A stretch of DNA of 63,942 nt, filler included, from Caldilineae bacterium (lineage in GTDB: Bacteria; Chloroflexota; Anaerolineae; DTLA01), in assembly GCA_037446815.1 (NCBI GenBank). It is 3 parts of 3 records of this genome, joined end to end, with 100 filler letters (N's around TTAATTAATTAA, not from the genome) between each part and the next. Parts side by side here need not be neighbours in the genome. Positions count along the whole stretch, not along the records: positions 1 to 28,885 come from JBBIHX010000025.1; 2 more parts are not named here. The stretch is one strand, 5' to 3'. The notes under the pieces were generated by a model. That model worked only from the letters and a program-made list of their open reading frames with translations, was not told the DNA's origin and made no database searches. The position numbers and the translations under genes are program-made. This document shows positions 1 to 63,942 of this stretch, piece by piece. Within the stretch, counting starts at the first letter, position 1. Every line of letters begins with the position of its first letter.

Positions 1-93
1 AATCTCGCTGACCGAGATGCTTCGCCTTCGGCTCAGCATGACAGAGCGGGGAGGCGGCGTGCGGGGCAGACCAACACAAGACGGAACCGAGTC
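1..93. repeat. Partial MITE-like element (right part) with GAGATGCTTCGCCTTCGGCTCAGCATGAC palindromic cargo
   Basis: Nearly identical to 26770-26862 and similar to 63787-63875; ends in the right-end motif CAAGACGGAACCGAGTC. Confidence 0.8.
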
Positions 94-151
94 ATAGCGG
101 GGGCTGTTTCGAAGGTCTGTTACCGGCCGTCGTGCAAGGGCGCGGGGGACA

Positions 152-225
152 ACATGCGACGCACTTCCGGAAGTGCGTCGCATGTGAACGCCCTCACCCC
201 GACCCTCCCCCGAAGGGCGAGGGAG
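152..225. repeat. Palindrome TGCGACGCACTTCCGGAAGTGCGTCGCA followed by a CCCTCACCCC-type hairpin repeat
   Basis: Perfect inverted repeat at 152-185; the same palindrome family recurs at 16870, 21501, 26908 and 27054. Confidence 0.8.
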
Positions 226-282
226 CGGTTGCGTCAGAATCTCGCCCGGCCGTTCCCTTGCTATCCCCGTCGTGCTTGCGCG

Positions 283-1380
<1,098 letters not shown>

Positions 1381-1481
1381 GTCTATTTTCCTCCTAGTGT
1401 CTGATTTCTTGCCCCGCTACAGAGGTATAACTTGTCTAAATACCCATCGCGCCCGAATTTGCGAAATGCGCCTTCGGCGCG

Positions 1482-1599
1482 GAGTCGGTTCCAAAGTCTG
1501 TTGGTACTTGTCATTGCGAGGGCGCGGAGCGCCCGAAGCAATCTCTGGGGTGTGGGATTGCCTCGCTTCGCTCGCAATGACACAAGATGAAACCGACTC
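1482..1599. mobile_element. MITE-like element with GTCATTGCGAG...CTCGCAATGAC cargo, between the DGC gene and acr3
   Basis: Terminal inverted repeats GAGTCGGTTCCA / TGAAACCGACTC around an internal hairpin. Confidence 0.65.
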
Positions 1600-1685
1600 G
1601 TCGCCACGTATAGGAGCACGCGCAAGGGCGGTCGCGAAAGGCCGCCCCTGCGCTGTGCTTCGGGCATCTTCACCCTGACCAGGCG

Positions 1686-2066
1686 CTAACCCTCGCGAAC
1701 CGCCCTCAGGATTGCTTCCACCGCAGCCCCCAAATCCGCCTCTGTGTACTCCATCGGCGGACCCTTCTTGATGCCGCAATCGTTCACCAGGGTGATCGCG
1801 CGGCTGGGCTTGAACCCCGCCTGCTCCACGATCTTGCGGGAGCAGTTGAGCGGGCAGCCGTCCAGGGTGATGATGCGCTGCGCCGCGCGCGGCTTGTCCA
1901 TCACCGATTGCGCTTCGGTCGGCAATCCGCCCAGGCAGAAGACTCCCGCCTCGCCCGGCTCGGTGCGGCGAATGGCTTCCAGCGCGGCAAGCCCGGTCAG
2001 CGTGCCCACGTTGGACATCCCGCCGAAGCAGACGAATAGCGCGTTCTTGGGCACATTGTTGTTCAT
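1686..2066 (-). CDS. DGC-domain putative zinc-binding protein
   Basis: CFGGMSNVG, FCLGG and ITLDGCPLNC motifs; start set at MNNNVPK after RBS AAGGAG. Confidence 0.8.
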   Translation of the reverse strand: MNNNVPKNALFVCFGGMSNVGTLTGLAALEAIRRTEPGEAGVFCLGGLPTEAQSVMDKPRAAQRIITLDGCPLNCSRKIVEQAGFKPSRAITLVNDCGIKKGPPMEYTEADLGAAVEAILRAVREG

Positions 2067-2095
2067 CGGGCGCTCCTTGTGGTGTAGGCAACGCG

Positions 2096-2335
2096 CTATT
2101 GGGCCTCTTTTAGCCAGGCGATGATCTCTTCCTTGCGGGGAATGCGCCCCGAAGACTTCAGGACCTCGTTGATGACCAGCCCGGGCGTCCCCAGGATGGG
2201 ATAGGCCATGATGTCCTGGATGTCGGTTACCTTGACGAACTCCGCCTGGATGCCCGCGTCCTGCGCCGCTTCGCGGGCCACGCGTTCCAGACGCTGGCAG
2301 TTGGGGCACCCCGTGCCCAGAATCTTGATTTCCAT
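2096..2335 (-). CDS. Small redox-active disulfide protein (thioredoxin-like)
   Basis: MEIKILGTGCPNC (CxxC) and TPGLVINE; RBS GAGGAGG; typical of ars clusters in anaerobes. Confidence 0.9.
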   Translation of the reverse strand: MEIKILGTGCPNCQRLERVAREAAQDAGIQAEFVKVTDIQDIMAYPILGTPGLVINEVLKSSGRIPRKEEIIAWLKEAQ

Positions 2336-2378
2336 GAATGGACCTCCTCGTGAAGATTGGGATGTAAACGTCTTGGGA

Positions 2379-3854
2379 CTATTCAGTTCCATGCGCCGGC
2401 GCCGTTGCCACGCGGCGGTTGCGCCGGTCTATCACCGTCAGGGCCAGGGCCAGTGCGCCGATGGCCGCCGCCAGGTACGCGAGCAGCACCCACGCGCTGG
2501 CGCCGTCCACCCACGCGCCGTAGATGAGGCCCGACAGCGTGCTGAACAGGGCCACCAGCGCCACATACGTCCACGCCTTCTTCGGGCCGATGATCTTGGA
2601 TGTGATGAGAATGCTCTGGAGCGAAAGTTCCGGGTCTGCCATCAGATAGGCCAGAAGCGGCCCGCGGTGCATGCCCAGGTCCAGGAACATCTTGGCAATG
2701 GGTACCTCCACCAGCGTGGGGAAGTACATGAAGACGCCGAAGAAGACGCCCGCGAAGGCTCCCAGGAACGTGTTCCTTCCGGCCAGCGCCTGTATCCACT
2801 CCGGCCGGATGACGCGGCGCACCATGCCAACCACAAAGACCCCCACGATGAGCAAGGGGAAAATCTGGCGCACAAATCGCCACGTCTCCCACAGCCATTC
2901 CTGGATGTCGTAGGGGTCAAACGCCTTCCACGCGACGAGGGCGATGGCAACCATGGACAGCGCGACGCCGAACATCTTGCCCGTTAGCAGGATGTCCAAG
3001 CCCCCGGCGTGGGGCACCATCCCGACCGCCGCGGTGAGGAACGTGAGGGCGATGAGGCCCAGCGACACCCACGTCCAGCGGTTGAACCCTTCGTCCACCT
3101 TGCCCAGGCCGCGCCAGGCCGTTAGCCCCATGAGCGCCAGCAAGCCGATGAGGATCGCCCCCTGTGCGGAGACCCCCTCCTCGCCCTTCGCCCCGTCAAA
3201 CGGCACCAGTTGGTACAGAAAACTCTGGAACCGATCCATGCCGCTGATGGGGAGCGTGATGGTGGCGTAGGAATTGGTCAGCAGCCCCACCTTCAGCGTG
3301 CCGGCGATGAGCAGCGCAACCAGGAGCAGCAGGAAGATGAGTGTCTTGCGGTGCAGCGTAGCCTTGACGTCCATCCCGTTGGTTTCCAGGTCGTGCTGGG
3401 CGTCATCTTTGCGGAAGATGAGCGCCATGATCATGCCGATGCCGATGCCGAAGGTAACGGACAGGATGATGCGCGCCAGGGCGATGTCGCCGCCGATGGC
3501 CACGCCCGTGTACGCGAGGGCCAGGATGTTGCCCGCCGGCGCGAAGAAGAGGAACGTCATGGCGGGACCGAGCCCGGCGCCCTTGCGATAGATGCCCGCG
3601 AACAGCGGCACGATGGTGCATGAGCAGACGGCCAGCACGCTGCCGGCCAAGGCGGCGGCTGGATACGAGATGTACTTGGGCGTGTTGCGGCCTAGGAAGC
3701 GCGTAACGGCTTCCTTCGGCACCAGGGCCGTCAGCGCGCCCGCGATGAAGAAAGCGGGCAGCAGGCACAACAGAACGTGAGCCGCGAGGTAAGAAGCCAG
3801 GTTGCCCAAACCTGACTGCAACAGATACACGGCATACTGCAATGCTTCTGGCAT
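2379..3854 (-). CDS. ArsP/DUF318-family permease
   Basis: HVLLCLLPAFFIAGA, LAVCSCTIVPLFAGIY, MYFPTLVEVP motifs; multi-TM. Confidence 0.85.
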   Translation of the reverse strand: MPEALQYAVYLLQSGLGNLASYLAAHVLLCLLPAFFIAGALTALVPKEAVTRFLGRNTPKYISYPAAALAGSVLAVCSCTIVPLFAGIYRKGAGLGPAMTFLFFAPAGNILALAYTGVAIGGDIALARIILSVTFGIGIGMIMALIFRKDDAQHDLETNGMDVKATLHRKTLIFLLLLVALLIAGTLKVGLLTNSYATITLPISGMDRFQSFLYQLVPFDGAKGEEGVSAQGAILIGLLALMGLTAWRGLGKVDEGFNRWTWVSLGLIALTFLTAAVGMVPHAGGLDILLTGKMFGVALSMVAIALVAWKAFDPYDIQEWLWETWRFVRQIFPLLIVGVFVVGMVRRVIRPEWIQALAGRNTFLGAFAGVFFGVFMYFPTLVEVPIAKMFLDLGMHRGPLLAYLMADPELSLQSILITSKIIGPKKAWTYVALVALFSTLSGLIYGAWVDGASAWVLLAYLAAAIGALALALTVIDRRNRRVATAPAHGTE

Positions 3855-3931
3855 GAACGCCTCCCAATCTTCTGTGAATGACCCAATGGCGGTAGGCTAA
3901 CTGCGATGTGGCCCCCTGGCCGTGAGGAATC

Positions 3932-3975
3932 ATTCAGTTTTCTGAATATTCTATGCATGTCGGCGCATTTGTCAA
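3932..3975 (-). promoter_or_regulatory. Sigma70-type promoter with overlapping inverted-repeat operator (ArsR/SmtB-like) for the ars cluster
   Basis: Minus strand TTGACA-16-TAGAAT immediately followed by ATTCAG-AAAA-CTGAAT (3932-3947). Confidence 0.65.
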
Positions 3976-3993
3976 ATCCGCACCCTCCGCGCG

Positions 3994-4022
3994 TTGCCAA
4001 GTTGCGGAACTTGGTGTATACT
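3994..4022 (+). promoter_or_regulatory. Putative dnaN promoter
   Basis: TTGCCA-17-TATACT, divergent from the ars promoter. Confidence 0.55.
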
Positions 4023-4063
4023 GTGCGCACACAGACTCGCAGACCATGAAGGAGGGCGACCGA

Positions 4064-5197
4064 ATGAGAGTCTCCTGCCTGCAAGACAACCTCGCGAAGG
4101 GCCTTTCCATCGTCCAGCGCGCGGTCCCAAGCCGCTCGTCCCTTCCCATCCTGGGCACCATCCTGGTGGCGACCGACGGCCCCCGCCTGAAACTGGCGGC
4201 CACCAACCTGGAAATCGGCATCAACTGCTGGATCGGCGCCAAGGTAGAGGACGAAGGCGCGGTGGCCATTCCGGCGCGCCTGCTGGTGGACTTCGTCAAC
4301 TCGCTCCCTCCCGAGCGCATTGAGATGGACCTGAACGTGCGCACGAATACCCTGCACCTGAAGTGCGCGCGGTTTGAAGCCAACATGAACGGCATGGACC
4401 CCTCCGACTTCCCCGTGATCCCTGCGCCGGAGGAGAACAACCGCGTGTCCATAGATGCCGACGTCCTCCGCGATGTCATTCGGCAGGTTACCATCGCCGC
4501 CGCCACCGACGAGAGCCGGCCTGTGCTGACCGGCGTCTCCGTGACGATGGAGGGCGACCGCGCCACCTTTGCCGCCGCCGATGGGTTCCGCCTGTCCGTG
4601 CGGAGCGCGCCCCTCAAAGCGGCTGCCCCGGCGCCCACGACGTTCATCGTCCCCGCCCGCGCCCTGGACGAACTGGCGCGCATCGCCACGGATCAGGAAG
4701 ACCCGGTGGAACTATGCATCCCGGAGGGGCGCAATCAAATCCTGTTCCACCTCAGCAGTGTGGACCTGGTGTCGCAACTGATAGAGGGCCGCTTCCCCGA
4801 CTACAAGGCGATCATCCCCCGCACGTTCACGACGCGCACGGTCATGAACACGGGCGAACTGTTGCAGGCCGTCAAGACGACAAACATCTACGCCCGCGAG
4901 GCGTCCAACATCGTGAAACTGCGCATCGTCCCGGCCAATGACCTGGCGCCCGCGCACGTGGAACTGAACGCCACCGCCGCGCAGGTGGGCGACAACGTGG
5001 GCGAGGTGGACGCGACGGTGGAGGGAGAGGGGCTGGAGATCGCCTTCAACTCGCGCTACCTGATAGATGTCCTGTCGGTCATCTCTGAGGCGCAGGTGGC
5101 GCTGGAGACCACGACACCCGCCAGTCCGGGGGTCATCCGCCCCGTGGGGTCCGACGACTTCGTGCACGTCGTGATGCCCATGCACATCACGCAATAG
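4064..5197 (+). CDS. dnaN: DNA polymerase III beta sliding clamp
   Basis: ATNLEIGI, DESRPVLTGV, AADGFRLS, LIEGRFPDY, IAFNSRYLID, VVMPM; RBS GGAGG before MRVSCLQ. Confidence 0.97.
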   Translation: MRVSCLQDNLAKGLSIVQRAVPSRSSLPILGTILVATDGPRLKLAATNLEIGINCWIGAKVEDEGAVAIPARLLVDFVNSLPPERIEMDLNVRTNTLHLKCARFEANMNGMDPSDFPVIPAPEENNRVSIDADVLRDVIRQVTIAAATDESRPVLTGVSVTMEGDRATFAAADGFRLSVRSAPLKAAAPAPTTFIVPARALDELARIATDQEDPVELCIPEGRNQILFHLSSVDLVSQLIEGRFPDYKAIIPRTFTTRTVMNTGELLQAVKTTNIYAREASNIVKLRIVPANDLAPAHVELNATAAQVGDNVGEVDATVEGEGLEIAFNSRYLIDVLSVISEAQVALETTTPASPGVIRPVGSDDFVHVVMPMHITQ

Positions 5198-5223
5198 GAC
5201 ACCGCACGCCGCGCGGCGTTATT

Positions 5224-5301
5224 CGCCGCGGAGACGCAGAGCGCGCAGAGAAAACATCCTGAATTCTTCTACCCTCTGCGCCCTCTGTGCCCCTGCGGTG
5301 A
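5224..5301. repeat. CGCAGAG/CTCTGCG-type imperfect palindromic repeat
   Basis: CGCCGCGGAGACGCAGAGCGCGCAGAG ... CTCTGCGCCCTCTGTGCCCCTGCGGTG; same family as 18608-18780. Confidence 0.65.
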
Positions 5302-5386
5302 GTTTACACTCCTTGCCGCGCGGCTTTTGTATTGCCGCCCGCCAGTGCTATAATCCTCGCAAGAACTGCCTACGGAGACAAGCCTT

Positions 5387-6598
5387 TTGCGCCTGAAACG
5401 ACTGACCCTGGTCAACTTCCGGAACTACAGCCGCCTGGAGATCGGCTTTGACCGCCCCCTCATCGTGCTGCAGGGGGACAACGCCCAGGGGAAAAGCAAC
5501 CTCCTGGAAGCGATCTACATGCTCGCCACCAGCAAATCGCCGCGCGCCACCAGCGAACGCGACCTGCTCAACTGGTTCGCCGACAGCGACCTCCAGCCCT
5601 ACGCCCGCATTGACGCCGAGATTGAGCGCGGCGAGCGCACCGAGCGCATAGAAATCACCGTCCTGCAGACCAACGGCGGGGCCAACGGCCCGACCGCCCG
5701 CAAGCAGATTCGCATCAACGGCGTGCCCCGTCGGGCGCTGGACCTGCTGGGCCACCTGAACGTGGTGCTGTTCGTGCCGCAGGATGTGGAACTGGTGGAC
5801 GGAAGCCCATCGGTGCGGCGGCGCTATCTGGACATCATGCTGTGCCAAATCAATCCGCGCTATTGCCGCATGCTGAGCGAATACACCCACGCCGTGGTGC
5901 AGCGCAGCCACCTCCTGCGCAGGCTGCGCGAGCGGGCTGGCGACCCCGCGCAGTTGACGTACTGGGACGAGGTGCTCGCCAGCAGAGGGGCCGAGGTGAT
6001 GGCCTGGCGTCGGCGGGCCGTCGTCGCGCTGGACCACCTGGCCGCCGCCACCCATCGCGAACTCACCAACGGGGGCGAGTTGCTCCGCATCACATACCGG
6101 CCCAGCCTGCCGCTCCCCGAGGCGCTTCAGCCGCCCCTGGGCCTGGAACTCGCCGTAGCGCCTGACGAGGTCGCGGGGATTCAAGCCCTGTTCACCGAGC
6201 GCCTGGCCCGCCTGCGCCCCGCCGAACTGCACCAGGGCGCCTGCCTGGTGGGGCCGCATCGGGACGATTTTCGGTTCCTGGCGAACGGACGCGACCTCCA
6301 GACCTTCGGGTCGCGCGGGCAGCAGCGCACCGCGGCCCTCTCGCTGAAGATTGCCGAGACGCACCTCATGCGCTCGGAGACGGGGGAGCATCCTGTCCTC
6401 CTGCTGGACGATGTCCTGTCCGAATTGGACAGCAAGCGCCGCGACTGCCTGCTGGAAGCGGTGAACGGCGTAGAGCAGGCGATTCTCACAACCACCGATT
6501 TGGCGCTGTTTCCGGCGGAGTTCCTCGCGCGGGCCGACTCCCTGCAGGTAACCGAGGGACGCATCCGGCGGCTAACGACGGGGAGCGAGTCCGAATGA
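5387..6598 (+). CDS. recF: DNA replication/repair protein RecF
   Basis: NFRNY, GDNAQGKSNLLEAI, GPHRDD, GSRGQQR, LLLDDVLSELD; TTG start with TGCTATAAT upstream. Confidence 0.97.
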   Translation: MRLKRLTLVNFRNYSRLEIGFDRPLIVLQGDNAQGKSNLLEAIYMLATSKSPRATSERDLLNWFADSDLQPYARIDAEIERGERTERIEITVLQTNGGANGPTARKQIRINGVPRRALDLLGHLNVVLFVPQDVELVDGSPSVRRRYLDIMLCQINPRYCRMLSEYTHAVVQRSHLLRRLRERAGDPAQLTYWDEVLASRGAEVMAWRRRAVVALDHLAAATHRELTNGGELLRITYRPSLPLPEALQPPLGLELAVAPDEVAGIQALFTERLARLRPAELHQGACLVGPHRDDFRFLANGRDLQTFGSRGQQRTAALSLKIAETHLMRSETGEHPVLLLDDVLSELDSKRRDCLLEAVNGVEQAILTTTDLALFPAEFLARADSLQVTEGRIRRLTTGSESE

Positions 6599-7182
6599 CC
6601 CCAGGGAGCAACCGCACCGAAGCCGAGGATATCGCCCTCCTGAGGGAGATTCGCGCCTTCGCGCGCGACCTCCAGCGTGCCGTGGCCCGGACGGCGTCGC
6701 AGGGGGCCGACGCGCGCCGCCGCGTCTCGGATTCGCCGGCCCGCGACCTGCTGGACGCCAACCTCGCTTGGGTCAAGCGGTTCCTGCTGGCCGACGCTCA
6801 GGCGCACCCCAAGTCGCCCGAGGACACCGGCCGCGAGGTCTACGCGCTGTGGCTCTTCGCGGCGTACATGGCGACCTACCAGGGGCTGTCGGTGCTGGAC
6901 ACCGACTTTGACGCGCTGTTTGAGTTCTTCTTCTGGTGGTACCCGCGCCAGTGCGCCGAAGCAAGCGCGGCGCTCACGGAGACGCTGTTCGGGGCGTTGC
7001 AGGCGTTCTTTCACTTCGCGGTGGATGAAGGGGCGCTGGCAGACACCCAGGCCGTGGACGACTTCTGGGCATACCGAGGCGACGCGCTGCGCCTCCTGGC
7101 GCTGTACGAGCAACTGGACCCGGATTCGCCCTATTTTGAAGAGCAGTTTGAGGCGCTCTTCGGCCTGGACCTGCCCGAGTGA
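6595..7182 (+). CDS. Hypothetical helical protein, translationally coupled to recF
   Basis: ATGA overlap with the recF stop; GC-rich codon pattern; ALQAFFHFAVDEG resembles recombinase core-binding helices. Confidence 0.65.
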   Translation: MTPGSNRTEAEDIALLREIRAFARDLQRAVARTASQGADARRRVSDSPARDLLDANLAWVKRFLLADAQAHPKSPEDTGREVYALWLFAAYMATYQGLSVLDTDFDALFEFFFWWYPRQCAEASAALTETLFGALQAFFHFAVDEGALADTQAVDDFWAYRGDALRLLALYEQLDPDSPYFEEQFEALFGLDLPE

Positions 7183-7189
7183 GGCGGGG

Positions 7190-7933
7190 CTACTTCAGCG
7201 GGCGCTTGGCGGGAATGCCCGGCCTGCGAGGATAGGCTTCGGGGGTGCTGGCAATCTTCCGCACGATGACCAGGCGGCGCTCCTCCACCAGCCCCGGCAA
7301 AGCGATCTTGATGATCTTCGCCAACTCCCCGCCCAGGATGCGGAATGCCCGCTCGGCCTGCGCCACCTCCGCCTCCGCCGTCTCACCCTTCATCGCCAGG
7401 ACGTAGCCGCCCAGGCGCGCAAACGGGAGCGTCAGTTCGGCCAGGGCCGGCATCTCGGCGACGGCGCGCGCCGCTACCCAGTCGTACTGCTCGCGGTGCG
7501 CCGCGTCTTTGGCCCAATCCTCCGCACGCCCGTGGAGAATCTCCAAATCGCCCAGCCCCAGCACCTGGCGCAGGTGCTCCAGGAACCGCACCTTCTTGCC
7601 CGTGGCCTCCAGGAGCGTTACCCGCCAGTGCGGGCAGACGATCCTCAGCGGGATGCCTGGGAATCCGGCGCCGCTCCCCACGTCCAGGAGTCGCAGCGGT
7701 GTGGCCCCTCGCGGAGCCTGCCCCAACATGGCGCCCACTTGCCGCATGGCGACGAGGCATGTCAGCGAATCCAGGAAGTGGCGAATCTCTATGTGTTCTT
7801 CCTGCGTAATGGCGGTCAGGTTGAACCGTTTGTTCCATTCCAAGAGTTCGCGGCGATAGGTCTGGAACGCCTGGACCTGCCTCGGCGAGAGGCGAATCCC
7901 CAGTTCTGCCGCATGGCGCACGAGAAGGTCCAC
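7190..7933 (-). CDS. rsmG: 16S rRNA m7G527 methyltransferase
   Basis: WNKRFNLTAI, HFLDSL, LDVGSGAGFPGIPL, GRAED, YPRRPGIPAKRPL; GTG start after CAGGAGG. Confidence 0.95.
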   Translation of the reverse strand: MDLLVRHAAELGIRLSPRQVQAFQTYRRELLEWNKRFNLTAITQEEHIEIRHFLDSLTCLVAMRQVGAMLGQAPRGATPLRLLDVGSGAGFPGIPLRIVCPHWRVTLLEATGKKVRFLEHLRQVLGLGDLEILHGRAEDWAKDAAHREQYDWVAARAVAEMPALAELTLPFARLGGYVLAMKGETAEAEVAQAERAFRILGGELAKIIKIALPGLVEERRLVIVRKIASTPEAYPRRPGIPAKRPLK

Positions 7934-7955
7934 ACTGCCCTCCTGTAGAGCCGCC

Positions 7956-9356
7956 TTACAGTTCCACCGTTTCGCCAGGCGTTGGCACGCGCACGTCGGG
8001 CACGCCCATCGCCCGAATGGCCTCGGCGAGGGAAAGGGATGCTGCTTCCTCGCCGTGGACGATGAACACCCTGCGCAGCCCTGTCCGCTGCACCTGCCGC
8101 ACGTAGCCCAGCAGTTCATCGCGGTCGGCATGGGCGCTGTAGCCGTCAATGGTCTCAATCGCCGCGCTGACTTTGTACTCCTCGCCGAAGATTCGGACGC
8201 GCTTCCACCCGTCCACAAGTTTGCGGCCCAGGGTGTTCTCGGCCTGGAATCCCACGAACAAGATGGTGTTGCGGGCGTCCTCTATGTTGTTCTTCAGATG
8301 GTGCAGGATTCGCCCCGCCTCGCACATGCCCGACGCGCTGATGATAATCGCCGGCTCCTTCAGCGCGTTGAGCGCCTTGGACTCCTCCACGTCGCGGACG
8401 TACTTCAGGCGGCGGAAACCGAACGCATCGTCCACATCGGCGCGCTCAATGAACGCATTGATTTCGCGGTCGTAGCATTCGGGGTGCAGGCGGAAGATTT
8501 CGGTAACGTTCACGGCCAGTGGGCTGTCCACGAAGATGGGGATATCGGGAATGCGGCCCGCCAGCGCCAGCCGGTGCAGGGCATACACCAACTCCTGCGT
8601 GCGCCCCACGGCGAAGGCGGGGATGATGACCTTGCCGCCGCGATGGGCCGTGTTGAGCACGACGCGGCGCAGTTGCTCCTCGGCATCCGCGGGGGTGTCG
8701 TGCGTGCGATTGCCGTAGGTGCTCTCCAGAATTAGGCAATCCACATCCTGCACCACGTAGGGATCGCGAAGGATGGGCAGATTGGGCCGCCCCAGGTCGC
8801 CGCTGTACACGATCTTCATCGCGCGGCCGTTCTCGCGCACGGCGATCTCCACCATCGCCGAGCCGAGGATATGCCCGGCGTCGCGAAACGTGGCGGTGGC
8901 CCCGTCGGCCAGCGGGATGGGCCGGTTGTAGCCCACGCCCGCGAAGTGTTCCACGGCACTCAGCGCATCCTCGTGGGAGTAGAGCGGGGCCAGCGGCGGC
9001 TCGCCCTTCCGCGCGCGCTTCTTGTTGACGTAGGCCACATCGGCGGCCAGCACGTGCGCCGAATCGCGGAGCATGGCGCTGCACAAATCCACGGTGGCGG
9101 GCGTCGCGTAGATGTGTCCCGCAAACCCCTCCCGCACCAGCGTGGGCAGGTTGCCGCTGTGGTCAATGTGCGCGTGCGAAAGGAGCACCGCATCCACATC
9201 GGCCGGCCTGAACTCAAAGCGTTGGTTGCGCTCAAAGAAGTCTTGCCGCCTGCCTTGAAACAGGCCGCAATCCAGGAGCACGGTCTTGCCGTTCACGTCT
9301 AGTCGGTGTTTGGCGCCGGTTACGCTGCGTACCGCGCCCAGAAATTGTATCTTCAT
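7956..9356 (-). CDS. MBL-fold beta-CASP RNA-metabolising metallohydrolase
   Basis: LDCGLFQG, SHAHIDHSG, AGHILGSA, ESTYG, SASGMCEAGRILHHL, YSAHAD, VHGE. Confidence 0.92.
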   Translation of the reverse strand: MKIQFLGAVRSVTGAKHRLDVNGKTVLLDCGLFQGRRQDFFERNQRFEFRPADVDAVLLSHAHIDHSGNLPTLVREGFAGHIYATPATVDLCSAMLRDSAHVLAADVAYVNKKRARKGEPPLAPLYSHEDALSAVEHFAGVGYNRPIPLADGATATFRDAGHILGSAMVEIAVRENGRAMKIVYSGDLGRPNLPILRDPYVVQDVDCLILESTYGNRTHDTPADAEEQLRRVVLNTAHRGGKVIIPAFAVGRTQELVYALHRLALAGRIPDIPIFVDSPLAVNVTEIFRLHPECYDREINAFIERADVDDAFGFRRLKYVRDVEESKALNALKEPAIIISASGMCEAGRILHHLKNNIEDARNTILFVGFQAENTLGRKLVDGWKRVRIFGEEYKVSAAIETIDGYSAHADRDELLGYVRQVQRTGLRRVFIVHGEEAASLSLAEAIRAMGVPDVRVPTPGETVEL

Positions 9357-9389
9357 CTCGCCTCGGCGTTTGTCGGGTCTGTGCGCGCT

Positions 9390-9418
9390 ATTATCCCAGA
9401 GAAGGCCCCTTCCGTCAA
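9390..9418 (-). promoter_or_regulatory. Putative promoter of the MBL-rsmG operon
   Basis: Minus strand TTGACG-17-GATAAT. Confidence 0.55.
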
Positions 9419-9875
9419 GCCCAAGCGCGACACGTTGTGCTTCGGCGAGGGCGGGTACACAATCCCTTGTGCTTAACGATAACGAGTCTTAAAACTCGGT
9501 GGGTTCGCAGTTTTAACACGATTTGCCCTTCCTAAAATCCGCAACCTGGTGTATCATGTAACCGCCGTAGAGATGGGCGGCAGGGGGCCTTCCAGGGAGA
9601 TGCTGGCGGGTGAGCGCGAACCCCGCAGCAGGCACGCGCAGACACAAGGCCGAACAAGGGTGTTCGCGTCCCCAAAAGCCGAAGGTGAGTCGCCCTCTCC
9701 ATTACCCGGTTCAACTCCTTCACAATCTTTGCCCGTGGTTTGCCGAAAACCGAATAGGAACTTCCCTGACCCCACCGGGCTCATGGAACTCTCAGCGGGC
9801 AGGCTGGCCCGGCGGGGTGTGGTTTCTTGCACCCTTTGGCCGGAACACAACCAACACTCTTCATAGCGCGTCCAT

Positions 9876-11273
9876 ATGACCAACACAACCGACCGTCAGG
9901 ACAAACTAACGCCCCTTGAGGCATGGCAGGCAACGCTTGGAGAACTGCAACTGCAGTTAGCGAAGTCAACCTTTGACGCGTGGTTGAAGGATACCACGCT
10001 GGTAGCCGCTGAAGACGGCGTCTACACCATCGGCGCGAGGAATTCCTACGCCCGCGACTGGCTGGACAACCGCATGCGCAGCCTCATCAAGCGGACGTTG
10101 GCGCGCATCGCGGGCCGCCAGGTGGACGTGCGCTTCATCGTGGACGCCAAGCCGGTGGAATCGCCCGCTCCCAGAGACCTCATCGGGTACGATCCCGCAG
10201 AGGAAGCGCCGGCCCAGGGCAACAAGCCCAACGGGCAATCGTGCGCCCTGAACCCTCGCTACACGTTTGAAACCTTCGTGGTAAGCGGCGGCAACCGCGT
10301 GCCGTTTGAAATCTCCAGGGCGGTGAGCGAGCGCCCAGGCGCGGCTTATAACCCGCTCTTCCTGTACGGCGGCGTGGGCCTGGGCAAGACCCACCTCCTG
10401 CACGCCATCGGCCTTAGCGCCGCCCGCCGCGGGCTGAACGTCCTCTATGCCCCGTCCGAGCAGTTCACCAACGACCTGGTATGCGCCATCCGCGCCCACA
10501 CAACCGAGGACTTCCGCAACAAGTACCGCGGCGTGGATGTGCTCCTGCTGGACGATGTCCAGTTCATCGCCGGCAAGGACTCCTCGCAGGAGGAGTTCTT
10601 CCACACGTTCAACGCCCTGCACAGCGCCAACCGCCAAATCGTCGTGGCCTGCGACCGCCCCCCGCGGGATGTGGTCGGCCTGGACGAACGTCTGCGCTCG
10701 CGGTTTGAAGGGGGCCTCGTGGTGGAGATCGCCCCGCCCGATTTCGCCGCCCGCATGGCCATCCTCCAGGCCAAGTCCGCCGCCAGAGACTGGCGCGTGC
10801 CCCAGGCCGTGCTGGAACTCATCGCCCAGACCGTGGAGACGAACGTGCGCGAGTTGGAGGGGGCGCTCAACCGCGTCATCGCCCAGTGGGAGGCGCTCCG
10901 ACAGCCCCCGACCGTGGAGACCACGCAGGCCATCCTGCGGGATATGCTCCCCTCCAGGGGGCGGCCTTCGCCGGAGGCCATCGTGCAGGAGGTGGCCGAC
11001 TACTTCGGCATCGCGCCCGAAGACCTGCTCGGGCCGTCCCGCAAGCAGCAAATCGCCATGCCGCGACAGATCGCCATGTACCTCCTGTGCGCGGAGACCG
11101 ACCTGTCGCTGGAGCAAATCGGCCTGTTCATGGGCAACCGCAATCACACCACCATCCTGCACGGTAGGAACAAGGTTCGCGCCCTCATGGAGACCGACCC
11201 CACCACGCGCCTGCACGTGCAGGCCATCCGAGAGCGGATGCGCCAGCCCACCGCCGCCCGCCAAATGGCGTAG
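9876..11273 (+). CDS. dnaA: Chromosomal replication initiator DnaA (or paralog)
   Basis: LNPRYTFETFV, YNPLFLYGGVGLGKTHL, LLLDDVQF, QEEFFHTFN, RLRSRF, NVRELEGAL, PRQIAMYL, RNHTTILH. Confidence 0.93.
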   Translation: MTNTTDRQDKLTPLEAWQATLGELQLQLAKSTFDAWLKDTTLVAAEDGVYTIGARNSYARDWLDNRMRSLIKRTLARIAGRQVDVRFIVDAKPVESPAPRDLIGYDPAEEAPAQGNKPNGQSCALNPRYTFETFVVSGGNRVPFEISRAVSERPGAAYNPLFLYGGVGLGKTHLLHAIGLSAARRGLNVLYAPSEQFTNDLVCAIRAHTTEDFRNKYRGVDVLLLDDVQFIAGKDSSQEEFFHTFNALHSANRQIVVACDRPPRDVVGLDERLRSRFEGGLVVEIAPPDFAARMAILQAKSAARDWRVPQAVLELIAQTVETNVRELEGALNRVIAQWEALRQPPTVETTQAILRDMLPSRGRPSPEAIVQEVADYFGIAPEDLLGPSRKQQIAMPRQIAMYLLCAETDLSLEQIGLFMGNRNHTTILHGRNKVRALMETDPTTRLHVQAIRERMRQPTAARQMA

Positions 11274-11277
11274 CGGC

Positions 11278-12288
11278 TCACAGGATCAGCATAGCATCGC
11301 CGAAACTGTAGAAGCGATACCGCTCGCGGATGGCTTCCTGGTACGCGCGGTCTATCAGCGCCTTCCCCGCGAAGGCCGAGACCAGCAAGAGGAGCGTGGA
11401 GCGCGGCAGGTGGAAGTTGGTAATCATCACGTCCACGGCGCGGAAGGTGTACCCCGGGTAGATGTATAGCCCCGTGGGCCCGGCGAAGGGCGCGATGTCC
11501 CCCGACTGGGCTGCGGTCTCCAAGGCGCGCACCGCCGTCGTCCCCACGGCGATGACCCTGCGCCCCTCCGCTTTCGCCGCGCGCACCTGCTCGGCGACCT
11601 CGGCCTTGACCTCGCACCACTCGGTGTGAATGTGGTGCTCCTCAATGTGCTCCTCGCCGATGGGGCGGAAGGTGTCCATCCCGATATGCAGCGTAACGAA
11701 CGCCAGCCGGCACCCCATCGCCAGGATGCTGTCCAACAGCGACGGCGTGAAGTGCAGCCCCGCCGTGGGCGCGGCCACCGACCCGTGCACGCGCGCGTAC
11801 ACCGTCTGGTAACGTTCGGGGTCGCGCAGCGGCTCGTGGATGTACGGGGGCAGGGGAATCACGCCCAGCGCCTCCAGGTGCGGCTCCACCGGCTCCGCGA
11901 ACTCCAGGATGCGCCCGCCGGATTCGGCGATGGCGATGACCCGCGCCTCCAGCGCATCGCCGAAGGTCAGGACGGCCCCCTCGCGAATCCTGCGCCCGCG
12001 CACCAGCGCCTCCCAGGTCCGCGGGCCGCGCTTGGCGACGAGGAGCACCTCCACCTTGCCGCCGGTCTCGGCCTTGCGCCCGTAGATGCGGGCGGGGATG
12101 ACGCGGCTATCGTTGCAGATGAGCAGGTCGCCGGGCCGCAGGTACTCCACGATGTCGCGGAAGATGCGGTGCTCCAGCGCGCCCGTGTCGCGGTGCACGA
12201 CCAGCAGGCGCGAGGCGTCGCGCGGCTCAACGGGCCGCTGCGCGATGAGTTCTGGGGGGAGGTGGTAGTCAAAGGCGGAGGTTTTCAA
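11278..12288 (-). CDS. queA: S-adenosylmethionine:tRNA ribosyltransferase-isomerase
   Basis: FDYHLPPELIAQ, PLPPYI, YQTVYA, AAPTAGLHFT, TNFHLPRST, YRFYSFGDAM. Confidence 0.97.
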   Translation of the reverse strand: MKTSAFDYHLPPELIAQRPVEPRDASRLLVVHRDTGALEHRIFRDIVEYLRPGDLLICNDSRVIPARIYGRKAETGGKVEVLLVAKRGPRTWEALVRGRRIREGAVLTFGDALEARVIAIAESGGRILEFAEPVEPHLEALGVIPLPPYIHEPLRDPERYQTVYARVHGSVAAPTAGLHFTPSLLDSILAMGCRLAFVTLHIGMDTFRPIGEEHIEEHHIHTEWCEVKAEVAEQVRAAKAEGRRVIAVGTTAVRALETAAQSGDIAPFAGPTGLYIYPGYTFRAVDVMITNFHLPRSTLLLLVSAFAGKALIDRAYQEAIRERYRFYSFGDAMLIL

Positions 12289-13271
12289 CGGCCAACCAAC
12301 TCCCTCACCGCGTCCACGTTCGCCTCGGGCGTGCCCAGGTGTATCACGCAGCCCGGGCCCAGGATGAACCGCTCGCCGCCGGTCTGGGCGATGGCATCGC
12401 GCGCCTCGGCGACGGCCTCCTCGGGCACGCCGCTGCAGAAAGCGCCCCCCGGCGCGTGGTTCAGCCCGCCGATGAGCACCCCCGAGAAGTGCGCCCGCGC
12501 CTCCCGCAGGCTGGGGCCGCTGGGGCTGCGGTCGTGCCAGTTCACCGCCTGAACCGGATAGTCCCGCGCGACCTCAAATCGCAGGTTCGGCTTGCACAGA
12601 TGCAGGATGTTGAACCATGTCCGGTTCGCGACGCGGTTGAGCACGGGCAGGTCGTAGGCCAGCCCGAACTCCTGGAAGGCGTCCGGCGGAAGCGCGTCGC
12701 GGGTGGCCGCCTGCACCGCGAGGAAGATGCCATCCGCGCCCGCCTCCACGCATGCCTGCGCGAAGTCGCACACCGTCTCGGTGATGACCTTCAGCCCCGC
12801 GTGCAGGGCCGCGCCGGACGCAAGCGCGTGCCGATATACGGCGTCGCCTGCCAGGTTGCGGGCGACGGTCAGCGGCGCGAACACCGTGGCCACGATGGGA
12901 ATATCCTGCCCCAGTTCCTGCCGCAGCATCCGCAGCGCCTTGATCTGATTGCCCAGCGCGCCTTTGTGCGCGTCCAGCAGCCGCAGATTGGCCCAATCGG
13001 CGGGGCCTTTGACCACATGCTCGGCCACCGGCACATGCCCCTCGCTGCGGTCGTAGCCGCCGAAGCGGTTGCCCCAATCTATCGTGAACGCCCAGTTGTT
13101 GAACATCGCCTTGACGAAGTCCAAATCCCAACGGCGGACGAACCGCACGGTGGCCTGCGCCATCCCCTCAGGCGTGGCATCCTCCGGCGGCAGGTGCCGC
13201 CAGAGCGCGAAGGGAATGCGGTCAGTCTTGTCCCCCTGGATCACCCGCCTAATCCGCTCTGACTTGGTCAT
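12285..13271 (-). CDS. Uroporphyrinogen decarboxylase / MtaA-like family protein
   Basis: MTKSERI, TVFAPLT, AGADGIFLA, ILHLC, FILGPGC; has HxC...C rather than the HemE RQAGR motif. Confidence 0.8.
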   Translation of the reverse strand: MTKSERIRRVIQGDKTDRIPFALWRHLPPEDATPEGMAQATVRFVRRWDLDFVKAMFNNWAFTIDWGNRFGGYDRSEGHVPVAEHVVKGPADWANLRLLDAHKGALGNQIKALRMLRQELGQDIPIVATVFAPLTVARNLAGDAVYRHALASGAALHAGLKVITETVCDFAQACVEAGADGIFLAVQAATRDALPPDAFQEFGLAYDLPVLNRVANRTWFNILHLCKPNLRFEVARDYPVQAVNWHDRSPSGPSLREARAHFSGVLIGGLNHAPGGAFCSGVPEEAVAEARDAIAQTGGERFILGPGCVIHLGTPEANVDAVRELVGR

Positions 13272-14514
13272 CTTGTACCCCCTCCTTCGTACCGTCGGAC
13301 GCCGGACGGGCCGCCCGGCTCGGAAGCATGAGGAGCAGCGGCAGCGCGGCGAGCGTCGCACCCGCGCCCAGCGTAAACGCCGCGCGCAGCCCAATCCAGT
13401 CCCCGATGGCGCCGGCCAGGGCCACAGCCAGCGCGTAGATGATGAAGTTCATGGAGCCATACACGCCGTTTGCAAGCGCCCGATGTTCGGGGAAATTCTC
13501 CTGCACCAGCGCGGTGAGCACCGTCGGCACGCACAGCGACGTGAACCCGAGCAGGAGCAGCAGCCCCACCTGGGGCAGGCCGCGCGTGGACAGGAAGGCC
13601 AGCATGCACAGGGGCGCGGTTGCGAGCAGGAGCGCCAGCGTGCGCCTCCGCCCCAGCGAGTCGCTCACCGATCCGGCGGCCAGCGCCCCCGCCACGCCGG
13701 CCGCTTGCAGGATGGAGAGCGACGCGCCCGCGACCCAGAGGCTTGCGCCGCCGTCCCGCAGGAACACCGGCAGGAACGTGGTCAGCGCGGCCACCATCGG
13801 CGAGCGCAGAATGGTGATGCCGATGAGCGGCAACAGGAGCGGCTTCATGCCGGGCAAAACCTGCCGCCAACTCCCCACCTGCGCGCCCCGTGCGGGCGCC
13901 GTCTGGGCCGCCGACAGGCGCGACGCCATGAACAGCGCCGTGAGCGCGCCGATAATCATCAACCACGGCAGCCCCCTGACGCCCAGCACCTGCGTTGCGC
14001 TCACGAGGAGGATGGGGCCTATGGTGTAGCCCATCTCGCCGCCCACCATCCAGAACCCGATGCCGCGCCCCAACCGCCTGCCCGCCAGCCGGCCGGCCAG
14101 CGGCGGCGCAACCGAGTGGAAGGCCGCGGAACTGAACCCCGCCAGCGTAAGCATGAGCGCCAAGATGCCATACGCGGGGGCCACGCCCAGCAGGCTCATG
14201 AGAACGCCCGTTACCGCGGGGCCGAGGATGACCAGCGCGCGCAGGTTCACCCTGTCGGCCAGGTTACCGATGACCGGCTGGAGCACCGAGGGCCATTGGA
14301 GAAAGACCATGAGCAGCCCCGCCTCGGTCTTGGACAGGGCCAGGTTCGTGATGAACGTGGGCAGGAGCGGGGCCAGGAACGATGCGTACATGTCGTGGAC
14401 GGTGTGCCCCACCGCGATGGTGATGACGCGGCCTGCCTGGAAATCGTGCGTTTCCCCGCCCGCAGGCGAGGCCGACGGCACAGCGGCCTGTTTGACAACA
14501 CCGAAGGCTTTCAT
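13249..14514 (-). CDS. MFS transporter (Fsr-like)
   Basis: HTVHDMY, QPVIGNLADR, AAFHS, SDSLGRRR; about 12 hydrophobic segments. Confidence 0.85.
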   Translation of the reverse strand: MKAFGVVKQAAVPSASPAGGETHDFQAGRVITIAVGHTVHDMYASFLAPLLPTFITNLALSKTEAGLLMVFLQWPSVLQPVIGNLADRVNLRALVILGPAVTGVLMSLLGVAPAYGILALMLTLAGFSSAAFHSVAPPLAGRLAGRRLGRGIGFWMVGGEMGYTIGPILLVSATQVLGVRGLPWLMIIGALTALFMASRLSAAQTAPARGAQVGSWRQVLPGMKPLLLPLIGITILRSPMVAALTTFLPVFLRDGGASLWVAGASLSILQAAGVAGALAAGSVSDSLGRRRTLALLLATAPLCMLAFLSTRGLPQVGLLLLLGFTSLCVPTVLTALVQENFPEHRALANGVYGSMNFIIYALAVALAGAIGDWIGLRAAFTLGAGATLAALPLLLMLPSRAARPASDGTKEGVQDDQVRAD

Positions 14515-14569
14515 AGAGACCTCGTTGCGTTACCTCCTTGGAGACGTGGGATGCGGGAGTCTCGCCTCA

Positions 14570-15346
14570 TTAGGGCGCGTGCGGGCCGCTCCTGGCAGCG
14601 ATCCAGTCGTGCGTTGTGCGCCACACGGTTTCGCGCTCGCTGTCCACCGTGAGGCAGTGGCCGGAGTTGTGCAGCACGATTAGGGTCTTGTCGTCCGACC
14701 CAATCTCGTCGTGAACAATCTGCCCGCACTCGGGGCGGATGAGCGCATCGCGGCTGCTCTGGAAGATGAGCACCGGCGCCTTGATGGAGGGGAGCAGGCG
14801 ACGCGCCTCTTTCTGCAGCAGCGCTACCTGGTATGCCGACTCGCCCGGGATGATGTCGTAACTCCACAGCATCTTGTGGGCTTCGGGGTCGGTCAGGTCC
14901 GCGTCCTGGGGCTCTTCCTTGCGGTTCCAGGGCATGATGTGGCGAAACGGCCGCACGAATCTCATGCGCCAGTCGCGGGCGATGAGCGCCGGCGAGTACA
15001 AGATCGCCCCCGCGATGGTGGGATGCTGGGCGGCCAGGCGGAGCGTCAGCAGCGACCCGAGCGACAGCCCGCCGACGAACACCCGCTCGCACTCGCGCTG
15101 CAACGCCAGGAGCGCCTCCTCTGCCGAGGCGTACCAATCGCGCCACGTGGTCTTCTCCAGGTCGCGGTAATCGGTGCCGTGGCCTGCCAGAAGCGGGCCG
15201 GAGACGGTAAGGCCCTGCCGCGCCAGGTACTCGCCCAGGGGGCGCATCTCCGGCGGCGACCCGGTGAATCCGTGGATGAGCAGGCAGCCCACCGGGCCGC
15301 CCGCAAAGTGGAAAGGCTTGCGGTCAAGCCAGGGATGCTGGGTCAT
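14570..15346 (-). CDS. Alpha/beta hydrolase (carboxylesterase / monoacylglycerol lipase-like)
   Basis: LLIHGFTGSP, LAGHG, GGLSLG (GxSxG), SGH. Confidence 0.9.
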   Translation of the reverse strand: MTQHPWLDRKPFHFAGGPVGCLLIHGFTGSPPEMRPLGEYLARQGLTVSGPLLAGHGTDYRDLEKTTWRDWYASAEEALLALQRECERVFVGGLSLGSLLTLRLAAQHPTIAGAILYSPALIARDWRMRFVRPFRHIMPWNRKEEPQDADLTDPEAHKMLWSYDIIPGESAYQVALLQKEARRLLPSIKAPVLIFQSSRDALIRPECGQIVHDEIGSDDKTLIVLHNSGHCLTVDSERETVWRTTHDWIAARSGPHAP

Positions 15347-15356
15347 CGCTCACCTC

Positions 15357-16694
15357 CTATGCCGACTCATCGGGTTCAGACGCGGGCGGGGCCGCCCGGC
15401 GCACGATGAGTTTCACGCCTTCCACGCCGGAAACGATGACCCGCTCGCCCGCGCGGATGGGCGCATCCTCCGCCACCGCCGACCACGATTCGCTCCCCGC
15501 CAGCACAATCCCCGACGGATTCAAATCCACCTGCACGACGCCCTCCGCGCCCACCAGCGTCTGGACGCCTACGGGCACGCGAAGGCGCTGGGCGCGGACA
15601 CCGGCCGAAAGCGCAAACAGGAACAAGGCCGCCGTGCCCGCCGTTACGCCCGCGATGAGCCACGGGTTGACCCGCAACCGCGGGAGCGTGGGCGATGGCG
15701 GCGTCAGCGGGCTGAACAGGATGAGCGAGCCGAGGATGAGCGCGATGGCTCCGCCCACGCTGAGCGCGAACCCCGACACCTTGATGTCCAGCGCGAAGAA
15801 GACCAGCGCCATCACGATGAGGGCAATCCCGCCCCAGTTCAGCGGCAGGCTCTCGGAGATGACGAAGGCCAGCAGCAGGCAAATGGCGCCGGTAACCCCA
15901 GGCAGCACCGCACCCGGATGGTAGAGTTCAATGATGATGGCCAACATGCCGATAATCCACAGGACATACGCGATGTCGGGGTTGACGAGGGTGTGCAGAA
16001 GGGACTCAAACCGCGTCATCGGCATGTCCACAACGGCGGCGCCCCGCGTGGATAGGGTTACCTCGCCCGCCGTCGTCCGCACGGTTCGGCCGTCCAGCGC
16101 GGCGATGAGGCTTGCCAGATCATCGGCCAGCATGTCCACGACGTGCAGCCGCACGGCCTCCTGCGAGGTGATGGCCAGGCTCTTCATCACCGCATCCTCG
16201 GCCCACTGGGCGTTGCGCCCGTAGCGTTCGGCGAGGGAGCGGGCCAGCGCCGCCGCGTCCTGGGTAACCTTGTCCCCGAGCACGCCCGGGATGTCCTGTC
16301 CCGTGGATTCCACCGGATGGGCGGCCCCGATGTTGGTGGACGGGGCCATGGCCGCCACGTGCGCCGCCAGGGTGATGAACGTGCCCGCCGAGCCTGCCCG
16401 CGCGCCCGGCGGCGAGACGTACACGGCCACCGGAACGGGTGAGCCAAGAATCGCCTGCACCATGTCGCGCATGGATTGCAGCGAGCCGCCCGGCGTGTCC
16501 AGCACGATCACGTAGAGCGCGGCATCCGTGTGCTCCAGCGCGCGCCGGACGTAGCGGGTTGCCACAGGGTCAATGATGCCCTTGACGTGCAACACCCGCA
16601 CCGTCGGCTGCGGCGCCTGGGCGCGCGCAGGCATACGGGCCAGCGCCGCCAGCAGAACGAACCCCAGAAGCGCCCACACCATGTATCGTCTCAT
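15357..16694 (-). CDS. Long-form NfeD membrane serine protease
   Basis: LDTPGG, ARAGSAG, AMAPSTNIGAAHP, TM bundle, C-terminal OB domain (ESWSA, VEGVKLIV). Confidence 0.9.
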   Translation of the reverse strand: MRRYMVWALLGFVLLAALARMPARAQAPQPTVRVLHVKGIIDPVATRYVRRALEHTDAALYVIVLDTPGGSLQSMRDMVQAILGSPVPVAVYVSPPGARAGSAGTFITLAAHVAAMAPSTNIGAAHPVESTGQDIPGVLGDKVTQDAAALARSLAERYGRNAQWAEDAVMKSLAITSQEAVRLHVVDMLADDLASLIAALDGRTVRTTAGEVTLSTRGAAVVDMPMTRFESLLHTLVNPDIAYVLWIIGMLAIIIELYHPGAVLPGVTGAICLLLAFVISESLPLNWGGIALIVMALVFFALDIKVSGFALSVGGAIALILGSLILFSPLTPPSPTLPRLRVNPWLIAGVTAGTAALFLFALSAGVRAQRLRVPVGVQTLVGAEGVVQVDLNPSGIVLAGSESWSAVAEDAPIRAGERVIVSGVEGVKLIVRRAAPPASEPDESA

Positions 16695-16794
16695 CGCTCT
16701 CCACCTTGGCCGAAAGGGGCCCATCTGGTGTGAGTATAGCAGGGGGATAGCGGCGGCGCAAGAACGGTGGGCGCGCCGATGTCGGCTCTGGATT

Positions 16795-16898
16795 GTCATC
16801 CTGAGGCGCGGAGCGGCGAAGAAATCCCGCTCCTCCCCGCGCAATCCGTGTTATCCGCGAGGAGACAACGTGCGACGCACCTCCGAGGTGCATCGCAT
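16795..16898. repeat. Mosaic of palindromic intergenic repeats
   Basis: GTCATCCTGAGGCG...GAAGAAATC, CAATCCGTGTTATCCGCG and GTGCGACGCACCTCCGAGGTGCATCGCA units. Confidence 0.7.
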
Positions 16899-16915
16899 GT
16901 TCATGTGCCCCCGCG

Positions 16916-16975
16916 CTACAGGCACAACTCCGGCTGCTGCACCTGGACGACGGGCAGCCGCCGCCGCACCGTCGC
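16916..16975 (-). pseudogene. 3'-end remnant of a C-N hydrolase gene copy
   Basis: Translates ATVRRRLPVVQVQQPELCL*, versus AKARRRLPVAQGLRPELYL* at the end of the gene at 21726-22511. Confidence 0.6.
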
Positions 16976-17734
16976 CTAGTACACCACCCGCTTCCCCAGC
17001 AGTTGCCCGATGACGATTTCCACGAGGCCGATGACCACCGCGAAGAAGAAATCCACGGCGGCAGTAACGGCGAAGGCGTAGATGAGGGGATTCAGCGCCC
17101 GCGCGACTGCCGCCTGCACCGACTCCAGCGGCGGCTTCCAGCCCACGAGGTACAGCACGACGGCTACGACGGCCCCGTAGAGCAGCAGCGGCTTCCAGGC
17201 TTCCCTGTCGGACTCGCTGGGGAACATGGCGTTGCTGATTGCGAAGATGAGGTACATCCACAGCCAGAAGTCGGCGGCGCGCATGGACTGGGACAGGGCG
17301 CTCCACACCTGGCCCCACTCGCCCGACGCCATCGCCTGCCGCAGTGCCTCGGTGCCCAGGGCGTAGCGCCCGATGGCGATGATGAGCAGGCTCGCCAACA
17401 CCAGCGGCGCCAGCCCGATGAGCGACCCGCGCACGATGTCCGTCTGGGCGATGCGCACCGCGCCGTATTGCACCTTGCCTTTCGTCTTGCGCTTGGGCCA
17501 CACGGAGAAGTCCAGCGTGCGAACGCCCAACAGTTTTGCCGTGAGCCAGTGGGCCAACTCGTGGACCAGGATGCCCGGGAACAGCAGGATGAACTGCAGG
17601 TACATGATCACTTCCTCGTCGGCGCCGAGGAGGAACATCAGCCCCTGCAGGTGGTGCGTGATCCACCGCGTCAGCAGGAGCACCATCAGGAAGCCCACAA
17701 GGAAGGTCGCGACGGGCGTCCAGGGGCCGAGCAT
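16976..17734 (-). CDS. Membrane protein, M50-like metalloprotease
   Basis: PGILVHELAH (HExxH), IGLAP, SNAMFPSESD; multi-TM. Confidence 0.65.
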   Translation of the reverse strand: MLGPWTPVATFLVGFLMVLLLTRWITHHLQGLMFLLGADEEVIMYLQFILLFPGILVHELAHWLTAKLLGVRTLDFSVWPKRKTKGKVQYGAVRIAQTDIVRGSLIGLAPLVLASLLIIAIGRYALGTEALRQAMASGEWGQVWSALSQSMRAADFWLWMYLIFAISNAMFPSESDREAWKPLLLYGAVVAVVLYLVGWKPPLESVQAAVARALNPLIYAFAVTAAVDFFFAVVIGLVEIVIGQLLGKRVVY

Positions 17735-17746
17735 GGGCCGCCTTCG

Positions 17747-18523
17747 CTAGGGGAGCAGGCCCTTCGCCTGGGCCGAGAGGCGGACGATGGCCACGAAGTC
17801 CTGGGCCTTCAGGCTAGCGCCGCCGACCAGCGCGCCGTCTATGTCGGGCTGGCTCATGAACTCCACGATGTTGTCCGGCTTCACGCTCCCGCCGTACTGC
17901 ACCCGAACGCCGGAGGCTGCCTCGTCGCCGAACAGATGCCCGACGGTCTGCCTCACCGCGTCGCGAATCGTCGCGTTGGCGCCCTCGCCGGTGGCGGGCT
18001 TGCCCGTCCCGATGGCCCAGACCGGCTCGTAGGCGATGACGATGCCCGCCACCTGGTCGGCGGTCAGGCCGTCCAGCGCGCCGCGCACCTGGGCCTCCAC
18101 GACCTCCTGCGTCTGGCCCGCCTCGTTCTGGGCCAGGTTCTCGCCCACGCAGACGATGGGAATCAGCCCGTGGGCCAGCGCCGCCTTCACCTTGCGATTG
18201 ACGGTCTCGTCGGTTTCGCCGAAGTACTGCCGCCGCTCCGAGTGGCCCAGGATGACGTATCGGCAATACGGCTTGAGCATGAGGGGCGACACTTCGCCGG
18301 TGTACGCGCCCTCGTCTTTCCAGAACATGTCCTGCGCGCCCACGCCGATTGCGGAACCGCGCAGCGCCTCGGCCACGTTGGGCAGTGACAGGAACGGCGG
18401 GCAGACCACAATCTCAACCCCGCCGATGGCCTCAAGCCCGGGGCGCATGGCGTTGACCAGCGCGACCGACTCATCTACCGTCTTGTACATCTTCCAGTTG
18501 CCCGCGACAATCGGTGTTCGCAT
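17747..18523 (-). CDS. tpiA: Triosephosphate isomerase
   Basis: AGNWKM, GAYTGEVS, GHSERR, AYEPVWAIGTG, YGGSVK, GALVGGASL. Confidence 0.98.
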   Translation of the reverse strand: MRTPIVAGNWKMYKTVDESVALVNAMRPGLEAIGGVEIVVCPPFLSLPNVAEALRGSAIGVGAQDMFWKDEGAYTGEVSPLMLKPYCRYVILGHSERRQYFGETDETVNRKVKAALAHGLIPIVCVGENLAQNEAGQTQEVVEAQVRGALDGLTADQVAGIVIAYEPVWAIGTGKPATGEGANATIRDAVRQTVGHLFGDEAASGVRVQYGGSVKPDNIVEFMSQPDIDGALVGGASLKAQDFVAIVRLSAQAKGLLP

Positions 18524-18607
18524 GAGGTTACTCCTATCCGTGTGCTTGGCTTTCGGCCTATTATACGTAGCGGCGCGACGGCGTCCAACTTGAAGCGACG
18601 GTTGTTG

Positions 18608-18820
18608 CACCGCCGAGACACAGAGGGCGCAGAGAGCCTTTGATTTTATTCGTTCCTCTGCGTCCTCTCTGCCTCCGCGGTGCACAGGTTTCACCGCAGG
18701 GGAGCGGAGACCATCAGCGCGCGCAGAGAGACTTTGATTCTATTTGTTCCTCTGCGTCCTCTCTGCCTCTGCGGTGCACAGATTCTTACCGCAGGGGCCC
18801 GGAGGCCATCAGCGCGCGCA
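18608..18820. repeat. CGCAGAG/CTCTGCG-type repeat in a ~95-bp tandem duplication overlapping the nfo 3' end
   Basis: 18628-18727 and 18722-18820 are imperfect direct copies. Confidence 0.7.
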
Positions 18821-19649
18821 GCACGCGAAGGTTCTCCACATCCTCCGCCATGTCGGGGCCTTTCGGCGTCTCCAGAATCATGGGCCGGTCGGCGAAACGC
18901 GGGTCGTTGAGCAGGAGCCGAAACGCCTCCAGTCCCAGAAAGCCCTTGCCGATGTGGTCGTGGCGGTCCACACGGCTGCCGAGTTCCCGTCGGGAATCGT
19001 TCAGGTGGAACACGCGGAGCCGCTGCAACCCCAGCACGCGGTCAAAGGCGTCAAACGTAGCGGCGTAGGTCTCCGGCGTTCGGAGGTCGTACCCCGCGGC
19101 GAAGGCGTGGCTGGTGTCAAAGCAGACGCCCACGCGCTCCGGGTGCCGCGTCTGGGCGATGATCTCGGCCAGTTGCTCAAAGGAGCCGCCGAGGGTGCTG
19201 CCCGCGCCTGCGGTAATCTCCAGGAGAATCATCGTCGGGACGTGCGGCGTCCGCGCGTGGATTTCGTCTATGGCCTGAGCGACGCGGCGGATGCCCGCTT
19301 CTTCGCCCGCGCCCGTATGCGCCCCAGGATGGGTAACGAGGTAGGGGAGTTCCATGCGGCCCGCGCGCTCCATCTCTTCCACGAAGGCGTCCACGGACTT
19401 GCGCCACAGGGCAGTGTCGGGCGAGGCCAGGTTGATGAGGTAGGCGTCGTGCCCGACGATGGGGCCGATGCCCGTCGCCTGTTGGTTGGCGTGAAACCGT
19501 TCCAGCGTCTCATCGGTGAGCGGCGCGGCCCGCCACTGGTTGTTGCTCTTGGTGAAGATCTGGATGGCCTCGCAGCCGATGGATTGGCCGCGCAGGATGG
19601 CGCGATCCACCCCGCCGGCGATGGACATGTGCGCGCCGAGCCTGGGCAT
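18786..19649 (-). CDS. nfo: Endonuclease IV
   Basis: LGAHMSIAGG, HDAYLINLAS, THPG, LLEITAG, CFDTSHAFAAGYD, HLNDS, DRHDHIGKG, ILETP. Confidence 0.96.
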   Translation of the reverse strand: MPRLGAHMSIAGGVDRAILRGQSIGCEAIQIFTKSNNQWRAAPLTDETLERFHANQQATGIGPIVGHDAYLINLASPDTALWRKSVDAFVEEMERAGRMELPYLVTHPGAHTGAGEEAGIRRVAQAIDEIHARTPHVPTMILLEITAGAGSTLGGSFEQLAEIIAQTRHPERVGVCFDTSHAFAAGYDLRTPETYAATFDAFDRVLGLQRLRVFHLNDSRRELGSRVDRHDHIGKGFLGLEAFRLLLNDPRFADRPMILETPKGPDMAEDVENLRVLRALMASGPLR

Positions 19650-19656
19650 ACGACCT

Positions 19657-20055
19657 CTAGAACTCGCAGGGCTTGCCCGCCCAGTGGCGCTCCACCAGGG
19701 CGTCCAGCACCCTGCGCGCGCCCTCAAAGTGCGCCTGCATGTCCTCGGATTCCACGCCCAGCGCCGCGCTGAACGTGGGCCAGTCCACGTAGGCCAGTTC
19801 GCCCACGCGCCGACCGTGGATGAGGTGGCACAGCGTGTCGGCGGTAACGAACATCTCCGGGTCGCACATGCCGCACTCAAACTTGACCGCCTCAATCCGC
19901 TCGTCCACGATGCGGGCGTAGAGGTACAGGTGGTCTTTGCTCCCGCGGCACGCCAGCGCATCGGCGCAGACAGTGGCATCGGCCAGCCGCCCGAGATACG
20001 GGCTTGGCCCCGCGAAGATTTCACGGAACTTCTGGATGATGATCTTGTCCGACAT
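19657..20055 (-). CDS. Divergent SufU/NifU-N-like protein
   Basis: CRGSKDHLYLY...VKFECGMCDP layout matches the IscU/SufU fold; directly downstream of the SufS-like gene. Confidence 0.65.
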   Translation of the reverse strand: MSDKIIIQKFREIFAGPSPYLGRLADATVCADALACRGSKDHLYLYARIVDERIEAVKFECGMCDPEMFVTADTLCHLIHGRRVGELAYVDWPTFSAALGVESEDMQAHFEGARRVLDALVERHWAGKPCEF

Positions 20056-20081
20056 ACCCCTTCACCGGAAAGCCCGCGCGT

Positions 20082-21353
20082 TCAGGACTCCCGCACGGGC
20101 AAGATGGGCAAGCCCTCAAACATGGGTTCGGAGAGGATTTCGCCCACCGTGTCCAGAAAGACCCTGCACTCGTCCAGCGTGTTGTACATGTACAGCGAGA
20201 CCCGCATGGCGGTAACGTTGCGGCTGATGCGGCGGGCATTGAACCATGCGTTGACGCAGAACATGCCGGCGCGCACCATGATGTTGCTGCGCTCGTCCAG
20301 CATGTCGGCCAGGAGTCCCAGTCCGGGCTTCTTGGTGAAGAGGCAGAGGATGCTGCCGCGCTTTTCCGGCTCTGGGGGGCCGATGATCTCAAACTCCTCA
20401 AACTGCGACAACCCGTCGGTGAGATACCGATTGAGCGCCACCTCGTGCTCGTGGAGGGCGTGCATGTCCAGGCGCTCCAGGTACTCCACCGCCGCGCCCG
20501 CGCCGATGCGCCCGGCGTAGTCCTGCAATCCGGCCTCGTACTTGTAGGGCGGGGGGAGGAACTCCGGCGGGCGGTCGGCCCACGTGTCGCGGATGGTGTC
20601 GCCGCCCACGAGGAAGTTGTCCATGTGGGCGTAGTGTTCGCGGCGCACGTACAGCGCGCCTACGCCGCTGGGACCGCACATCTTGTGCAGCGAGAAGGCC
20701 AGGTAGTCCACGCCCAGCGCCTGCACATCCACGCGCTGGTGCGGCACGCTCTGCGCCCCATCCAGCAGCACCTGCACCCCGCGCTCGTGGCACATGCGGA
20801 TAATCTCCTGCGCGGGGATTTCCACGCCGTCCAGGTTGGCCACGTGCCCGAAGGCGGCCAGTCGCACCCGCGGGTCTTTGAGCGCCGATTCCAGCGCATC
20901 CAGGTCAAAGGTGTTGTCCTCGCGCACGGGGACAACGCGGTGTTCTATGCCCATCTTAGCCGCCAGGTACTGCCACGGAACGAGGTTGGAATTGTGCTCC
21001 TTGTCGGTGGTGAGGACCACGTCCCCCCGCTGGAACGGGAACGTGCGGGCCACCAGGTTGATGCCCTCAGTGGTGTTGCGGGTAAAGATGATTTCGTCGG
21101 GGTGCGCGGCGTTGAGGAATCGGCGGATGCTTTCCCGCGCCGCTTCCACGCGCTCGTTAGTCTCCCGCGCGAACCAGTGATGGCTGCGGCCCGCGCCCCC
21201 ACAGGCGGGGAACTGGGTGTAGTAGGCGCACATGGCGTCAATCACGGGCCGCGGGCGCAGGGTCATGCAACTGTTGTCAAAGTATATCGGGGGCTTGCCG
21301 TTGCGCTCGCGGGCCAGCGGCTCAAAATCGGCACGGATTTGGCTCACGTCCAT
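20082..21353 (-). CDS. SufS-like cysteine desulfurase (class V PLP enzyme)
   Basis: IRADF, IYFDNS, FTRNTTEGIN, EHNSNLVPW, DGAQSVPH, FSLHKMCGPSG, RAGMFC. Confidence 0.88.
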   Translation of the reverse strand: MDVSQIRADFEPLARERNGKPPIYFDNSCMTLRPRPVIDAMCAYYTQFPACGGAGRSHHWFARETNERVEAARESIRRFLNAAHPDEIIFTRNTTEGINLVARTFPFQRGDVVLTTDKEHNSNLVPWQYLAAKMGIEHRVVPVREDNTFDLDALESALKDPRVRLAAFGHVANLDGVEIPAQEIIRMCHERGVQVLLDGAQSVPHQRVDVQALGVDYLAFSLHKMCGPSGVGALYVRREHYAHMDNFLVGGDTIRDTWADRPPEFLPPPYKYEAGLQDYAGRIGAGAAVEYLERLDMHALHEHEVALNRYLTDGLSQFEEFEIIGPPEPEKRGSILCLFTKKPGLGLLADMLDERSNIMVRAGMFCVNAWFNARRISRNVTAMRVSLYMYNTLDECRVFLDTVGEILSEPMFEGLPILPVRES

Positions 21354-21445
21354 CGTCTCATCTCCGAAACGTCGCGGCATGGCGTAGGCCCATTATAGCG
21401 CGCAGCGGCGCTCGCGGCAATATGGGCGGGGCGGGGCCTACCCCA

Positions 21446-21720
21446 TCACCCCCTGGCCCCCTTTTCCCCGCAGGCAGGGAAGAGGGGGAATGCCTGGCGC
21501 AACGTGCGACGCACCTGCGAGGTGCGTCGCACGTTTATTGGCGGTGGTGATACCCGTAGCGCCGGACTGAAGCCCCGCGCTACGGGCAGAAGCCCTTTCG
21601 GGGCTGACCGCCCGCAGGGCTTTGTGCCCTCAGCCCGATGCTTCAGCGTCGGGCGGCCCCACCCTTTGCCCAATCCGTGCCATCCGCGTCATCCGTGGAG
21701 GGACAACGTGCGTCGCGCGT
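21446..21720. repeat. Dense mosaic of four palindromic repeat types
   Basis: CACCCCCTGGCCCC hairpin; GTGCGACGCAC palindrome 21501-21535; GTAGCGCCGGACTGAAGCCCCGCGCTAC REP-like unit; CAATCCGTGCCATCCGCGTCATCCGTGG. Confidence 0.75.
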
Positions 21721-21725
21721 CATCG

Positions 21726-22511
21726 CTACAGGTATAACTCCGGCCGCAGACCCTGGGCCACGGGCAGCCGCCGCCGCGCCTTGGCTACCTCGCCAATGTC
21801 CACATCGGCGCGCAGGATTTCTTCCCCCTCGCCCGCCTCGGCCACGCGCTCGCCCCACGGCGAGGTAATCACCGAGCGCCCCGCCAGCGCCTCGCCGTTG
21901 CACAGGCCCACGCCATTGGCCCCGATGAGGAAGGCCAGGCTTTGCAGCGCCGTCGCCACGGTCAGGGTGCGCCAGTGCTCCCCCCGCGTCCGCGGCCACT
22001 GGGCGGCGACGAGCAGGAGTTCCGCCCCTTCGGCCATCATGCGCTGGAACAGGCCGGGGAAGCGCAGGTCATAGCAGATGGCGAGGCCCACGCGCCCGAG
22101 GCCCGTGGGCACGACGACAACCTCGCCGCCGGGGGTGAAGTAGGCCGGCTCGGCGAGCAGGGGAATCAGGTGCGCCTTGCGGTAGCGCGCCAGAAGTCTC
22201 CCCTCGGGCCCGGCCAGCGCCAGCGTGTTGTAGAACCGCTCGCCGTCGCGCTCGGCCATGCCCCAGGCCAGGTAGGCGCGGTACCGCGCGGCCAGGCCCG
22301 CCATCGTCGCGGTCGTTTCGCCGTCCATCGGCTCGGCCAGGGCAGGCAGGTTGGGCAGGTCATAGCCGCAGGTGGCGAGTTCCGGCAACACCACCACCTG
22401 CGCGCCCTCGTCCAAAGCCTGCCGCGCCAATTCGGCCATGCGGCGGCGGTTGCGGGCCAGGTCGCCCGCGGCAATCTCCATTTGCGCCGCGGCAACCCGA
22501 ACAACGGGCAT
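21726..22511 (-). CDS. Carbon-nitrogen hydrolase (nitrilase superfamily, YafV/Nit-like amidase)
   Basis: Catalytic triad motifs VVLPEL, YRKAHL, ICYDLRFP; GRSVITSPWG. Confidence 0.92.
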   Translation of the reverse strand: MPVVRVAAAQMEIAAGDLARNRRRMAELARQALDEGAQVVVLPELATCGYDLPNLPALAEPMDGETTATMAGLAARYRAYLAWGMAERDGERFYNTLALAGPEGRLLARYRKAHLIPLLAEPAYFTPGGEVVVVPTGLGRVGLAICYDLRFPGLFQRMMAEGAELLLVAAQWPRTRGEHWRTLTVATALQSLAFLIGANGVGLCNGEALAGRSVITSPWGERVAEAGEGEEILRADVDIGEVAKARRRLPVAQGLRPELYL

Positions 22512-22591
22512 AGTCCCCGCCTCCTCTCCAAGAACCGAGGCCAGGCCACAGGGGCAGCGCAGGTCGGCCCGCGCCCTGTGGCCCGTCGGTG

Positions 22592-24067
22592 CTACGGCGC
22601 GTACCGGAACGGATGCCGCGCCGCCTCTTTCTCCGCGACCAGTTCCTCGTAGGTCGGGCGGCCTTCCAGCGCCTTGCGAACCGCCGCCTTCATCGCCTTG
22701 AAGTTGTTGATGCGGACGCGGAAGCGGTTGCTGGCGCCCGGATGCACGAACACATTCGCGATGAGCACGATGTCGTCCAGCAGCGCCGCCGGCAGCGTGC
22801 CGTCCTTGACCAGCGCCTCCAGGGCCATGACAACGCCGCTCGCGGCGTGCTCGTACACGTTCTCGGCCTGGCGCTTCGTGCGCACCGTTACCGTGGGCAC
22901 GAGCAGCGTTCGCGGGCGCTCAAAGATGACACGCAGTTCGTGGCCCGGGCGCGGCTCGGCCAACGCCCGCGCGATGGCCTTCCCCACCGGGCCATCCTTG
23001 CGGCCGATGAGCAGGTCAATGTGGGCCAGTTCCGAGAACGGCGGGCCGGCGAACCCCTCGCCCACGAGGAGTGTCATGTCCCGCACCTCGCTCGGGGCGG
23101 CGGGCGGCTTTGGGAACTGGCTCGTTGCCGTCGGGCCGCCCGGGTACAGGTGGTACGTCATGGGGCGCGGCGGAATCTTGCCCAACTCCTCCAGGACGCC
23201 GCGCACCTCCTCGTAGTCCTCGCGGCGGAAGGCGTCGCCCTTCATCATGGGGTGGCGCGAATCGCCGATGGGAAGCCCCAGCAGTTGCAGCGCCTCCTTG
23301 ACCGCCTGGGTCGGGCCTTGCCGAGCCAGGATGCGGACGAATCGCTGGATGCGCGCCATGAGCGTCTGCGCCGTCGCCAGGTCGCCCGACAGGACGGCCT
23401 TGTAGATGGTCTGCCACACGTCGGGGATGACGTTGGCGCTGGCGAGGATGGCGCCGTCGGCCCCCATGGCCAACGCCGCCGGCACGATTTCGTCGTGGCC
23501 GGTGAAGATGCCGATCTTGCCGCGCACCTTCTCAAACACCGCCATCAGGTAGGGCATGTCGCCGCTGGAATCCTTGATGCCGACGACGTTCTCCAGATAG
23601 GCCATGCCCTCGGTCGTCCACCATTGATAATGGGTGCCCGCGCACTGGGGGATGTTGTACAGGATGAGCGGCACGCCCAGTTTGTTCAGCGCATCGTAGT
23701 GATCGTACACCTCGTTGAACGAAGGCTTCAGGTAGTAGGGCGCGGCAACCAGGGCAGCGGTAACGCCGGCATCCCGCGCCCACGCCGTCATCTTCACGGT
23801 CTCGCGGGTGGACGGGTAGGCGGTACCGGCGACGACCGGCACGCGCCCGTTGACCTCATCCAGGGCGATTTCAATGGCCCGCTTGCGCTCGTCCTCCAGC
23901 ATGTACACGAACTCGCCCGTGGTGCCGCAGGGGACGATGCCGTTGACATGGGGCAGGACGTAGCGGATGAGTTCTCGGTAGGCGGCCTCATCCACGCGGT
24001 CGTCCTTGGTGAAGGGCGTAACCAGGGCGGGGAAGATTCCTTTGAACCAGTCGGGTTTCTTGGACAT
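22592..24067 (-). CDS. DapA/NAL-family aldolase fused to a C-terminal formaldehyde-activating enzyme (Fae) domain (copy B)
   Basis: N-term ALVTPF, CGTTGEF, PYY, LYNIP, GIKDSSG; C-term (about 22592-23077) LVGEGFAG, ELAHIDLLIG, GPVG, VFVHP, NFKAMKAAVRKALEGRP, RHPF as in Fae. Confidence 0.85.
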   Translation of the reverse strand: MSKKPDWFKGIFPALVTPFTKDDRVDEAAYRELIRYVLPHVNGIVPCGTTGEFVYMLEDERKRAIEIALDEVNGRVPVVAGTAYPSTRETVKMTAWARDAGVTAALVAAPYYLKPSFNEVYDHYDALNKLGVPLILYNIPQCAGTHYQWWTTEGMAYLENVVGIKDSSGDMPYLMAVFEKVRGKIGIFTGHDEIVPAALAMGADGAILASANVIPDVWQTIYKAVLSGDLATAQTLMARIQRFVRILARQGPTQAVKEALQLLGLPIGDSRHPMMKGDAFRREDYEEVRGVLEELGKIPPRPMTYHLYPGGPTATSQFPKPPAAPSEVRDMTLLVGEGFAGPPFSELAHIDLLIGRKDGPVGKAIARALAEPRPGHELRVIFERPRTLLVPTVTVRTKRQAENVYEHAASGVVMALEALVKDGTLPAALLDDIVLIANVFVHPGASNRFRVRINNFKAMKAAVRKALEGRPTYEELVAEKEAARHPFRYAP

Positions 24068-24093
24068 GGGTCTCTCCTTCTACCTGATGTGCC

Positions 24094-25515
24094 TCACGCG
24101 CCGAATGCCTGGCGGATGGCAGCGCCTGCCGCGGCAAGCACCGCCTGGTACAGGGCGTGGCGATCCAGGGCCTTGGGATGCACGCTGGCCTGCACCAGCA
24201 TCACGTGCGTGTCCATGGCGGATTTGGGAATGACGCCCTCTTCCAGCGCGTCTACGATGGCGCGGGCTACTGCTGCCTGGGTCGGGCCGTAAATCATGTT
24301 GGCCTGGCGCAGGTTCCGCAGTTCCGCCGTCGGGACGATGAGCGTGGACGGTCGCACGGTGAGATTCGGCTCCAGGATGGTGGTCAGCGCCTCGTAGCCG
24401 TGGCGCGGGTAGGTGAGTTGCAGGGCGAACACTTCGCCGACGATGCCGTCCTTCGGCCCGGCGATGAGGTCTACTTGGACGTTTTCCGGCTCGGCGCCCG
24501 CCGCTCCGGTACCCACGCGCAGCGACTCTGCCCGCACCTGCTGGGGCGAGATGCCCAGCGCGCCGAACCGCTCGGCGACAGGCCCGGTCGGCGGCGCATA
24601 GGCGCTGTCTTCGGAGTCAATCTTGCCCAGGCGCTCCAGTTCCAACTGAATCTCGGCCCGGTCCTCGTGGGTGAGGCTTCCGCCCACCTTCAGCGGTCGC
24701 CGCGCCTGGCCCACGGGAATCCCCATCATGTTCAGCGCCTGCTTGACGGCCAGCCCGCCCCCGTAGCGGCAGAAGATGCGCGACAGTTTCTGCACGCTCC
24801 GTTGCAGGGCGCGGGCCTCCTCAATGCGGCCCTCCTGGACGGCGGCGTAGACCTTCTGCCACACCTCGGGGTAAACGTTGGCGCTGGCCAGAATCATGCC
24901 GGTGCACCCGCCCGCCAGCGCAGGCAGCACCACCTCGTCGTGGCCGATGAACACGTCAATGCGCCCCTGCACCATCTCCAAGATTTCCATGGTGTAGGTG
25001 AGGTTGCCCGATGAGTCCTTGATGCCCACGATGTTCGGGATCTCCGATAGGTCCTCCACGACGTTGCGCGGCAGGTAGGCGTCCACCACCTGCGGGATGT
25101 TGTACAGCAGGATGGGGAGGTCCACCGCCATCGCCACATCGTAGAAATGCTGGTAGATGCCCTTGTCGGACGGGTGGAGGAAGAAGGGCGTAACGACAAG
25201 GCAGGCGTTGGCTCCGGCATCTTTCGCGTTGCGGGCCAGGAGAATCGTCTCCTTGGTGCCGGCGGCGCCCGTTCCGGCGATGACCGGCTTGCGGCCCGCG
25301 ACTTCGTCCACGACGATGGAGATGACGCGCTTCTGCTCGTCGGGCGTCATGTACGGGAACTCGCCCGTGGTGCCGCAGGGGACAAACCCGTCCACATGGG
25401 GCAGGAGGTGGCGCACCAACGCGCGCAGCGCCGATTCGTCCACCTCTTCGTCTTTGGTAAATGGCGTTACCAGCGCGGGGAAGACGCCCCGCAGCCACGG
25501 CAGTTTTGCAGGCAT
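24094..25515 (-). CDS. DapA/NAL-family aldolase fused to a degenerate Fae domain (copy A)
   Basis: N-term ALVTPF, CGTTGEF, LYNIP, GIKDSSG; C-term (about 24094-24522) VDLIAGPKDG, EPNLTVRPSTLIVP, RQANMIYGPTQAAVARAIVDALEEGVIP. Confidence 0.85.
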   Translation of the reverse strand: MPAKLPWLRGVFPALVTPFTKDEEVDESALRALVRHLLPHVDGFVPCGTTGEFPYMTPDEQKRVISIVVDEVAGRKPVIAGTGAAGTKETILLARNAKDAGANACLVVTPFFLHPSDKGIYQHFYDVAMAVDLPILLYNIPQVVDAYLPRNVVEDLSEIPNIVGIKDSSGNLTYTMEILEMVQGRIDVFIGHDEVVLPALAGGCTGMILASANVYPEVWQKVYAAVQEGRIEEARALQRSVQKLSRIFCRYGGGLAVKQALNMMGIPVGQARRPLKVGGSLTHEDRAEIQLELERLGKIDSEDSAYAPPTGPVAERFGALGISPQQVRAESLRVGTGAAGAEPENVQVDLIAGPKDGIVGEVFALQLTYPRHGYEALTTILEPNLTVRPSTLIVPTAELRNLRQANMIYGPTQAAVARAIVDALEEGVIPKSAMDTHVMLVQASVHPKALDRHALYQAVLAAAGAAIRQAFGA

Positions 25516-25624
25516 TCAACAACCTCCGTAGTAGGGTTCGCGGGACGCGCGGGCCAGCACCGCCGCCCCATGCGGTCGGCAGCGCCGGAATCCCGCGCGC
25601 TCCTTGCGGATGACTTGTGCCGGG

Positions 25625-26575
25625 TTACGGCTTCGGGATGGCCAGGCCCTTGCAGCCCTGCTTGGAGAGGATGAGGTCGGGCTGGTTCTCCTGAATCAGG
25701 GTGTGGATAATCTCGGCGTACTTCACCTTCTCGCGGGCGAAGTCGGCGAGGGCCTGCGGGCTGGTCCACGGCTTGTACAGCGCCCCAGGCCCGGCGGCGC
25801 AGGCCGGCCCAGGCTCTATCTTGAAGTAGCACGGCGCGCAAACCCGCGCCATCTCGGCCCCGTCGTAGAACCGATTGTACCCGCCAAAGGACTCGGCCAG
25901 ATAGATGTGCAGGTCCATCGGGATGTCCACCGCCTGGCGGATGGAGGCCAGTTGCGGCAGGCTCAGGTCGCCGACGGGGTTGAACGTCCCCGCGCCCAGC
26001 GACTGGAGCACCTTGCCGCCGGCGGCCGAGGCGTGCCCCGCGTAGATGGAAACCTTGAACGTTACGTCCTCCGGAATCTCCCCGGCCTTGCGGAGTTCGT
26101 TCAGGAGCCAGAGGAGGCCCTCATCAATCACGAGAAAGCCGCGGAAGCCGATCTCAATGCACGTGAGAATGTCGGTGATGACGTAGCGGAGTTGATCGGA
26201 GCCGCGGAAGCGGAGGCCGGAGAGGCCGCCCTCGGGCGTTACCACTTGCCGACCCACATCCCACGCCGCACGCGGCCCAGGGGTGAGAATGACCTCCAAC
26301 TTGTTCTCGGCGGCGATTTGGGCGAAATCGCGGAGTTCCGCCCGATCCAGGAGCGTGGCGCCCATGACTACGGAGATGACACGGTGGATGGGGATTTTGC
26401 GCCGGTTCATCTCATCAACAAGCGCTTCCAGAACGTTGGGGCGCTCCACGCCGGAGATCTCCATGCGGTAGTGGGCGCCATCGGGGAAGCGCTTGGGGCT
26501 AGATGGAAGGTCGTAGGCGTCCCGTCCGGGGATGCCCACCCGCTCCATCATCTTGGCGACGCGATCCATATTCAT
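25625..26575 (-). CDS. U32-peptidase-like protein of unknown function
   Basis: SPKRFPDGAHYRMEISGVE and IGFRGFLVIDEGLL recall a family usually annotated U32; RBS AAGGAGG. Confidence 0.55.
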   Translation of the reverse strand: MNMDRVAKMMERVGIPGRDAYDLPSSPKRFPDGAHYRMEISGVERPNVLEALVDEMNRRKIPIHRVISVVMGATLLDRAELRDFAQIAAENKLEVILTPGPRAAWDVGRQVVTPEGGLSGLRFRGSDQLRYVITDILTCIEIGFRGFLVIDEGLLWLLNELRKAGEIPEDVTFKVSIYAGHASAAGGKVLQSLGAGTFNPVGDLSLPQLASIRQAVDIPMDLHIYLAESFGGYNRFYDGAEMARVCAPCYFKIEPGPACAAGPGALYKPWTSPQALADFAREKVKYAEIIHTLIQENQPDLILSKQGCKGLAIPKP

Positions 26576-26661
26576 TTGTCAACCCTCCTTCGCAATATTG
26601 ACTGGCCTCTTTGCCGCAAATTCCCGCGGAGGTAAGGAAAAGGAACACAACGTTCGGGCGC

Positions 26662-26690
26662 AGTATACCATGCCCGATGGGGTGTGTCAA
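26662..26690 (-). promoter_or_regulatory. Promoter of the U32-like / aldolase-Fae / amidase cluster
   Basis: Minus strand TTGACA-17-TATACT with extended TG. Confidence 0.65.
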
Positions 26691-26715
26691 TCTGAATAGG
26701 TGGGGGTGGCGTGCG

Positions 26716-26862
26716 CGGTTCCAAAGTCTGTTGGCATCTACCGTCATTCTGAGCGGCGAAGCCGCGAAGAATCTCGCTGCCCGAGATGCTTCGCCTTCGG
26801 CTCAGCATGACAGAGTGGGGAGGCGGCGCGCGGGGCAGACCAACACAAGATGGAACCGAATC
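26716..26862. mobile_element. MITE-like element with GTCATTCTGAGC...CTCAGCATGAC cargo
   Basis: CGGTTCCAAAGTCTGTTGG left end; CAAGATGGAACCGAATC right end. Confidence 0.65.
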
Positions 26863-26907
26863 AGGTGGGGGGGTGGCGTGCGCGGTTCTATTCTGTGTCG
26901 GTGAGCA

Positions 26908-27120
26908 AGGTGCGACGCACTTCCGGAAGTGCGTCGCACCTGTAAGAACCGCACCGATGCGCTACGCAGCATACCATGGGGGCGAGGGGTGTCAATCCGC
27001 GATGCGCGGGGCAGCACCAGAACCGCGAATAACACGAATCCACGCGAATGGGGAACGTGCGATGCACCTCCGAGGTGCGTCGCACGTTGTCTACCCACGG
27101 ATGACACGGATTGCACGGGT
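26908..27120. repeat. Palindrome cluster
   Basis: GTGCGACGCAC palindromes at 26908-26941 and 27054-27088; CGCGAATAACACGAAT and CCACGGATGACACGGAT units. Confidence 0.75.
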
Positions 27121-27162
27121 GGCGCGCATAGATGCCGTTCGGGTTCACGGCGCACCCGAAGT

Positions 27163-27314
27163 GGATTCGGTTCCAAAGTCCGTTGGTACCCGTCATTGCG
27201 AGGGCACGCAGTGCCCGAAGCAATCCCCGGGGCGTGGGATTGCTTCGCTTCGCTCGCAATGACACACGAGGCGAGTGCGCCTACGGTTCACCAACACAAA
27301 ATGGAACCGAATCC
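27163..27314. mobile_element. MITE-like element with GTCATTGCGAG...CTCGCAATGAC cargo
   Basis: Perfect 13-bp TIRs GGATTCGGTTCCA / TGGAACCGAATCC. Confidence 0.7.
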
Positions 27315-27343
27315 CGAAGCGGCAACCTGTCCGCACGCAGAGG

Positions 27344-28711
27344 CTATTTGCTGGCGTTTCGGCTCTGTACCCACGCGGCGATGTCGTCCACCACCTCGCG
27401 GGCGACGTTGCCAGCCACGTCATATTCGGCCGGATTGGGCGCGCCGCTCCCCGGCATGAACAGGTGGTTGAGATTGGGGTAGGACTTGAACTGCACGTCG
27501 CCGCGCTGCCCAAGCCCCGCCTGCCACGCGGCGAAGTTCTCCATGGTAACCTGGTAATCCCGCTCGCCCTGCAAGATGAGCATGGGCATCGCCAGCGACC
27601 GCGCGGTCGCGACCGGGTCGTAGGCCAGGATGTCGGCCCAGTACGCCTTGCCCGCGCCCAGAATCACCTCGCCCTCGCCGAAATCCAGCGCCTTGACCCG
27701 CTCCACCTGCGTGCGGAGTTGGTCCAGCGCCTGCGCCTCCTCGGCCGCAACCGTGCCGTCCAGGGCGGCCAGATACTCGCTCTGCTCCAGCATCAGGTCG
27801 GCCAGGTTGCGGTTGCTGGCGGCCAGGAGAATCAGCCCGGCCAGGCGCGGGTCGCGGGCACCGATGCGCGGGGCCACGGTCCCGCCCAGGCTGTGCCCCA
27901 GGATGAATATCCGATTCGGGTCAATGCCGCGCACGCCGCGAAGGTACTCCACGGCTGCCAGCGCGTCGTTCACGACCTCCTCGTTGACCGTGAGCGTAGC
28001 CATGGACTGAATCATCTGCGCGGGGCACTGCTTGGTGCGCTTCTCGTACCGCAGGACGGCAACCCCCCGCGTGGCAAGCCCCCAGGCCAAGTCCTTGAAC
28101 GGCTTGTTGGGGCCGATGGTCTCGTCGCAGTCGTTAGGCCCCGAGCCATGCACGAGGACAATCGCCGGGAAGGGGCCGGAGCCCTTGGGCATCGTCAGCG
28201 TGGCCGGAAGGGGGCAGTCGCCGTCGGCGATTTGCGCCTCCGTCTCCGAGAAAGCGGCGGGATCGGCGTAATCCGGCGCTCTTCAAGTGCCCCCGCTTCC
28301 GGGCGGCACGAACCACAGCCCTGCGATGCGCCCTTGGGCGTCAAAGACAACTTTCATGTCCAGCGGGTTGCGCGCGAAGTCGCAGGCTACATAGGCGATG
28401 CGATAGCCCGCCTCCTGCGCCATGCGCACCTCCTTGATGCCCTGGAGCGCGCCCACGTTGCGGATGACTTCCTCCCACGTGGCTTTGAGTTTGGCGACCG
28501 GGAACGCCGCCGCCATCTGCGGGTCAAACATGGCCGCCGCCTCGGCGTATTTGCCCTCTTGGAGCAAGGCCGTGAAGTAGCGGGCCGCCGCCTCCAAGTC
28601 GCCCGATGGGGGCGTGGGCGCGGGGGTGGGCGAAGGCGTGGCCTTGGGAGCGCAGGCGCCCAACAGCATCCCCAAGGCCAAAAGCGAAGCAACCATCCAC
28701 CATCGTCTCAT
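27344..28711 (-). pseudogene. Lipoprotein alpha/beta hydrolase (DUF3887-like N-domain) interrupted by one in-frame TGA
   Basis: ORFs 28283-28711 and 27344-28192 share a frame; reads GLWFVPPGSGGT*RAPDYADP...HGSGP...GHSLGG...QGERDYQV...LNHLF. Confidence 0.8.
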
Positions 28712-28802
28712 CGCGCATCCTCCTCATGGACTGCTGAAGCATGGCTTCAGCAGCACAGACCATTGTGCCATATGCCGCCCCCCGCGTCAAAGCGGCAAGA
28801 TA

Positions 28803-28885
28803 GATTCGGTTTCAAACTGTGGTGGCATCCACCGTCATTCTGAGCGGCGAAGCCGCGAAGAATCTCGCCCCTCACCCCAGCCCTC
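28803..28885. repeat. Left part of a MITE-like element, truncated by the contig end
   Basis: GATTCGGTTTCAAAC...GTCATTCTGAGCGGCGAAGCCGCGAAGAATCTC...CCCTCACCCCAGCCCTC. Confidence 0.7.
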
Positions 28886-28985
28886 NNNNNNNNNNNNNNN
28901 NNNNNNNNNNNNNNNNNNNNNNNNNNNNNTTAATTAATTAANNNNNNNNNNNNNNNNNNNNNNNNNNNNNNNNNNNNNNNNNNNN
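28886..28985. other. Artificial contig linker
   Basis: 100 bp of N with a central TTAATTAATTAA (stops in all frames). Confidence 0.97.
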
Positions 28986-28997
28986 AAGCGTCGCGAT

Positions 28998-29025
28998 TTG
29001 ACATTGCGGCATGTGCACCTATAAT
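28998..29025 (+). promoter_or_regulatory. Putative promoter
   Basis: TTGACA-16-TATAAT. Confidence 0.6.
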
Positions 29026-29123
29026 GAGTCCGCTTCTCGGTATCAACTATCCCTGAGGCAGTCGGTACCAAGTGCCGACTGCTTTCTTTGTGCCCTGTGA
29101 GAGGGCAGACGGAGTCTCAGTCC

Positions 29124-30020
29124 ATGCATCGCAGAAGAAAGGGCAGAGTGCTTGTAATGCTGGGGTTAGGCTTGACCGTCCTGGTTCTGGCGGCGTCGCC
29201 GGCGGTGGCCAGTTACGTGGCGAGCATGCCGGCTTTGAAGGGCAGGTCATCGTGCGAAGAGGAGGTGCGGGCCCTGGGGTTGCCGGCCGAGCCGGTAACG
29301 TTCCCGTCGGACGATGGATTGATTCTGCGCGGGTGGTTCTTTCCGTCGGACGACGCGAGCGCCCCGGCGGTCATCTACGTGCACGGAAGCGGCGCATCGC
29401 CCAGGGAAGGATTGGGGCTCGTGGGGCCTCTGCACGAAGCAGGATATCATGTCCTGCTGTTCTCCTATCGCAACCACGGTCTCAGCGACAACGACTGGAT
29501 GGCAGGCGTCAGTTACGGCGCGCGGGAGAGCCGCGACGTGGATGCGGCCATACGGTATGTACACGACGTGCGGGGAGTGAGCAGAATCGCGCTTCAGGGG
29601 TTCTCCATGGGGGCAGTCGGCGTGTTGCTGAGCGCCGCGCGCAATCCGGACGTGGTCGCCGTTGTCGCCGAATCCCCATATGCCAGTTTTGAACAGGTAT
29701 GGGCCGCCAACGGCCGTCCGGTGCCCGAATTCTTCATCCAGGCCACCCGAGCACTCGTTACCCGCATGCGTGGGTTCAACGGCGACGACATCCAGCCCGT
29801 TCGTGCGGTAGGCCAGATAGGGCCCCGCCCGCTCCTGCTGATTCACGGCACAGCCGACGCGCACATTCCTTGGCGCCAGTCCCAGGCGCTGTTCCAGGCA
29901 GCGGGAGAGCCGAAGACGCTGTGGCTGGTGGACGGCGCGCACCACGGCGACGCACGCCTCCTCTACCCCGACCGGTATCATTCACTGCTACTGGAGTTCT
30001 ACCGGCGGGCCTTCTCGTAA
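29124..30020 (+). CDS. Membrane-anchored alpha/beta hydrolase
   Basis: N-terminal TM; DGLILRGWF, YVHG, GFSMG (GxSxG), LLLIHGTAD, GAHH; start uncertain. Confidence 0.85.
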   Translation: MHRRRKGRVLVMLGLGLTVLVLAASPAVASYVASMPALKGRSSCEEEVRALGLPAEPVTFPSDDGLILRGWFFPSDDASAPAVIYVHGSGASPREGLGLVGPLHEAGYHVLLFSYRNHGLSDNDWMAGVSYGARESRDVDAAIRYVHDVRGVSRIALQGFSMGAVGVLLSAARNPDVVAVVAESPYASFEQVWAANGRPVPEFFIQATRALVTRMRGFNGDDIQPVRAVGQIGPRPLLLIHGTADAHIPWRQSQALFQAAGEPKTLWLVDGAHHGDARLLYPDRYHSLLLEFYRRAFS

Positions 30021-30235
30021 GAGACGCGCGCGACCATGCTGCGAAGACCTGCCCGCTGTGGCTGGGGAAGGGACACGGCCGCACATGGAGTTTCCAGATC
30101 CTGCCGCTGCGACGGGGTTGGAGGCAGACCGTCTGGAGTGTTTCGCTGGGTTCGCGATGCGACGCACAGCGAACTGGTAGCGCTCCTGGATGCGCTATGC
30201 GCCGGCGGGCCGTAGCACACGAACCCCAGGCTTGC

Positions 30236-30650
30236 TCACTTCAACTCAATCGGCAGTTCCGCCGTGTTTAGGACGCGCAAGGTGATGGAGTCGGTGCCTG
30301 CCGGCAGCGCTTCGGTGCGAATCTCCAGACGGTAAAAGTGTCGGACGTACCCGAAGATGTTCTCAAATAGGGAGACGAGCTCGCTAGAGCGTTCGCTGCG
30401 GCTGTAAGGACACCGGTGTGCAGCCAACTGGAGAGGTTCCTCTTTTAGGCTCGTACTCTGTACGCCGACGGTGCAAATGCCAATGTTTTCAGCCTCCGCC
30501 ATCTGAGCGATGCGCAGCGCGCGCTCCCGATCGTCCCCTTTCAAGACAACGCTGGCATTGTCCGCGCCATCTGTCAGCACAATCAAATAACGAGCGCTTT
30601 CCGAGCAGGTTCGTGCTACCTCAATCCACGCCGACAGCAGGGCCAGCGCC
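30236..30650 (-). pseudogene. C-terminal remnant of a VWA-domain protein
   Basis: YLIVLTDGADNAS...ICTVG is a vWA motif; no credible start and no N-terminal MIDAS DxSxS. Confidence 0.5.
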
Positions 30651-30787
30651 CGCCGGCCCAGTGCGCGAAATCCCACGAGAAAACCTCCATCGCAAGAATG
30701 CGGCATAGCCCAGCGCGGGTGAGCAGGTGGCGCAAGGCGGCGTCCCCGCGCGCCTAATGCGTCAAATACACCCCATGAAGTCCGAGT

Positions 30788-30816
30788 TTGACAACCCCGC
30801 ACGGGATTTGTATAAT
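30788..30816 (+). promoter_or_regulatory. Consensus sigma70 promoter
   Basis: TTGACA-17-TATAAT, about 280 nt upstream of the 31099 start. Confidence 0.7.
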
Positions 30817-31098
30817 AGTTATCAATAATCACCATAAAGAGACCTGCCTGTGTGCTCTGGAGCGCCCGGCGCCGATCCCATCCTCGTTGCACGGCTAGGC
30901 TCTCATCGCTGCCATTCCGCGCAACTCAGATGGATGCCCATAGCGGCTGAAGGCAGCAACGCCTCTCTGGTGATCCGCTGGTGCGAGTTTTGCTACGACT
31001 TGTGTTGGCACGCGACGGTTGCGGTGCGCCGCGCCGTCACCACAGGTCGCGGCAGCGCCTGCGGCCCGCGCTGGTGAAAGGCCGGAGAGGAGAATCAT

Positions 31099-33462
31099 AT
31101 GAACCGACCCCGCTGGATTGTGCCCCTTGTTGCAGGACTGCTGGTCATCGTGGCCGCTGTATGGGTGTCTGCAAGCCAACCCCCTGACAGCCCGCCCGTC
31201 GCCCCCCAGGAAGTGGCCATTTCAGCCGTGGCGACGTTGACGCCGATGGGCGACGCCTACGTGGACTGGTTCCAGCCTGACACCAAGTTCGGCACGGCTC
31301 TGACGCTTCAGGTGCAAGACTACCAGGGCCGATTGTCCACGCGCCGCAGCCTCCTACGCTTTGACCTGAGCCAGATTCCGACCAACGCGACCATTGAATC
31401 GGCGGTGCTGCGCATGTACCTCGTGAGCGCGGCGAGCGGTATCACGGACGTCAGCCTGCGCTTCATGCCCATCACCTCGGCGTGGGAGGAGTCCACGGTG
31501 GACTGGAACACCCAGCCGACGGTAGGCAGCCCGGTTCTCAGCCACAACGTGAACCTGACGCCGGGATACAAGAACTTCAACATCACGTCAATCGTGCAAA
31601 CATGGCAGGCAGGCCCGAACTTCGGCGTGGAAATCCGCGAATCCTGGGCAGGGATTCCCTTCAACCGCACATTCTCCAGCCGCGAGAACGCGGCGCAGCG
31701 GCCTGAACTGGTGATCACCTACACCGCGCCCACGCGCACGCCGACCCGCACACCCACCCGAACGCCAACCCGCACGCCCACGCGGACTCCGACGAGGACG
31801 CCCACGCGCACCCCGATCGCTGACCTGTCCGTAACAGGGATTGAGATCACGCAGTCCATTCAGGACCTGGACAACACCGTGCCGCTGGTTGCCGGAAAGC
31901 GGACTTACGTCCGCGTCCATGTCAAGTCCAACGGGCCGGCCATCGGCAACGTAACCGGGCATTTCGTGTTCAGCCATTCCAACACGCCTTCCACCGGCTG
32001 GATCGCCGCGGCCAACCTGGGCGGCGTGATCACCGTCAAGGCCAGCCCCGACCGCGGCAAGCGCGAGGATTCGTTCTGGGTTGAGGTCCCGCCTGCGATG
32101 ACGGCTTCGGGAACGCTTCAGGTGAACTTCAGCATGAACCGCAACCATACGATCCCGGAGACCAACTACGCCAACAACACGACGAGCCTGAGCCGCGTGC
32201 TGACGGCTTCGCCGCCAGCGAAGTTCATCATCTACCGCGTGCGCTACCAAGCGGGCGGGCAGTGGCATCAGTCCACAGGCCTGGAAGCGGCGATGATGGC
32301 CTATTGGATTCGGCGCGCCTATCCCATCCCCTACGTGCAGTACCAGGTACGCACGCTGAACTGGAACTTGTCAAAGACGCCCGGAGCGGCCGGATGCGAC
32401 ACGGTGAACGCGATCCTGACCCTGCTGCGCTGGGCTGAGGGGAACCCCGCCCAGTGGCGCTACTATGCGCTGGTGGCCGATTCCGGCGGGTTCATGCGCG
32501 GGTGCGCGGTGGACATTCCGGACTACATCGCCTCAGGCCCGTCAGGCCCTCCGTCGGGCCAGGCCTTTGCCACGTGGGACACAGATTCGTCCTACGGCGA
32601 CTGGTACGGCGCCCACGAACTGGCCCACACGTATGGCCAGCAGCATGCGAACTTCTGCGGGGCCAAGGGCGGCGCAGGCTACCCCTATCCCAGCGGAATC
32701 ATCGGCGGCCCCGTGGGCAATACCAGCCGGTACTACGGCTGGGATCCGGGGTTCCGGCGGGTCTACGGCCCGACGTGGACCGACATCATGACCTACTGCC
32801 CCAACGAATGGATATCGGACTACACCTACAAGTCCATCCGCACGAGGCTGCTGCTGGAATCGTTTTCCGCCGCGGCCCAGCCGCAGATCGCGGCGGGCGC
32901 CGAGTACCTGGCCGTGATGGGCAGCGCCAGCGTCGAACTCGGCACGGCGCAACTGAACACGCTGTACCGCATCTCCGACACCGTTGTGCTCGAGCCGCCG
33001 ACTCCAAGCGCCGACTGGAAGATTGTCCTGCGCAGCAGCGGCGGCGCGACGCTCGCCGAGTATCCTTTCACCCCGCACGTTCACGATGCCGGGCCTGGCG
33101 AAGGCCCCGAGCCTGAGGAGTCCATCAGCGAGTTCGTGCCCTGGGTGGCGGGAACCACTCGCGTGGTGATTCTGTACAAGGGCAGCGAGGCGGCATCCCG
33201 CGCCGTCAGCGCCAGCGCGCCGTTGGCCGACATCGTCTACCCCAACGGCGGCGAGAGGTTGGGCGGGGACACGGTAACGGTGCGATGGACGGGGACGGAT
33301 GCCGACGGCGATCCGCTGGTCTACGCGCTGTTCTACAGCGCCGACGGGGGCGCGAATTGGCTGCCTATCGCCGTGGACATCGCGGGCACGCAGGCCGATA
33401 TCCTCCCCAAGCCTGCCACCGGAGCAGGTCGGCGGCATGTGGGTGCCCCTGCCCGTTGCTAG
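31099..33462 (+). CDS. Secreted DNRLRE-type domain + PT linker + metzincin metalloprotease protein, probably C-terminally truncated
   Basis: Signal peptide; DAYV, RSLLRFDLS, WEESTVDWNTQP, FSSRE..RPELVITY; HELAHTYGQQH and DIMTY Met-turn; RBS GAGGAG. Confidence 0.75.
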   Translation: MNRPRWIVPLVAGLLVIVAAVWVSASQPPDSPPVAPQEVAISAVATLTPMGDAYVDWFQPDTKFGTALTLQVQDYQGRLSTRRSLLRFDLSQIPTNATIESAVLRMYLVSAASGITDVSLRFMPITSAWEESTVDWNTQPTVGSPVLSHNVNLTPGYKNFNITSIVQTWQAGPNFGVEIRESWAGIPFNRTFSSRENAAQRPELVITYTAPTRTPTRTPTRTPTRTPTRTPTRTPTRTPIADLSVTGIEITQSIQDLDNTVPLVAGKRTYVRVHVKSNGPAIGNVTGHFVFSHSNTPSTGWIAAANLGGVITVKASPDRGKREDSFWVEVPPAMTASGTLQVNFSMNRNHTIPETNYANNTTSLSRVLTASPPAKFIIYRVRYQAGGQWHQSTGLEAAMMAYWIRRAYPIPYVQYQVRTLNWNLSKTPGAAGCDTVNAILTLLRWAEGNPAQWRYYALVADSGGFMRGCAVDIPDYIASGPSGPPSGQAFATWDTDSSYGDWYGAHELAHTYGQQHANFCGAKGGAGYPYPSGIIGGPVGNTSRYYGWDPGFRRVYGPTWTDIMTYCPNEWISDYTYKSIRTRLLLESFSAAAQPQIAAGAEYLAVMGSASVELGTAQLNTLYRISDTVVLEPPTPSADWKIVLRSSGGATLAEYPFTPHVHDAGPGEGPEPEESISEFVPWVAGTTRVVILYKGSEAASRAVSASAPLADIVYPNGGERLGGDTVTVRWTGTDADGDPLVYALFYSADGGANWLPIAVDIAGTQADILPKPATGAGRRHVGAPARC
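31729..31812 (+). repeat. Coding tandem repeat (PTRT)x7
   Basis: Seven 12-bp units with synonymous variation. Confidence 0.9.
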
Positions 33463-33528
33463 GTATGCCGCGTCGCAAGGCGGGCGCGTAGGCCGCCTTT
33501 CCCTACGCAGGCGGTGCGCCCGGCCGCC

Positions 33529-35640
33529 CTAGATCACGAACTCGCCGCGCAGGCCGCCCTGGCTGTGGGGAGCGATCCACACGTAGAAGCGCCCGGGCTC
33601 CACGCCCCGCGTCCCATCGGCCCGAGTGAAGGCGAGCATCTCCTCGGTGAGGGTGAATGTAACCGTGCGAGTCTCGCCTGGGCCTAGTTCCACTGCGTGG
33701 AAGTCCTTCAGTTCGCGCACCGGACGGGTCAGCGAACCGACTAGGTCGCGCACGTACAGTTGCACGACCTCGCGGCCAGCGCGCGGGCCGACGTTGGTGA
33801 TGTCGGCGCTCACCTGCAGCCTCCCGCGGAGAACATCGCTGCTCAACGACAGGCGGTCGTACTGGAAGGCGGTGTAGGTCAGCCCATACCCGAACGGGAA
33901 AAGGGGGCTGGTCGGCAGGTCGGTGTATCGGGTTCGGAACGGGCCGGTGTCGGTGAGGGGGCGGCCTGAGTTCTTGTGATTGTAGTAGATGGGCACCTGA
34001 CCGGTGGCGCGCGGGAACGTGATGGGCAGCCGCCCGCCGGGGGCCGCGTGCCCGAACAGGATGTCGCCCAGCGCCGCGCCGCCCTCTATCCCCGGGTGCC
34101 AGGCGTACAGGACAGCCTGCGCCTGCGAGACCTGCCGGGTGATGGCCAGCGGCCGCCCGGCGAAGACAACGAGCACAATCGGCTTGCCCAGGGCCGCCAT
34201 CGCCTCAACAAACTCCGCTTGGCCCGGCGGCAGGCTCAGATCGCTGACGTTGGCGTTCTCGCCTGAACGGCCGGGGTGCTCGCCGAGGAGCAGGATCACG
34301 GCATCCGAGTACTGCGCGATGTGCAGGGCCAGGTCAACGTGGGGCTCAAACACCAGTTCCACGTCCTTGGGGGCCGTTTGACGGAGCGCCTCGTCCATCG
34401 GCGTAACGTCCTCGGCGCGCCCGTCCATCGTCCAGGTACCGAACAGTTCGCCGCGCGCGTTGACGAAATTGCCCGCAACCAGGATTCTTCGGAATCCCTG
34501 GAGCGGCAGGAGGTTGTTGTCATTCTTCAGCAAGACCATGCTCTGGCGGGCGAGAACCCGCGCCAGTTGCCGCGCCTCCGCCGTGAGGAGGCCGTGGGCG
34601 GCCCGCTCTGGGTCGGCGAAGGGGCGCCCGAACAGCCCGGCGCGGTGCTTGATGCGCAGGACGCGGCGCACGGCCTCGTCAATCTCCTCCGCCGGAACCT
34701 TGCCATCGCGCACGCCGGCCGCCAGCGTCTCTAGGTACGAGCGGCTGACCATGTCCATGTCCACGCCGGCATGAAGGGCGATTCGGGCGGCGTCGGCCCT
34801 GTCCTCGGCGACCCCGTGCTGCACCAGTTCTGCCACCGAATCCCAGTCGGACACGACAAAGCCATCAAAGCCCCACTCCCCGCGCAGGATGTCGGTCAGC
34901 AGCCGCCGGTTGGCGGTCGCGGGGATTCCGTTCAGGTCAACGAACGCCGACATGAGGGTGCCGACGCCCGCGCGGACAGCGCTCTCAAAGGGGGGCAGGT
35001 AGACATCGCGCAGGGTGGGTTCGGAGATTTCGCTGCTCTCGTAATCGCGCCCGCCCTGGGCTGCGCCATACCCCGCGTAGTGCTTGGCGCACGCGACGAG
35101 CGTGTCGGGGCGGGAAAGGTCGCCCCCCTGGAACCCGCGGACAACGGCCGCGGCCATGCGGCTGCCGAGGGTCGGATCTTCGCCGAACCCCTCGGCCACG
35201 CGCCCCCACCGCGGGTCGCGTGTGATGTCCACCACGGGGGCGAACGTCCAGTGCACGCCATCGGCGCTGGCCTCGCGCGCGGCAACGGACGCGGCTTCCT
35301 CGGCCAGCGCGGGGTCAAACGCGGCGGCCTGGGCGAGAGGTATCGGGAAGACGGTGCGGTGGCCGTGAATCACGTCGCGCCCGAAGATGAGGGGAATCCG
35401 CAGCCGCGCTTCCAGCGCCAGTCGCTGCAAGAAGTTCACCGTCTCGGCCTTGCCGGCTTCGGACAGTCCATGCGCGGCCAGCACGCCAGAAGACCCGTTG
35501 AGGATAGAACCGACCTTGCCCTGGCGGAGCATGTCGGGGTCAAAGTCGGCGCCCACGGGAATCTGATTGAGTTGTCCAATCTTCTCGTCCAGAGTCATCT
35601 CCGACAGGAGATGCTCAACGAAACCTTCGGTGTCTGCCAT
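33529..35640 (-). CDS. GH3 beta-glucosidase (BglX-like, no signal peptide)
   Basis: MTLDEKIGQL, DVIHG, RDPRWGRVAEGFGEDP, KHYAGYG, VVSDW, FPFGYGL, EVVQLY, RPVRELK. Confidence 0.93.
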   Translation of the reverse strand: MADTEGFVEHLLSEMTLDEKIGQLNQIPVGADFDPDMLRQGKVGSILNGSSGVLAAHGLSEAGKAETVNFLQRLALEARLRIPLIFGRDVIHGHRTVFPIPLAQAAAFDPALAEEAASVAAREASADGVHWTFAPVVDITRDPRWGRVAEGFGEDPTLGSRMAAAVVRGFQGGDLSRPDTLVACAKHYAGYGAAQGGRDYESSEISEPTLRDVYLPPFESAVRAGVGTLMSAFVDLNGIPATANRRLLTDILRGEWGFDGFVVSDWDSVAELVQHGVAEDRADAARIALHAGVDMDMVSRSYLETLAAGVRDGKVPAEEIDEAVRRVLRIKHRAGLFGRPFADPERAAHGLLTAEARQLARVLARQSMVLLKNDNNLLPLQGFRRILVAGNFVNARGELFGTWTMDGRAEDVTPMDEALRQTAPKDVELVFEPHVDLALHIAQYSDAVILLLGEHPGRSGENANVSDLSLPPGQAEFVEAMAALGKPIVLVVFAGRPLAITRQVSQAQAVLYAWHPGIEGGAALGDILFGHAAPGGRLPITFPRATGQVPIYYNHKNSGRPLTDTGPFRTRYTDLPTSPLFPFGYGLTYTAFQYDRLSLSSDVLRGRLQVSADITNVGPRAGREVVQLYVRDLVGSLTRPVRELKDFHAVELGPGETRTVTFTLTEEMLAFTRADGTRGVEPGRFYVWIAPHSQGGLRGEFVI

Positions 35641-35689
35641 GTTGCGCTCCTTGATTTGGGTTGTTGCTGATGTGCGACGACCTGCGGGG

Positions 35690-38023
35690 CTATGCGCCCT
35701 CCGGCGGCGATTCCCTGCGCAGGCGGATGCGCCCGTCCAGGCCGTGCAGGCGCACTCGGCCGGCGCCCTTGGGTTGCGGCACGGCCTCCGCGCCCTCGCA
35801 CCGCCAGCCGTCCAGGCTCAATTCCGCGAAGAACTCTTGCTGCGCGGTCTCCAGCGTGATGCTCGTCGGGTCGCGCACAACCCCCCTTACCTCTGCTGTG
35901 AGATAGTGAACCACGACGCCCGCATCCACGCGCCAATCCAGCGGGAGGATGGCTCCCTGGCGGGCGGGCAGGCAGATGCGGTTGCCGCCGAACAAGGGCC
36001 TGTCCTCCCAGGAGACAACCGTCTCCACGGGGTCGTCTTGGTAGTTGTTGATGAAGAGGAAACTGCCGTTCTCGCCCCGACTGATGCGCACATCGGCCCA
36101 ATCGCTCAGCGTGAACGCGGACGCGCAGCCCATCCTGAGGGCCATCTGGTGGACGATGTCCAGGTCCTCCAGCGTGTAAGCGGGCACCGCCGCGCCGAAC
36201 ATGAGGACACGGCCCGCGCCCACCCGTTTCACGAACCCCACAACCGCCCCATCCCCGCGCGTGGCCACGATCTCGTCAAAGTCGCCCGAGTACGTCTCCA
36301 CGAACGAGGCAGGGACATCGGTGTGCCCGAAGGCGCTGATGGGCAGGGTCGCAAAGGGCGTTCCGCCGTCCAATTGCCGGATGCCGATAGCGTCCTTGAG
36401 GATGGTGCAGGGTTCGTGCTGGAAATCCTCCAAGCACATCCTGCCCACCAGGACCAGCCTTCCGCCCTGGCGAACGTAGTCTGCCAGTTTCCGCTGGGTT
36501 TCCGCGCTGCATTGCCTGTCCATCATCACCCAGCACAGCGGTATGCGAGCGGCGTCCAGGTCGCACCGATCCAGGTCCACTGCGTTGAAGGGGCGATGCG
36601 TCAGCGCCAACCCCCTGGCAATCATGTCAAACAGGATGGCGTCGCGCTGGTGGGTGATGATGTTGGCGGATTCGCGGGTGAAGTCGTTGTTCACTTCGGT
36701 CATGAAGTAGTCCAGCAGGAAACCGATGGTGGTAACCGTCTGGGGTGTGGACAGGACCAGGTCCTGCCCGTAGGCGTCTAGTGCCCTGGACAGTTTCGGG
36801 TAGCGGAAGTAGTGCTTGCGCAGGGAGCCGTCTTTGCGGACGGGGTGGCCCCAGTCGTGGCGCTTGACCGGGCTGAGAATCGGGTCGTTTTCGCCGTCAA
36901 AGAACAGGTAGTGATTGACCGCGCGCATCCCGCAGGAGATGCAGAGGCGCGTGTGTAGGTCGTACAGGGACGCTTGCGCTCCGCTGAAATCCTGATTGCC
37001 GCCGGCCTGGAACTCAATGGAGAACAGCGGCTGCTCGCGGTTTTGCAGCGCTTTCGTCATCTCGTTGACCAGCAGCAACTGGTGGAAGTTGCCCTCGTCA
37101 ATGCGGCCTGGGTACACGTCGGTGGCGCTGATGACGCCGTCCATCTCCATTACCGCAATCAACTGCGAGAGGCCAATGGGGAAGGTCTTGCCACCGTTTG
37201 CGAAGCCGTGGATGTTGATGACCGGCGGGACTTCCAGGCCGCATGCCTTCGCCTGCGAGAGCAGAAAGCCCGCGTACTCGCGCAGGTATTCCCGATAGAA
37301 GCGGCGGTAGTCCTCTACGATATGCGCGGCATGGGGCGGGCGTGGGTTCACAAGACCGTCTCGGAGAAAGTCCGACAGGGACTCCGCCGGATACCGGTCG
37401 CGCAGGCGGTCGCCGTAGGTGCGCGCCAGGTACGCGGCGAAGCGGGACAGGGTGTCCGGGTTAATGTCCAGGATGTTCCGCACCCACTGGATCATGCCCA
37501 TTTCGTTGTCCAGTTGCACGAGGATGATCTTGCCGCCGCGCGTGATTTGGCGCGGGGCCAGAACTCCGAAGACGGCTTTGTACCACCCGACGACACAGGC
37601 GAGGAAGTCGGGACGCAGGTAACTGACCACGTTCTGGGCTTTTCCGTCCTGGCTGACAAAGGCCACGCCGGGATGTTTGCGAAACACCCACGGGGGGATG
37701 CCCTCGTTGATGGTCTCGGCCATGATGTAAGGGCCGGGGCGCGCGATGATGTACAGGCCCATGTCGGCGGCCAGGTCCAGAAAGCCGACCAGATCGCGCA
37801 TGGGGTGGCTGTGGCCGTCTAGGTCTATAAGGCCCTCCTCGGGCTGGTGCCAGAGCCAGGGAATGTAGGACGCCACGGCGTTGAATCCGGCGGCCTTGAG
37901 GAGGCCGAGGCGGTGCGCCCACGCCTCCTTTGGCGTGCGGAAGTAGTGGAACTCGCCTGCCTGAATGAGGGTCGGCTTACCGTCTAGCCAGACCTGCCCA
38001 TGCTGTGCGTAGAATCTGCTCAT
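35690..38023 (-). CDS. GH35-family glycosidase / transglycosylase
   Basis: GEFHYFR, YIPWLWH, RPGPYIMAE, QLDNEMG (acid/base), IEFQAG (nucleophile). Confidence 0.85.
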   Translation of the reverse strand: MSRFYAQHGQVWLDGKPTLIQAGEFHYFRTPKEAWAHRLGLLKAAGFNAVASYIPWLWHQPEEGLIDLDGHSHPMRDLVGFLDLAADMGLYIIARPGPYIMAETINEGIPPWVFRKHPGVAFVSQDGKAQNVVSYLRPDFLACVVGWYKAVFGVLAPRQITRGGKIILVQLDNEMGMIQWVRNILDINPDTLSRFAAYLARTYGDRLRDRYPAESLSDFLRDGLVNPRPPHAAHIVEDYRRFYREYLREYAGFLLSQAKACGLEVPPVINIHGFANGGKTFPIGLSQLIAVMEMDGVISATDVYPGRIDEGNFHQLLLVNEMTKALQNREQPLFSIEFQAGGNQDFSGAQASLYDLHTRLCISCGMRAVNHYLFFDGENDPILSPVKRHDWGHPVRKDGSLRKHYFRYPKLSRALDAYGQDLVLSTPQTVTTIGFLLDYFMTEVNNDFTRESANIITHQRDAILFDMIARGLALTHRPFNAVDLDRCDLDAARIPLCWVMMDRQCSAETQRKLADYVRQGGRLVLVGRMCLEDFQHEPCTILKDAIGIRQLDGGTPFATLPISAFGHTDVPASFVETYSGDFDEIVATRGDGAVVGFVKRVGAGRVLMFGAAVPAYTLEDLDIVHQMALRMGCASAFTLSDWADVRISRGENGSFLFINNYQDDPVETVVSWEDRPLFGGNRICLPARQGAILPLDWRVDAGVVVHYLTAEVRGVVRDPTSITLETAQQEFFAELSLDGWRCEGAEAVPQPKGAGRVRLHGLDGRIRLRRESPPEGA

Positions 38024-39264
38024 CGGTATCCTCCTGCGCGTTCTTGAAACCCGAGAATGCTCAGCGCCTTCTGGATCGGGGCGCTATTGGTGTACGTGCG
38101 CCATACGAGACCGCTCCGGTGGTTCTCAAGCATGATCATGGAGCACCCCTTGTTGATGGCGTAGATGGACGTGCTGTACCACGGCGGATCCACGGACAGG
38201 TTGTACGAGTCAAAGAAGCCGTATGGCCCCCAGGTCTTGGGGTGGTGTTCGTACAGGTAGCCCATCATCTCCATCGTTTCCTGGGGTAAGAAGGGCAGGC
38301 AGGCGATGGCGGCGGAGATGCAGACCGTCCCGTTGTGGTGTGGGCCGCGCAGGCAAGGCGTGCTGCCGGAGACATCGTAGCCCCACGGGCTGTCGCCGGC
38401 GCTCAGGCCCCAACTGCGGCTGTGGTACGCCGGGTGCTCGTGGGCGTGCGCTATGCAGAAACTGCGGTTGGCGAGCGCGGCCCAGCGGGTGTTGGCGAAC
38501 CAGTCCACGCCGTCGGGGTCCAGGTAGCGGGCGGTATCCAGCCAGGCCTCGGTGTACTGATAGGCGAACAGCGTGCCGCCCGGGTTGATGATGATGGGCT
38601 GGCCCTCGTAGTAGCCGATGTCGCGCGAGAACCCGCGATAGAGGCTAACGGCGACCGCGGGGTCTAGCCGTGGGGCGGCCTGCAGGTACATCATCTTCTG
38701 CTCGGCGGCCATGTCCCACTGGCTGATGAAGCCCGGCGTGCCCTGAACGTAGTCGCCGCCCTCGTCTGGATTGTAGGCCATGCGAAAGAGCGTCTTGCCG
38801 CCCTGCTCAAAGACGATGAATTCCCAGTCCACCTGCTCCAGCAACTGCTGGGCGCGCTCGGCGATTTCCCCGTCCTCGCCGAAGTATGCGGCAGCGGTGA
38901 TGACGCCGTTCAGGCAGAGGGCGGTGTCAATCGTGGAGTACTCGCATTTTCCGAACCGAGCGCCGCTCTGCATGTGGAGGAAATGGGCGAAGAAGCCACG
39001 GTGGTGGGCGGCGGTGTCGCAGAGCGTGCGGAGCGTCCCGCGCACAATGTCGCGCGCCTGGGCTTTGGGCAGGAATCCGCGCTCCGCCGCGATGACCCAT
39101 GCCGTGAGCGCGAAGCCCACGGCCGCGATGGACGCGACGCCGGGCTTCTTGGTAGAGTCCGCCGTCAGCCCGAAGCCTGGGCTGTCGGGGGACAGGTTTG
39201 TGAACTGCAGGAAGAACTCCAGAGAGCCCTGCAGTTCGCGCTCAATGAGCGACTCCGAGTCCAT
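38020..39264 (-). CDS. Glucoamylase-like/DUF3131 (GH144-like) glycoside hydrolase, cytoplasmic
   Basis: ASIAAVGFAL, HRGFFAHF, STIDTAL, GTLFAYQY, WGLSAGDSP, GPYGFFDSYN. Confidence 0.75.
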   Translation of the reverse strand: MDSESLIERELQGSLEFFLQFTNLSPDSPGFGLTADSTKKPGVASIAAVGFALTAWVIAAERGFLPKAQARDIVRGTLRTLCDTAAHHRGFFAHFLHMQSGARFGKCEYSTIDTALCLNGVITAAAYFGEDGEIAERAQQLLEQVDWEFIVFEQGGKTLFRMAYNPDEGGDYVQGTPGFISQWDMAAEQKMMYLQAAPRLDPAVAVSLYRGFSRDIGYYEGQPIIINPGGTLFAYQYTEAWLDTARYLDPDGVDWFANTRWAALANRSFCIAHAHEHPAYHSRSWGLSAGDSPWGYDVSGSTPCLRGPHHNGTVCISAAIACLPFLPQETMEMMGYLYEHHPKTWGPYGFFDSYNLSVDPPWYSTSIYAINKGCSMIMLENHRSGLVWRTYTNSAPIQKALSILGFQERAGGYR

Positions 39265-39433
39265 ACATGCTCCTTGACATAAGGTTGTGCACGCCTGTCG
39301 CCCTGAATAGACGGAGTGGCCCTGCCGGCCCGGGCCGGGCTAGGGTGTCGGCATTTGGCCTGCGCGGAGCGGGCGGCGCGTCGCCCTGGCGGCTCGCCTC
39401 GGGGCGTACCGTCGTGCCACGGGCCAGGCCGCT

Positions 39434-40447
39434 TTATCCGTCGTGGGCCGCGCCGTCCCGCGCGACGCGCTCCCTGGCCTTCAGCAGGGCGGACGACTGG
39501 CGTGGTATGAAATGCGTCGGGATGCGCTGGGGCCGAAACGGTGTGCCGCTCTCCAGGAACTCTAGCAACTGCCGGACGGCTGTCGCTCCCCACTCAAATC
39601 GGGACGCGCCCACGGTGGAGAGCGGGGGCTCCACGTAGCGGGCCAGGGGGATATCGTCAAAGCCGACAACGGCGATGTCCGAGGGGGCGCTCAATCCGTG
39701 CTCTTTCATCGCCCGCAAGAAGCCCAGCGCCATCTGGTCGTTGGCGCAGAAGACGGCGTCGGGCAGCGGATTGTCCCGCAAGATGGCCTTCGCCGCCTCA
39801 TATCCGGAGGCTTCGGTGAAGTTCCCCTGGTACACGGGCACGCGCAAGTTGTGCTGTTCCGCCGCGCGCAGGAAGACCTCCATACGTTCGGCGTTGTCAA
39901 TGGAATCCGGCGCGCCGGCGACAAATGCCATGCGGCGGGCGCCCTGCTGGTGCAGATGCTGGAATGCCTCTCGGACTCCCTGCGCGTTGTCCAGCAGAAT
40001 CGGGAGCACGAAGTCGTTTCCCAGCAGCCGATCCAGCACAACGATGGGGAAGCGCCGCGACGCCAGTTTCAGCACGGTCTCGTGGGAGACGCTGGAGTCA
40101 AAGAGGATGGCTCCATCCGCCTGGCGGTACAATAACATACGTCGGGGGGAGCGCGTTTCCGGGCAGACGAGCAGTTCGTAGTCCGTTTCCAGGATGACGC
40201 TGTGGATTCCCTCCAGGATCTCCTCGTAGAACGAGCCGCCGAAGCGGGTGATGAACACGGCGATGGTCTGCGTCTTCCGCTTCTTCAGGTGGCGGGCGAA
40301 CCCGTTGGGATGGTAATTAAGTTCTTCGGCGGCCTCCAGCACGCGCTTGCGCGTGGCCTCGCTGATGGTGCCCGTGTTGTTCAGCGCGTAGGAAGCGGTG
40401 GTAACGCTCACCCCGGCGCGTTGGGCTACATCTCGGATTGTGGTCAT
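39434..40447 (-). CDS. LacI-family transcriptional regulator
   Basis: TIRDVAQRAGVSVTTASYALN, FCANDQMA, VVGFDD. Confidence 0.95.
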   Translation of the reverse strand: MTTIRDVAQRAGVSVTTASYALNNTGTISEATRKRVLEAAEELNYHPNGFARHLKKRKTQTIAVFITRFGGSFYEEILEGIHSVILETDYELLVCPETRSPRRMLLYRQADGAILFDSSVSHETVLKLASRRFPIVVLDRLLGNDFVLPILLDNAQGVREAFQHLHQQGARRMAFVAGAPDSIDNAERMEVFLRAAEQHNLRVPVYQGNFTEASGYEAAKAILRDNPLPDAVFCANDQMALGFLRAMKEHGLSAPSDIAVVGFDDIPLARYVEPPLSTVGASRFEWGATAVRQLLEFLESGTPFRPQRIPTHFIPRQSSALLKARERVARDGAAHDG

Positions 40448-40480
40448 CCCTCGTCCTCTCCGGAACGGAATCGGTCTCGG

Positions 40481-41869
40481 CTACGGTTGGCGCGCGATTC
40501 CCAGCCTTGCCAGCCCGTTGAGTATGTGCTCGTTCCGCATAGTGATGGCATATACCAAGTTGTTCTCGTAGTTTGCCAGCATGAGCAGGGAAACGCCCTT
40601 GTCAATGCCGATGACGTCGCTGGCATACCAGTCCTCGCTCAGGTTGTAGGCATCCTTGAAGCCGTAGCGCCCCTTGAGGGGCTCTATGCTGTAGTAGTGC
40701 AGCATGGCCTGGGCCGACTCCTGGGGCAGGAACAGGATTGAGGCGATGGCGGCATAGGGCGGAACGGTGTCGTCCACCTTGTGGGCCTTGTTATCGTAGC
40801 CCGAGGGCGGCGCTCCGTACAGGCCATTGTACCCCTTGGGGCCGTCGCAGGCGCTCAGCCCCCAGGAGAGGGGACCGAGGGTCTTGCACCGATCCTGCGC
40901 GGCAACGGCGAAGTCGTAGTGCGCCCTGGCGGCCCGCACCGAGTTCTGAAACCAGTCCACGCCCTCGCGGTCGCGGTAGCCGCGAAAATCTATCCAGGCG
41001 TGGCTGAACTGGTAGGTGAACAGGGAGCCGAACCACGAGTGGATGAACGGCTCGCCCGCTCCGTATCGTGCGACGTGGCGGGTGAAGCCGTAGTAGGGGC
41101 GGTCGTCGGTGGGGTGGGTGGGCGAACCGGCGGCCAGGACGTACAGCATCAGTTGCTCGGCGTAGAAGTCCCAGTAGCCCTCAAACCCCTTTTCGGGGCG
41201 GTAGGCCATGCGGAACATCTGCCGGGATTCGTCCACAAACCAGGGCCAGTCCACCGCGCGGTAGATTTCATCGGCCTTGGCCTGTATCTCCCCGCCGAAA
41301 TACTCGCCGGCGGTGAGGACGCCCATCAGCAGGATGGCCGTGTCAATGCTGGAGACCTCGCTGCTCCATGCGCGCCGCCCGGTCTGCATGTCCACGAAAT
41401 GGTAGAAGAAGCCGTGTTCGCGCGGCATGTTCATCAGGGTGTCCAGCGTTCGGCTAACCCGCTCCGCCGCCTCGTCGCGTGAGATGTAGCCCTTCTCCAC
41501 GCCGATGGGGTAGGCCGTGAGGGCAAAGCCAACCGCCGCGATGCTGGAGATGCCCGGGGAACCCGGGTATCGGTCGCGCACCAGTCCGTACCCCGGGCTG
41601 GACGCATCCGTGTTCGCTTGCTCCCAGAAGAAGTCAAACGCGCCCTTCATCTCGTAGGCGATTGCGGCTTCTAGCGAGGCGGTTTCGGCGGGCGTCGGAG
41701 GGAGCGCCGTCGCCGTCGGGGTGGGAGACGCAGGCGGGGCGGTCGCCGTATGGGTAGCCGCGATGGCAGCGCCCGTGGGCGTGGGAGTCGCGGGCGCGGG
41801 CGTTGCCGGCCGAGCGCACCCGGCCACCAATGCCAGCAGGATGACACACGCAAGGGCGATTCTATTCAC
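40481..41869 (-). CDS. GH144-like endo-beta-1,2-glucanase lipoprotein
   Basis: Lipobox VAGC plus PT linker; SIAAVGFAL, HGFFYHF, SSIDTAIL, YAEQLMLY, GSLFTYQFSHAWIDFR, GIDKG; GTG start. Confidence 0.8.
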   Translation of the reverse strand: MNRIALACVILLALVAGCARPATPAPATPTPTGAAIAATHTATAPPASPTPTATALPPTPAETASLEAAIAYEMKGAFDFFWEQANTDASSPGYGLVRDRYPGSPGISSIAAVGFALTAYPIGVEKGYISRDEAAERVSRTLDTLMNMPREHGFFYHFVDMQTGRRAWSSEVSSIDTAILLMGVLTAGEYFGGEIQAKADEIYRAVDWPWFVDESRQMFRMAYRPEKGFEGYWDFYAEQLMLYVLAAGSPTHPTDDRPYYGFTRHVARYGAGEPFIHSWFGSLFTYQFSHAWIDFRGYRDREGVDWFQNSVRAARAHYDFAVAAQDRCKTLGPLSWGLSACDGPKGYNGLYGAPPSGYDNKAHKVDDTVPPYAAIASILFLPQESAQAMLHYYSIEPLKGRYGFKDAYNLSEDWYASDVIGIDKGVSLLMLANYENNLVYAITMRNEHILNGLARLGIARQP

Positions 41870-42800
41870 CGGTGATGCCCGTCCTTTCCACAGATTCAAC
41901 AAACCAGCGTTGCAGTATAAAGTACATGACCAGAAGAGGCAAGATATTCAGGAACGTGCCGCTCATTTTCACCGCTTCGTTGAGGCGGTCAAAGATGTTG
42001 ACCATCCCGGGCGGATACAGGTTCTCGTAGGCCTGCGCGAAGCGCGACAGTTGCATGGGGAGCGTGGTAACGCCGCCCTCCAGGAAGATGCTGGTGAGGA
42101 AGGTCTCGTTCCAGTACCACACGATGGAGAAGACGAGCGAGACGATGTAGGCGGGCAGCGCGTTAGGCATGGCGATGGTGAAGAAGATGCGCAGGTCCGA
42201 AGCGCCATCCAGCCGCGCCGATTCCTCCAGCACCTTGGGGAGGGAAAGAAAGAATTGGTAGAAAATGAGGATGAAGATGGCGCTGCGGTATCCCTGTCCG
42301 AGCGTGGCGGGCAGAATCAGGGCCAGAGGATTGCCGAGCAGCCCCAGATTGCGATAAGTGAGCATCTGCGGGATGACCGTGTTCTGGGGCGGGATGATGA
42401 AGGTGGCCAGGATGAGCAGGAGGACGAGGCTCTTCCCGCGGAAACGATAGCGCGCCAGGCCGTAGCCCACCAGCGACGCCACAAAAGTCTGGAGCACGGA
42501 CGGGATGACGCTGACCAGAATGGAAGCCAGCAGGGTGCGGGGGTAGTTCAGGACGCGGAAAGCCTTCTCGTAGTTGCCCAGGAACAACTCCGTGGGTACC
42601 CACTGCACCATCGGGTTCAGCAAATCCGAGGGGCTTTTGATGCTGGTAGCGAACATGAACAGCAGCGGGTACATGTACACGAAGCCGATGGTGATGAGCA
42701 GCGCATAGAGAACCGCAGTGGGCACCAGCCCCCGACGCGAGCGGCTGCCGAACAGGAAACCTCGTACCGAGTCCACAGCGGAGCGAGACACGAATGCCAT
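41862..42800 (-). CDS. Carbohydrate ABC permease (MalG-like)
   Basis: GYGLARYRFRGK, LEESARLDGAS (EAA loop), WYWNE. Confidence 0.92.
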   Translation of the reverse strand: MAFVSRSAVDSVRGFLFGSRSRRGLVPTAVLYALLITIGFVYMYPLLFMFATSIKSPSDLLNPMVQWVPTELFLGNYEKAFRVLNYPRTLLASILVSVIPSVLQTFVASLVGYGLARYRFRGKSLVLLLILATFIIPPQNTVIPQMLTYRNLGLLGNPLALILPATLGQGYRSAIFILIFYQFFLSLPKVLEESARLDGASDLRIFFTIAMPNALPAYIVSLVFSIVWYWNETFLTSIFLEGGVTTLPMQLSRFAQAYENLYPPGMVNIFDRLNEAVKMSGTFLNILPLLVMYFILQRWFVESVERTGITGE

Positions 42801-43687
42801 TAGCGCCTCCCCTTCTTGGCCCACTGCGTGAGCAGGACGTAGATGATGCCCAGCAACACCAGCATGGCGGTGAGGTAGAGGAACGACATGGCGCTGGCAA
42901 AACCGATGCCGCCGTGAACGTCGTAAGTCTGGTCATAGACGTAGCGCACAACCTTGTTCTCTGAGAAGTGCGAGAGCGTGATGATGGTGTACACCGCGTT
43001 GATTACGGTTGCCGTTGAAAGGGAGGGGAGGGTGATCTTCCAGAACATCTCCCAGCCCGACGCGCCGTCCACAGCCGCCGCCTCATAGAGGCTCTTGTCC
43101 ACTTTCTGCAGGCTCGCCAGGTAGATGAGAATCTGCACCCCCGAGAACCACAGGATGAGGATAAACGAGGTGAGGAGATATTCCGCCGGGCCGCGGAGCG
43201 CGCGCGGCAGTTGGGTCAAGAAGTCCGCCACCGCCGGCAAGTTGGCGATGCCCGGCGCAGATGTGGCTCCTTGCGCCGTCAGTTCCCGTATGACGGGGCC
43301 ACTCGTGATGACGACCGGCAGGAAGAAGATGGTGCGAAACAGTCCCTTGAGCCTGAAATTCTGGTTCAGGAATAGGGCGATGATCATGGAGAAGATTAGC
43401 ACGATGGGCACGGAAACCAGGGTTTCCACCGTGTAGCCGATGAGCAGTTCCACGAAGTTGGGGTCGGTGAACAGGGCGCGGGTGTAGTTGGCCCACTGCA
43501 CGAATTCCATCTTGATGCCGGTGGCGATGACGGTAACCTGATTCACGCTGTAGCGGAACGTCTCGGCAAGCGGCCACATGGTGAACAGCAGAAAGCCGAC
43601 AATCCAGACCGCGACGAAGCCGTAGCCTTGCAGGGCCTCGCGCAGGCGCAGCGTGAGTCGGGCGCGGGGAAGATCGCGGGTCGTCAT
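42800..43687 (-). CDS. Carbohydrate ABC permease (MalF-like)
   Basis: [33 protein letters not shown]. Confidence 0.92.
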
Positions 43688-45876
43688 GGCACATTCTCCA
43701 CAAGAGCAGCACTCTTCGCCCCGATGCTGCGTTGGGCATAGGTGAAGGGGCGATCCGTGTAGTTGACGACGATTTGCTTGCCGTTGGCGTAGGTGGTGGC
43801 AAACACGCCGTCGGCCAACTTCCGTCGGGCGATGATCTCTTGCCCCCGCACCGGCGCTAGCAGGGCGTTCAGCCAGCGGTACGATTGCTGAATCTGCTCG
43901 CCCCACTGCGCGTAGGATGACGTGTAAATCCAATACGAGGGCGTGTTGAGCATGTTTGCCGTGGGTTCGTGGGTCAGGAAATAGGACGGGTAGACGCCGA
44001 AATCGGCATGGCGCAACAGGTCTTCTTGCAGGTTGGGGGAGAAGTTCAACGCCTCTCCGTAGTAGGGCACGTAGCCCGCCAATACGATGGGCAGGAACGG
44101 CACCGCCTCGGATGCGTACACGTAGCCATTGTCGCCCAGCGGCATATCGTAGTACGCCTGGGCGATGCCCCAGAAGTAGTCGTTGGGGCGATAGAAACCG
44201 AGCGGCAGGCGCGATGCTGCCAGCAACTCAACATAGGCCCGGGCGGCTTGCTCGCGATTGAATGGAGGCTTCTCCCGGAAGTCGCTGTAGAGGGTGAATC
44301 CGATTCCGTCCAGCGCCAGGCCCCCGGCCAGGCGCGAGGCAACATCCTCCGCCAGGGCGGTATAGCGGCGCTGGAGGGCATCCAGGGTGAGGTAGAAGTT
44401 CGCGTACCGGTTGTAGCCTTCCAAGCGTTGGCTCGTGATGGACATCGCCAGGTCGTTGCGCGGCGAGTAGCCCGGCTCGCCCCAAAGCGCCGCCTGCGGG
44501 TCCAGGTAGAGCGAGAAGGCCCCGCCCGCCGCCGCAATGCGCTCCGCGAGGGCGATGAGGTCGCTCGCGCTGCCGAGCCTGCGCTCCAGTCTCAGGGATG
44601 TGGGCGGCATGCGCGACGCGCCAAGCGGCTGCCAGCCGTAGTAGATGACCTGCGGGTTGGGGATGTCCACGGCGGCGAGAATCTGGCCCACCTGGGCGAC
44701 GGTGGTCATGGGGACGAAGCGATGCCATAGCAGGACCCGCTCCTTGTCGCCGCCCAGGAATTCCAGGCGGATGCCGATGTTGGGGTTCGTCATGGGCGTC
44801 TTGTGGAGGCGGCCCCGCTCCACCAGGTACTGCCGATAACTGCGGGCCATGCCCACGTAGTCGGCCTCCTGCCCGGTCAGGAAGCGGTAGTGCATGACGA
44901 TGTCAAACGCATTGGTGTATCTCTGCACCATGGTAACGCCGGCGCCGGCGCGGTTGGTCGCCTGGAAGTAACTCTCGTTGTAGATGAATGCGTTGTGGAC
45001 GAAGTTGAAGTTGGTGATGATGCCCGCTGGATGCGCCTGGACCTCCGCGTAGGCGGCGCCCGACTCAACCACGCAGAGGAAGGCATTCTGCCCTTCGCCG
45101 TGTACCATGCCGAAGACCGGATAGGAGATGGGGTAAGGGCGGTTGACCCGCGGATCGTAGGGGAGCGAAGAAATCATGCCGAGGTCGGGGCCGTAGTAGC
45201 GCCCGTAGAACATGTTCTCGGCCTTGGTGGAATCGGCAAAACGGATGAGAGTCCCGGTGCCATCGGGGAGGAACATGTAGCCGGGAACGCTGCCGCCGCG
45301 CGTCGCGCCGAGGAACGGGTACAGGTACAGCACGCCGAGTCGGAACTTCGGGTCGCTCTCGCGGATGGCGTCAAACGGCACTTCCACCCGCACCCCGTCG
45401 GCCTCCAGTTGCAGGTTGACCCCGACGGTGATGCCAACATCCTGGAACGTTACGCGCGCGGAGATGCCCTGCGGTATCCGCGCCACCTCCAGTGTATGAG
45501 CGGCGTTGGTGATGGAGATGCGCTTGCTAATCGCCTTCTCATCCAGATACTGGATGCTGATGCCGCTTTGGGCGAAGGCTTGCCAGGGCTTGTTGAGGCG
45601 GTCGCCCTGAATCGTCTCGTCCACGCCGGAATGCCACAGGTAGCCGCTCCGCTTGTCCAGCAGTTTGAACGCCAGCGTGGCCGTGTCCACGTAGAGTCGG
45701 AATGCGTCGTTCTCCGCTACCGACTGGTAGGACGGGGGAATCTCCAGCGGGTCGGGAGGCGCGGCGGCAGCCCACGGCGACGATACCAGGGCGGCCAGGG
45801 CGAGGAGCGCCCCCAGAAGCCCGCGCGCGACATTGCAGCGCACTCGTTGTAGCGCAAACCGCTTACGTCTATCCAC
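43684..45876 (-). CDS. Secreted DUF5696-like protein
   Basis: Signal peptide; [47 protein letters not shown]; typical position in this ABC cluster type. Confidence 0.65.
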
Positions 45877-47878
45877 GCAAACCAACCTCTTGAACAATCG
45901 CCCAGATGAAGTCATACAATTGCCCAAACAGGACGTACAAGATGTAGCCGGCGAGCAGGATGATGGCCATGGTGAACAGCGTGGTCAGGATGTTCTTCAC
46001 GGTTTCGGAGAACGAGTAGTTGTGCACCTCTTTCACCATGATGAACAGCATGAGACCCGTCCAGGCCCACATGAGTTGGGTGGAGAAACGGTAGATGAAG
46101 ATTTCGTTCAGCGTGAGCACGTTGGACAGCAGCGCGATGGGCAACGCAAACAATGCGTAGGGGAACAGGCTGTACGCGCTGCCGATGACGACGTCGCGGA
46201 AGCGGCCTTCGCCGTCGCTGATGGTGGACACCAGGTAGTTCGCCACGTTCCACAGGATGAGCGGCAGAATCGTGTAGATAACCTCCGTATCCACGCGGAT
46301 GTACGACGGGCTTGGATAGGGGCTGAAGACGAAGCCTGTGACGTACAGCGCCAGGATTCGGACGACCACCACCCATGCGTAGAGCAGGAGGGCGAACAGC
46401 AGGCTGCCCCGAAGGTTCTTCTTGATGTAGTAGAAACTGTCGGCGGGATGCTTGATGAATCGGAACATGAACACGAAATCGTCCACCAGGCGCACCTTGC
46501 GCGCCTGTCGCGCCCAGCGGCGGAGCGGGTCTAGCCAGCGGCGGCGTCGCTCCGCGCGGGTCAACACCGCCGAGCCCACCCACAGGCCCAGGGCGCCGAG
46601 GAGGGCATTGCCCAAATGGCGCTGGAGAACCACGTTGCGCAATTCCCAGAACGTCTCGGAATATCCGTTCCGATCCTCGGCGTGGCGGTAGTAGGCGAGC
46701 GCCTGCGGGTAGTTGCTCTGCTGGTAGTAGGCGTTGGCGATGGCCTGGTAGGCCATGATGAACAGCCCGTTGTAGGTCAGCACCTGCTCAAAATAGGGCT
46801 GCGCCTCCGTGTAGAACCCTTCCATGTACAGGCGCACGCCCTCATGAACCGTCTTGGCGAAGTCTGTGGCGCGGTACGTAACGATCGCGTTCTTGTCCTT
46901 GTCCAGGACGTAGAGCGTGTCGCCCGCGCGCTCAATGGCCGTCGGGTTGCGCAAGGTGCCCAGGCGCTGCTCGCCCCTGTCCTGCGCGCCGAAGACAAAC
47001 AGCAGCGTGCCGTTCAGGTCGTACTCGTAGATTCGTCCGTCGGCGTCCACGGTTACCATGAGGCCATCGTCGCTGACATCAATGTCGCGGAAAGTCGTGG
47101 ACCCGTACACGCCGTGGAACAGGTTCTTGCCCGAAATGGCGAACTTGCGGATGCTCTGGGTGCGGGCTGTGCCGGCGGTAATCGTGTACACCAGCGACCG
47201 CCGATCAATGGCGACGTTGGATGGCGACGCCGCCTCGTTCTTGATGAACTGCTCCAGTTGCTCTTTGGTGAGGAACATGCGCTGCAAGATCATCTTGAGC
47301 GACATCTGGGCCGTGTTCGCGCCGAAGTAGCCGATGAAGTTGCCGTAGGTGTTCATCATCACCAGCCCGTCCACCGAGCCCTCGCTCACGATGTACAGGT
47401 TCTTGCGGGCGTCCACGGCCACCTTGCGCGGCAAGAACTCCCGCTTCCTTCCGAAGAGCGGTTCAGACGGCCGCCCGAATTGGTTGACCACGCTGCCGTC
47501 CCTGTCCAGGATGACGACGGTATTGTTTCCGCCGTCGGCGATGTACAGGGTTCCCTGCTCGTCCACAAACAAGCCGGTGGGCGATTTCAGGATTCCCTTC
47601 CCGAATTCGGCGGCGACCTGGAACTCGCCGTCCAGCCGAACGATGCGACCGTTGCCCGTGTCGGCGATGTACAGGAAGCCGTCGGGCGCAAGGCACATGT
47701 CCTCGGGTTGCGACAAGGGCAGGTCAACCTCGTCCAGCGGACTGTACGCCTCCTGGGTCGGGTACAGCCACCTGCCAGGCCCCATCGTCCAGGTGGTGTA
47801 AGGCGAACGCGCGTAGACCGGCGCGCTTGCGGCGCTCATCACCAGGAGCAAGATTAGCAGGGTCGCGACTCGTCTCAT
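45869..47878 (-). CDS. NHL-repeat beta-propeller + TPR + YIP1-like membrane domain protein
   Basis: [26 protein letters not shown] repeats; helical TPR-like segment; C-terminal HPADSFY and TM bundle. Confidence 0.8.
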
Positions 47879-48780
47879 TTCAACCCCGAATGCGACATGG
47901 TGCTCATGACCTGACTCTGGAGCACGATGAAGACGATGAGATTGGGCAGGAACATGATGAGGGCTGCCGCGGCGGCGATGCCCTGGCCTGCCACGACGTT
48001 GGCGCCCGTGGCGGTGGCGGTCAATGTGCTTAGGTAAAACGCGAACGTTCGCAGGCTCTCCGTGGTAACGTAGAGCGTGGAAGAGTCGGCGCTGTTCCAA
48101 ACGGCCTGGAACGTGAGGATGGCGATGGTGGCGATGGCGGGGCGAACCATGGGCAGGATGATGCGCCGATAAATGGCCCAGTCCGACGCGCCGTCTATCT
48201 GGGCGGCCTCAATGAGTTCGTTGGGGATGACGTCCATGAACTGCTTCAGCAGGAACACGCCGACCGGCATGGCCAGGACGGGAAGCACGTGCACCCAGAA
48301 CGTGTCCAGCAGGTTGAGTTTCTCAATCACCAGGAAGCGCGGGATGTTCACGGCGATGGGCACGAACATCAGCGCCACGGTGTTGATGGCAAACAGCGTC
48401 TGTTTGAGCCGGAAACGCTTCTTGGAGAGGGCGTAGGCCGCTGTGCTGGAGACGAAGATGGATGCGGCGACCGTGGCGAGGGCGATGACGATGCTGTTAA
48501 ACAGATACCGGCTGACCGGAATGCCCGAAGTGGACATGCGGGCGAACAGGTCCGTAAAGTTCTTGGCGGTGGGGTTGACCACGAAGAATCGCGGCGGATA
48601 GGCGAACAGTTCGTCCAGCGGCTTGAAGGCGTTGGAGAAGATGAAGACGATGGGCAGCATCATGAAAGCCGCCAGGGGCAACAGGATGGCGTAGAACTTC
48701 AGTTGGCTGACGTGAAACCCTCGCGGGTTGATGCCTCGGTTGCTCACGCCCGTGTAGCGGCGAAACCAGTGCTTGCTCAT
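47875..48780 (-). CDS. Carbohydrate ABC permease (MalG-like)
   Basis: [25 protein letters not shown]. Confidence 0.92.
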
Positions 48781-48787
48781 CTGCTCA

Positions 48788-49702
48788 TCAGTCCTTGCTT
48801 GCGAACAGTCGGTTGGACAGGCGGGTGAAGAAGAGCACCATCAGCAGCAGGACAACCGACACAGCAGCGGCGTAGCCCATCTCGTAGCGCAAGAACCCGT
48901 AGTCCTCAATGTGGTTGACGATGAGTTGGCCGGCATACTGGGGCGTGGGATTGCTGCCCGACAGCGTTACGCCAATGGCGCCGGCCTGGAATGTGCCCAC
49001 GATGGCCATCACCGCCCCGAATAGCATCTGCGGTTTCATGGACGGGATGGTGATGTAGAAAATCTCCTGCCAGCGGCTTTTCACGCCATCCAGGGCGGCG
49101 GCCTCATACAGTTCGGGGTTGATGTCCAGGATTCCCGCCAGCATGGCCAGGAACCCAATGCCCATGCTGCTCCACAGCGTAACCACAATCATGATGGGCA
49201 TGAGATAGTGGGGGGACTGTAGCCACTGCACCGGCTCCTGGATGATCCCAAGCCCCATGAGAAAACTGTTCATGTAGCCGGTCTGGTCGCCGCTGAACAG
49301 CGTCTTCCAGACGACGGCCATGGCGACGCCCCCCGTCATGGAGGGCGAATACAGGATGAGGGCGAAGAGCGTGCGCGGCAGGCGGGGCAGTTGGGCCAAA
49401 ATCCACGCCAGCAGAAACGCCAGCGCGTACCCGCCCGGCCCAACGATGACCGCGAACTCAATGGTGTTGGGCAGGACGTACTTCATGAAGGTGTCGTCCT
49501 GGGTGAGCAGGGTGATGTAGTTGCGAAGCCCGATGAAGCGCGGGAACTGGATGGTATCAAAGAACGTGAACGATAGCAGGACTGCTGCCAGGACGGGCAC
49601 GACGATGAAGATGATGAACAGCAGCGCGTACATGGACAGGAAGGCGTAGGCGCTGCCTTCGCCATTGTTCACCCGCTTCTTGAGAAATCCCTTACCGAGC
49701 AT
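48788..49702 (-). CDS. Carbohydrate ABC permease (MalF-like)
   Basis: [25 protein letters not shown]. Confidence 0.92.
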
Positions 49703-52568
49703 TCTCCATCCACGCTTTCACGGTGTCCACCGTCGGAATCTTGAACTGACGCACGCGTTGGCCGTTGCGCAGGTAGCCGAACTCCTCCATCTTGCGCGTG
49801 ATTTCGCGATTGATGACGATCACGGCGCGGTCAATGGCGACGCGGGGGTTGGCCCCGTCAAACACGATGCGGTTCCAAACGTTGCTCAGTTCGCGTTCCT
49901 GCATGTAACTGCCGGGGAGGCGCACCGGCTCTTGCAGCCACTTCCACTGCTCCAGAATCACGGCCTTGTGTTCCTCGGGGATGTCCAGGCGGCTGAACGC
50001 CTCCAGATTGGCGGAATTCCACAGGTACTCGCGGCCGTAGTTCAACAGCAGCCGCTCCTGGAAGTCCGCTTGCGTCTCGGTGGACATCCACCACTTCAGG
50101 AATTGCCACGCCTCCTGGGGCTTGTCGGCGTCCTTGAACATGATGCTGGCCTGGGCCGAGCCGGTGGCGTAGCGGTTCTGCGTCCCATCGGGCAGGACTG
50201 TGGCCGGGTACAGGTCTATGCCCCAGAGTCCCTCAATCTCCGGCGCGGCGGTCATCAGTTTGATGTAGGTTTCAAAGTTAGAGATGCCGATGGGGATCGT
50301 GCCGTAACGGAAACTCTCGTAGAAACTCGCGGTGGTGAGGGGCATTCCGTAAATCGTGAAGCACTCCGCCATGAACTTGACCGCCGCGATGGCCTCTTCG
50401 CTCTGGAGGGCGGTGGCAAAGCCATCCTCGCTGTAGAGTTTGGCGCCGAAGTTGAAGAGGTAGGGCGCGGTCAGGAGGTAGCCTTTCAGGCCGCTGCCGC
50501 TGGACAGGGGGGTGTTGTAGTTCATGCCGTACCGCTGCAACTCCGGGAGAATCTGGATTACCTCATTCCAAGTGTGCGGCACGGGAAGCCCCAGGGAGTC
50601 CAGGATGTCCTTGCGATAGTACGTTACCCAGAAGTCCTGCGTTTCGGGGATGGCGTACACCGAATCGTTGATGATGTAACTCAAGAGGGCGCCGGGCGAA
50701 TAAATGCGGATGAAGGAATCAAAGTCGTCAAAGGAGCGCAGGTCGTACAGGGCGTTGCGGATGGCGAGTTCGTAGGGGACGTTGGTGCTGACGCCCAGCG
50801 CAACGTCGGGCTGTATGCCGGCGGCCTTCGCCAACACCAGTTTCGCCTCGTCGGGCATGATGGAGAACTTGACGCGGATGCCGGTCTGCGGGGTGAAGGA
50901 CTCGTCGGCCATGAGTTGCAGCAAATCCACGTACTGGCGCGGGCGGTTGACCCACACCTCCAGTTCCCCCTTGCCGGCGCCGAGGGATTGGTAGGGGTCA
51001 GGCCGGAAGGAGTGCAGGAAACGCTTGATGCCCTCGGCCATGGAAGCGATAGGCGAGGCGCTGGGGGTTTCGGGAACGACGGACGGCGAATGGATGTAGA
51101 TTTTGTCCAGCGCCAGAGGCTGATTCTGCAGCAGGGGCAGGAGCGACCCCAGCAACTGGGCGGCCGACCCAGGCCCCTCGGAGAAGCGGTTCATGTAGAC
51201 CGGAATCTTGTCGGCATTCTCGGACAGGAAGGTCAAGTTGTCAATGGCCATCTGATAGGTCAGGCTTTCCGGCGAGGCCCTGCCCTGATTGATGTCCAGT
51301 AGCGTGTGGGTGTCTGCGCTGAGGTGCTGGGCGATGGTGCTGAGGCGCTCCTGGATATCGGGAATGTAGTCGGAGATCACCCACTCCTTGTACGGGTCGC
51401 GCTGGTTGCCGGTCAGCCGTTTGATTTCCAGGGCCAGGGTGTTGATGTCGGCGAGGGCTTGCTGGATGGTCTCAACGGCGGGGAGATACGGGGCGTTGGT
51501 GGCCTCTATGCCGATGACGTTCGCGCCTTTGCGCAGGTAGATCTTGTACGGCGGCTGGCCGCCCAACGGCACGTTCACCCAGTCGGGCGAGTAGCGGAAA
51601 GGAACCGCGTTGAGTTGCTCAAAGGGCACCTCGCCGTTGATGGTGATGCGGCGGAAGACGGTGAAGTTGCTGCGCGTGTTCTGGAGGGCGCGCAAGGTGA
51701 TGGCGTACCACCCATCTTCCGGAACGGTGAACTCGTAATACACGGCGCTCCCGCTCCGAATCCAACTCTCGCCGCCGAGGGTATTGAGCAGCAGGCGGTA
51801 GGTGTCATACGGGGTTACCGTGAGGCTGCGGCTGCTGGTGGGGCGCACGGAAGTGTCATTTTTGTACGAGGGAAACTCGGCCTCCAGCACAAACGAGAAG
51901 CCTGACGAGTCTGGCCCCGGGTGCGATGCGAGATACTCCGCGTAGTCGGGATAGGGCGCGAAGGATTCCAGGTAGATGCTGCCCAGGTACAGCGCGCCCT
52001 CGGTCAGGGTGAACTGAAACTCGTGCGCCCCGGCCGATAGGCGGATGCGCAGGGGATAGGGCTGGCTGAACCGCACATCGCGCGCCGCGGCCTTGCTCCA
52101 ACGGACATCGCGCACCTGGCGGATGAGGGCGTCGTTGCCGTAGCGGTCCTTGGGGAAGGTGTTTACGCTGTTGCGGAAGTAGATTGGGAAGATGATGCGC
52201 CGCAGGTCGCTGACGGGGAAGTCGCCATCTATGCGCAACTGGCCCTCGGGGGCGTCCAGCACGGAGGGCGCGGCGGCCACGTCAAACGCGATGACAAACT
52301 CCCCCTCGGCAGGGATCGCGACCGGGAAGCGAAGGCTGTCCCCTCGCTGCAACAGGATGCTGGCCTTGTCGTACAGGCGAGCCGTTTCGTCGTCGGCAAG
52401 CGGCAGGCCGAACGTGTCCGCGCGGATTTCCACGACGAGGCGAGGCGCACCCCTAGGCGGCACAGGCCCCGGTTGATCGGCGTGGGGAGAGACCCCCGCC
52501 GATGCCGGGGTTGTGAGTATCAACAATGACGCGATAAGCGCAAGGATCCTGTCTGGCTTGCGGTACAT
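49692..52568 (-). CDS. Very large (958 aa) sugar-binding protein with N-terminal beta-sandwich domains
   Basis: Signal peptide; C-terminal SBP ([24 protein letters not shown]); N-terminal CBM-like segments (VPEDGWYAI). Confidence 0.8.
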
Positions 52569-52685
52569 GGCCGAAGCCTCAATTGCGGTCTGCCGTCTGC
52601 GTGCGAGCGACGGCGTGATCGGTGATTTCTCGCCATTAGGAGAGTGCGCAAGAAGCCTCTAGTCGCGCGGCCACAGGGCGATGGT

Positions 52686-52728
52686 GCGGGCAGGGGAGCG
52701 CTGCTGACCCGCAACGCTCCCCTGCCGC
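52686..52728 (-). terminator. Intra-operon stem-loop after the SBP gene
   Basis: GGCAGGGGAGCG ... CGCTCCCCTGCC inverted repeat just 3' of the stop. Confidence 0.55.
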
Positions 52729-52741
52729 TCTGTACTCCGCA

Positions 52742-54175
<1,434 letters not shown>

Positions 54176-54286
54176 TTTTCCTCCTTTTCGTACTCTGTCA
54201 TTCATCTACTGGGTGGCGCAAGTTATGGGTTACGCAACGTCCGACTCTTGTACGGGTTACCACCTCCTTTCATCCGGCAGGGCCCG

Positions 54287-56671
54287 TCACGACCCCATCA
54301 CCACCTCCACGGAATGCGTCTGTCCATCACCGAAGACGGGGATGACTTGCCCTTCCAAGGGGCGCCCATCTACCGTGATAGACCGGATACCCTGATGAAC
54401 GTGATGCGGATTCTTGACTTCAATGTGGTACACCGCGCCGCGGAACCTGCGCGTAACCTTGAAGCCGGGCCAGTGCGCCGGAATGGCCGGGTCAACACGA
54501 AGCCCATCTTCCTCGGGGCGAATGCCGAGGATCCAGTGCGTGGCGACGCAGTGCAGCCACTGGGCCGAGCCGGTGTACCACGTCCAGCCGCCGCGCCCGA
54601 AGAACTCCGACTGCGGCCCGTCCACGTTGCCGGGCGTAACGTATGGCTCGGCTTTGTACGTGTCTATATCCGCGCTGCGGTTGGGCGGGCAGATGCGCCG
54701 ATAGACCTCATAGGCCAATTCGGGCTGGCCGGCGGCCACGTAGGCCCACACAGCCCACGTGGCAGCGTGGGTGTAGACGCCGCCGTTCTCTCGCAGCCCA
54801 GGGGCGTAGCGAGTAACGTAGCCGATGTCCGGGCGGGGGCGGGTGAAGGCCGGGTAGTTGAGCAGGGGGCCGTAGTCTTTGAGCAGGAGCCTCGTAACGG
54901 CACCCATGGCGGAGCGGGCCTTGTCAGCGTCCGCCGCCCCGCTGATGACGGCCCAGATGTTGGGCATGAGGAAGATCTGGCCCTCGTCATTGTTTCTGGA
55001 ACCGACCGGTAGGTCGTCATCGGTGGTGGCTTGGAGGTACCATTCGCCGTCCCAGCCGTAACGGTTGAGGGCATCCTTGAGGCTGGCGCGGACATCCTCG
55101 CACTTGCGAGCGAATGGCTCATCGCCTCGCCTGCGCGCGAGGGGGATGAAGTTGCCGAGGATCATGTAGAGGAACTCGGCTACCCAGAAACTCTCGCCCT
55201 TCAGAAGCGTCCCGACTGCGTTCAGCCCGTCGTTCCAGTCGTGGTCGCCCATCAGGGGGATGCCGCGCGGCGAGAAGCGGGAGAATGCGCGCTCTATGGC
55301 GCGCTTGCAGTGCTGATACAGCGACTCCGCTGGCGCGTTCAGGTACGGGACAGATTCGTCCAGGATGCCGTAGTCCGCCGTTTCCTTCAGGTACGCATCC
55401 AGGATGAAGGGCAGCCAGAGGAGGTCATCGGAGCAGTTCGTGCGGGGGCCGCCTCCGCGAATGGAGAACCACCAATGCAGTACGTCTCCCTCAACGAACT
55501 GCTGCGAAGCGTGCAGGAGCAGTTGCTTGCGGGCGTACTCCGGCTCGCTTGTCAGAAAAATCTGGCTGTCCTGCAACTGGTCGCGGAAACCGTACCCGGC
55601 GGATACCTGGTAGTATGCCGCCTTGCCCCACAGGCGGCACGAAATGGCCTGGTACTTGAGCCAGAAGTTGGTCATGAAGTTGAGGGCCTCGTCGGGCGTT
55701 TCCACGCGCTCCGTGTCGGTGAAGCGCGCCCAGAACTCCTTGACTTCTTGGAACGCCTGCGCGCTCTGTTCATCGCCTGTGAAGCGGGCGATGAGTTCGT
55801 CGGGGTCTTCCTTGCCGTTCTCGGCCGCTCCCAGTGTGAACACGAGGGTTCTCGCCTCGCCTGGCGCCAGGGTTACCTCCACCTGCAGGGCCGCGATGGC
55901 ATCACCGAACCGGCCGCTCCTGCCGTCCAGGCGCTCGGTGAACATGGCTCTGGGGGCGTCCTCTCGGCCATACATGCCCAGGAAGGATTCCTTGTCGCAG
56001 TCGTAGGATTTGAGCGGCGCACTGACGGCCATGAAGGCGGTGTAAGGCCAGTCTATGTTGTTGTATCGGCCTTTGTCATCGGGGAATCCCCACAGGTACT
56101 TGCGGGCGTACACCGCGCTGCGTTTCGTGTCGGCCCAGGTTTCAATGAACAGTTTGTGGAACTCGCGGTGTTCATCCGGCGCAAACCCCAGGAGCCACTC
56201 CACGTATGAGGTTACGTCCAACTCGCGGACAGAGGGGCCTGCGTTTGTGAGGGTCAGGCAGAAGACCTCCACCGGATCTCGCGCGGCGACGAAGACCGTG
56301 AGTTCGCTGAGGATGTCGCCGACCTGCTGGACGAAGCGAGAATAGCCGATGCCGTGGATGGCGCGATAGTGGTCGTAGGCGTGCATGACCGGCTTGTACG
56401 TTGCCGACCAGAAGTCGCCGCTGGCGCGGTCGCGGATGTAGAAATACTTGCCCCAGTTGTCCTTGACGAGGTCTTGGAATGCACGTGTGATGCGATTCTG
56501 GCCGGCGTTTCCCCGCCAACTGTAGCCGGAGCCGGTCTGCGAGATCATGAGGCCATAGTCGCCGTTGCTGATGATGTTGGCCCACGGGCGCGGCGTGAAG
56601 GGAGTGGTGATGATGTACTCGCGACCGTTTTCCGAGAAGTAGCCATACCGGCTTGGGAACTTTTCGCTCAT
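54287..56671 (-). CDS. GH94 glycoside phosphorylase
   Basis: TPRPWANII, GYGFRDQLQD, SDDLLWL, DWNDGLN, ENGGVYTHA, WYTGSAQW. Confidence 0.92.
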   Translation of the reverse strand: MSEKFPSRYGYFSENGREYIITTPFTPRPWANIISNGDYGLMISQTGSGYSWRGNAGQNRITRAFQDLVKDNWGKYFYIRDRASGDFWSATYKPVMHAYDHYRAIHGIGYSRFVQQVGDILSELTVFVAARDPVEVFCLTLTNAGPSVRELDVTSYVEWLLGFAPDEHREFHKLFIETWADTKRSAVYARKYLWGFPDDKGRYNNIDWPYTAFMAVSAPLKSYDCDKESFLGMYGREDAPRAMFTERLDGRSGRFGDAIAALQVEVTLAPGEARTLVFTLGAAENGKEDPDELIARFTGDEQSAQAFQEVKEFWARFTDTERVETPDEALNFMTNFWLKYQAISCRLWGKAAYYQVSAGYGFRDQLQDSQIFLTSEPEYARKQLLLHASQQFVEGDVLHWWFSIRGGGPRTNCSDDLLWLPFILDAYLKETADYGILDESVPYLNAPAESLYQHCKRAIERAFSRFSPRGIPLMGDHDWNDGLNAVGTLLKGESFWVAEFLYMILGNFIPLARRRGDEPFARKCEDVRASLKDALNRYGWDGEWYLQATTDDDLPVGSRNNDEGQIFLMPNIWAVISGAADADKARSAMGAVTRLLLKDYGPLLNYPAFTRPRPDIGYVTRYAPGLRENGGVYTHAATWAVWAYVAAGQPELAYEVYRRICPPNRSADIDTYKAEPYVTPGNVDGPQSEFFGRGGWTWYTGSAQWLHCVATHWILGIRPEEDGLRVDPAIPAHWPGFKVTRRFRGAVYHIEVKNPHHVHQGIRSITVDGRPLEGQVIPVFGDGQTHSVEVVMGS

Positions 56672-56736
56672 GGCGCCCTTCCGGATGGGAAGCGTTGGTG
56701 TCAGCGAGCCTTGATACGAGAACCTGCTGGACTAGG

Positions 56737-56748
56737 TGAAACGTTTCA
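56737..56748. promoter_or_regulatory. LacI-type operator
   Basis: Perfect palindrome TGAAACGTTTCA with central CG at the predicted transcription start. Confidence 0.8.
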
Positions 56749-56753
56749 TGCCG

Positions 56754-56782
56754 ATTATACCATGCGTTTGGTATTTTGTCAA
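56754..56782 (-). promoter_or_regulatory. Consensus promoter of the glucan locus
   Basis: Minus strand TTGACA-17-TATAAT with extended TG. Confidence 0.8.
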
Positions 56783-56804
56783 GTAAAATCGCGTTGTGTG
56801 TTGT

Positions 56805-57035
56805 GATTCGGCTCCAAAGGCTGTAGATAGACGCCATTGCGAGGGCACGTGCGACACCCTCACCCCAGCCCTGTCCCAGCGAGCGAGGGAGCGGCGCCCT
56901 CTCCCCGGCCTTCGGCCTCCCCCTCTCCACCAGCGGGAACCAGGGGGTGAGGTTGGGTGAGGATGCATGCTTCGCTCGCAAGGACACGCGAAGAGGGTGC
57001 GCCTGCGGTTCACCAACACACGATGAAACCGAATC
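56805..57035. mobile_element. MITE-like element with nested CCCTCACCCC hairpins inside the CATTGCGAG cargo
   Basis: TIRs GATTCGGCTCCA / TGAAACCGAATC; subterminal GTGCGCCT.CGGTTCACCAACACA shared with 27163-27314. Confidence 0.65.
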
Positions 57036-57050
57036 TCCTCTCCAAACCGC

Positions 57051-57079
57051 TTGACGCTGGGGCCAGAGTGTGCTACAAT
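57051..57079 (+). promoter_or_regulatory. Putative promoter for a gene beyond the contig end
   Basis: TTGACG-17-TACAAT. Confidence 0.5.
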
Positions 57080-57090
57080 AATGGCGAGTT

Positions 57091-57190
57091 NNNNNNNNNN
57101 NNNNNNNNNNNNNNNNNNNNNNNNNNNNNNNNNNTTAATTAATTAANNNNNNNNNNNNNNNNNNNNNNNNNNNNNNNNNNNNNNNNNNNN
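57091..57190. other. Artificial contig linker
   Basis: 100 bp of N with a central TTAATTAATTAA. Confidence 0.97.
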
Positions 57191-57316
57191 GGGTGAGGGG
57201 CGAGATTCCTCGCGGCTGCGCGGCTCGGAATGACAATGAACGTCAACACCAGTTGGGAACGCCGCGCCACTTGTCGCGTGCCCAGGCTGCCTGTATACTT
57301 CGCGCGGGAGGCGAAT

Positions 57317-58708
57317 ATGCGAACACTCTGGCTGAAGATCGTCGGCGTGGTTGCAGTGGCGCTCGTCGTGGCGCTGGGGGCGGTCGGTTATGCTTACAAT
57401 CGGGCGGCAACCGCCGGGTTTGGCGTGTACGTGAGCCGGGGCGGGCAGCGTTGGGCCGAGACCCTGGCCCCGCAATTGGAGGACTACTACGCCCGCACGG
57501 GGTCATGGGATGGGGTCGCCGCGTTCTTGGAGGCATATGCGACGCCCGGGATGGGCCGGGGCCGCGGCGCGATGGCGGGCGCAGGCGGCTTGCCCTACGG
57601 CCAGCGGGTCATCGTCGCGGACGCACGAGGCCGCGTGGTGGCCGACTCGTTCGGCGAACGGGTCGGGCAGATGCTGGCCGAAGACGACTTGCAGCGGGGC
57701 GCGGCGCTGTCGGTGAACGGCGCGCGGGTGGGCACGCTGTTGGTTGCCGCGCCGATGCTGAACCAGGGGCCGGAAGCCGAGTTTCTGGCCGCCGTCCGGA
57801 ACGGCATCCTCGTGGGTGGACTCCTGGCTGGGGGCCTTGCACTTCTGCTGGGCAGCCTGCTGGCATTTCAAATCACATTGCCATTGCGCGCCCTAACGCA
57901 GGCGGCGCGGCGGGTGGCCAATGGCGACCTGGCGCAGCGAATCGCGGTGCGTTCCCGCGACGAAGTGGGTGCCCTGACCCAGGCGTTCAACGAGATGGCT
58001 GCCGCGCTGGAGCGCAACGAGGCGGCGCGCCGCAACATGATTGCCGACATCGCCCACGAACTGCGGACGCCGCTGGCGGCCATACGGGGCAACCTGGAGG
58101 GAATCCTGGACGGCGTCTTCCCATCGGGGGCCGAGTCCGTCGCTCCCGTGTACGAGCAGACGCTTCTCCTTTCGCGCCTGGTGGATGACCTGCGCGACCT
58201 GGCGCTGGCCGACGCGGGCCAGATGCGCCTGGAGCGCGTGCCTGTGGACGTCGGCGAGTTGCTGCACAGCGTGGCTGCCGCGGTCCAGCCGCAGGCTTCG
58301 GAACAGGGCATCGTCGTGGACGTTGCCGTGCCGGGCCCCCTGCCGCGCGCGGAGGCCGACCCCTTGCGCATCCGGCAGGTGCTGCTGAACCTGGTGGGGA
58401 ACGCCCTGCGCCACACGCCGTCGGGCGGGAGGATTGTGTTGAGCGCGGAGGCCGCGGGAGACAGCGTCGCAGTGTCCGTGCGCGACACGGGGCCGGGGAT
58501 TGACCCTTCGGATTTGCCGCACATCTTTGACCGCTTCTATCGCGGGGATTCGTCGCGGGCGCGCGACAGCGGCGGGCACGGGCTGGGGCTGGCCATTGTC
58601 CGGCGGTGGGTGGAACTGCACGGCGGGCGCGTGTGGGCCGAGAATCCCCCGTCCGGCGGGGCGCAGTTCACCTTCACTCTGCCCGTCGCCCCCGACGGGA
58701 GTTTGTAA
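57317..58708 (+). CDS. HAMP-domain sensor histidine kinase (BaeS-like)
   Basis: 2 TM, HAMP, ADIAHELRTPL, QVLLNLVGNALRH, DTGPGI, IFDRFYR, GHGLGLAIV. Confidence 0.93.
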   Translation: MRTLWLKIVGVVAVALVVALGAVGYAYNRAATAGFGVYVSRGGQRWAETLAPQLEDYYARTGSWDGVAAFLEAYATPGMGRGRGAMAGAGGLPYGQRVIVADARGRVVADSFGERVGQMLAEDDLQRGAALSVNGARVGTLLVAAPMLNQGPEAEFLAAVRNGILVGGLLAGGLALLLGSLLAFQITLPLRALTQAARRVANGDLAQRIAVRSRDEVGALTQAFNEMAAALERNEAARRNMIADIAHELRTPLAAIRGNLEGILDGVFPSGAESVAPVYEQTLLLSRLVDDLRDLALADAGQMRLERVPVDVGELLHSVAAAVQPQASEQGIVVDVAVPGPLPRAEADPLRIRQVLLNLVGNALRHTPSGGRIVLSAEAAGDSVAVSVRDTGPGIDPSDLPHIFDRFYRGDSSRARDSGGHGLGLAIVRRWVELHGGRVWAENPPSGGAQFTFTLPVAPDGSL

Positions 58709-58798
58709 GACAATCGGCGAAAGTTTTTCGTTCCCGGGCAACCTGTCGCCCCAACATCCGCCACAAACGGCCCAGTGTCTATGGCTTCGTTCTGCTGC

Positions 58799-58827
58799 TT
58801 GACAAACAAAGCCCGATGTGGTATGAT
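58799..58827 (+). promoter_or_regulatory. Promoter of the ROK regulator
   Basis: TTGACA-17-TATGAT with extended TG. Confidence 0.65.
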
Positions 58828-58874
58828 GTGTGTGTTCGGTTGTCTCCTTGCGTATTCCCAGCGGCGAGGGCAAC

Positions 58875-60116
58875 ATGGATTTGGACCAATGCAGCGGGGC
58901 CGTGCACTTCGGCCGCATGCGCGAGATGAATCGCTCGTTGATCCTGAACGTCATCCGACAGGAAGGATCGGTCTCGCGCGCCGCCATCGCCCGCCGCACG
59001 CGCTTGAGCCGCTCCACCGTCTCAAGCATCGTTTCCGAACTCTTGGAGGCCAATCTGGTTCACGAGGTGGGGCCTGGCCGATCCAGCGGGGGGCGCCGTC
59101 CCATCCTCGTCAACCTGAATTACAATGCCGGCTATGTGGTCGGCGTGGACCTGGGCGCTACGCACGTCATCGTCCTGGTGGCCAACCTGAATGGCGATGT
59201 CGTGGCGCGCGTGGAGTCGGACTTCTCGGTAACGGTTGGGCCGGACGCGGGCTTGCGGCAAATCGCCGCCACGGTCCGCCGCTGTCTTGCCGAGGCTGGC
59301 ATTCCCACGGAGCGCATTCTGGGCCTGGGCATGGGGGTTCCGGGCCCCGTGGAATATGCCGAGGGGCGCGTGGTGGCCCCGCCCATCATGCCCGGATGGC
59401 ATGGCGTGCCTCTGCGCGACCTTCTCTCGCAGGAACTGGGTGTTCCGGTGCACGTTGACAACGACGCCAATCTGGGCGCGCTGGCCGAACATTGCCACGG
59501 GGCGGGCCGCGGATACGCCAACCTGGCGTACATCAAGGTCGGCACGGGAATCGGCTGCGGCCTCATCCTCGGCGGCCGCTTGTACCGCGGGGAGGTCGGC
59601 AGCGCGGGCGAAATCGGCCACGTTACTATTGACGAGAACGGCCCGCCCTGCAAGTGCGGCAGTTACGGCTGCTTGGAGAGCATGGCGGGCGGACCGGCCA
59701 TCGCCCTGCGCGCCCAGCAGGCCATCCGCGCAGGCCAGCCCACCGCGCTTGCTGCCATCCAGCCGCTGGAATCCATCACGGCCCGAGATGTGGCCCTGGC
59801 GGCCCAGAAGGGCGACAAACTCGCCCAGCAACTCTTCGCCGAGGCCGGCAAGCATATCGGCGTGGCGCTGGCAAGCCTCGCCAACTTGCTCAACCCGGGC
59901 CTGATCATCATCGGCGGCGGCGTGGCCCAGGCGGGACGCCTGCTGCTGGATCCGATACGCAAAACCCTGGAGCAGCGCGCGCTGCAACCTGTGGCCCAAT
60001 CCACGCGCGTTGTCCAGTCTATCGTGGGGCGCGATGCATCTGCCCTGGGCGCCGTAGACCTGGCTCTTGAGGAGGTTTTCCAGTCTCCAGCGCTCATCAC
60101 TTGCGCGGCGGCCTGA
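58875..60116 (+). CDS. ROK-family transcriptional regulator (NagC/XylR-like)
   Basis: wHTH SRAAIARRTRLSRSTVS, GGRRP, VDNDAN, GEIGH, CKCGSYGCLE. Confidence 0.93.
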   Translation: MDLDQCSGAVHFGRMREMNRSLILNVIRQEGSVSRAAIARRTRLSRSTVSSIVSELLEANLVHEVGPGRSSGGRRPILVNLNYNAGYVVGVDLGATHVIVLVANLNGDVVARVESDFSVTVGPDAGLRQIAATVRRCLAEAGIPTERILGLGMGVPGPVEYAEGRVVAPPIMPGWHGVPLRDLLSQELGVPVHVDNDANLGALAEHCHGAGRGYANLAYIKVGTGIGCGLILGGRLYRGEVGSAGEIGHVTIDENGPPCKCGSYGCLESMAGGPAIALRAQQAIRAGQPTALAAIQPLESITARDVALAAQKGDKLAQQLFAEAGKHIGVALASLANLLNPGLIIIGGGVAQAGRLLLDPIRKTLEQRALQPVAQSTRVVQSIVGRDASALGAVDLALEEVFQSPALITCAAA

Positions 60117-60268
60117 GCGATGCTATCATTCCGACAGACCATCACACTCGGCCACCGAGGTAGATTTCGGAAAGGGGGGATGTGCAGAACGAAACGACGG
60201 TGTGCTCATGCTACGACGCTAACTTTCAACGGTGAACCCATTCAGATTCACAACAAAGGAGTGAGAAC

Positions 60269-61576
60269 ATGAAGAGGAACCTGTACATCATCTTGGGCCT
60301 GCTCGTGATCGTGAGCATGCTCGCCGTTGCTTGCGGCGCCAAGCCGACGCCGACCGCGCCGCCGCCGTACCAGGCCAAGCCGACACCGACGCCGGAACCG
60401 ACCACGCCGCCCGAGCCGACGCCCACCGAGGCGCCCAAGCCGGTCAAGATCACCATCTGGCATCAGTGGTCTGGCGATTACCTGACGGCCATTGAGCAAG
60501 CGTTTCGGGACTACGAGGCCGCGCATCCGGGCGTTACCATTGACCTCACCAAGCCCGATGACGTAACGGCCGCGTTGAAGGTCGCCATTCCCGCCGGCGA
60601 AGGCCCCGACATCATCGCCTGGGCCAACGACCAGATCGGCGCCAACGCGCTGATCGGCAACATCGTGCCCCTGGACGACTTCGGCATTGACCAGAACTTC
60701 CTGGAGAGCACCTACGAGCCTGCGGCGGTCAAGGGCGTCATCTGGCAGGGCAAGATCTGGGCGCTCCCCGAGTCGCAGGAAGGCATCGCCTTCGTGTACA
60801 ACAAGGCGCTCGTTACCGACGAGTTCCTGCCGAAGGACCCGCTCAACTTTGACGAACTGCTGGCCAAGGCCAAGGCTTTCGCCGAGAAGAACCCCGGCAT
60901 GTACCTGGTCTGCAACCAGGGCCTGGGCAACCCCGATGCCTATCACGTGGCTCCCATCTACTTTGGCTTCGGCCTGCCGGGCTACGTGGATGACATGGGC
61001 AATGTCTACATGGGTTCGCCCGAGAGCATCAAGGCCGCCCAGTGGATGGTGGAGTTCAGCAAGTACGCGCCCAAGGAGACCAGCCACGACATCTGCAAGG
61101 GCCTGCTGACCGAAGGCAAGGTTGGCGCGTGGTGGACCGGGCCGTGGGCCATCGCCGACATTGAGAAGGCCGGCATTGACTACGGCATCGCCCCCATGGG
61201 CCGCCCGTTCGTGGGCATCAAGACGGTCATGCTCTGCAAGAACGCCGTGGATCGCGGCAACCAGGATGTGGCTCTGGACATCATGAAGTACTACACCAGC
61301 GCCGAAGTCCAGAAGAAGATCACCCTGGTCAACAAGACGATCCCCGCCAACACGGCCGCGCTCAAGGACCCCGAGGTCCAGAAACTGTACACGCTGGCCG
61401 GGTTCGGCGCGTCCCTGAACCTGGGCGTTCCGATGGGCAACTCGCCGTTCGCCAACGCGCAGTGGGGGCCTGTGGGTGACGCCACCACCGCGCTGTGGAC
61501 CGGCGCGCAGACGCCCGAAGCCGCCATGGCCGCAGCCAAGGAAGCCATTGAGAAGGCCGTCGCGGAGATGAAGTAA
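60269..61576 (+). CDS. Maltodextrin/cyclodextrin-type solute-binding lipoprotein
   Basis: Lipobox AVAC, PT linker, GEGPDIIAWANDQIG, YNKAL, GPWAI, PFVG. Confidence 0.85.
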   Translation: MKRNLYIILGLLVIVSMLAVACGAKPTPTAPPPYQAKPTPTPEPTTPPEPTPTEAPKPVKITIWHQWSGDYLTAIEQAFRDYEAAHPGVTIDLTKPDDVTAALKVAIPAGEGPDIIAWANDQIGANALIGNIVPLDDFGIDQNFLESTYEPAAVKGVIWQGKIWALPESQEGIAFVYNKALVTDEFLPKDPLNFDELLAKAKAFAEKNPGMYLVCNQGLGNPDAYHVAPIYFGFGLPGYVDDMGNVYMGSPESIKAAQWMVEFSKYAPKETSHDICKGLLTEGKVGAWWTGPWAIADIEKAGIDYGIAPMGRPFVGIKTVMLCKNAVDRGNQDVALDIMKYYTSAEVQKKITLVNKTIPANTAALKDPEVQKLYTLAGFGASLNLGVPMGNSPFANAQWGPVGDATTALWTGAQTPEAAMAAAKEAIEKAVAEMK

Positions 61577-61586
61577 AACCGGTCAT

Positions 61587-61626
61587 GAAGAGGGGAGGCC
61601 CCGAGCCTCCCCTCTTCCCTTGTTTC
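61587..61626 (+). terminator. Stem-loop after the SBP gene (partial terminator or mRNA stabiliser)
   Basis: 13-bp perfect stem GAAGAGGGGAGGC / GCCTCCCCTCTTC followed by CCTTTGTTT. Confidence 0.75.
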
Positions 61627-61646
61627 GGCAGACAAGGGAGGTCGCC

Positions 61647-62864
61647 ATGGTAGGCTGGTCTGGCCGCCGGAAGGCGCTAACAATTCTCCTCTTCATCGCG
61701 CCCACCCTCATCGGAATCCTGATTTTCAGTGTCTATCCCATCCTGTACAACACGTTCATCTCGTTCACCAACCGCAACATGTACCGTCCAAACCCCGACT
61801 GCACGCAGATGCTTACGTCCATCTTTGAGCCGTCGTGCTGGCCCATGTTCCGCGAGCGCGCGCCCAAGGGGCTCGGGCAGCCGTACTCGTTGCAGACGCC
61901 CTTCTACGGCAATTATGCGGCACTCGTGGGCAAGTTGTTTACCAAAGAGTCCATGGTGGCATTGTTGTTTATCCTTATCGCGTTGTTGCCGTTGTGGGGT
62001 GCGCGCCGCTTGAACAAACACTACGACCGACAGTTGACGCGGCCCGTGTCATCGTTCGTGGTGTGGCTGGGCGGCTTGGTCGGCGCGGTGCTCCTGGCAT
62101 GGCTACTGAAGTTGCCAGCGCAGTTCGCCGTCCTGATGAAGGCGGGCGACTTCTTCGTGGTAACGCTGCGCACCATTCTGTACGTGGCCATCTGCATCCC
62201 GCTGTTCTTCGTCGTCGGGTTGACGCTCGCCCTCATCCTGAACAGCAGTAACCTGCGCGGGCGGACGGCCTTCCGCGTCATCATGGTTGTGCCGTGGGCG
62301 GCGTCCACCGTTGCCATCATGATGTCGCTGGTGTGGCAGTTCTTCTTCCGCGAGCAGGGCACCATCAACCAGTTGCTGAAACTCATCGGCGTCCAGGGGC
62401 CGGCCTGGCTCAACAATTCCACCCTGGCCTTCGCGGTCATCGTGCTCGCCAATGTCTGGTACACGTACCCGTTCTTCATGACCGTCATCCTCGGCGCGTT
62501 GCAGTCCATCCCGCCCGAGCAGTACGAAGCCGCCGAAGTGGACGGGGCCAGTTGGTGGGACAAGTTGACGAAGATCACGCTGCCGCTGCTTCGGCCCGCG
62601 GTGCTCCCCGCAACGGTGCTGAGTTCCATCACGACGTTCCAGATGTTCGGCACGGTGTGGGCCATCACGCAGGGACGGCCCAGCATGGGCGCGGGCGTGC
62701 CGGGCGCGACGGAACTGGTCATGGTGTACGCGTACAAGCAGATTTTCCAGACGAACGCTTACGGCCGCATGGGCGCCTACGCGGTCATCATGTTCGTGTT
62801 CCTGTTCATCGCGACCCTGTACAGCCTGCGGGTTACGCGGATCACGAAAGGAGCCTACGAATGA
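61647..62864 (+). CDS. Sugar ABC permease (MalF-like)
   Basis: ISFTN, VPWA, GALQSIP, YEAAEVDGAS, ITLPLL. Confidence 0.92.
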   Translation: MVGWSGRRKALTILLFIAPTLIGILIFSVYPILYNTFISFTNRNMYRPNPDCTQMLTSIFEPSCWPMFRERAPKGLGQPYSLQTPFYGNYAALVGKLFTKESMVALLFILIALLPLWGARRLNKHYDRQLTRPVSSFVVWLGGLVGAVLLAWLLKLPAQFAVLMKAGDFFVVTLRTILYVAICIPLFFVVGLTLALILNSSNLRGRTAFRVIMVVPWAASTVAIMMSLVWQFFFREQGTINQLLKLIGVQGPAWLNNSTLAFAVIVLANVWYTYPFFMTVILGALQSIPPEQYEAAEVDGASWWDKLTKITLPLLRPAVLPATVLSSITTFQMFGTVWAITQGRPSMGAGVPGATELVMVYAYKQIFQTNAYGRMGAYAVIMFVFLFIATLYSLRVTRITKGAYE

Positions 62865-63706
62865 GACGAACGACAACCGGCGTCAAGATTCTGCAGTACG
62901 TGATCCTCGTCGCCGCGGCCATCTTCGCGCTGTATCCGGTCTGGTTCGCGGTCCTCGCGTCGGGCCGGGCCGGTGGCCGCCTGTACACCTTCAACCTGCT
63001 GGGTATGTTCATCCCCGTGGAGTGGACGTGGGAGAACTACCGCGTGATGCTTCTGGGCGGCCAGCCGTTCCTCCAGTGGATGCGCAACAGCCTGTTCGTC
63101 GCGGGCGTTACCACCGTCGCCTGCCTCGTGGTGGCCACGTCCGCCGCCTTCGCCTTCTCGCGGTTCCGCTTCAAGGGGCGCGAGGCCGGCCTCATCTTCC
63201 TGCTGGCGATTCAGGCGTTTCCGGGCGTGCTGGCCCTGGTCCCGCAGGCGCAATTGCTGACCGCCATTGGCCTGTACAAGAACCCGTGGGGACTTATCAT
63301 CGCCTACACGTCGTTTACGCTGGTGTTCTGCACATGGAACCTGAAGGGGTACTTTGACACCATCCCGATTGACCTGGAAGAGGCCGGGATGATAGACGGG
63401 TGCGGTCCGATTCAGTCGTTCCTGCTCATCGGGCTGCCGTTGGCGCGGCCCGCGCTGGCGGTTACGGGCCTGTTCGCATTCATGACCGGCTGGGGCGAGT
63501 ACGCTCTCGCCTCGGTCATCATCCCCGCGCCGGATTCGGCGAAGACGCTCATGGTGGGGATGTACAAGATCGCCAACGAAATCAACATCCCGTGGGGCTA
63601 TTTCGCGGCGGGCGCGGTCATGGTTATCATCCCCGTCCTGCTGGTGTTCCTGTACCTGCAGCGGTATCTGGAATCCGGGTTGACCCTGGGCGGGGTCAAG
63701 GGGTAG
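62861..63706 (+). CDS. Sugar ABC permease (MalG-like)
   Basis: AFSRFRFKGR, LKGYFDTIP, LEEAGMIDG, GLTLGGVKG; ATGA overlap with the previous gene. Confidence 0.93.
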   Translation: MRRTTTGVKILQYVILVAAAIFALYPVWFAVLASGRAGGRLYTFNLLGMFIPVEWTWENYRVMLLGGQPFLQWMRNSLFVAGVTTVACLVVATSAAFAFSRFRFKGREAGLIFLLAIQAFPGVLALVPQAQLLTAIGLYKNPWGLIIAYTSFTLVFCTWNLKGYFDTIPIDLEEAGMIDGCGPIQSFLLIGLPLARPALAVTGLFAFMTGWGEYALASVIIPAPDSAKTLMVGMYKIANEINIPWGYFAAGAVMVIIPVLLVFLYLQRYLESGLTLGGVKG

Positions 63707-63728
63707 CGGTGCGGCGGGCAGACCGCAG

Positions 63729-63942
63729 GATTCGGCTCCGAAGTGTCTGTCGGCGCCCGCTGTCAGGCTGAACGGCGGAGAGCGGAATCTCGCTGACCGA
63801 GATGCTTCGCCTTCGGCTCAGCATGACACAAATGGAAGGGCGGCGCGAGGGACGGGCCAACGCAAGATGGAACCGTGTGGAACGCAGGGTTTCGGTTCCA
63901 AAGTCTGTTGGTAGCCGTCATTGCGAGGGCACGCAGTGCCCG
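63729..63942. mobile_element. Two adjacent MITE-like elements (second truncated by the window end)
   Basis: GATTCGGCTCCG...CTCAGCATGAC...CAAGATGGAACCG (63729-63875), then TTCGGTTCCAAAGTCTGTTGG...GTCATTGCGAG (63891-63942). Confidence 0.65.

Follow-up and report, generated by a model that had tools for sequence, protein, structure and literature searches.

Two paralogous aldolase-Fae fusion genes with complementary Fae-like domains in Anaerolineae: a candidate enzyme for pterin-dependent C1 transfer to a 2-oxoacid

Which reaction is served by two adjacent genes that each join a DHDPS-family aldolase to a C-terminal domain resembling the formaldehyde-activating enzyme Fae is the question raised by this locus. 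The window, by which is meant the whole stretch of DNA that was analysed, comprises 63,942 nucleotides, filler included, from a Caldilineae bacterium assembly (GCA_037446815.1), and the genes considered here, named A and B, lie in the part of it that comes from JBBIHX010000025.1 (positions 1 to 28,885). A first-pass annotation of this DNA had described them as a tandem of DHDPS and Fae fusions, an architecture that is borne out by the open reading frames and by a Pfam scan at the following positions:

22592..24067, minus strand: fusion A, 491 aa, a DHDPS-family aldolase joined to a full-length Fae-like domain
~23234-24046, minus strand: DHDPS-family aldolase domain of A, aa 8-278 (Pfam DHDPS, E 5.5e-71)
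~22607-23065, minus strand: full-length Fae-like domain of A, aa 335-487 (Pfam Fae, E 3.4e-34)
24094..25515, minus strand: fusion B, 473 aa, a DHDPS-family aldolase joined to a truncated Fae-like domain
~24649-25494, minus strand: DHDPS-family aldolase domain of B, aa 8-289 (Pfam DHDPS, E 2.8e-73)
~24103-24513, minus strand: truncated Fae-like domain of B, aa 335-471 (Pfam Fae, E 8.4e-36)

A comparison of the C-terminal domains with the Fae profile had been proposed as a check, and both domains match above curated cut-offs: A and B reach 118.6 and 123.8 bits, respectively, with Pfam Fae (PF08714, cut-off 27), and 130.4 and 120.4 bits with the NCBIfam model one_C_fae (TIGR03126, cut-off 118.05). 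The two proteins are 44% identical across 474 residues (E 3e-130). Fusions of this kind are abundant: of 7996 candidates that were scored, 3818 are homologs at E<=0.001, and both domains are present in all 120 homologs among the matches listed, an architecture that lies far beyond chance. Among 300 sampled Anaerolineae genomes, 68 bear the pair and 232 do not, and the module is common in this class. Fae matches occur in those 68 genomes, exactly two in 63 of them, one in five and more than two in none; each two-match genome holds one full-length and one truncated match, and no stand-alone Fae was found in the 300 genomes, every Fae match belonging to the pair-bearing ones. With regard to gene order, a same-strand A comes after B in 65 of 80 loci, within 1 kb in 60 of these, while in 8 of the 80 loci the DNA downstream of B contains no A for at least 1.6 kb. 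A and B are ancient paralogs that occur one-to-one, almost always as a single copy each. The statement made earlier that no enzyme with such a fusion has been characterised agrees with the literature searches, which returned no paper on a DHDPS-Fae fusion; passages of PMC8879981, PMC6650551 and PMC7883664 likewise contain nothing bearing on the pair.

Public records label relatives of the fusions as DapA (4-hydroxy-tetrahydrodipicolinate synthase), and the catalytic residues of the aldolase domains are indeed those of that family. Ortholog alignments of 42 rows each were built for the A-type and B-type proteins, and the codons of the Schiff-base lysines, when computed from the ends of the open reading frames, fall where the first-pass annotation had put them:

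23573..23575, minus strand: codon of K165 of A, the Schiff-base lysine (GIKDSSG), invariant in 42 A-type rows and aligned to the lysine motif of DapA
25018..25020, minus strand: codon of K166 of B, the Schiff-base lysine (GIKDSSG), invariant in 42 B-type rows and aligned to the lysine motif of DapA

GTTGEF and YNIPQ are likewise invariant in the rows of both types. The three catalytic residues, namely the Schiff-base Lys, the YN(V/I)P Tyr and the GTTGE Thr, thus show no variation in either paralog, and they align with their counterparts in solved DapA chains. B also scores above the cut-off of the dapA model (TIGR00674; 230.0 bits against 206.15), and two pair-bearing genomes, G001 and G005, contain no match to this model other than the two fusions. 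That A and/or B is the real DapA of the organism is nevertheless extremely improbable. The arginine situated five residues past the catalytic Tyr of DapA binds aspartate semialdehyde, and in the alignments to solved chains the position of this Arg ('YNVPgRt' in DapA) is taken by Cys in A (YNIPQCAG) and by Val in B (YNIPQVVD). Moreover, A remains below the dapA cut-off at 199.4 bits, and DapB (TIGR00036) scored above its cut-off in none of the five pair-bearing relatives in which gene content was checked across the whole genome, including G001, the closest one, whose B, A and upstream U316 proteins are 94%, 98% and 99% identical to those of the window. Because the Arg is missing and no DapB was found in 5/5 relatives, A and B are not taken to be true DapA enzymes, just as had been suspected, and the public DapA labels therefore distort metabolic reconstructions of a major bacterial group of sediment and sludge.

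The Fae-like domains of A and B have decayed in complementary ways, and alignment to the solved Fae chain 1Y5Y locates the first of the differences:

23015..23023, minus strand: H349-I-D351 of A, where 'AHIDLLIG' corresponds to 'AHIDLIIG' of solved Fae; neither H349 nor D351 varies among A-type rows
24469..24477, minus strand: Q347-V-D349 of B, in which His is replaced by Gln; neither Q347 nor D349 varies among B-type rows

A-type rows retain H349, D351 and a C-terminal 'ARHP..YAP', and A is devoid of the central Fae motifs 'HGF', 'PNL' and 'GPxQ'. B-type rows retain 'QLTYP', 'ILEP.LTVRP' and 'LRQANMIYGP.Q', carry an invariant Gln where A has its His and are missing roughly the final 20 positions of Fae; in B itself the match to the 159-position profile ends at position 138. 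The full set of Fae motifs (His-x-Asp, central motifs and C-terminal segment) is found in a single chain in neither A nor B. Solved Fae is a homopentamer in which the site for the pterin (H4MPT) and formaldehyde lies between neighbouring subunits. Modelled as a complex, the Fae domains of A and B scored 0.90 compared to 0.35 for the best control, the mark applied being one that 58/80 solved complexes and 2/110 mismatched pairs reach, and the runs showed a contact agreement of at least 88% with a partner pLDDT of at least 87; since a solved Fae homopentamer exists, this pass may only mirror that likeness. The predicted interface is formed by residues 349, 351 and 483-488 of A and by residues 367-373, 380-388, 406, 410 and 413 of B, and the model places the complementary Fae motifs of the two proteins together at this A-B interface. 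It could be argued that the Fae-like domains are no longer catalytic and serve for the oligomerisation or regulation of an ordinary aldolase or dehydratase that is pyruvate-dependent and acts on some sugar acid or hydroxy-oxoacid, in line with the loss of the His and of the C-terminal part of Fae in B, the loss of the central motifs in A and the mostly housekeeping nature of neighbouring genes, which differ between loci. We consider this unlikely, as the residues kept are invariant within each paralog, are mutually complementary and sit at the predicted A-B interface, as would be expected if a composite site had been conserved and not if the domains were a scaffold.

The pterin involved is a second point on which the Fae-like domains invite different readings. 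It had been proposed in the first-pass annotation that a pyruvate aldolase either liberates formaldehyde or fixes it (e.g. 4-hydroxy-2-oxobutanoate <-> pyruvate + HCHO), channelling it to or from methylene-H4MPT. A keto-acid aldolase coupled to C1 at the formaldehyde level is still the chemistry that best suits the pair, but the H4MPT part of the proposal is not supported for the lineage of the window: among the five pair-bearing relatives MCH was found in 0/5, FTR in 0/5 and beta-RFAP synthase above its cut-off in 0/5, while SHMT and FolD are present in 5/5 each. Across the class sample MCH occurs in 26 of the 300 genomes, 11/68 with the pair and 15/232 without it (odds ratio 2.8), and with such a mild enrichment H4MPT may act as carrier for a minority of lineages. 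This enrichment, the scores of the Fae domains above the one_C_fae cut-off and the lack of any stand-alone Fae in the sample all speak for the H4MPT proposal, which is still very unlikely as a whole given the missing marker genes in the five relatives and the lack of an MCH match in 57 of the 68 pair-bearing genomes and in the nearest relatives, G001 and G006. In a lineage that seems to lack H4MPT and to use folate, the pterin would most likely be methylene-tetrahydrofolate. On the other hand, folate and formaldehyde react spontaneously, so that the need for a Fae-like catalyst is less obvious, a consideration that counts against the folate reading.

The unit to which the pair belongs begins further upstream, with the following features:

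25625..26575, minus strand: U316, a conserved TIM-barrel protein of 316 aa, distantly U32/CutC-like, the first gene of the unit
26662..26690, minus strand: promoter-like site (TTGACA and TATACT separated by 17 nt, plus an upstream TG), from a consensus scan only, ~87 nt before the start of U316

The promoter scan yielded 2 sites against 0.8 expected, and a match of this type is no evidence of function; a search for riboswitches and other RNA families in 21000-29000 gave nothing credible, its two matches having E ~0.9. U316 is a third conserved gene belonging to the unit. Its orthologs are present in 48/68 pair-bearing genomes compared to 10/232 pair-less ones, and in 21 of the 80 loci it is the gene immediately upstream of B. 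In other genomes its position upstream of the pair is occupied by U422, a remote homolog (hhalign probability 68.8%, E 4.5e-5); U316 is absent from 20 of the 68 pair-bearing genomes, five of which also lack U422, and one or the other barrel protein is thus found in 63/68. The window U316 has no Pfam match at E<=0.01, and 27 of 35 members of its family match Peptidase_U32 (PF01136) at E<=1, the best at 2.4e-8. Its AF2 model (pLDDT 94.5) is most similar in fold to CutC (Z 15.0) and to the U32 protein Mk0906 (Z 14.2), in a list so flat (Z 12.2 at rank 50) that only a generic barrel can be claimed. The AF2 model of U422 is poor (pLDDT 57), and sequence searches of the ESM Atlas and the PDB returned nothing for this protein. 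As regards two distant relatives of U316, a metagenome context search found nothing for P0140 and, for P0122, one locus of 1.4 kb without an informative neighbour.

Other neighbours of the pair were also considered. Downstream of A, a CN-hydrolase gene is kept in loci L001-L003 and an aminotransferase gene in L002 and L003; they adjoin the pair only in the closest relatives and were rejected as members of the unit. A protein of 425 aa without a Pfam match (cluster 19) is encoded upstream of B in four loci, and a possible kinship with U422 was ruled out by a comparison in which the two prove unrelated.

In pair-less genomes, the same genomic slot beside U316 or U422 is filled by a distinct paralog of PanB. 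U316 directly adjoins PanB in 3 of the 10 pair-less genomes that possess it, and in two further ones PanB is separated from U316 by a single gene or by 3.5 kb; U422 was detected in 15 of 80 pair-less genomes tested, all 15 of which carry PanB, directly adjoining it in 8. Either the pair or PanB is present in 57 of the 58 U316 genomes, and in the sole genome with neither, G034, a nitroreductase-family gene lies downstream of U316. PanB divides into two deep clades (split support 100/98), and all 13 barrel-adjacent copies belong to a single one of them, apart from the PanBs of PanB-PanE(-PanC) clusters; the four genomes with two PanBs have one from each clade, the non-barrel copy adjoining PanE. 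Of 12 PanBs from pair-bearing genomes that were included in the tree, 5 group with the barrel-adjacent copies. PanB as such is present in 20/68 pair-bearing and 158/232 pair-less genomes, a negative association (odds ratio 0.195) in which the two are not exclusive, both being present in those 20 genomes, and which is counted over related genomes, so that Fisher p-values overstate independence. Literature searches found no paper that treats U32 together with PanB.

It may be suggested from this negative association and from the common slot beside U316/U422 that the pair is a straight replacement of PanB, making 2-dehydropantoate from 2-oxoisovalerate for pantothenate and CoA. The remaining steps of that route fit poorly, and we regard such a replacement as quite unlikely: PanC is present in only 3 of the 68 pair-bearing genomes and archaeal PPS in 0/45 of those tested, the barrel-adjacent PanBs are separate from the clade of PanB-PanE(-PanC) clusters, and CoaX is present in 5/5 relatives, for which pantothenate uptake would therefore suffice. 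The PanE family was not found in G001 or G006 and is no commoner with the pair (28/48 pair-bearing PanB-less genomes) than in genomes with neither pair nor PanB (48/74), which makes it uninformative as a discriminator. The survey also exposes a gap of wider extent, in that many PanB-bearing genomes of the class are without PanC (64/178).

The explanation that we prefer, tentatively and at somewhat less than an even chance, is suggested by the conserved motifs, the one-to-one pairing, the complementary decay, the predicted complex, the folate genes of the relatives and the link to PanB: A and B would be subunits of a single heteromeric enzyme which, together with U316/U422, carries a C1 unit at the formaldehyde level from a reduced pterin to a lysine-bound 2-oxoacid, or back, in a PanB-like manner. 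The pterin/formaldehyde site would be rebuilt only at the A-B interface, with A contributing His349/Asp351 and its C-terminal 'ARHPF' tail, and B its 'QLTYP', 'ILEPNLTVRP' and 'LRQANMIYGPxQ' segments. The 2-oxoacid, for which pyruvate, 2-oxobutanoate and 2-oxoisovalerate are candidates, would be held on the aldolase lysine, and its C3 enamine would exchange the C1 unit with the reduced pterin. Such a reaction would be a hydroxymethyl transfer of the PanB kind performed by non-homologous machinery, and the A-B enzyme would probably work with U316, or with its remote relative U422, in a pathway other than the classical PanB-PanE-PanC route to pantothenate. It counts against this explanation that the solved enzymes of the DHDPS family are described as using a pyruvate donor. 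The same holds for the 20 pair-bearing genomes that also carry PanB, in part of the barrel-associated clade, for the pair-bearing genomes devoid of U316 or of both barrel proteins, for the loci without a nearby A and for the mild enrichment of MCH. A more specific version, in which the U316/U422 barrel, B and A constitute an undescribed module, a non-homologous analogue of the PanB type that feeds a PanC-independent route to a pantoate-derived compound or CoA precursor or to another C1-extended 2-oxoacid, is possible but doubtful. Compared to the first-pass annotation, the new elements are the proposed complementary halves of one enzyme, the third conserved gene and the slot held in common with a PanB paralog. 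If the preferred explanation is correct, it would represent a new pterin-dependent transfer of C1 units to keto acids, in which a Schiff-base aldolase is combined with a Fae-type site split between two subunits, and it would point to a pathway common to the PanB paralog and the conserved barrel protein.

Among known systems, DapA/DHDPS (TIGR00674) is the nearest sequence family of the N-terminal domains, with which it has the Thr, Tyr and Lys catalytic motifs in common, whereas the substrate-binding Arg is absent from both A and B, B has Phe-Phe at the Tyr-Tyr position of DapA ('tpyynkp') and each protein has an additional C-terminal domain. Fae of Methylorubrum extorquens (1Y5Y/1Y60) is a sequence homolog of the two fusions (69.5 and 78.2 bits) and shares with A the 'AHIDL(L/I)IG' motif and a C-terminal 'HPF'; it is, however, a stand-alone protein, while in the window neither paralog carries all the motifs. 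The Fae-Hps proteins of methanogens (NF009833) also fuse Fae to a formaldehyde-handling aldolase-type barrel, but the window proteins match only the Fae part of that model (profile positions 2-161 of 392) and, at 89.4 and 111.1 bits, score far under its cut-off of 274. Furthermore, Fae is N-terminal in the Fae-Hps model and C-terminal in the window fusions, the partner domain here is of the DHDPS family and not Hps, and in place of one gene there are two with complementary, degenerate Fae halves, in a host lineage in which no H4MPT genes were found. U316 resembles the Peptidase U32/CutC-like barrels through weak PF01136 matches of its family and through its fold matches; U32 hydroxylases carry Fe-S, and in contrast to them no cysteine is conserved in the U316 family. 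Finally, PanB (PF02548) performs the chemistry proposed for the pair, the transfer of C1 from a methylene-pterin to a 2-oxoacid, without any sequence relationship to A and B, in which the Pfam scan detects only DHDPS and Fae. What the pair has in common with PanB is confined to the proposed function and the genomic position, an analogy and not family membership, and whereas PanB is metal-dependent, the pair would use a Schiff-base lysine.

The two adjoining fusion genes of the window, A and B, and the barrel gene upstream of B (U316) are laid out as follows:

22592-24067, minus strand: A, ORF of 491 aa
23573-23575, minus strand: codon of K165, the Schiff-base lysine of A
24094-25515, minus strand: B, ORF of 473 aa, adjoining A
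25018-25020, minus strand: codon of K166, the Schiff-base lysine of B
25625-26575, minus strand: U316, ORF of 316 aa

The first-pass annotation had described A and B as tandem fusions of a DapA-family aldolase to Fae, and this architecture is borne out by Pfam, which places a DHDPS-family aldolase domain in both (E 5.5e-71 in A and 2.8e-73 in B) together with a C-terminal Fae domain (E 3.4e-34 and 8.4e-36, respectively); the Schiff-base lysine codons also lie where they had been placed. Both proteins exceed the cut-off of the NCBIfam model one_C_fae and are 44% identical over their full length. Across 57 orthologs of A type and 70 of B type, GTTGEF, YNIPQ, K-D-x-S-G and GHDE are kept in each paralog. 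No publication on this fusion pair was found within reach of literature searches.

Public records name relatives of the fusions '4-hydroxy-tetrahydrodipicolinate synthase'. That A and B are DapA could be argued from the NCBIfam dapA equivalog score of B (230, above the cut-off of 206.15) and from G001 and G005, two of five pair-bearing relatives (G001 to G005) searched with marker profiles, where the fusions are the sole matches to this model. Nevertheless, this identity is scarcely credible, given that A stays below the cut-off (199.4), that alignment with solved DapA ('YNVPgRt') reveals the arginine to be absent from both proteins ('YNIPQCA' in A, 'YNIPQVV' in B), and that DapB above cut-off was found in 0/5 of these relatives by profile search; the earlier view that neither is likely to be a true DapA thus stands. 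The Tyr-Tyr of DapA ('tpyynkp') is retained in A but is Phe-Phe in B.

With B as query, 3818 out of 7996 scored candidates matched at E<=0.001, and both domains are present in all 120 matches listed, whose names are those of Chloroflexota/Anaerolineae MAGs. A scan of species-representative genomes yielded 121 loci, 80 of them retained for analysis, nearly all from MAGs of Anaerolineae or other Chloroflexota and two labelled Thermodesulfobacteriota; identity to the window in G001, its nearest relative, is 94% for B, 98% for A and 99% for U316. B is followed by A in 65 of the 80 loci, at a distance of at most 1 kb in 60 of these, while in eight A is missing over at least 1.6 kb and seven are too short for a gene-order call. 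Among 300 genomes of the nearest relative's class (the class sample), Fae matches occur in 68, exactly two in 63 genomes, one in five and never more; every pair consists of a full-length match and one that stops near profile position 140, and no stand-alone Fae was found in this sample.

Compared with the solved Fae 1Y5Y, A retains 'AHIDLLIG' (Fae 'AHIDLIIG') and the C-terminal '...HPF', whereas the central 'HGF', 'PNL' and 'GPAQ' segments are gone and a deletion is present at that place; B retains these central segments as 'RHGY', 'EPNLTVRP' and 'RQANMIYGPTQ', but reads 'VQVDLIAG', with Gln replacing His, and ends about 20 residues early. Such paralog-specific differences are fixed within A-type rows, where H349, D351 and R484-H485-P486 are invariant, and within B-type rows, where Q347, D349, Q366-T368-Y369-P370 and R403-P411 are invariant, as are 8/10 positions of the I380-P389 segment. 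Complex prediction with the Fae domains of A and B gave 0.90 (best control 0.35), a mark reached by 58/80 solved complexes and 2/110 mismatched pairs, with contacts agreeing by at least 88% between runs and a partner pLDDT of at least 87. The confident predicted interface (A 349, 351, 483-488; B 367-373, 380-388, 406, 410, 413) holds precisely the paralog-specific residues. Since a Fae homo-oligomer has already been solved, this pass may mirror likeness to it and is no proof of binding. Our reading, based on the complementary Fae residues with their predicted interface, on the 1:1 occurrence of the genes and on their order (B before A), is that A and B are subunits of a single enzyme sharing a composite Fae-like site. 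That the Fae domains are a non-catalytic remnant is unlikely, because the retained residues are fixed per paralog and placed at the predicted A-B interface.

The first-pass annotation had further linked the fusions to H4MPT, a link that finds no support in this lineage: in profile searches that matched the methanogen controls, MCH, FTR and beta-RFAP synthase above cut-off were each found in 0/5 pair-bearing relatives, including G001. Folate C1 metabolism is present, with SHMT and FolD each in 5/5. H4MPT-linked C1 genes do exist in part of this Chloroflexota class, as MCH occurs in 26 of the 300 genomes, in some of them in two copies. Its distribution (11/68 with the pair vs 15/232 without; odds ratio 2.8, p 0.024, phylogeny not corrected) favours an aldolase/Fae enzyme that works with H4MPT, and a minority of pair-bearing lineages may for this reason use that carrier; as a general account it is nonetheless improbable, with no MCH match in 57/68 pair-bearing genomes or in the nearest relatives of the window. 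The SHMT of G001 lies inside a 1202-aa ORF (L091:2954-6562, contig C78) with two GCV_T (aminomethyltransferase) stretches and GCV_T_C, which looks like an SHMT-GcvT fusion; SHMT-containing open frames also occupy the equivalent places in G002-G005 (1108-1242 aa across all five relatives), and G004 has an additional second SHMT match of 348 aa.

The A/B/U316 unit sits in a housekeeping region of the window, with the following features:

3953-11273: dnaN, recF and dnaA
17747-18694: tpiA
26690-26662, minus strand: promoter-like site preceding U316
26995-26968, minus strand: second promoter-like site

The proximity of dnaN, recF and dnaA to one another makes it probable that the chromosomal replication origin region falls within the window; cumulative GC skew is lowest near 22-34 kb. 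Both promoter-like sites fall in the intergenic stretch of about 770 bp upstream of U316 (26576-27343), which has no Rfam match, and no riboswitch was found near the unit in a window search. Of the genes downstream of A, a CN-hydrolase accompanies the pair solely in L001-L003, the closest relatives, and a class V aminotransferase solely in L002 and L003; other loci have varying neighbours (CTP synthase, transaldolase, RuvB and others). Between this aminotransferase and an endonuclease IV-like gene lies a 132-aa ORF (19657-20055, minus strand), conserved in L002 and L003 and lacking a Pfam match; at a guess, it may serve the aminotransferase as a small partner resembling an Fe-S scaffold.

U316 is directly upstream of B in 21/80 loci and shows stronger conservation than the fusions, with 72-81% identity in cases where B reaches about 65-72%. 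The window protein has no Pfam match; its family comprises about 860 cluster representatives at E<=0.001, with weak Peptidase_U32 matches in 27/35 members and no conserved cysteine. Structure prediction confidently gives a TIM barrel (pLDDT 94.5), resembling CutC, the U32 protein Mk0906 and class II aldolases in a flat list. Orthologs, defined as best matches at least 55% identical, occur in 58 class-sample genomes, namely 48/68 with the pair and 10/232 others, a count that leaves out 23 genomes whose best match, 35-45% identical, we take to be a paralog. A second paralog of this kind lies elsewhere in many genomes, e.g. at G001:C102:1749-2630. In nine loci without U316 its position is occupied by U422, a highly conserved protein of 422 aa and a remote homolog (hhalign probability 68.8%, E 4.5e-5, 151 columns, including the 'FK(I/V)S...NP' motif), found in 15/20 pair-bearing genomes without U316; either barrel gene is thus present in 63/68.

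PanB was looked for because the chemistry proposed for the pair is that of PanB. It occurs in 178 class-sample genomes (weak rows G078, G085, G104 and G252 left out) and is negatively associated with the pair (20/68 vs 158/232, odds ratio 0.195), although these counts run over related genomes and p-values therefore overstate independence. The pair or PanB is present in 57/58 U316 genomes, and PanB in 9/10 of those without the pair, where it directly adjoins U316 in three (L081, L082, L085), lies one gene away in L083 and 3.5 kb away in L084. Two pair-less genomes carry a 219-221-aa ORF without Pfam match downstream of U316 (L083:6041-6700, L087:214-879), which in L083 falls between U316 and PanB. 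U422 was found in 15/80 pair-less genomes tested, all 15 of which have PanB, directly adjoining in eight; three of the remaining seven stretches stop at contig ends. In a tree of 32 PanB sequences, two clades separate (support 100/98), one of 18 rows that contains all 13 barrel-adjacent PanBs and another of 14 rows that includes those adjoining PanE or PanC, and each two-PanB genome on the tree (G063, G072, G211, G024) has a copy in both clades. Monophyly of the 13 alone is rejected (p-AU 0.0006), since five PanBs of pair-bearing genomes that do not adjoin a barrel gene nest among them. Next to the barrel gene, a single position is filled by either the B-A pair or a PanB paralog, and this alternation is the strongest functional clue.

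This link does not show that pantothenate is the product. The negative association and the shared position beside the barrel gene would suit a pair that truly replaces PanB in CoA synthesis, yet PanC is scarce (3/68 pair-bearing vs 112/232 other genomes; 2/58 U316 genomes), archaeal PPS was found in 0/45 pair-bearing genomes tested, and the PanE family does not track the pair (28/48 with the pair and no PanB vs 48/74 with neither). Among the five relatives, two have PanB and one PanC, and all five carry a type III pantothenate kinase, so that vitamin uptake would suffice; moreover, pair and PanB coexist in 20 genomes, five of them with the barrel-associated PanB clade, and such a replacement is quite unlikely. 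Of the 178 PanB-bearing class-sample genomes, 64 have no PanC match, and PanB adjoins PanE in several PanC-less genomes (e.g. G049, G107 and G168, all three among the 45 PPS-negative); the class may hold an undescribed pantoate-consuming step.

The explanation we tentatively prefer is that A and B would form a heteromeric aldolase/Fae-like enzyme that transfers a C1 unit in the manner of PanB, using a reduced pterin (here most likely tetrahydrofolate); together with the U316/U422 barrel protein, it would serve a pathway independent of PanC. By analogy with PanB, the exchange of partners beside the barrel gene fits a lysine-bound 2-oxoacid enamine that would attack a pterin-held C1 unit at the formaldehyde level.

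Follow-up and report, generated by a model that had tools for sequence, protein, structure and literature searches.

The closest described relatives of the proteins analyzed here are Fae, the Fae-Hps fusion of archaea and the DHDPS/NAL class I pyruvate aldolases, with PanB as a parallel in proposed chemistry. The 2005 structure paper reportedly describes Fae as a stand-alone homopentamer in which H4MPT sits where subunits meet and His22 acts as the acid catalyst. In solved Fae, the pterin is contacted by the Gln of the GPxQ motif. We know of no paired, half-degenerate form of Fae-Hps. In DHDPS (E. coli numbering), the Schiff-base centre consists of Lys161 together with Tyr133 and Thr44/45, and Arg138 binds aspartate semialdehyde. 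PanB is a metal-dependent enzyme. As to formaldehyde, a review (PMC8879981) describes how the promiscuous RhmA of E. coli joins it to pyruvate, giving 4-hydroxy-2-oxobutanoate in an engineered homoserine cycle. Our literature search found no study of an aldolase-Fae fusion family. Here we describe such a family, starting from a stretch of 63,942 nucleotides of Caldilineae bacterium (GCA_037446815.1; three parts joined end to end with filler), hereafter the window.

Organization of the locus

Two aldolase-Fae fusion ORFs had been claimed from the window's sequence, and an ORF check together with Pfam DHDPS and Fae matches located both of them. Copy A (24094..25515, minus strand) encodes 473 aa, with a class I (DHDPS-family) aldolase domain at residues 8-289 and a Fae-like domain at residues 335-471. 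Copy B (22592..24067, minus strand) encodes 491 aa, with a class I aldolase domain at residues 8-278 and a Fae-like domain at residues 335-487. For copies A and B, respectively, the Pfam E-values were 2.8e-73 and 5.5e-71 for DHDPS and 8.4e-36 and 3.4e-34 for Fae. Both copies passed the cut-offs of PF08714 (123.8 and 118.6 bits; cut-off 27) and of TIGR03126 for Fae (120.4 and 130.4; cut-off 118.05). From the A stop to the B start there are 26 nt (24068..24093, minus strand), in which GGAGA (24073-24077) stands 5 nt before the ATG of B. The AF2 model of the copy B monomer had a pLDDT of 89.6 and a pTM of 0.88.

Upstream of copy A lies U316 (25625..26575, minus strand), a TIM-barrel-like protein of 316 aa and a frequent, non-obligate partner of the A/B pair. 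A consensus scan found a promoter-like site upstream of U316 (26662..26690, minus strand; TTGACA-17-TATACT with TG), which has 11/12 matches and is to be read as a pattern match only. Conserved neighbours are scarce, the recurring ones being limited to U316 (21/80 loci), a 422-aa protein without assignment (9) and a transaldolase (7). On the downstream side, a CN-hydrolase gene, a SufS-like gene and a gene for a 132-aa protein recur in the three nearest relatives only.

Complementary Fae motifs in copies A and B

Motifs were compared across 69 sequences of A type and 59 of B type, counting the two copies of the window, with the solved Fae chain 1y5y as the reference for the Fae motif alignment. 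Both Fae domains can be aligned along this entire chain (A, E = 3.7e-18; B, E = 5.7e-21). At the Fae His22 position, copy B has His349 (23021..23023, minus strand; AHIDL), and His is present in all 59 of the B-type sequences. Copy A has Gln347 there (24475..24477, minus strand; VQVDL), with Gln in 67/69 and His in 0/69 A-type sequences.

The distribution is reversed for the two central elements. Pro383-Asn384-Leu385 of copy A (24361..24369, minus strand) form the PNL loop within ILEPNLTVRP; Pro and Leu are found in 69/69 A-type sequences, and Asn in 40/69. The corresponding stretch is deleted in copy B, and the same five residues are missing from 59/59 B-type sequences. The GPxQ motif of copy A, Gly410-Pro411-Thr412-Gln413 (24277..24288, minus strand; within YGPTQ), places its Gln at the Fae Gln88 position, and its G, P and Q are each found in 69/69 A-type sequences. 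In the same alignment, the window's B has YEHAAS opposite FGPAQH of Fae; among B-type sequences Gln occurs in 0/59 at this position, which is Ala in 51/59.

The fourth element is the C-terminal tail of copy B, RHPFRYAP (residues 484-491; 22595..22618, minus strand; within ARHPFRYAP). RHPF is found in 57 of the 59 B-type sequences, the remaining two being truncated at a contig end, and no A-type sequence has it (0/69); the C-terminus of copy A falls 20 residues short of the Fae end in the alignment and lacks HPF. In the monomer model of copy B this invariant tail has a pLDDT below 50 and, apart from one loop, is the sole long segment of low confidence.

The sequence-only reading, in which B keeps the catalytic His and the HPF tail without the PNL loop and GPxQ, and A shows the reverse pattern with Gln for His, was borne out on both counts by the 1y5y alignment and by the 59 B and 69 A orthologues. 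For the four named elements (His22, PNL loop, GPxQ and RHPF), the sets of A and B are exact complements, and the motif set of each copy is invariant through the family. Neither A nor B holds the full set of residues kept in all canonical and intact Fae sequences.

Pterin carrier

H4MPT, the ligand assumed in the same reading, fits the genome poorly, since the H4MPT-pathway genes searched (Mch, Ftr and beta-RFAP synthase) are missing. Profile searches of this genome, which is 93.6% complete, found neither Mch nor Ftr, and the only match to beta-RFAP synthase had 22.8 bits (cut-off 113.5). Across the genus, Mch was found in 0/5 and FolD in 5/5 genomes. Because the genus lacks Mch and has FolD, tetrahydrofolate is more likely than H4MPT to be the carrier in this bacterium.

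Aldolase domains

The equivalents of Thr44, Thr45, Tyr133 and Lys161 are present in 69/69 A-type and 59/59 B-type sequences. Judged by these positions (Lys, Tyr133 and Thr44/45), a complete Schiff-base aldolase centre is retained in both copies. The pockets differ elsewhere. At the Arg138 position, A-type sequences have Val in 60/69 and otherwise Thr, Ala or Met, never Arg; B-type sequences have Cys in 54/59 and otherwise Thr. After YNIPQ, A continues with VVDAYLPR, in which Arg is found in 69/69, and B with CAGTH.xWW, in which Gly, His and the first Trp are each found in 59/59; the second Trp is likewise invariant.

At the DHDPS Tyr106/Tyr107 positions, copy A has Phe111-Phe112 (25180..25185, minus strand; TPFFLHP), with Phe at the second position in 67/69 A-type sequences, and copy B has Tyr111-Tyr112 (23732..23737, minus strand; APYYLKP). 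The claimed contrast of Tyr in B with Phe in A holds in the window and is weaker family-wide, as B-type sequences split at the second position into 42/59 with Tyr and 17/59 with Phe.

Co-occurrence and evolution of the pair

In a sample of the class, the fusion family was found in 89 of the 401 genomes (Fae-positive), and 80 of these 89 carry exactly two copies; within the genus, two copies are present in 5/5 genomes. A and B were not seen to occur independently: they are found together in 78/80 genomes, and the other two have A at a contig end. In 68 of the 80 loci, A and B stand in tandem on one strand; in 12/80, B is not in the sequence adjoining A, and in 10/10 further genomes the second copy is located on a separate contig. 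Where both ORFs are complete, the gap from A to B is at most 50 nt in 27/51 loci and more than 200 nt in 22/51. The two copies evolve at equal rates (mean distance 0.30 against 0.31), and their distances are correlated (r = 0.87 over 1378 pairs).

The family extends to archaea. In Bathyarchaeota, an A-then-B tandem occurs in one locus. The Asgard protein P0003 is a single-copy fusion with all four motifs, and no second fusion gene was found at the loci of this intact form (0/79). Five of five Asgard genomes hold one intact fusion and one Fae gene on an open frame of 430-464 aa, the latter a putative Fae-Hps. Alternative tree placements of the intact form are not told apart by the aldolase columns (p-AU 0.447 and 0.474). 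A recent duplication within Chloroflexota was marginally rejected (p-AU 0.038).

One heteromeric enzyme or two separate enzymes

The reading that we favour, plausible and put forward tentatively, is that U316 and both copies belong to a single operon, in which A and B are ancient aldolase-Fae paralogues acting jointly as one heteromeric enzyme. We infer that A and B assemble into a heteromer and share a composite site, and likewise which carrier and substrate they use and which way the reaction runs. The earlier proposal that complementary loss points to an obligate hetero-oligomer is supported in part, by co-occurrence, invariant motif sets, equal rates and the intact single-copy form; it gains nothing from the Tyr107 contrast or from column counts. 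For the latter, a one-sided Fisher test was applied to the columns that canonical and intact Fae conserve, and columns lost in both copies were not depleted (12 columns retained in both, 9 in A only, 16 in B only and 9 in neither; p = 0.43). The same test with similarity groups gave 34, 12, 23 and 10 columns (p = 0.75). Raw column counts match the expectation for independent losses and indicate no excess complementarity of A and B. In favour of the heteromer, retained A-only and B-only columns are segregated along the Fae domain, their 35 labels falling into 11 runs (shuffle P = 0.025). Part of the B-only signal comes from the C-terminal truncation of A.

The column counts speak for an alternative, in which A and B are separate homo-oligomeric enzymes that serve one pathway at different steps and co-occur since the pathway needs both. 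Each Fae domain would then have taken on a new role; that of A might, for instance, bind a pterin without catalysing a reaction, and that of B might be structural or catalyse something else. This account, which we regard as rather unlikely but worth serious consideration, expects co-occurrence and operon linkage just as a heteromer does, being what consecutive enzymes would show, and it accommodates the loci in which the genes are more than 200 nt apart or B does not adjoin A. The conserved divergence of the aldolase pockets (VVDAYLPR in A versus CAGTH.xWW in B) further suggests different substrates. However, with an incomplete residue set in each, neither Fae domain seems able to carry out the known reaction by itself, and the account does not readily explain why A and B complement each other exactly in the four named elements or why all four are kept in the single-copy Asgard form.

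An A/B heteromer without a shared Fae site is an unlikely arrangement, in which one Fae-like domain, or one whole subunit, would have a scaffolding or regulatory role without catalysis, leaving the chemistry to the two aldolase centres. The co-occurrence and equal-rate data fit it too, as do the absence of an H4MPT pathway from the genome and the Fae-profile scores of the A/B domains, which are far below those of the intact Asgard fusion (about 121-127 versus 187-200 bits). The predicted monomer of copy B likewise appears to have its Fae domain packed confidently on its own aldolase domain (pTM 0.88). Yet the His of B (59/59), the Gln and GP of A (69/69) and the RHPF tail (57/59) are invariant, which is hardly to be expected of a domain that serves only as a scaffold.

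Finally, it is most improbable that copy A is a true DapA (4-hydroxy-tetrahydrodipicolinate synthase, lysine) with an accessory C-terminal domain and B a spare paralogue: although copy A scores above the cut-off of the DapA equivalog model TIGR00674 (230 versus 206.15; copy B falls below it at 199.4) and A and B are the sole DHDPS-family genes detected in the genome, this identity was rejected on the missing Arg138 equivalent and the missing DapB context (no true DapB in 5/5 genus genomes, DapB_N giving partial matches of 28-34 bits on frames of 103-523 aa, most of them 338-356 aa), and the fusion family forms a clade separate from stand-alone DHDPS (SH-aLRT 98). Given its score, pipelines using TIGR00674 would label copy A as DapA, and fixing this label matters for the metabolic reconstruction of uncultured groups.

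U316 and the PanB connection

U316 has no Pfam or NCBIfam match. It is very conserved (mean column identity of 87% over 20 sequences), and its AF2 model alternates strands and helices (pLDDT 76.7). A fold search in the PDB returned generic barrels only (TM 0.40-0.57), and its atlas neighbours carry the name 'U32 family'. Orthologues of U316 are found in 61/89 genomes with the A/B pair versus 13/312 without it, and U316 is missing in 28 of the 89 pair-bearing genomes. PanB adjoins U316 in 5/10 of the pair-less loci examined, and this position of U316 beside PanB in pair-less genomes suggests a PanB-like hydroxymethyl transfer for the pair.

By eye, PanB was counted in 25/89 genomes with the pair versus 203/312 without it, the 203 including two unpublished genomes (G732 and G773); 109/312 pair-less genomes are also without PanB. 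PF02548 (PanB) has no match in A, in B or anywhere in their own genome. In the genus, PanC and the archaeal phosphopantothenate synthetase (PPS) were each found in 0/5 genomes, and with both missing, ketopantoate would have no known use there. That the pair is a strict replacement of PanB was rejected, as 25/89 genomes hold both and the genus has neither PanC nor PPS.

Proposed mechanism

If A and B do act as one heteromer, A would contribute the central Fae segments, namely the PNL loop and the start of the GPxQ helix, and B the N-terminal hairpin with the acid-catalyst His and the C-terminal arm. On the most economical reading, contact between the Fae domains of A and B would rebuild one complete Fae-type site. 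Since a pentameric ring cannot alternate two subunits, an A/B assembly would need an architecture other than that of solved Fae, a point against this reading. Formaldehyde released from, or passed to, a tetrahydropterin at this site would meet a 2-oxo acid that the fused aldolase holds as an enamine or Schiff base. Overall, this would amount to hydroxymethyl transfer of the PanB kind, forward or in reverse.

A fuller version of this model is fairly unlikely to be right in its entirety. It would have an obligate A/B heteromer with a composite site (pterin pocket from A; His and arm from B) retuned from H4MPT to tetrahydrofolate, from which formaldehyde would go straight to a class I aldolase centre. 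The result would be a hydroxymethyltransferase that resembles PanB but needs no metal, acting together with the U316 barrel enzyme in a pathway not yet described from Anaerolineae, Bathyarchaeia and Asgard archaea.

The fusion family is widespread, being found in abundant sediment and hot-spring lineages, in 89/401 genomes of the class and also at Asgard and Bathyarchaeota loci. If the composite site is true, it would be a clear instance in nature of complementary loss turning a homo-oligomeric enzyme into an obligate heteromer, and it could be a new link from one-carbon carriers to 2-oxo acids.

Comparison with known systems

The aldolase halves share the fold of the DHDPS/NAL class I pyruvate aldolases (PF00701, including DapA), with a TM of 0.93 to 2yxg on the target's length, and the equivalents of Thr44, Thr45, Tyr133 and Lys161 are common to both. 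Unlike DapA, A and B have no Arg138 equivalent, A has Phe for Tyr107, DapB context is missing, and a C-terminal Fae domain has been added. RhmA, too, is a pyruvate aldolase that joins pyruvate to formaldehyde, but this is an engineered, promiscuous activity on free formaldehyde, whereas A/B, as a natural and conserved fusion, would couple the step to a pterin carrier.

PanB (PF02548) resembles A/B in the proposed net chemistry, in which a 2-oxo acid receives a hydroxymethyl group from a methylene-tetrahydropterin, and in the shared genomic partner U316. The two have no sequence relationship, as A and B match only DHDPS and Fae.

Fae of Methylorubrum extorquens (1Y5Y/1Y60; PF08714, TIGR03126) resembles the C-terminal domains of A and B along its whole chain. 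In contrast to it, the window's domain sits behind an aldolase, its motifs are split over two paralogues, and no H4MPT genes accompany it among those searched.

The fusion of a pentamer-type Fae domain to another oligomeric enzyme, which had been taken to imply an unusual assembly, has a precedent in Fae-Hps of archaea (curated family NF009833), where a Fae domain is likewise joined to a formaldehyde-handling carbon-carbon lyase. NF009833 matches only the Fae parts of the window's proteins (profile positions 2-141 in A and 3-161 in B of 392; 111.1 and 89.4 bits, cut-off 274). The architecture is also reversed: Fae-Hps carries its Fae part at the N-terminus, with hexulose-phosphate synthase as the partner, whereas in A and B the Fae part is C-terminal and its partner is an aldolase.

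Organization of the locus

Copies A (24094-25515, 473 aa) and B (22592-24067, 491 aa), each composed of a DHDPS-family aldolase domain and a C-terminal formaldehyde-activating (Fae) domain, follow a gene encoding a 316-aa protein, here named U316 (25625-26575), as three consecutive genes on the minus strand. DHDPS and Fae are the sole Pfam matches of both copies. The Fae parts of A and B exceed the cut-off of NCBIfam TIGR03126, and the cut-off of TIGR00674 (DapA equivalog) is exceeded by A and not by B. The stop of A is separated from the start of B by 26 nt, GGAGA precedes the ATG of B, and a promoter-like site (pattern match only) is present upstream of U316. A literature search, with subscription journals mostly outside its coverage, returned no study on fusions of DHDPS with Fae.

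The MAG that serves as source assembly belongs to Chloroflexota, spans 3.19 Mb and is 93.6% complete. Positions 1-28885 correspond to its contig C25 and positions 28886-63942 lie off this contig; the window thus joins unlinked DNA. On the 3' side of B, the minus-strand genes at 19657-22511 encode a CN-hydrolase (21726-22511), a SufS-like class V aminotransferase (20082-21380) and a 132-aa protein (19657-20055). Their conservation beside the pair is restricted to the nearest relatives: L004 and L005 have the full set of three, L003 the CN-hydrolase alone. At other loci, a 422-aa protein without a Pfam family is encoded directly upstream of A (nine loci, L019:1968-3236 and eight others), and in seven loci (L032:2170-2916 and six others) a transaldolase/FSA-family gene is located some 3 kb upstream. 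A DnaA gene (9876-11273, plus strand; domains Bac_DnaA, DnaA_N and DnaA C-terminal) is located 11 kb from the pair, and a replication origin may lie near it.

Division of the Fae motifs is a family trait

The sequence-only reading held that the Fae motifs are split between A and B, and all of its details were seen, at the codons proposed, when the sequences were aligned with 1y5y, a solved Fae chain. This observation was confirmed and extended to the whole family using 80 related loci drawn from publicly available MAGs of Anaerolineae and Chloroflexota. Partial sequences (five of A, six of B) and three unrelated, stand-alone DHDPS paralogues were left out; the 68 full-length A and 58 full-length B orthologues extracted gave final sets of 69 and 59 with the window's own sequences. 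At the His22 position (Fae numbering), A has Gln in 67/69 sequences and His in none, and B has His in 59/59. G, P and Q of the GPxQ motif are each present in all 69 A sequences, and the Gln in none of the 59 B sequences. In the PNL loop, A keeps Pro and Leu in 69/69 and Asn in 40/69, and every B sequence has a five-residue deletion. The RHPF tail is found in 0/69 A and in 57/59 B, the remaining two being cut by contig ends. The split-motif pattern is a trait of the family.

In the aldolase halves, the equivalents of Thr44, Thr45, Tyr133 and Lys161 (E. coli DHDPS numbering) are invariant in both sets. The Tyr/Phe contrast proposed for these halves is present in the window but is weaker across the family, since the Tyr107 position is Phe in 67/69 A sequences, and in B it is Tyr in 42/59 and Phe in 17/59. 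As an argument for a hetero-oligomer, the aldolase Tyr is weak.

We also examined columns with one residue shared by six canonical Fae sequences and eleven intact fusions, scoring a column as kept in a copy when at least 80% of that copy's sequences have the residue. There were 46 of these columns: both copies keep 12, A alone keeps nine, B alone 16, and neither keeps nine (one-sided Fisher p 0.43); with similarity groups, the corresponding numbers for 79 columns were 34, 12, 23 and 10 (p = 0.75). By these counts, the losses in A and B look independent. Their placement along the domain is non-random (11 runs among 35 labels, shuffle P = 0.025): A-only columns lie centrally, flanked by B-only columns in the N-terminal hairpin and in the C-terminal third. 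This segregation is partly due to the truncated end of A. The case for a shared site does not rest on any global statistic; it rests on four functional motifs that are exact complements, each invariant in its own family.

Co-occurrence of A and B

A and B nearly always occur together, as shown by a check proposed in the sequence-only reading. In 68/80 loci, the two form a tandem on one strand, with B second. Ten of the 12 non-tandem genomes were searched whole, and all ten carry one more Fae-domain gene, located on a different contig, which covers the full profile in nine, as B does, and is cut by a contig end in one; in the remaining two, A alone was found, placed at a contig end. In an even sample of the class (401 genomes), Fae matches occur in 89 genomes: exactly two in 80, three in three, and one in six, all of which are fragmented MAGs (75-94% complete). 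Presence in this sample is mostly all-or-none by family. The pair is found in 5/5 genomes of the genus (the entire order in the genome set) and in only 3/401 genomes of a phylum-wide sample. Mean distances are 0.30 for A and 0.31 for B (r = 0.87; 1378 pairs, 53 genomes), an equal pace of divergence, and neither copy is decaying.

The A-then-B tandem was also detected in one Bathyarchaeota locus, where the A-type gene (L208:4001-5427) is split into frames (frame change near 4258-4318) and the following B-type gene is unbroken; the break may be an assembly error or real.

Intact relatives and the origin of the split

Among 1.84 billion representatives searched, only about a dozen clusters of full-length fusions were found. 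Inspection by eye assigned these to the A-type, the B-type or a single intact type, P0003, which combines AHIDL, EPNM..KP, YGPAQ and RHPF. Relatives of P0003 occupy 79 Asgard loci, and neither a second fusion gene nor a U316 relative was seen within ≤5 kb per side, some loci being cut by contig ends. Each of five Asgard genomes carries one intact fusion, which scores 187-200 bits against the Fae profile (A and B, about 121-127 bits), and one Fae gene on an open frame of 430-464 aa, taken to be a putative Fae-Hps. In other Chloroflexota (L188-L191), single Fae-like genes of a divergent subfamily lie on open frames of 184-382 aa, with Ser-His for Ala-His and WGAAQ (two with WGAGQ or WGGAQ) for FGPAQ.

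A quick 49-row tree, with six stand-alone DHDPS as the root, recovers the fusion family as one clade (SH-aLRT 98), with all A-types on one side (88) and the intact type plus all B-types on the other (83). With aldolase columns alone, placements of the intact type are not distinguished (p-AU 0.447 and 0.474). The test marginally rejects a recent duplication within Chloroflexota (p-AU 0.038). From these results, the duplication is an old one.

A proposed composite active site

Our best reading of A and B, still a tentative one, is a hetero-oligomer with a composite Fae site; that the two form a complex of some kind is somewhat probable. The key prediction from the motifs is that the retained Fae residues would face each other across the A/B interface. 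In Fae, H4MPT reportedly sits between adjacent subunits, His22 is said to be the acid catalyst, and Gln88 reportedly flips upon binding, which is also said to order the C-terminal arm; these features fit a shared site. The monomer model of B (pLDDT 89.6, pTM 0.88) has low confidence only at aldolase loop 141-146 and at the invariant tail 485-491, as would be expected if this arm is ordered on a partner or ligand. The model also contains a confident extra beta-hairpin in the aldolase-Fae linker (strands 300-306 and 313-319; residues 300-319, window 23111-23170). A structure search found no solved structure covering more than the aldolase half of the fusion.

H4MPT, the ligand originally assumed, is a weak premise: Mch, Ftr and beta-RFAP synthase were not found over cut-off in the own genome, and Mch is present in 0/5 genomes of the genus. 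Because these pathway genes are absent and FolD is present in 5/5, the pterin, if one is bound, is likelier to be tetrahydrofolate. A role of A or B as DapA is implausible: the residue aligned with Arg138 is Val in copy A and Cys in copy B, and the genus genomes showed no true DapB. PanC and archaeal PPS are each found in 0/5 genomes of the genus, and PanB is found neither in the own genome nor in the genus (0/5). The pantothenate and lysine routes are either imported or unrecognised.

U316 and comparison with PanB

U316 matches no family in Pfam or NCBIfam. Its conservation is 87%, its predicted model is a TIM-type barrel that matches only generic barrels in the PDB, and its neighbours in the Atlas carry the label U32-like. 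In the class sample, strong U316 orthologues are present in 61/89 genomes with the pair versus 13/312 without it, and U316 is absent from 28 of the 89. PanB adjoins U316 in 5/10 pair-less loci; in L197, L199, L201, L203 and L204, a close orthologue (score of about 600 bits or higher) is the immediate neighbour of PanB or is separated from it by a single gene. This very conserved barrel family thus appears to be associated with enzymes of hydroxymethyl transfer. The own genome also has a second U316 paralogue, a distant one (245.8 bits; G000:C43:9397-10311; L207:5598-6512), whose cluster includes genes for a cupin, a creatininase-family hydrolase, a Zn-dependent alcohol dehydrogenase, a GFO/IDH/MocA oxidoreductase and an IclR regulator. 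This paralogue is present in 5/5 genomes of the genus.

PanB itself occurs in 25/89 genomes with the pair versus 203/312 without it (counted by eye; the 203 include two unpublished genomes, G732 and G773). Since U316 adjoins PanB in pair-less loci and PanB is rarer where the pair is present, the pair tends to stand in PanB's place, which points to hydroxymethyl transfer. The analogy is imperfect, because some genomes have both PanB and the pair, some have the pair without U316, and the genus lacks PanC and PPS. By this analogy, the pair would catalyse hydroxymethyl transfer with a methylene-pterin and a 2-oxo acid as the two reactants; the reaction of pyruvate with formaldehyde to 4-hydroxy-2-oxobutanoate is a known promiscuous aldolase reaction (PMC8879981).
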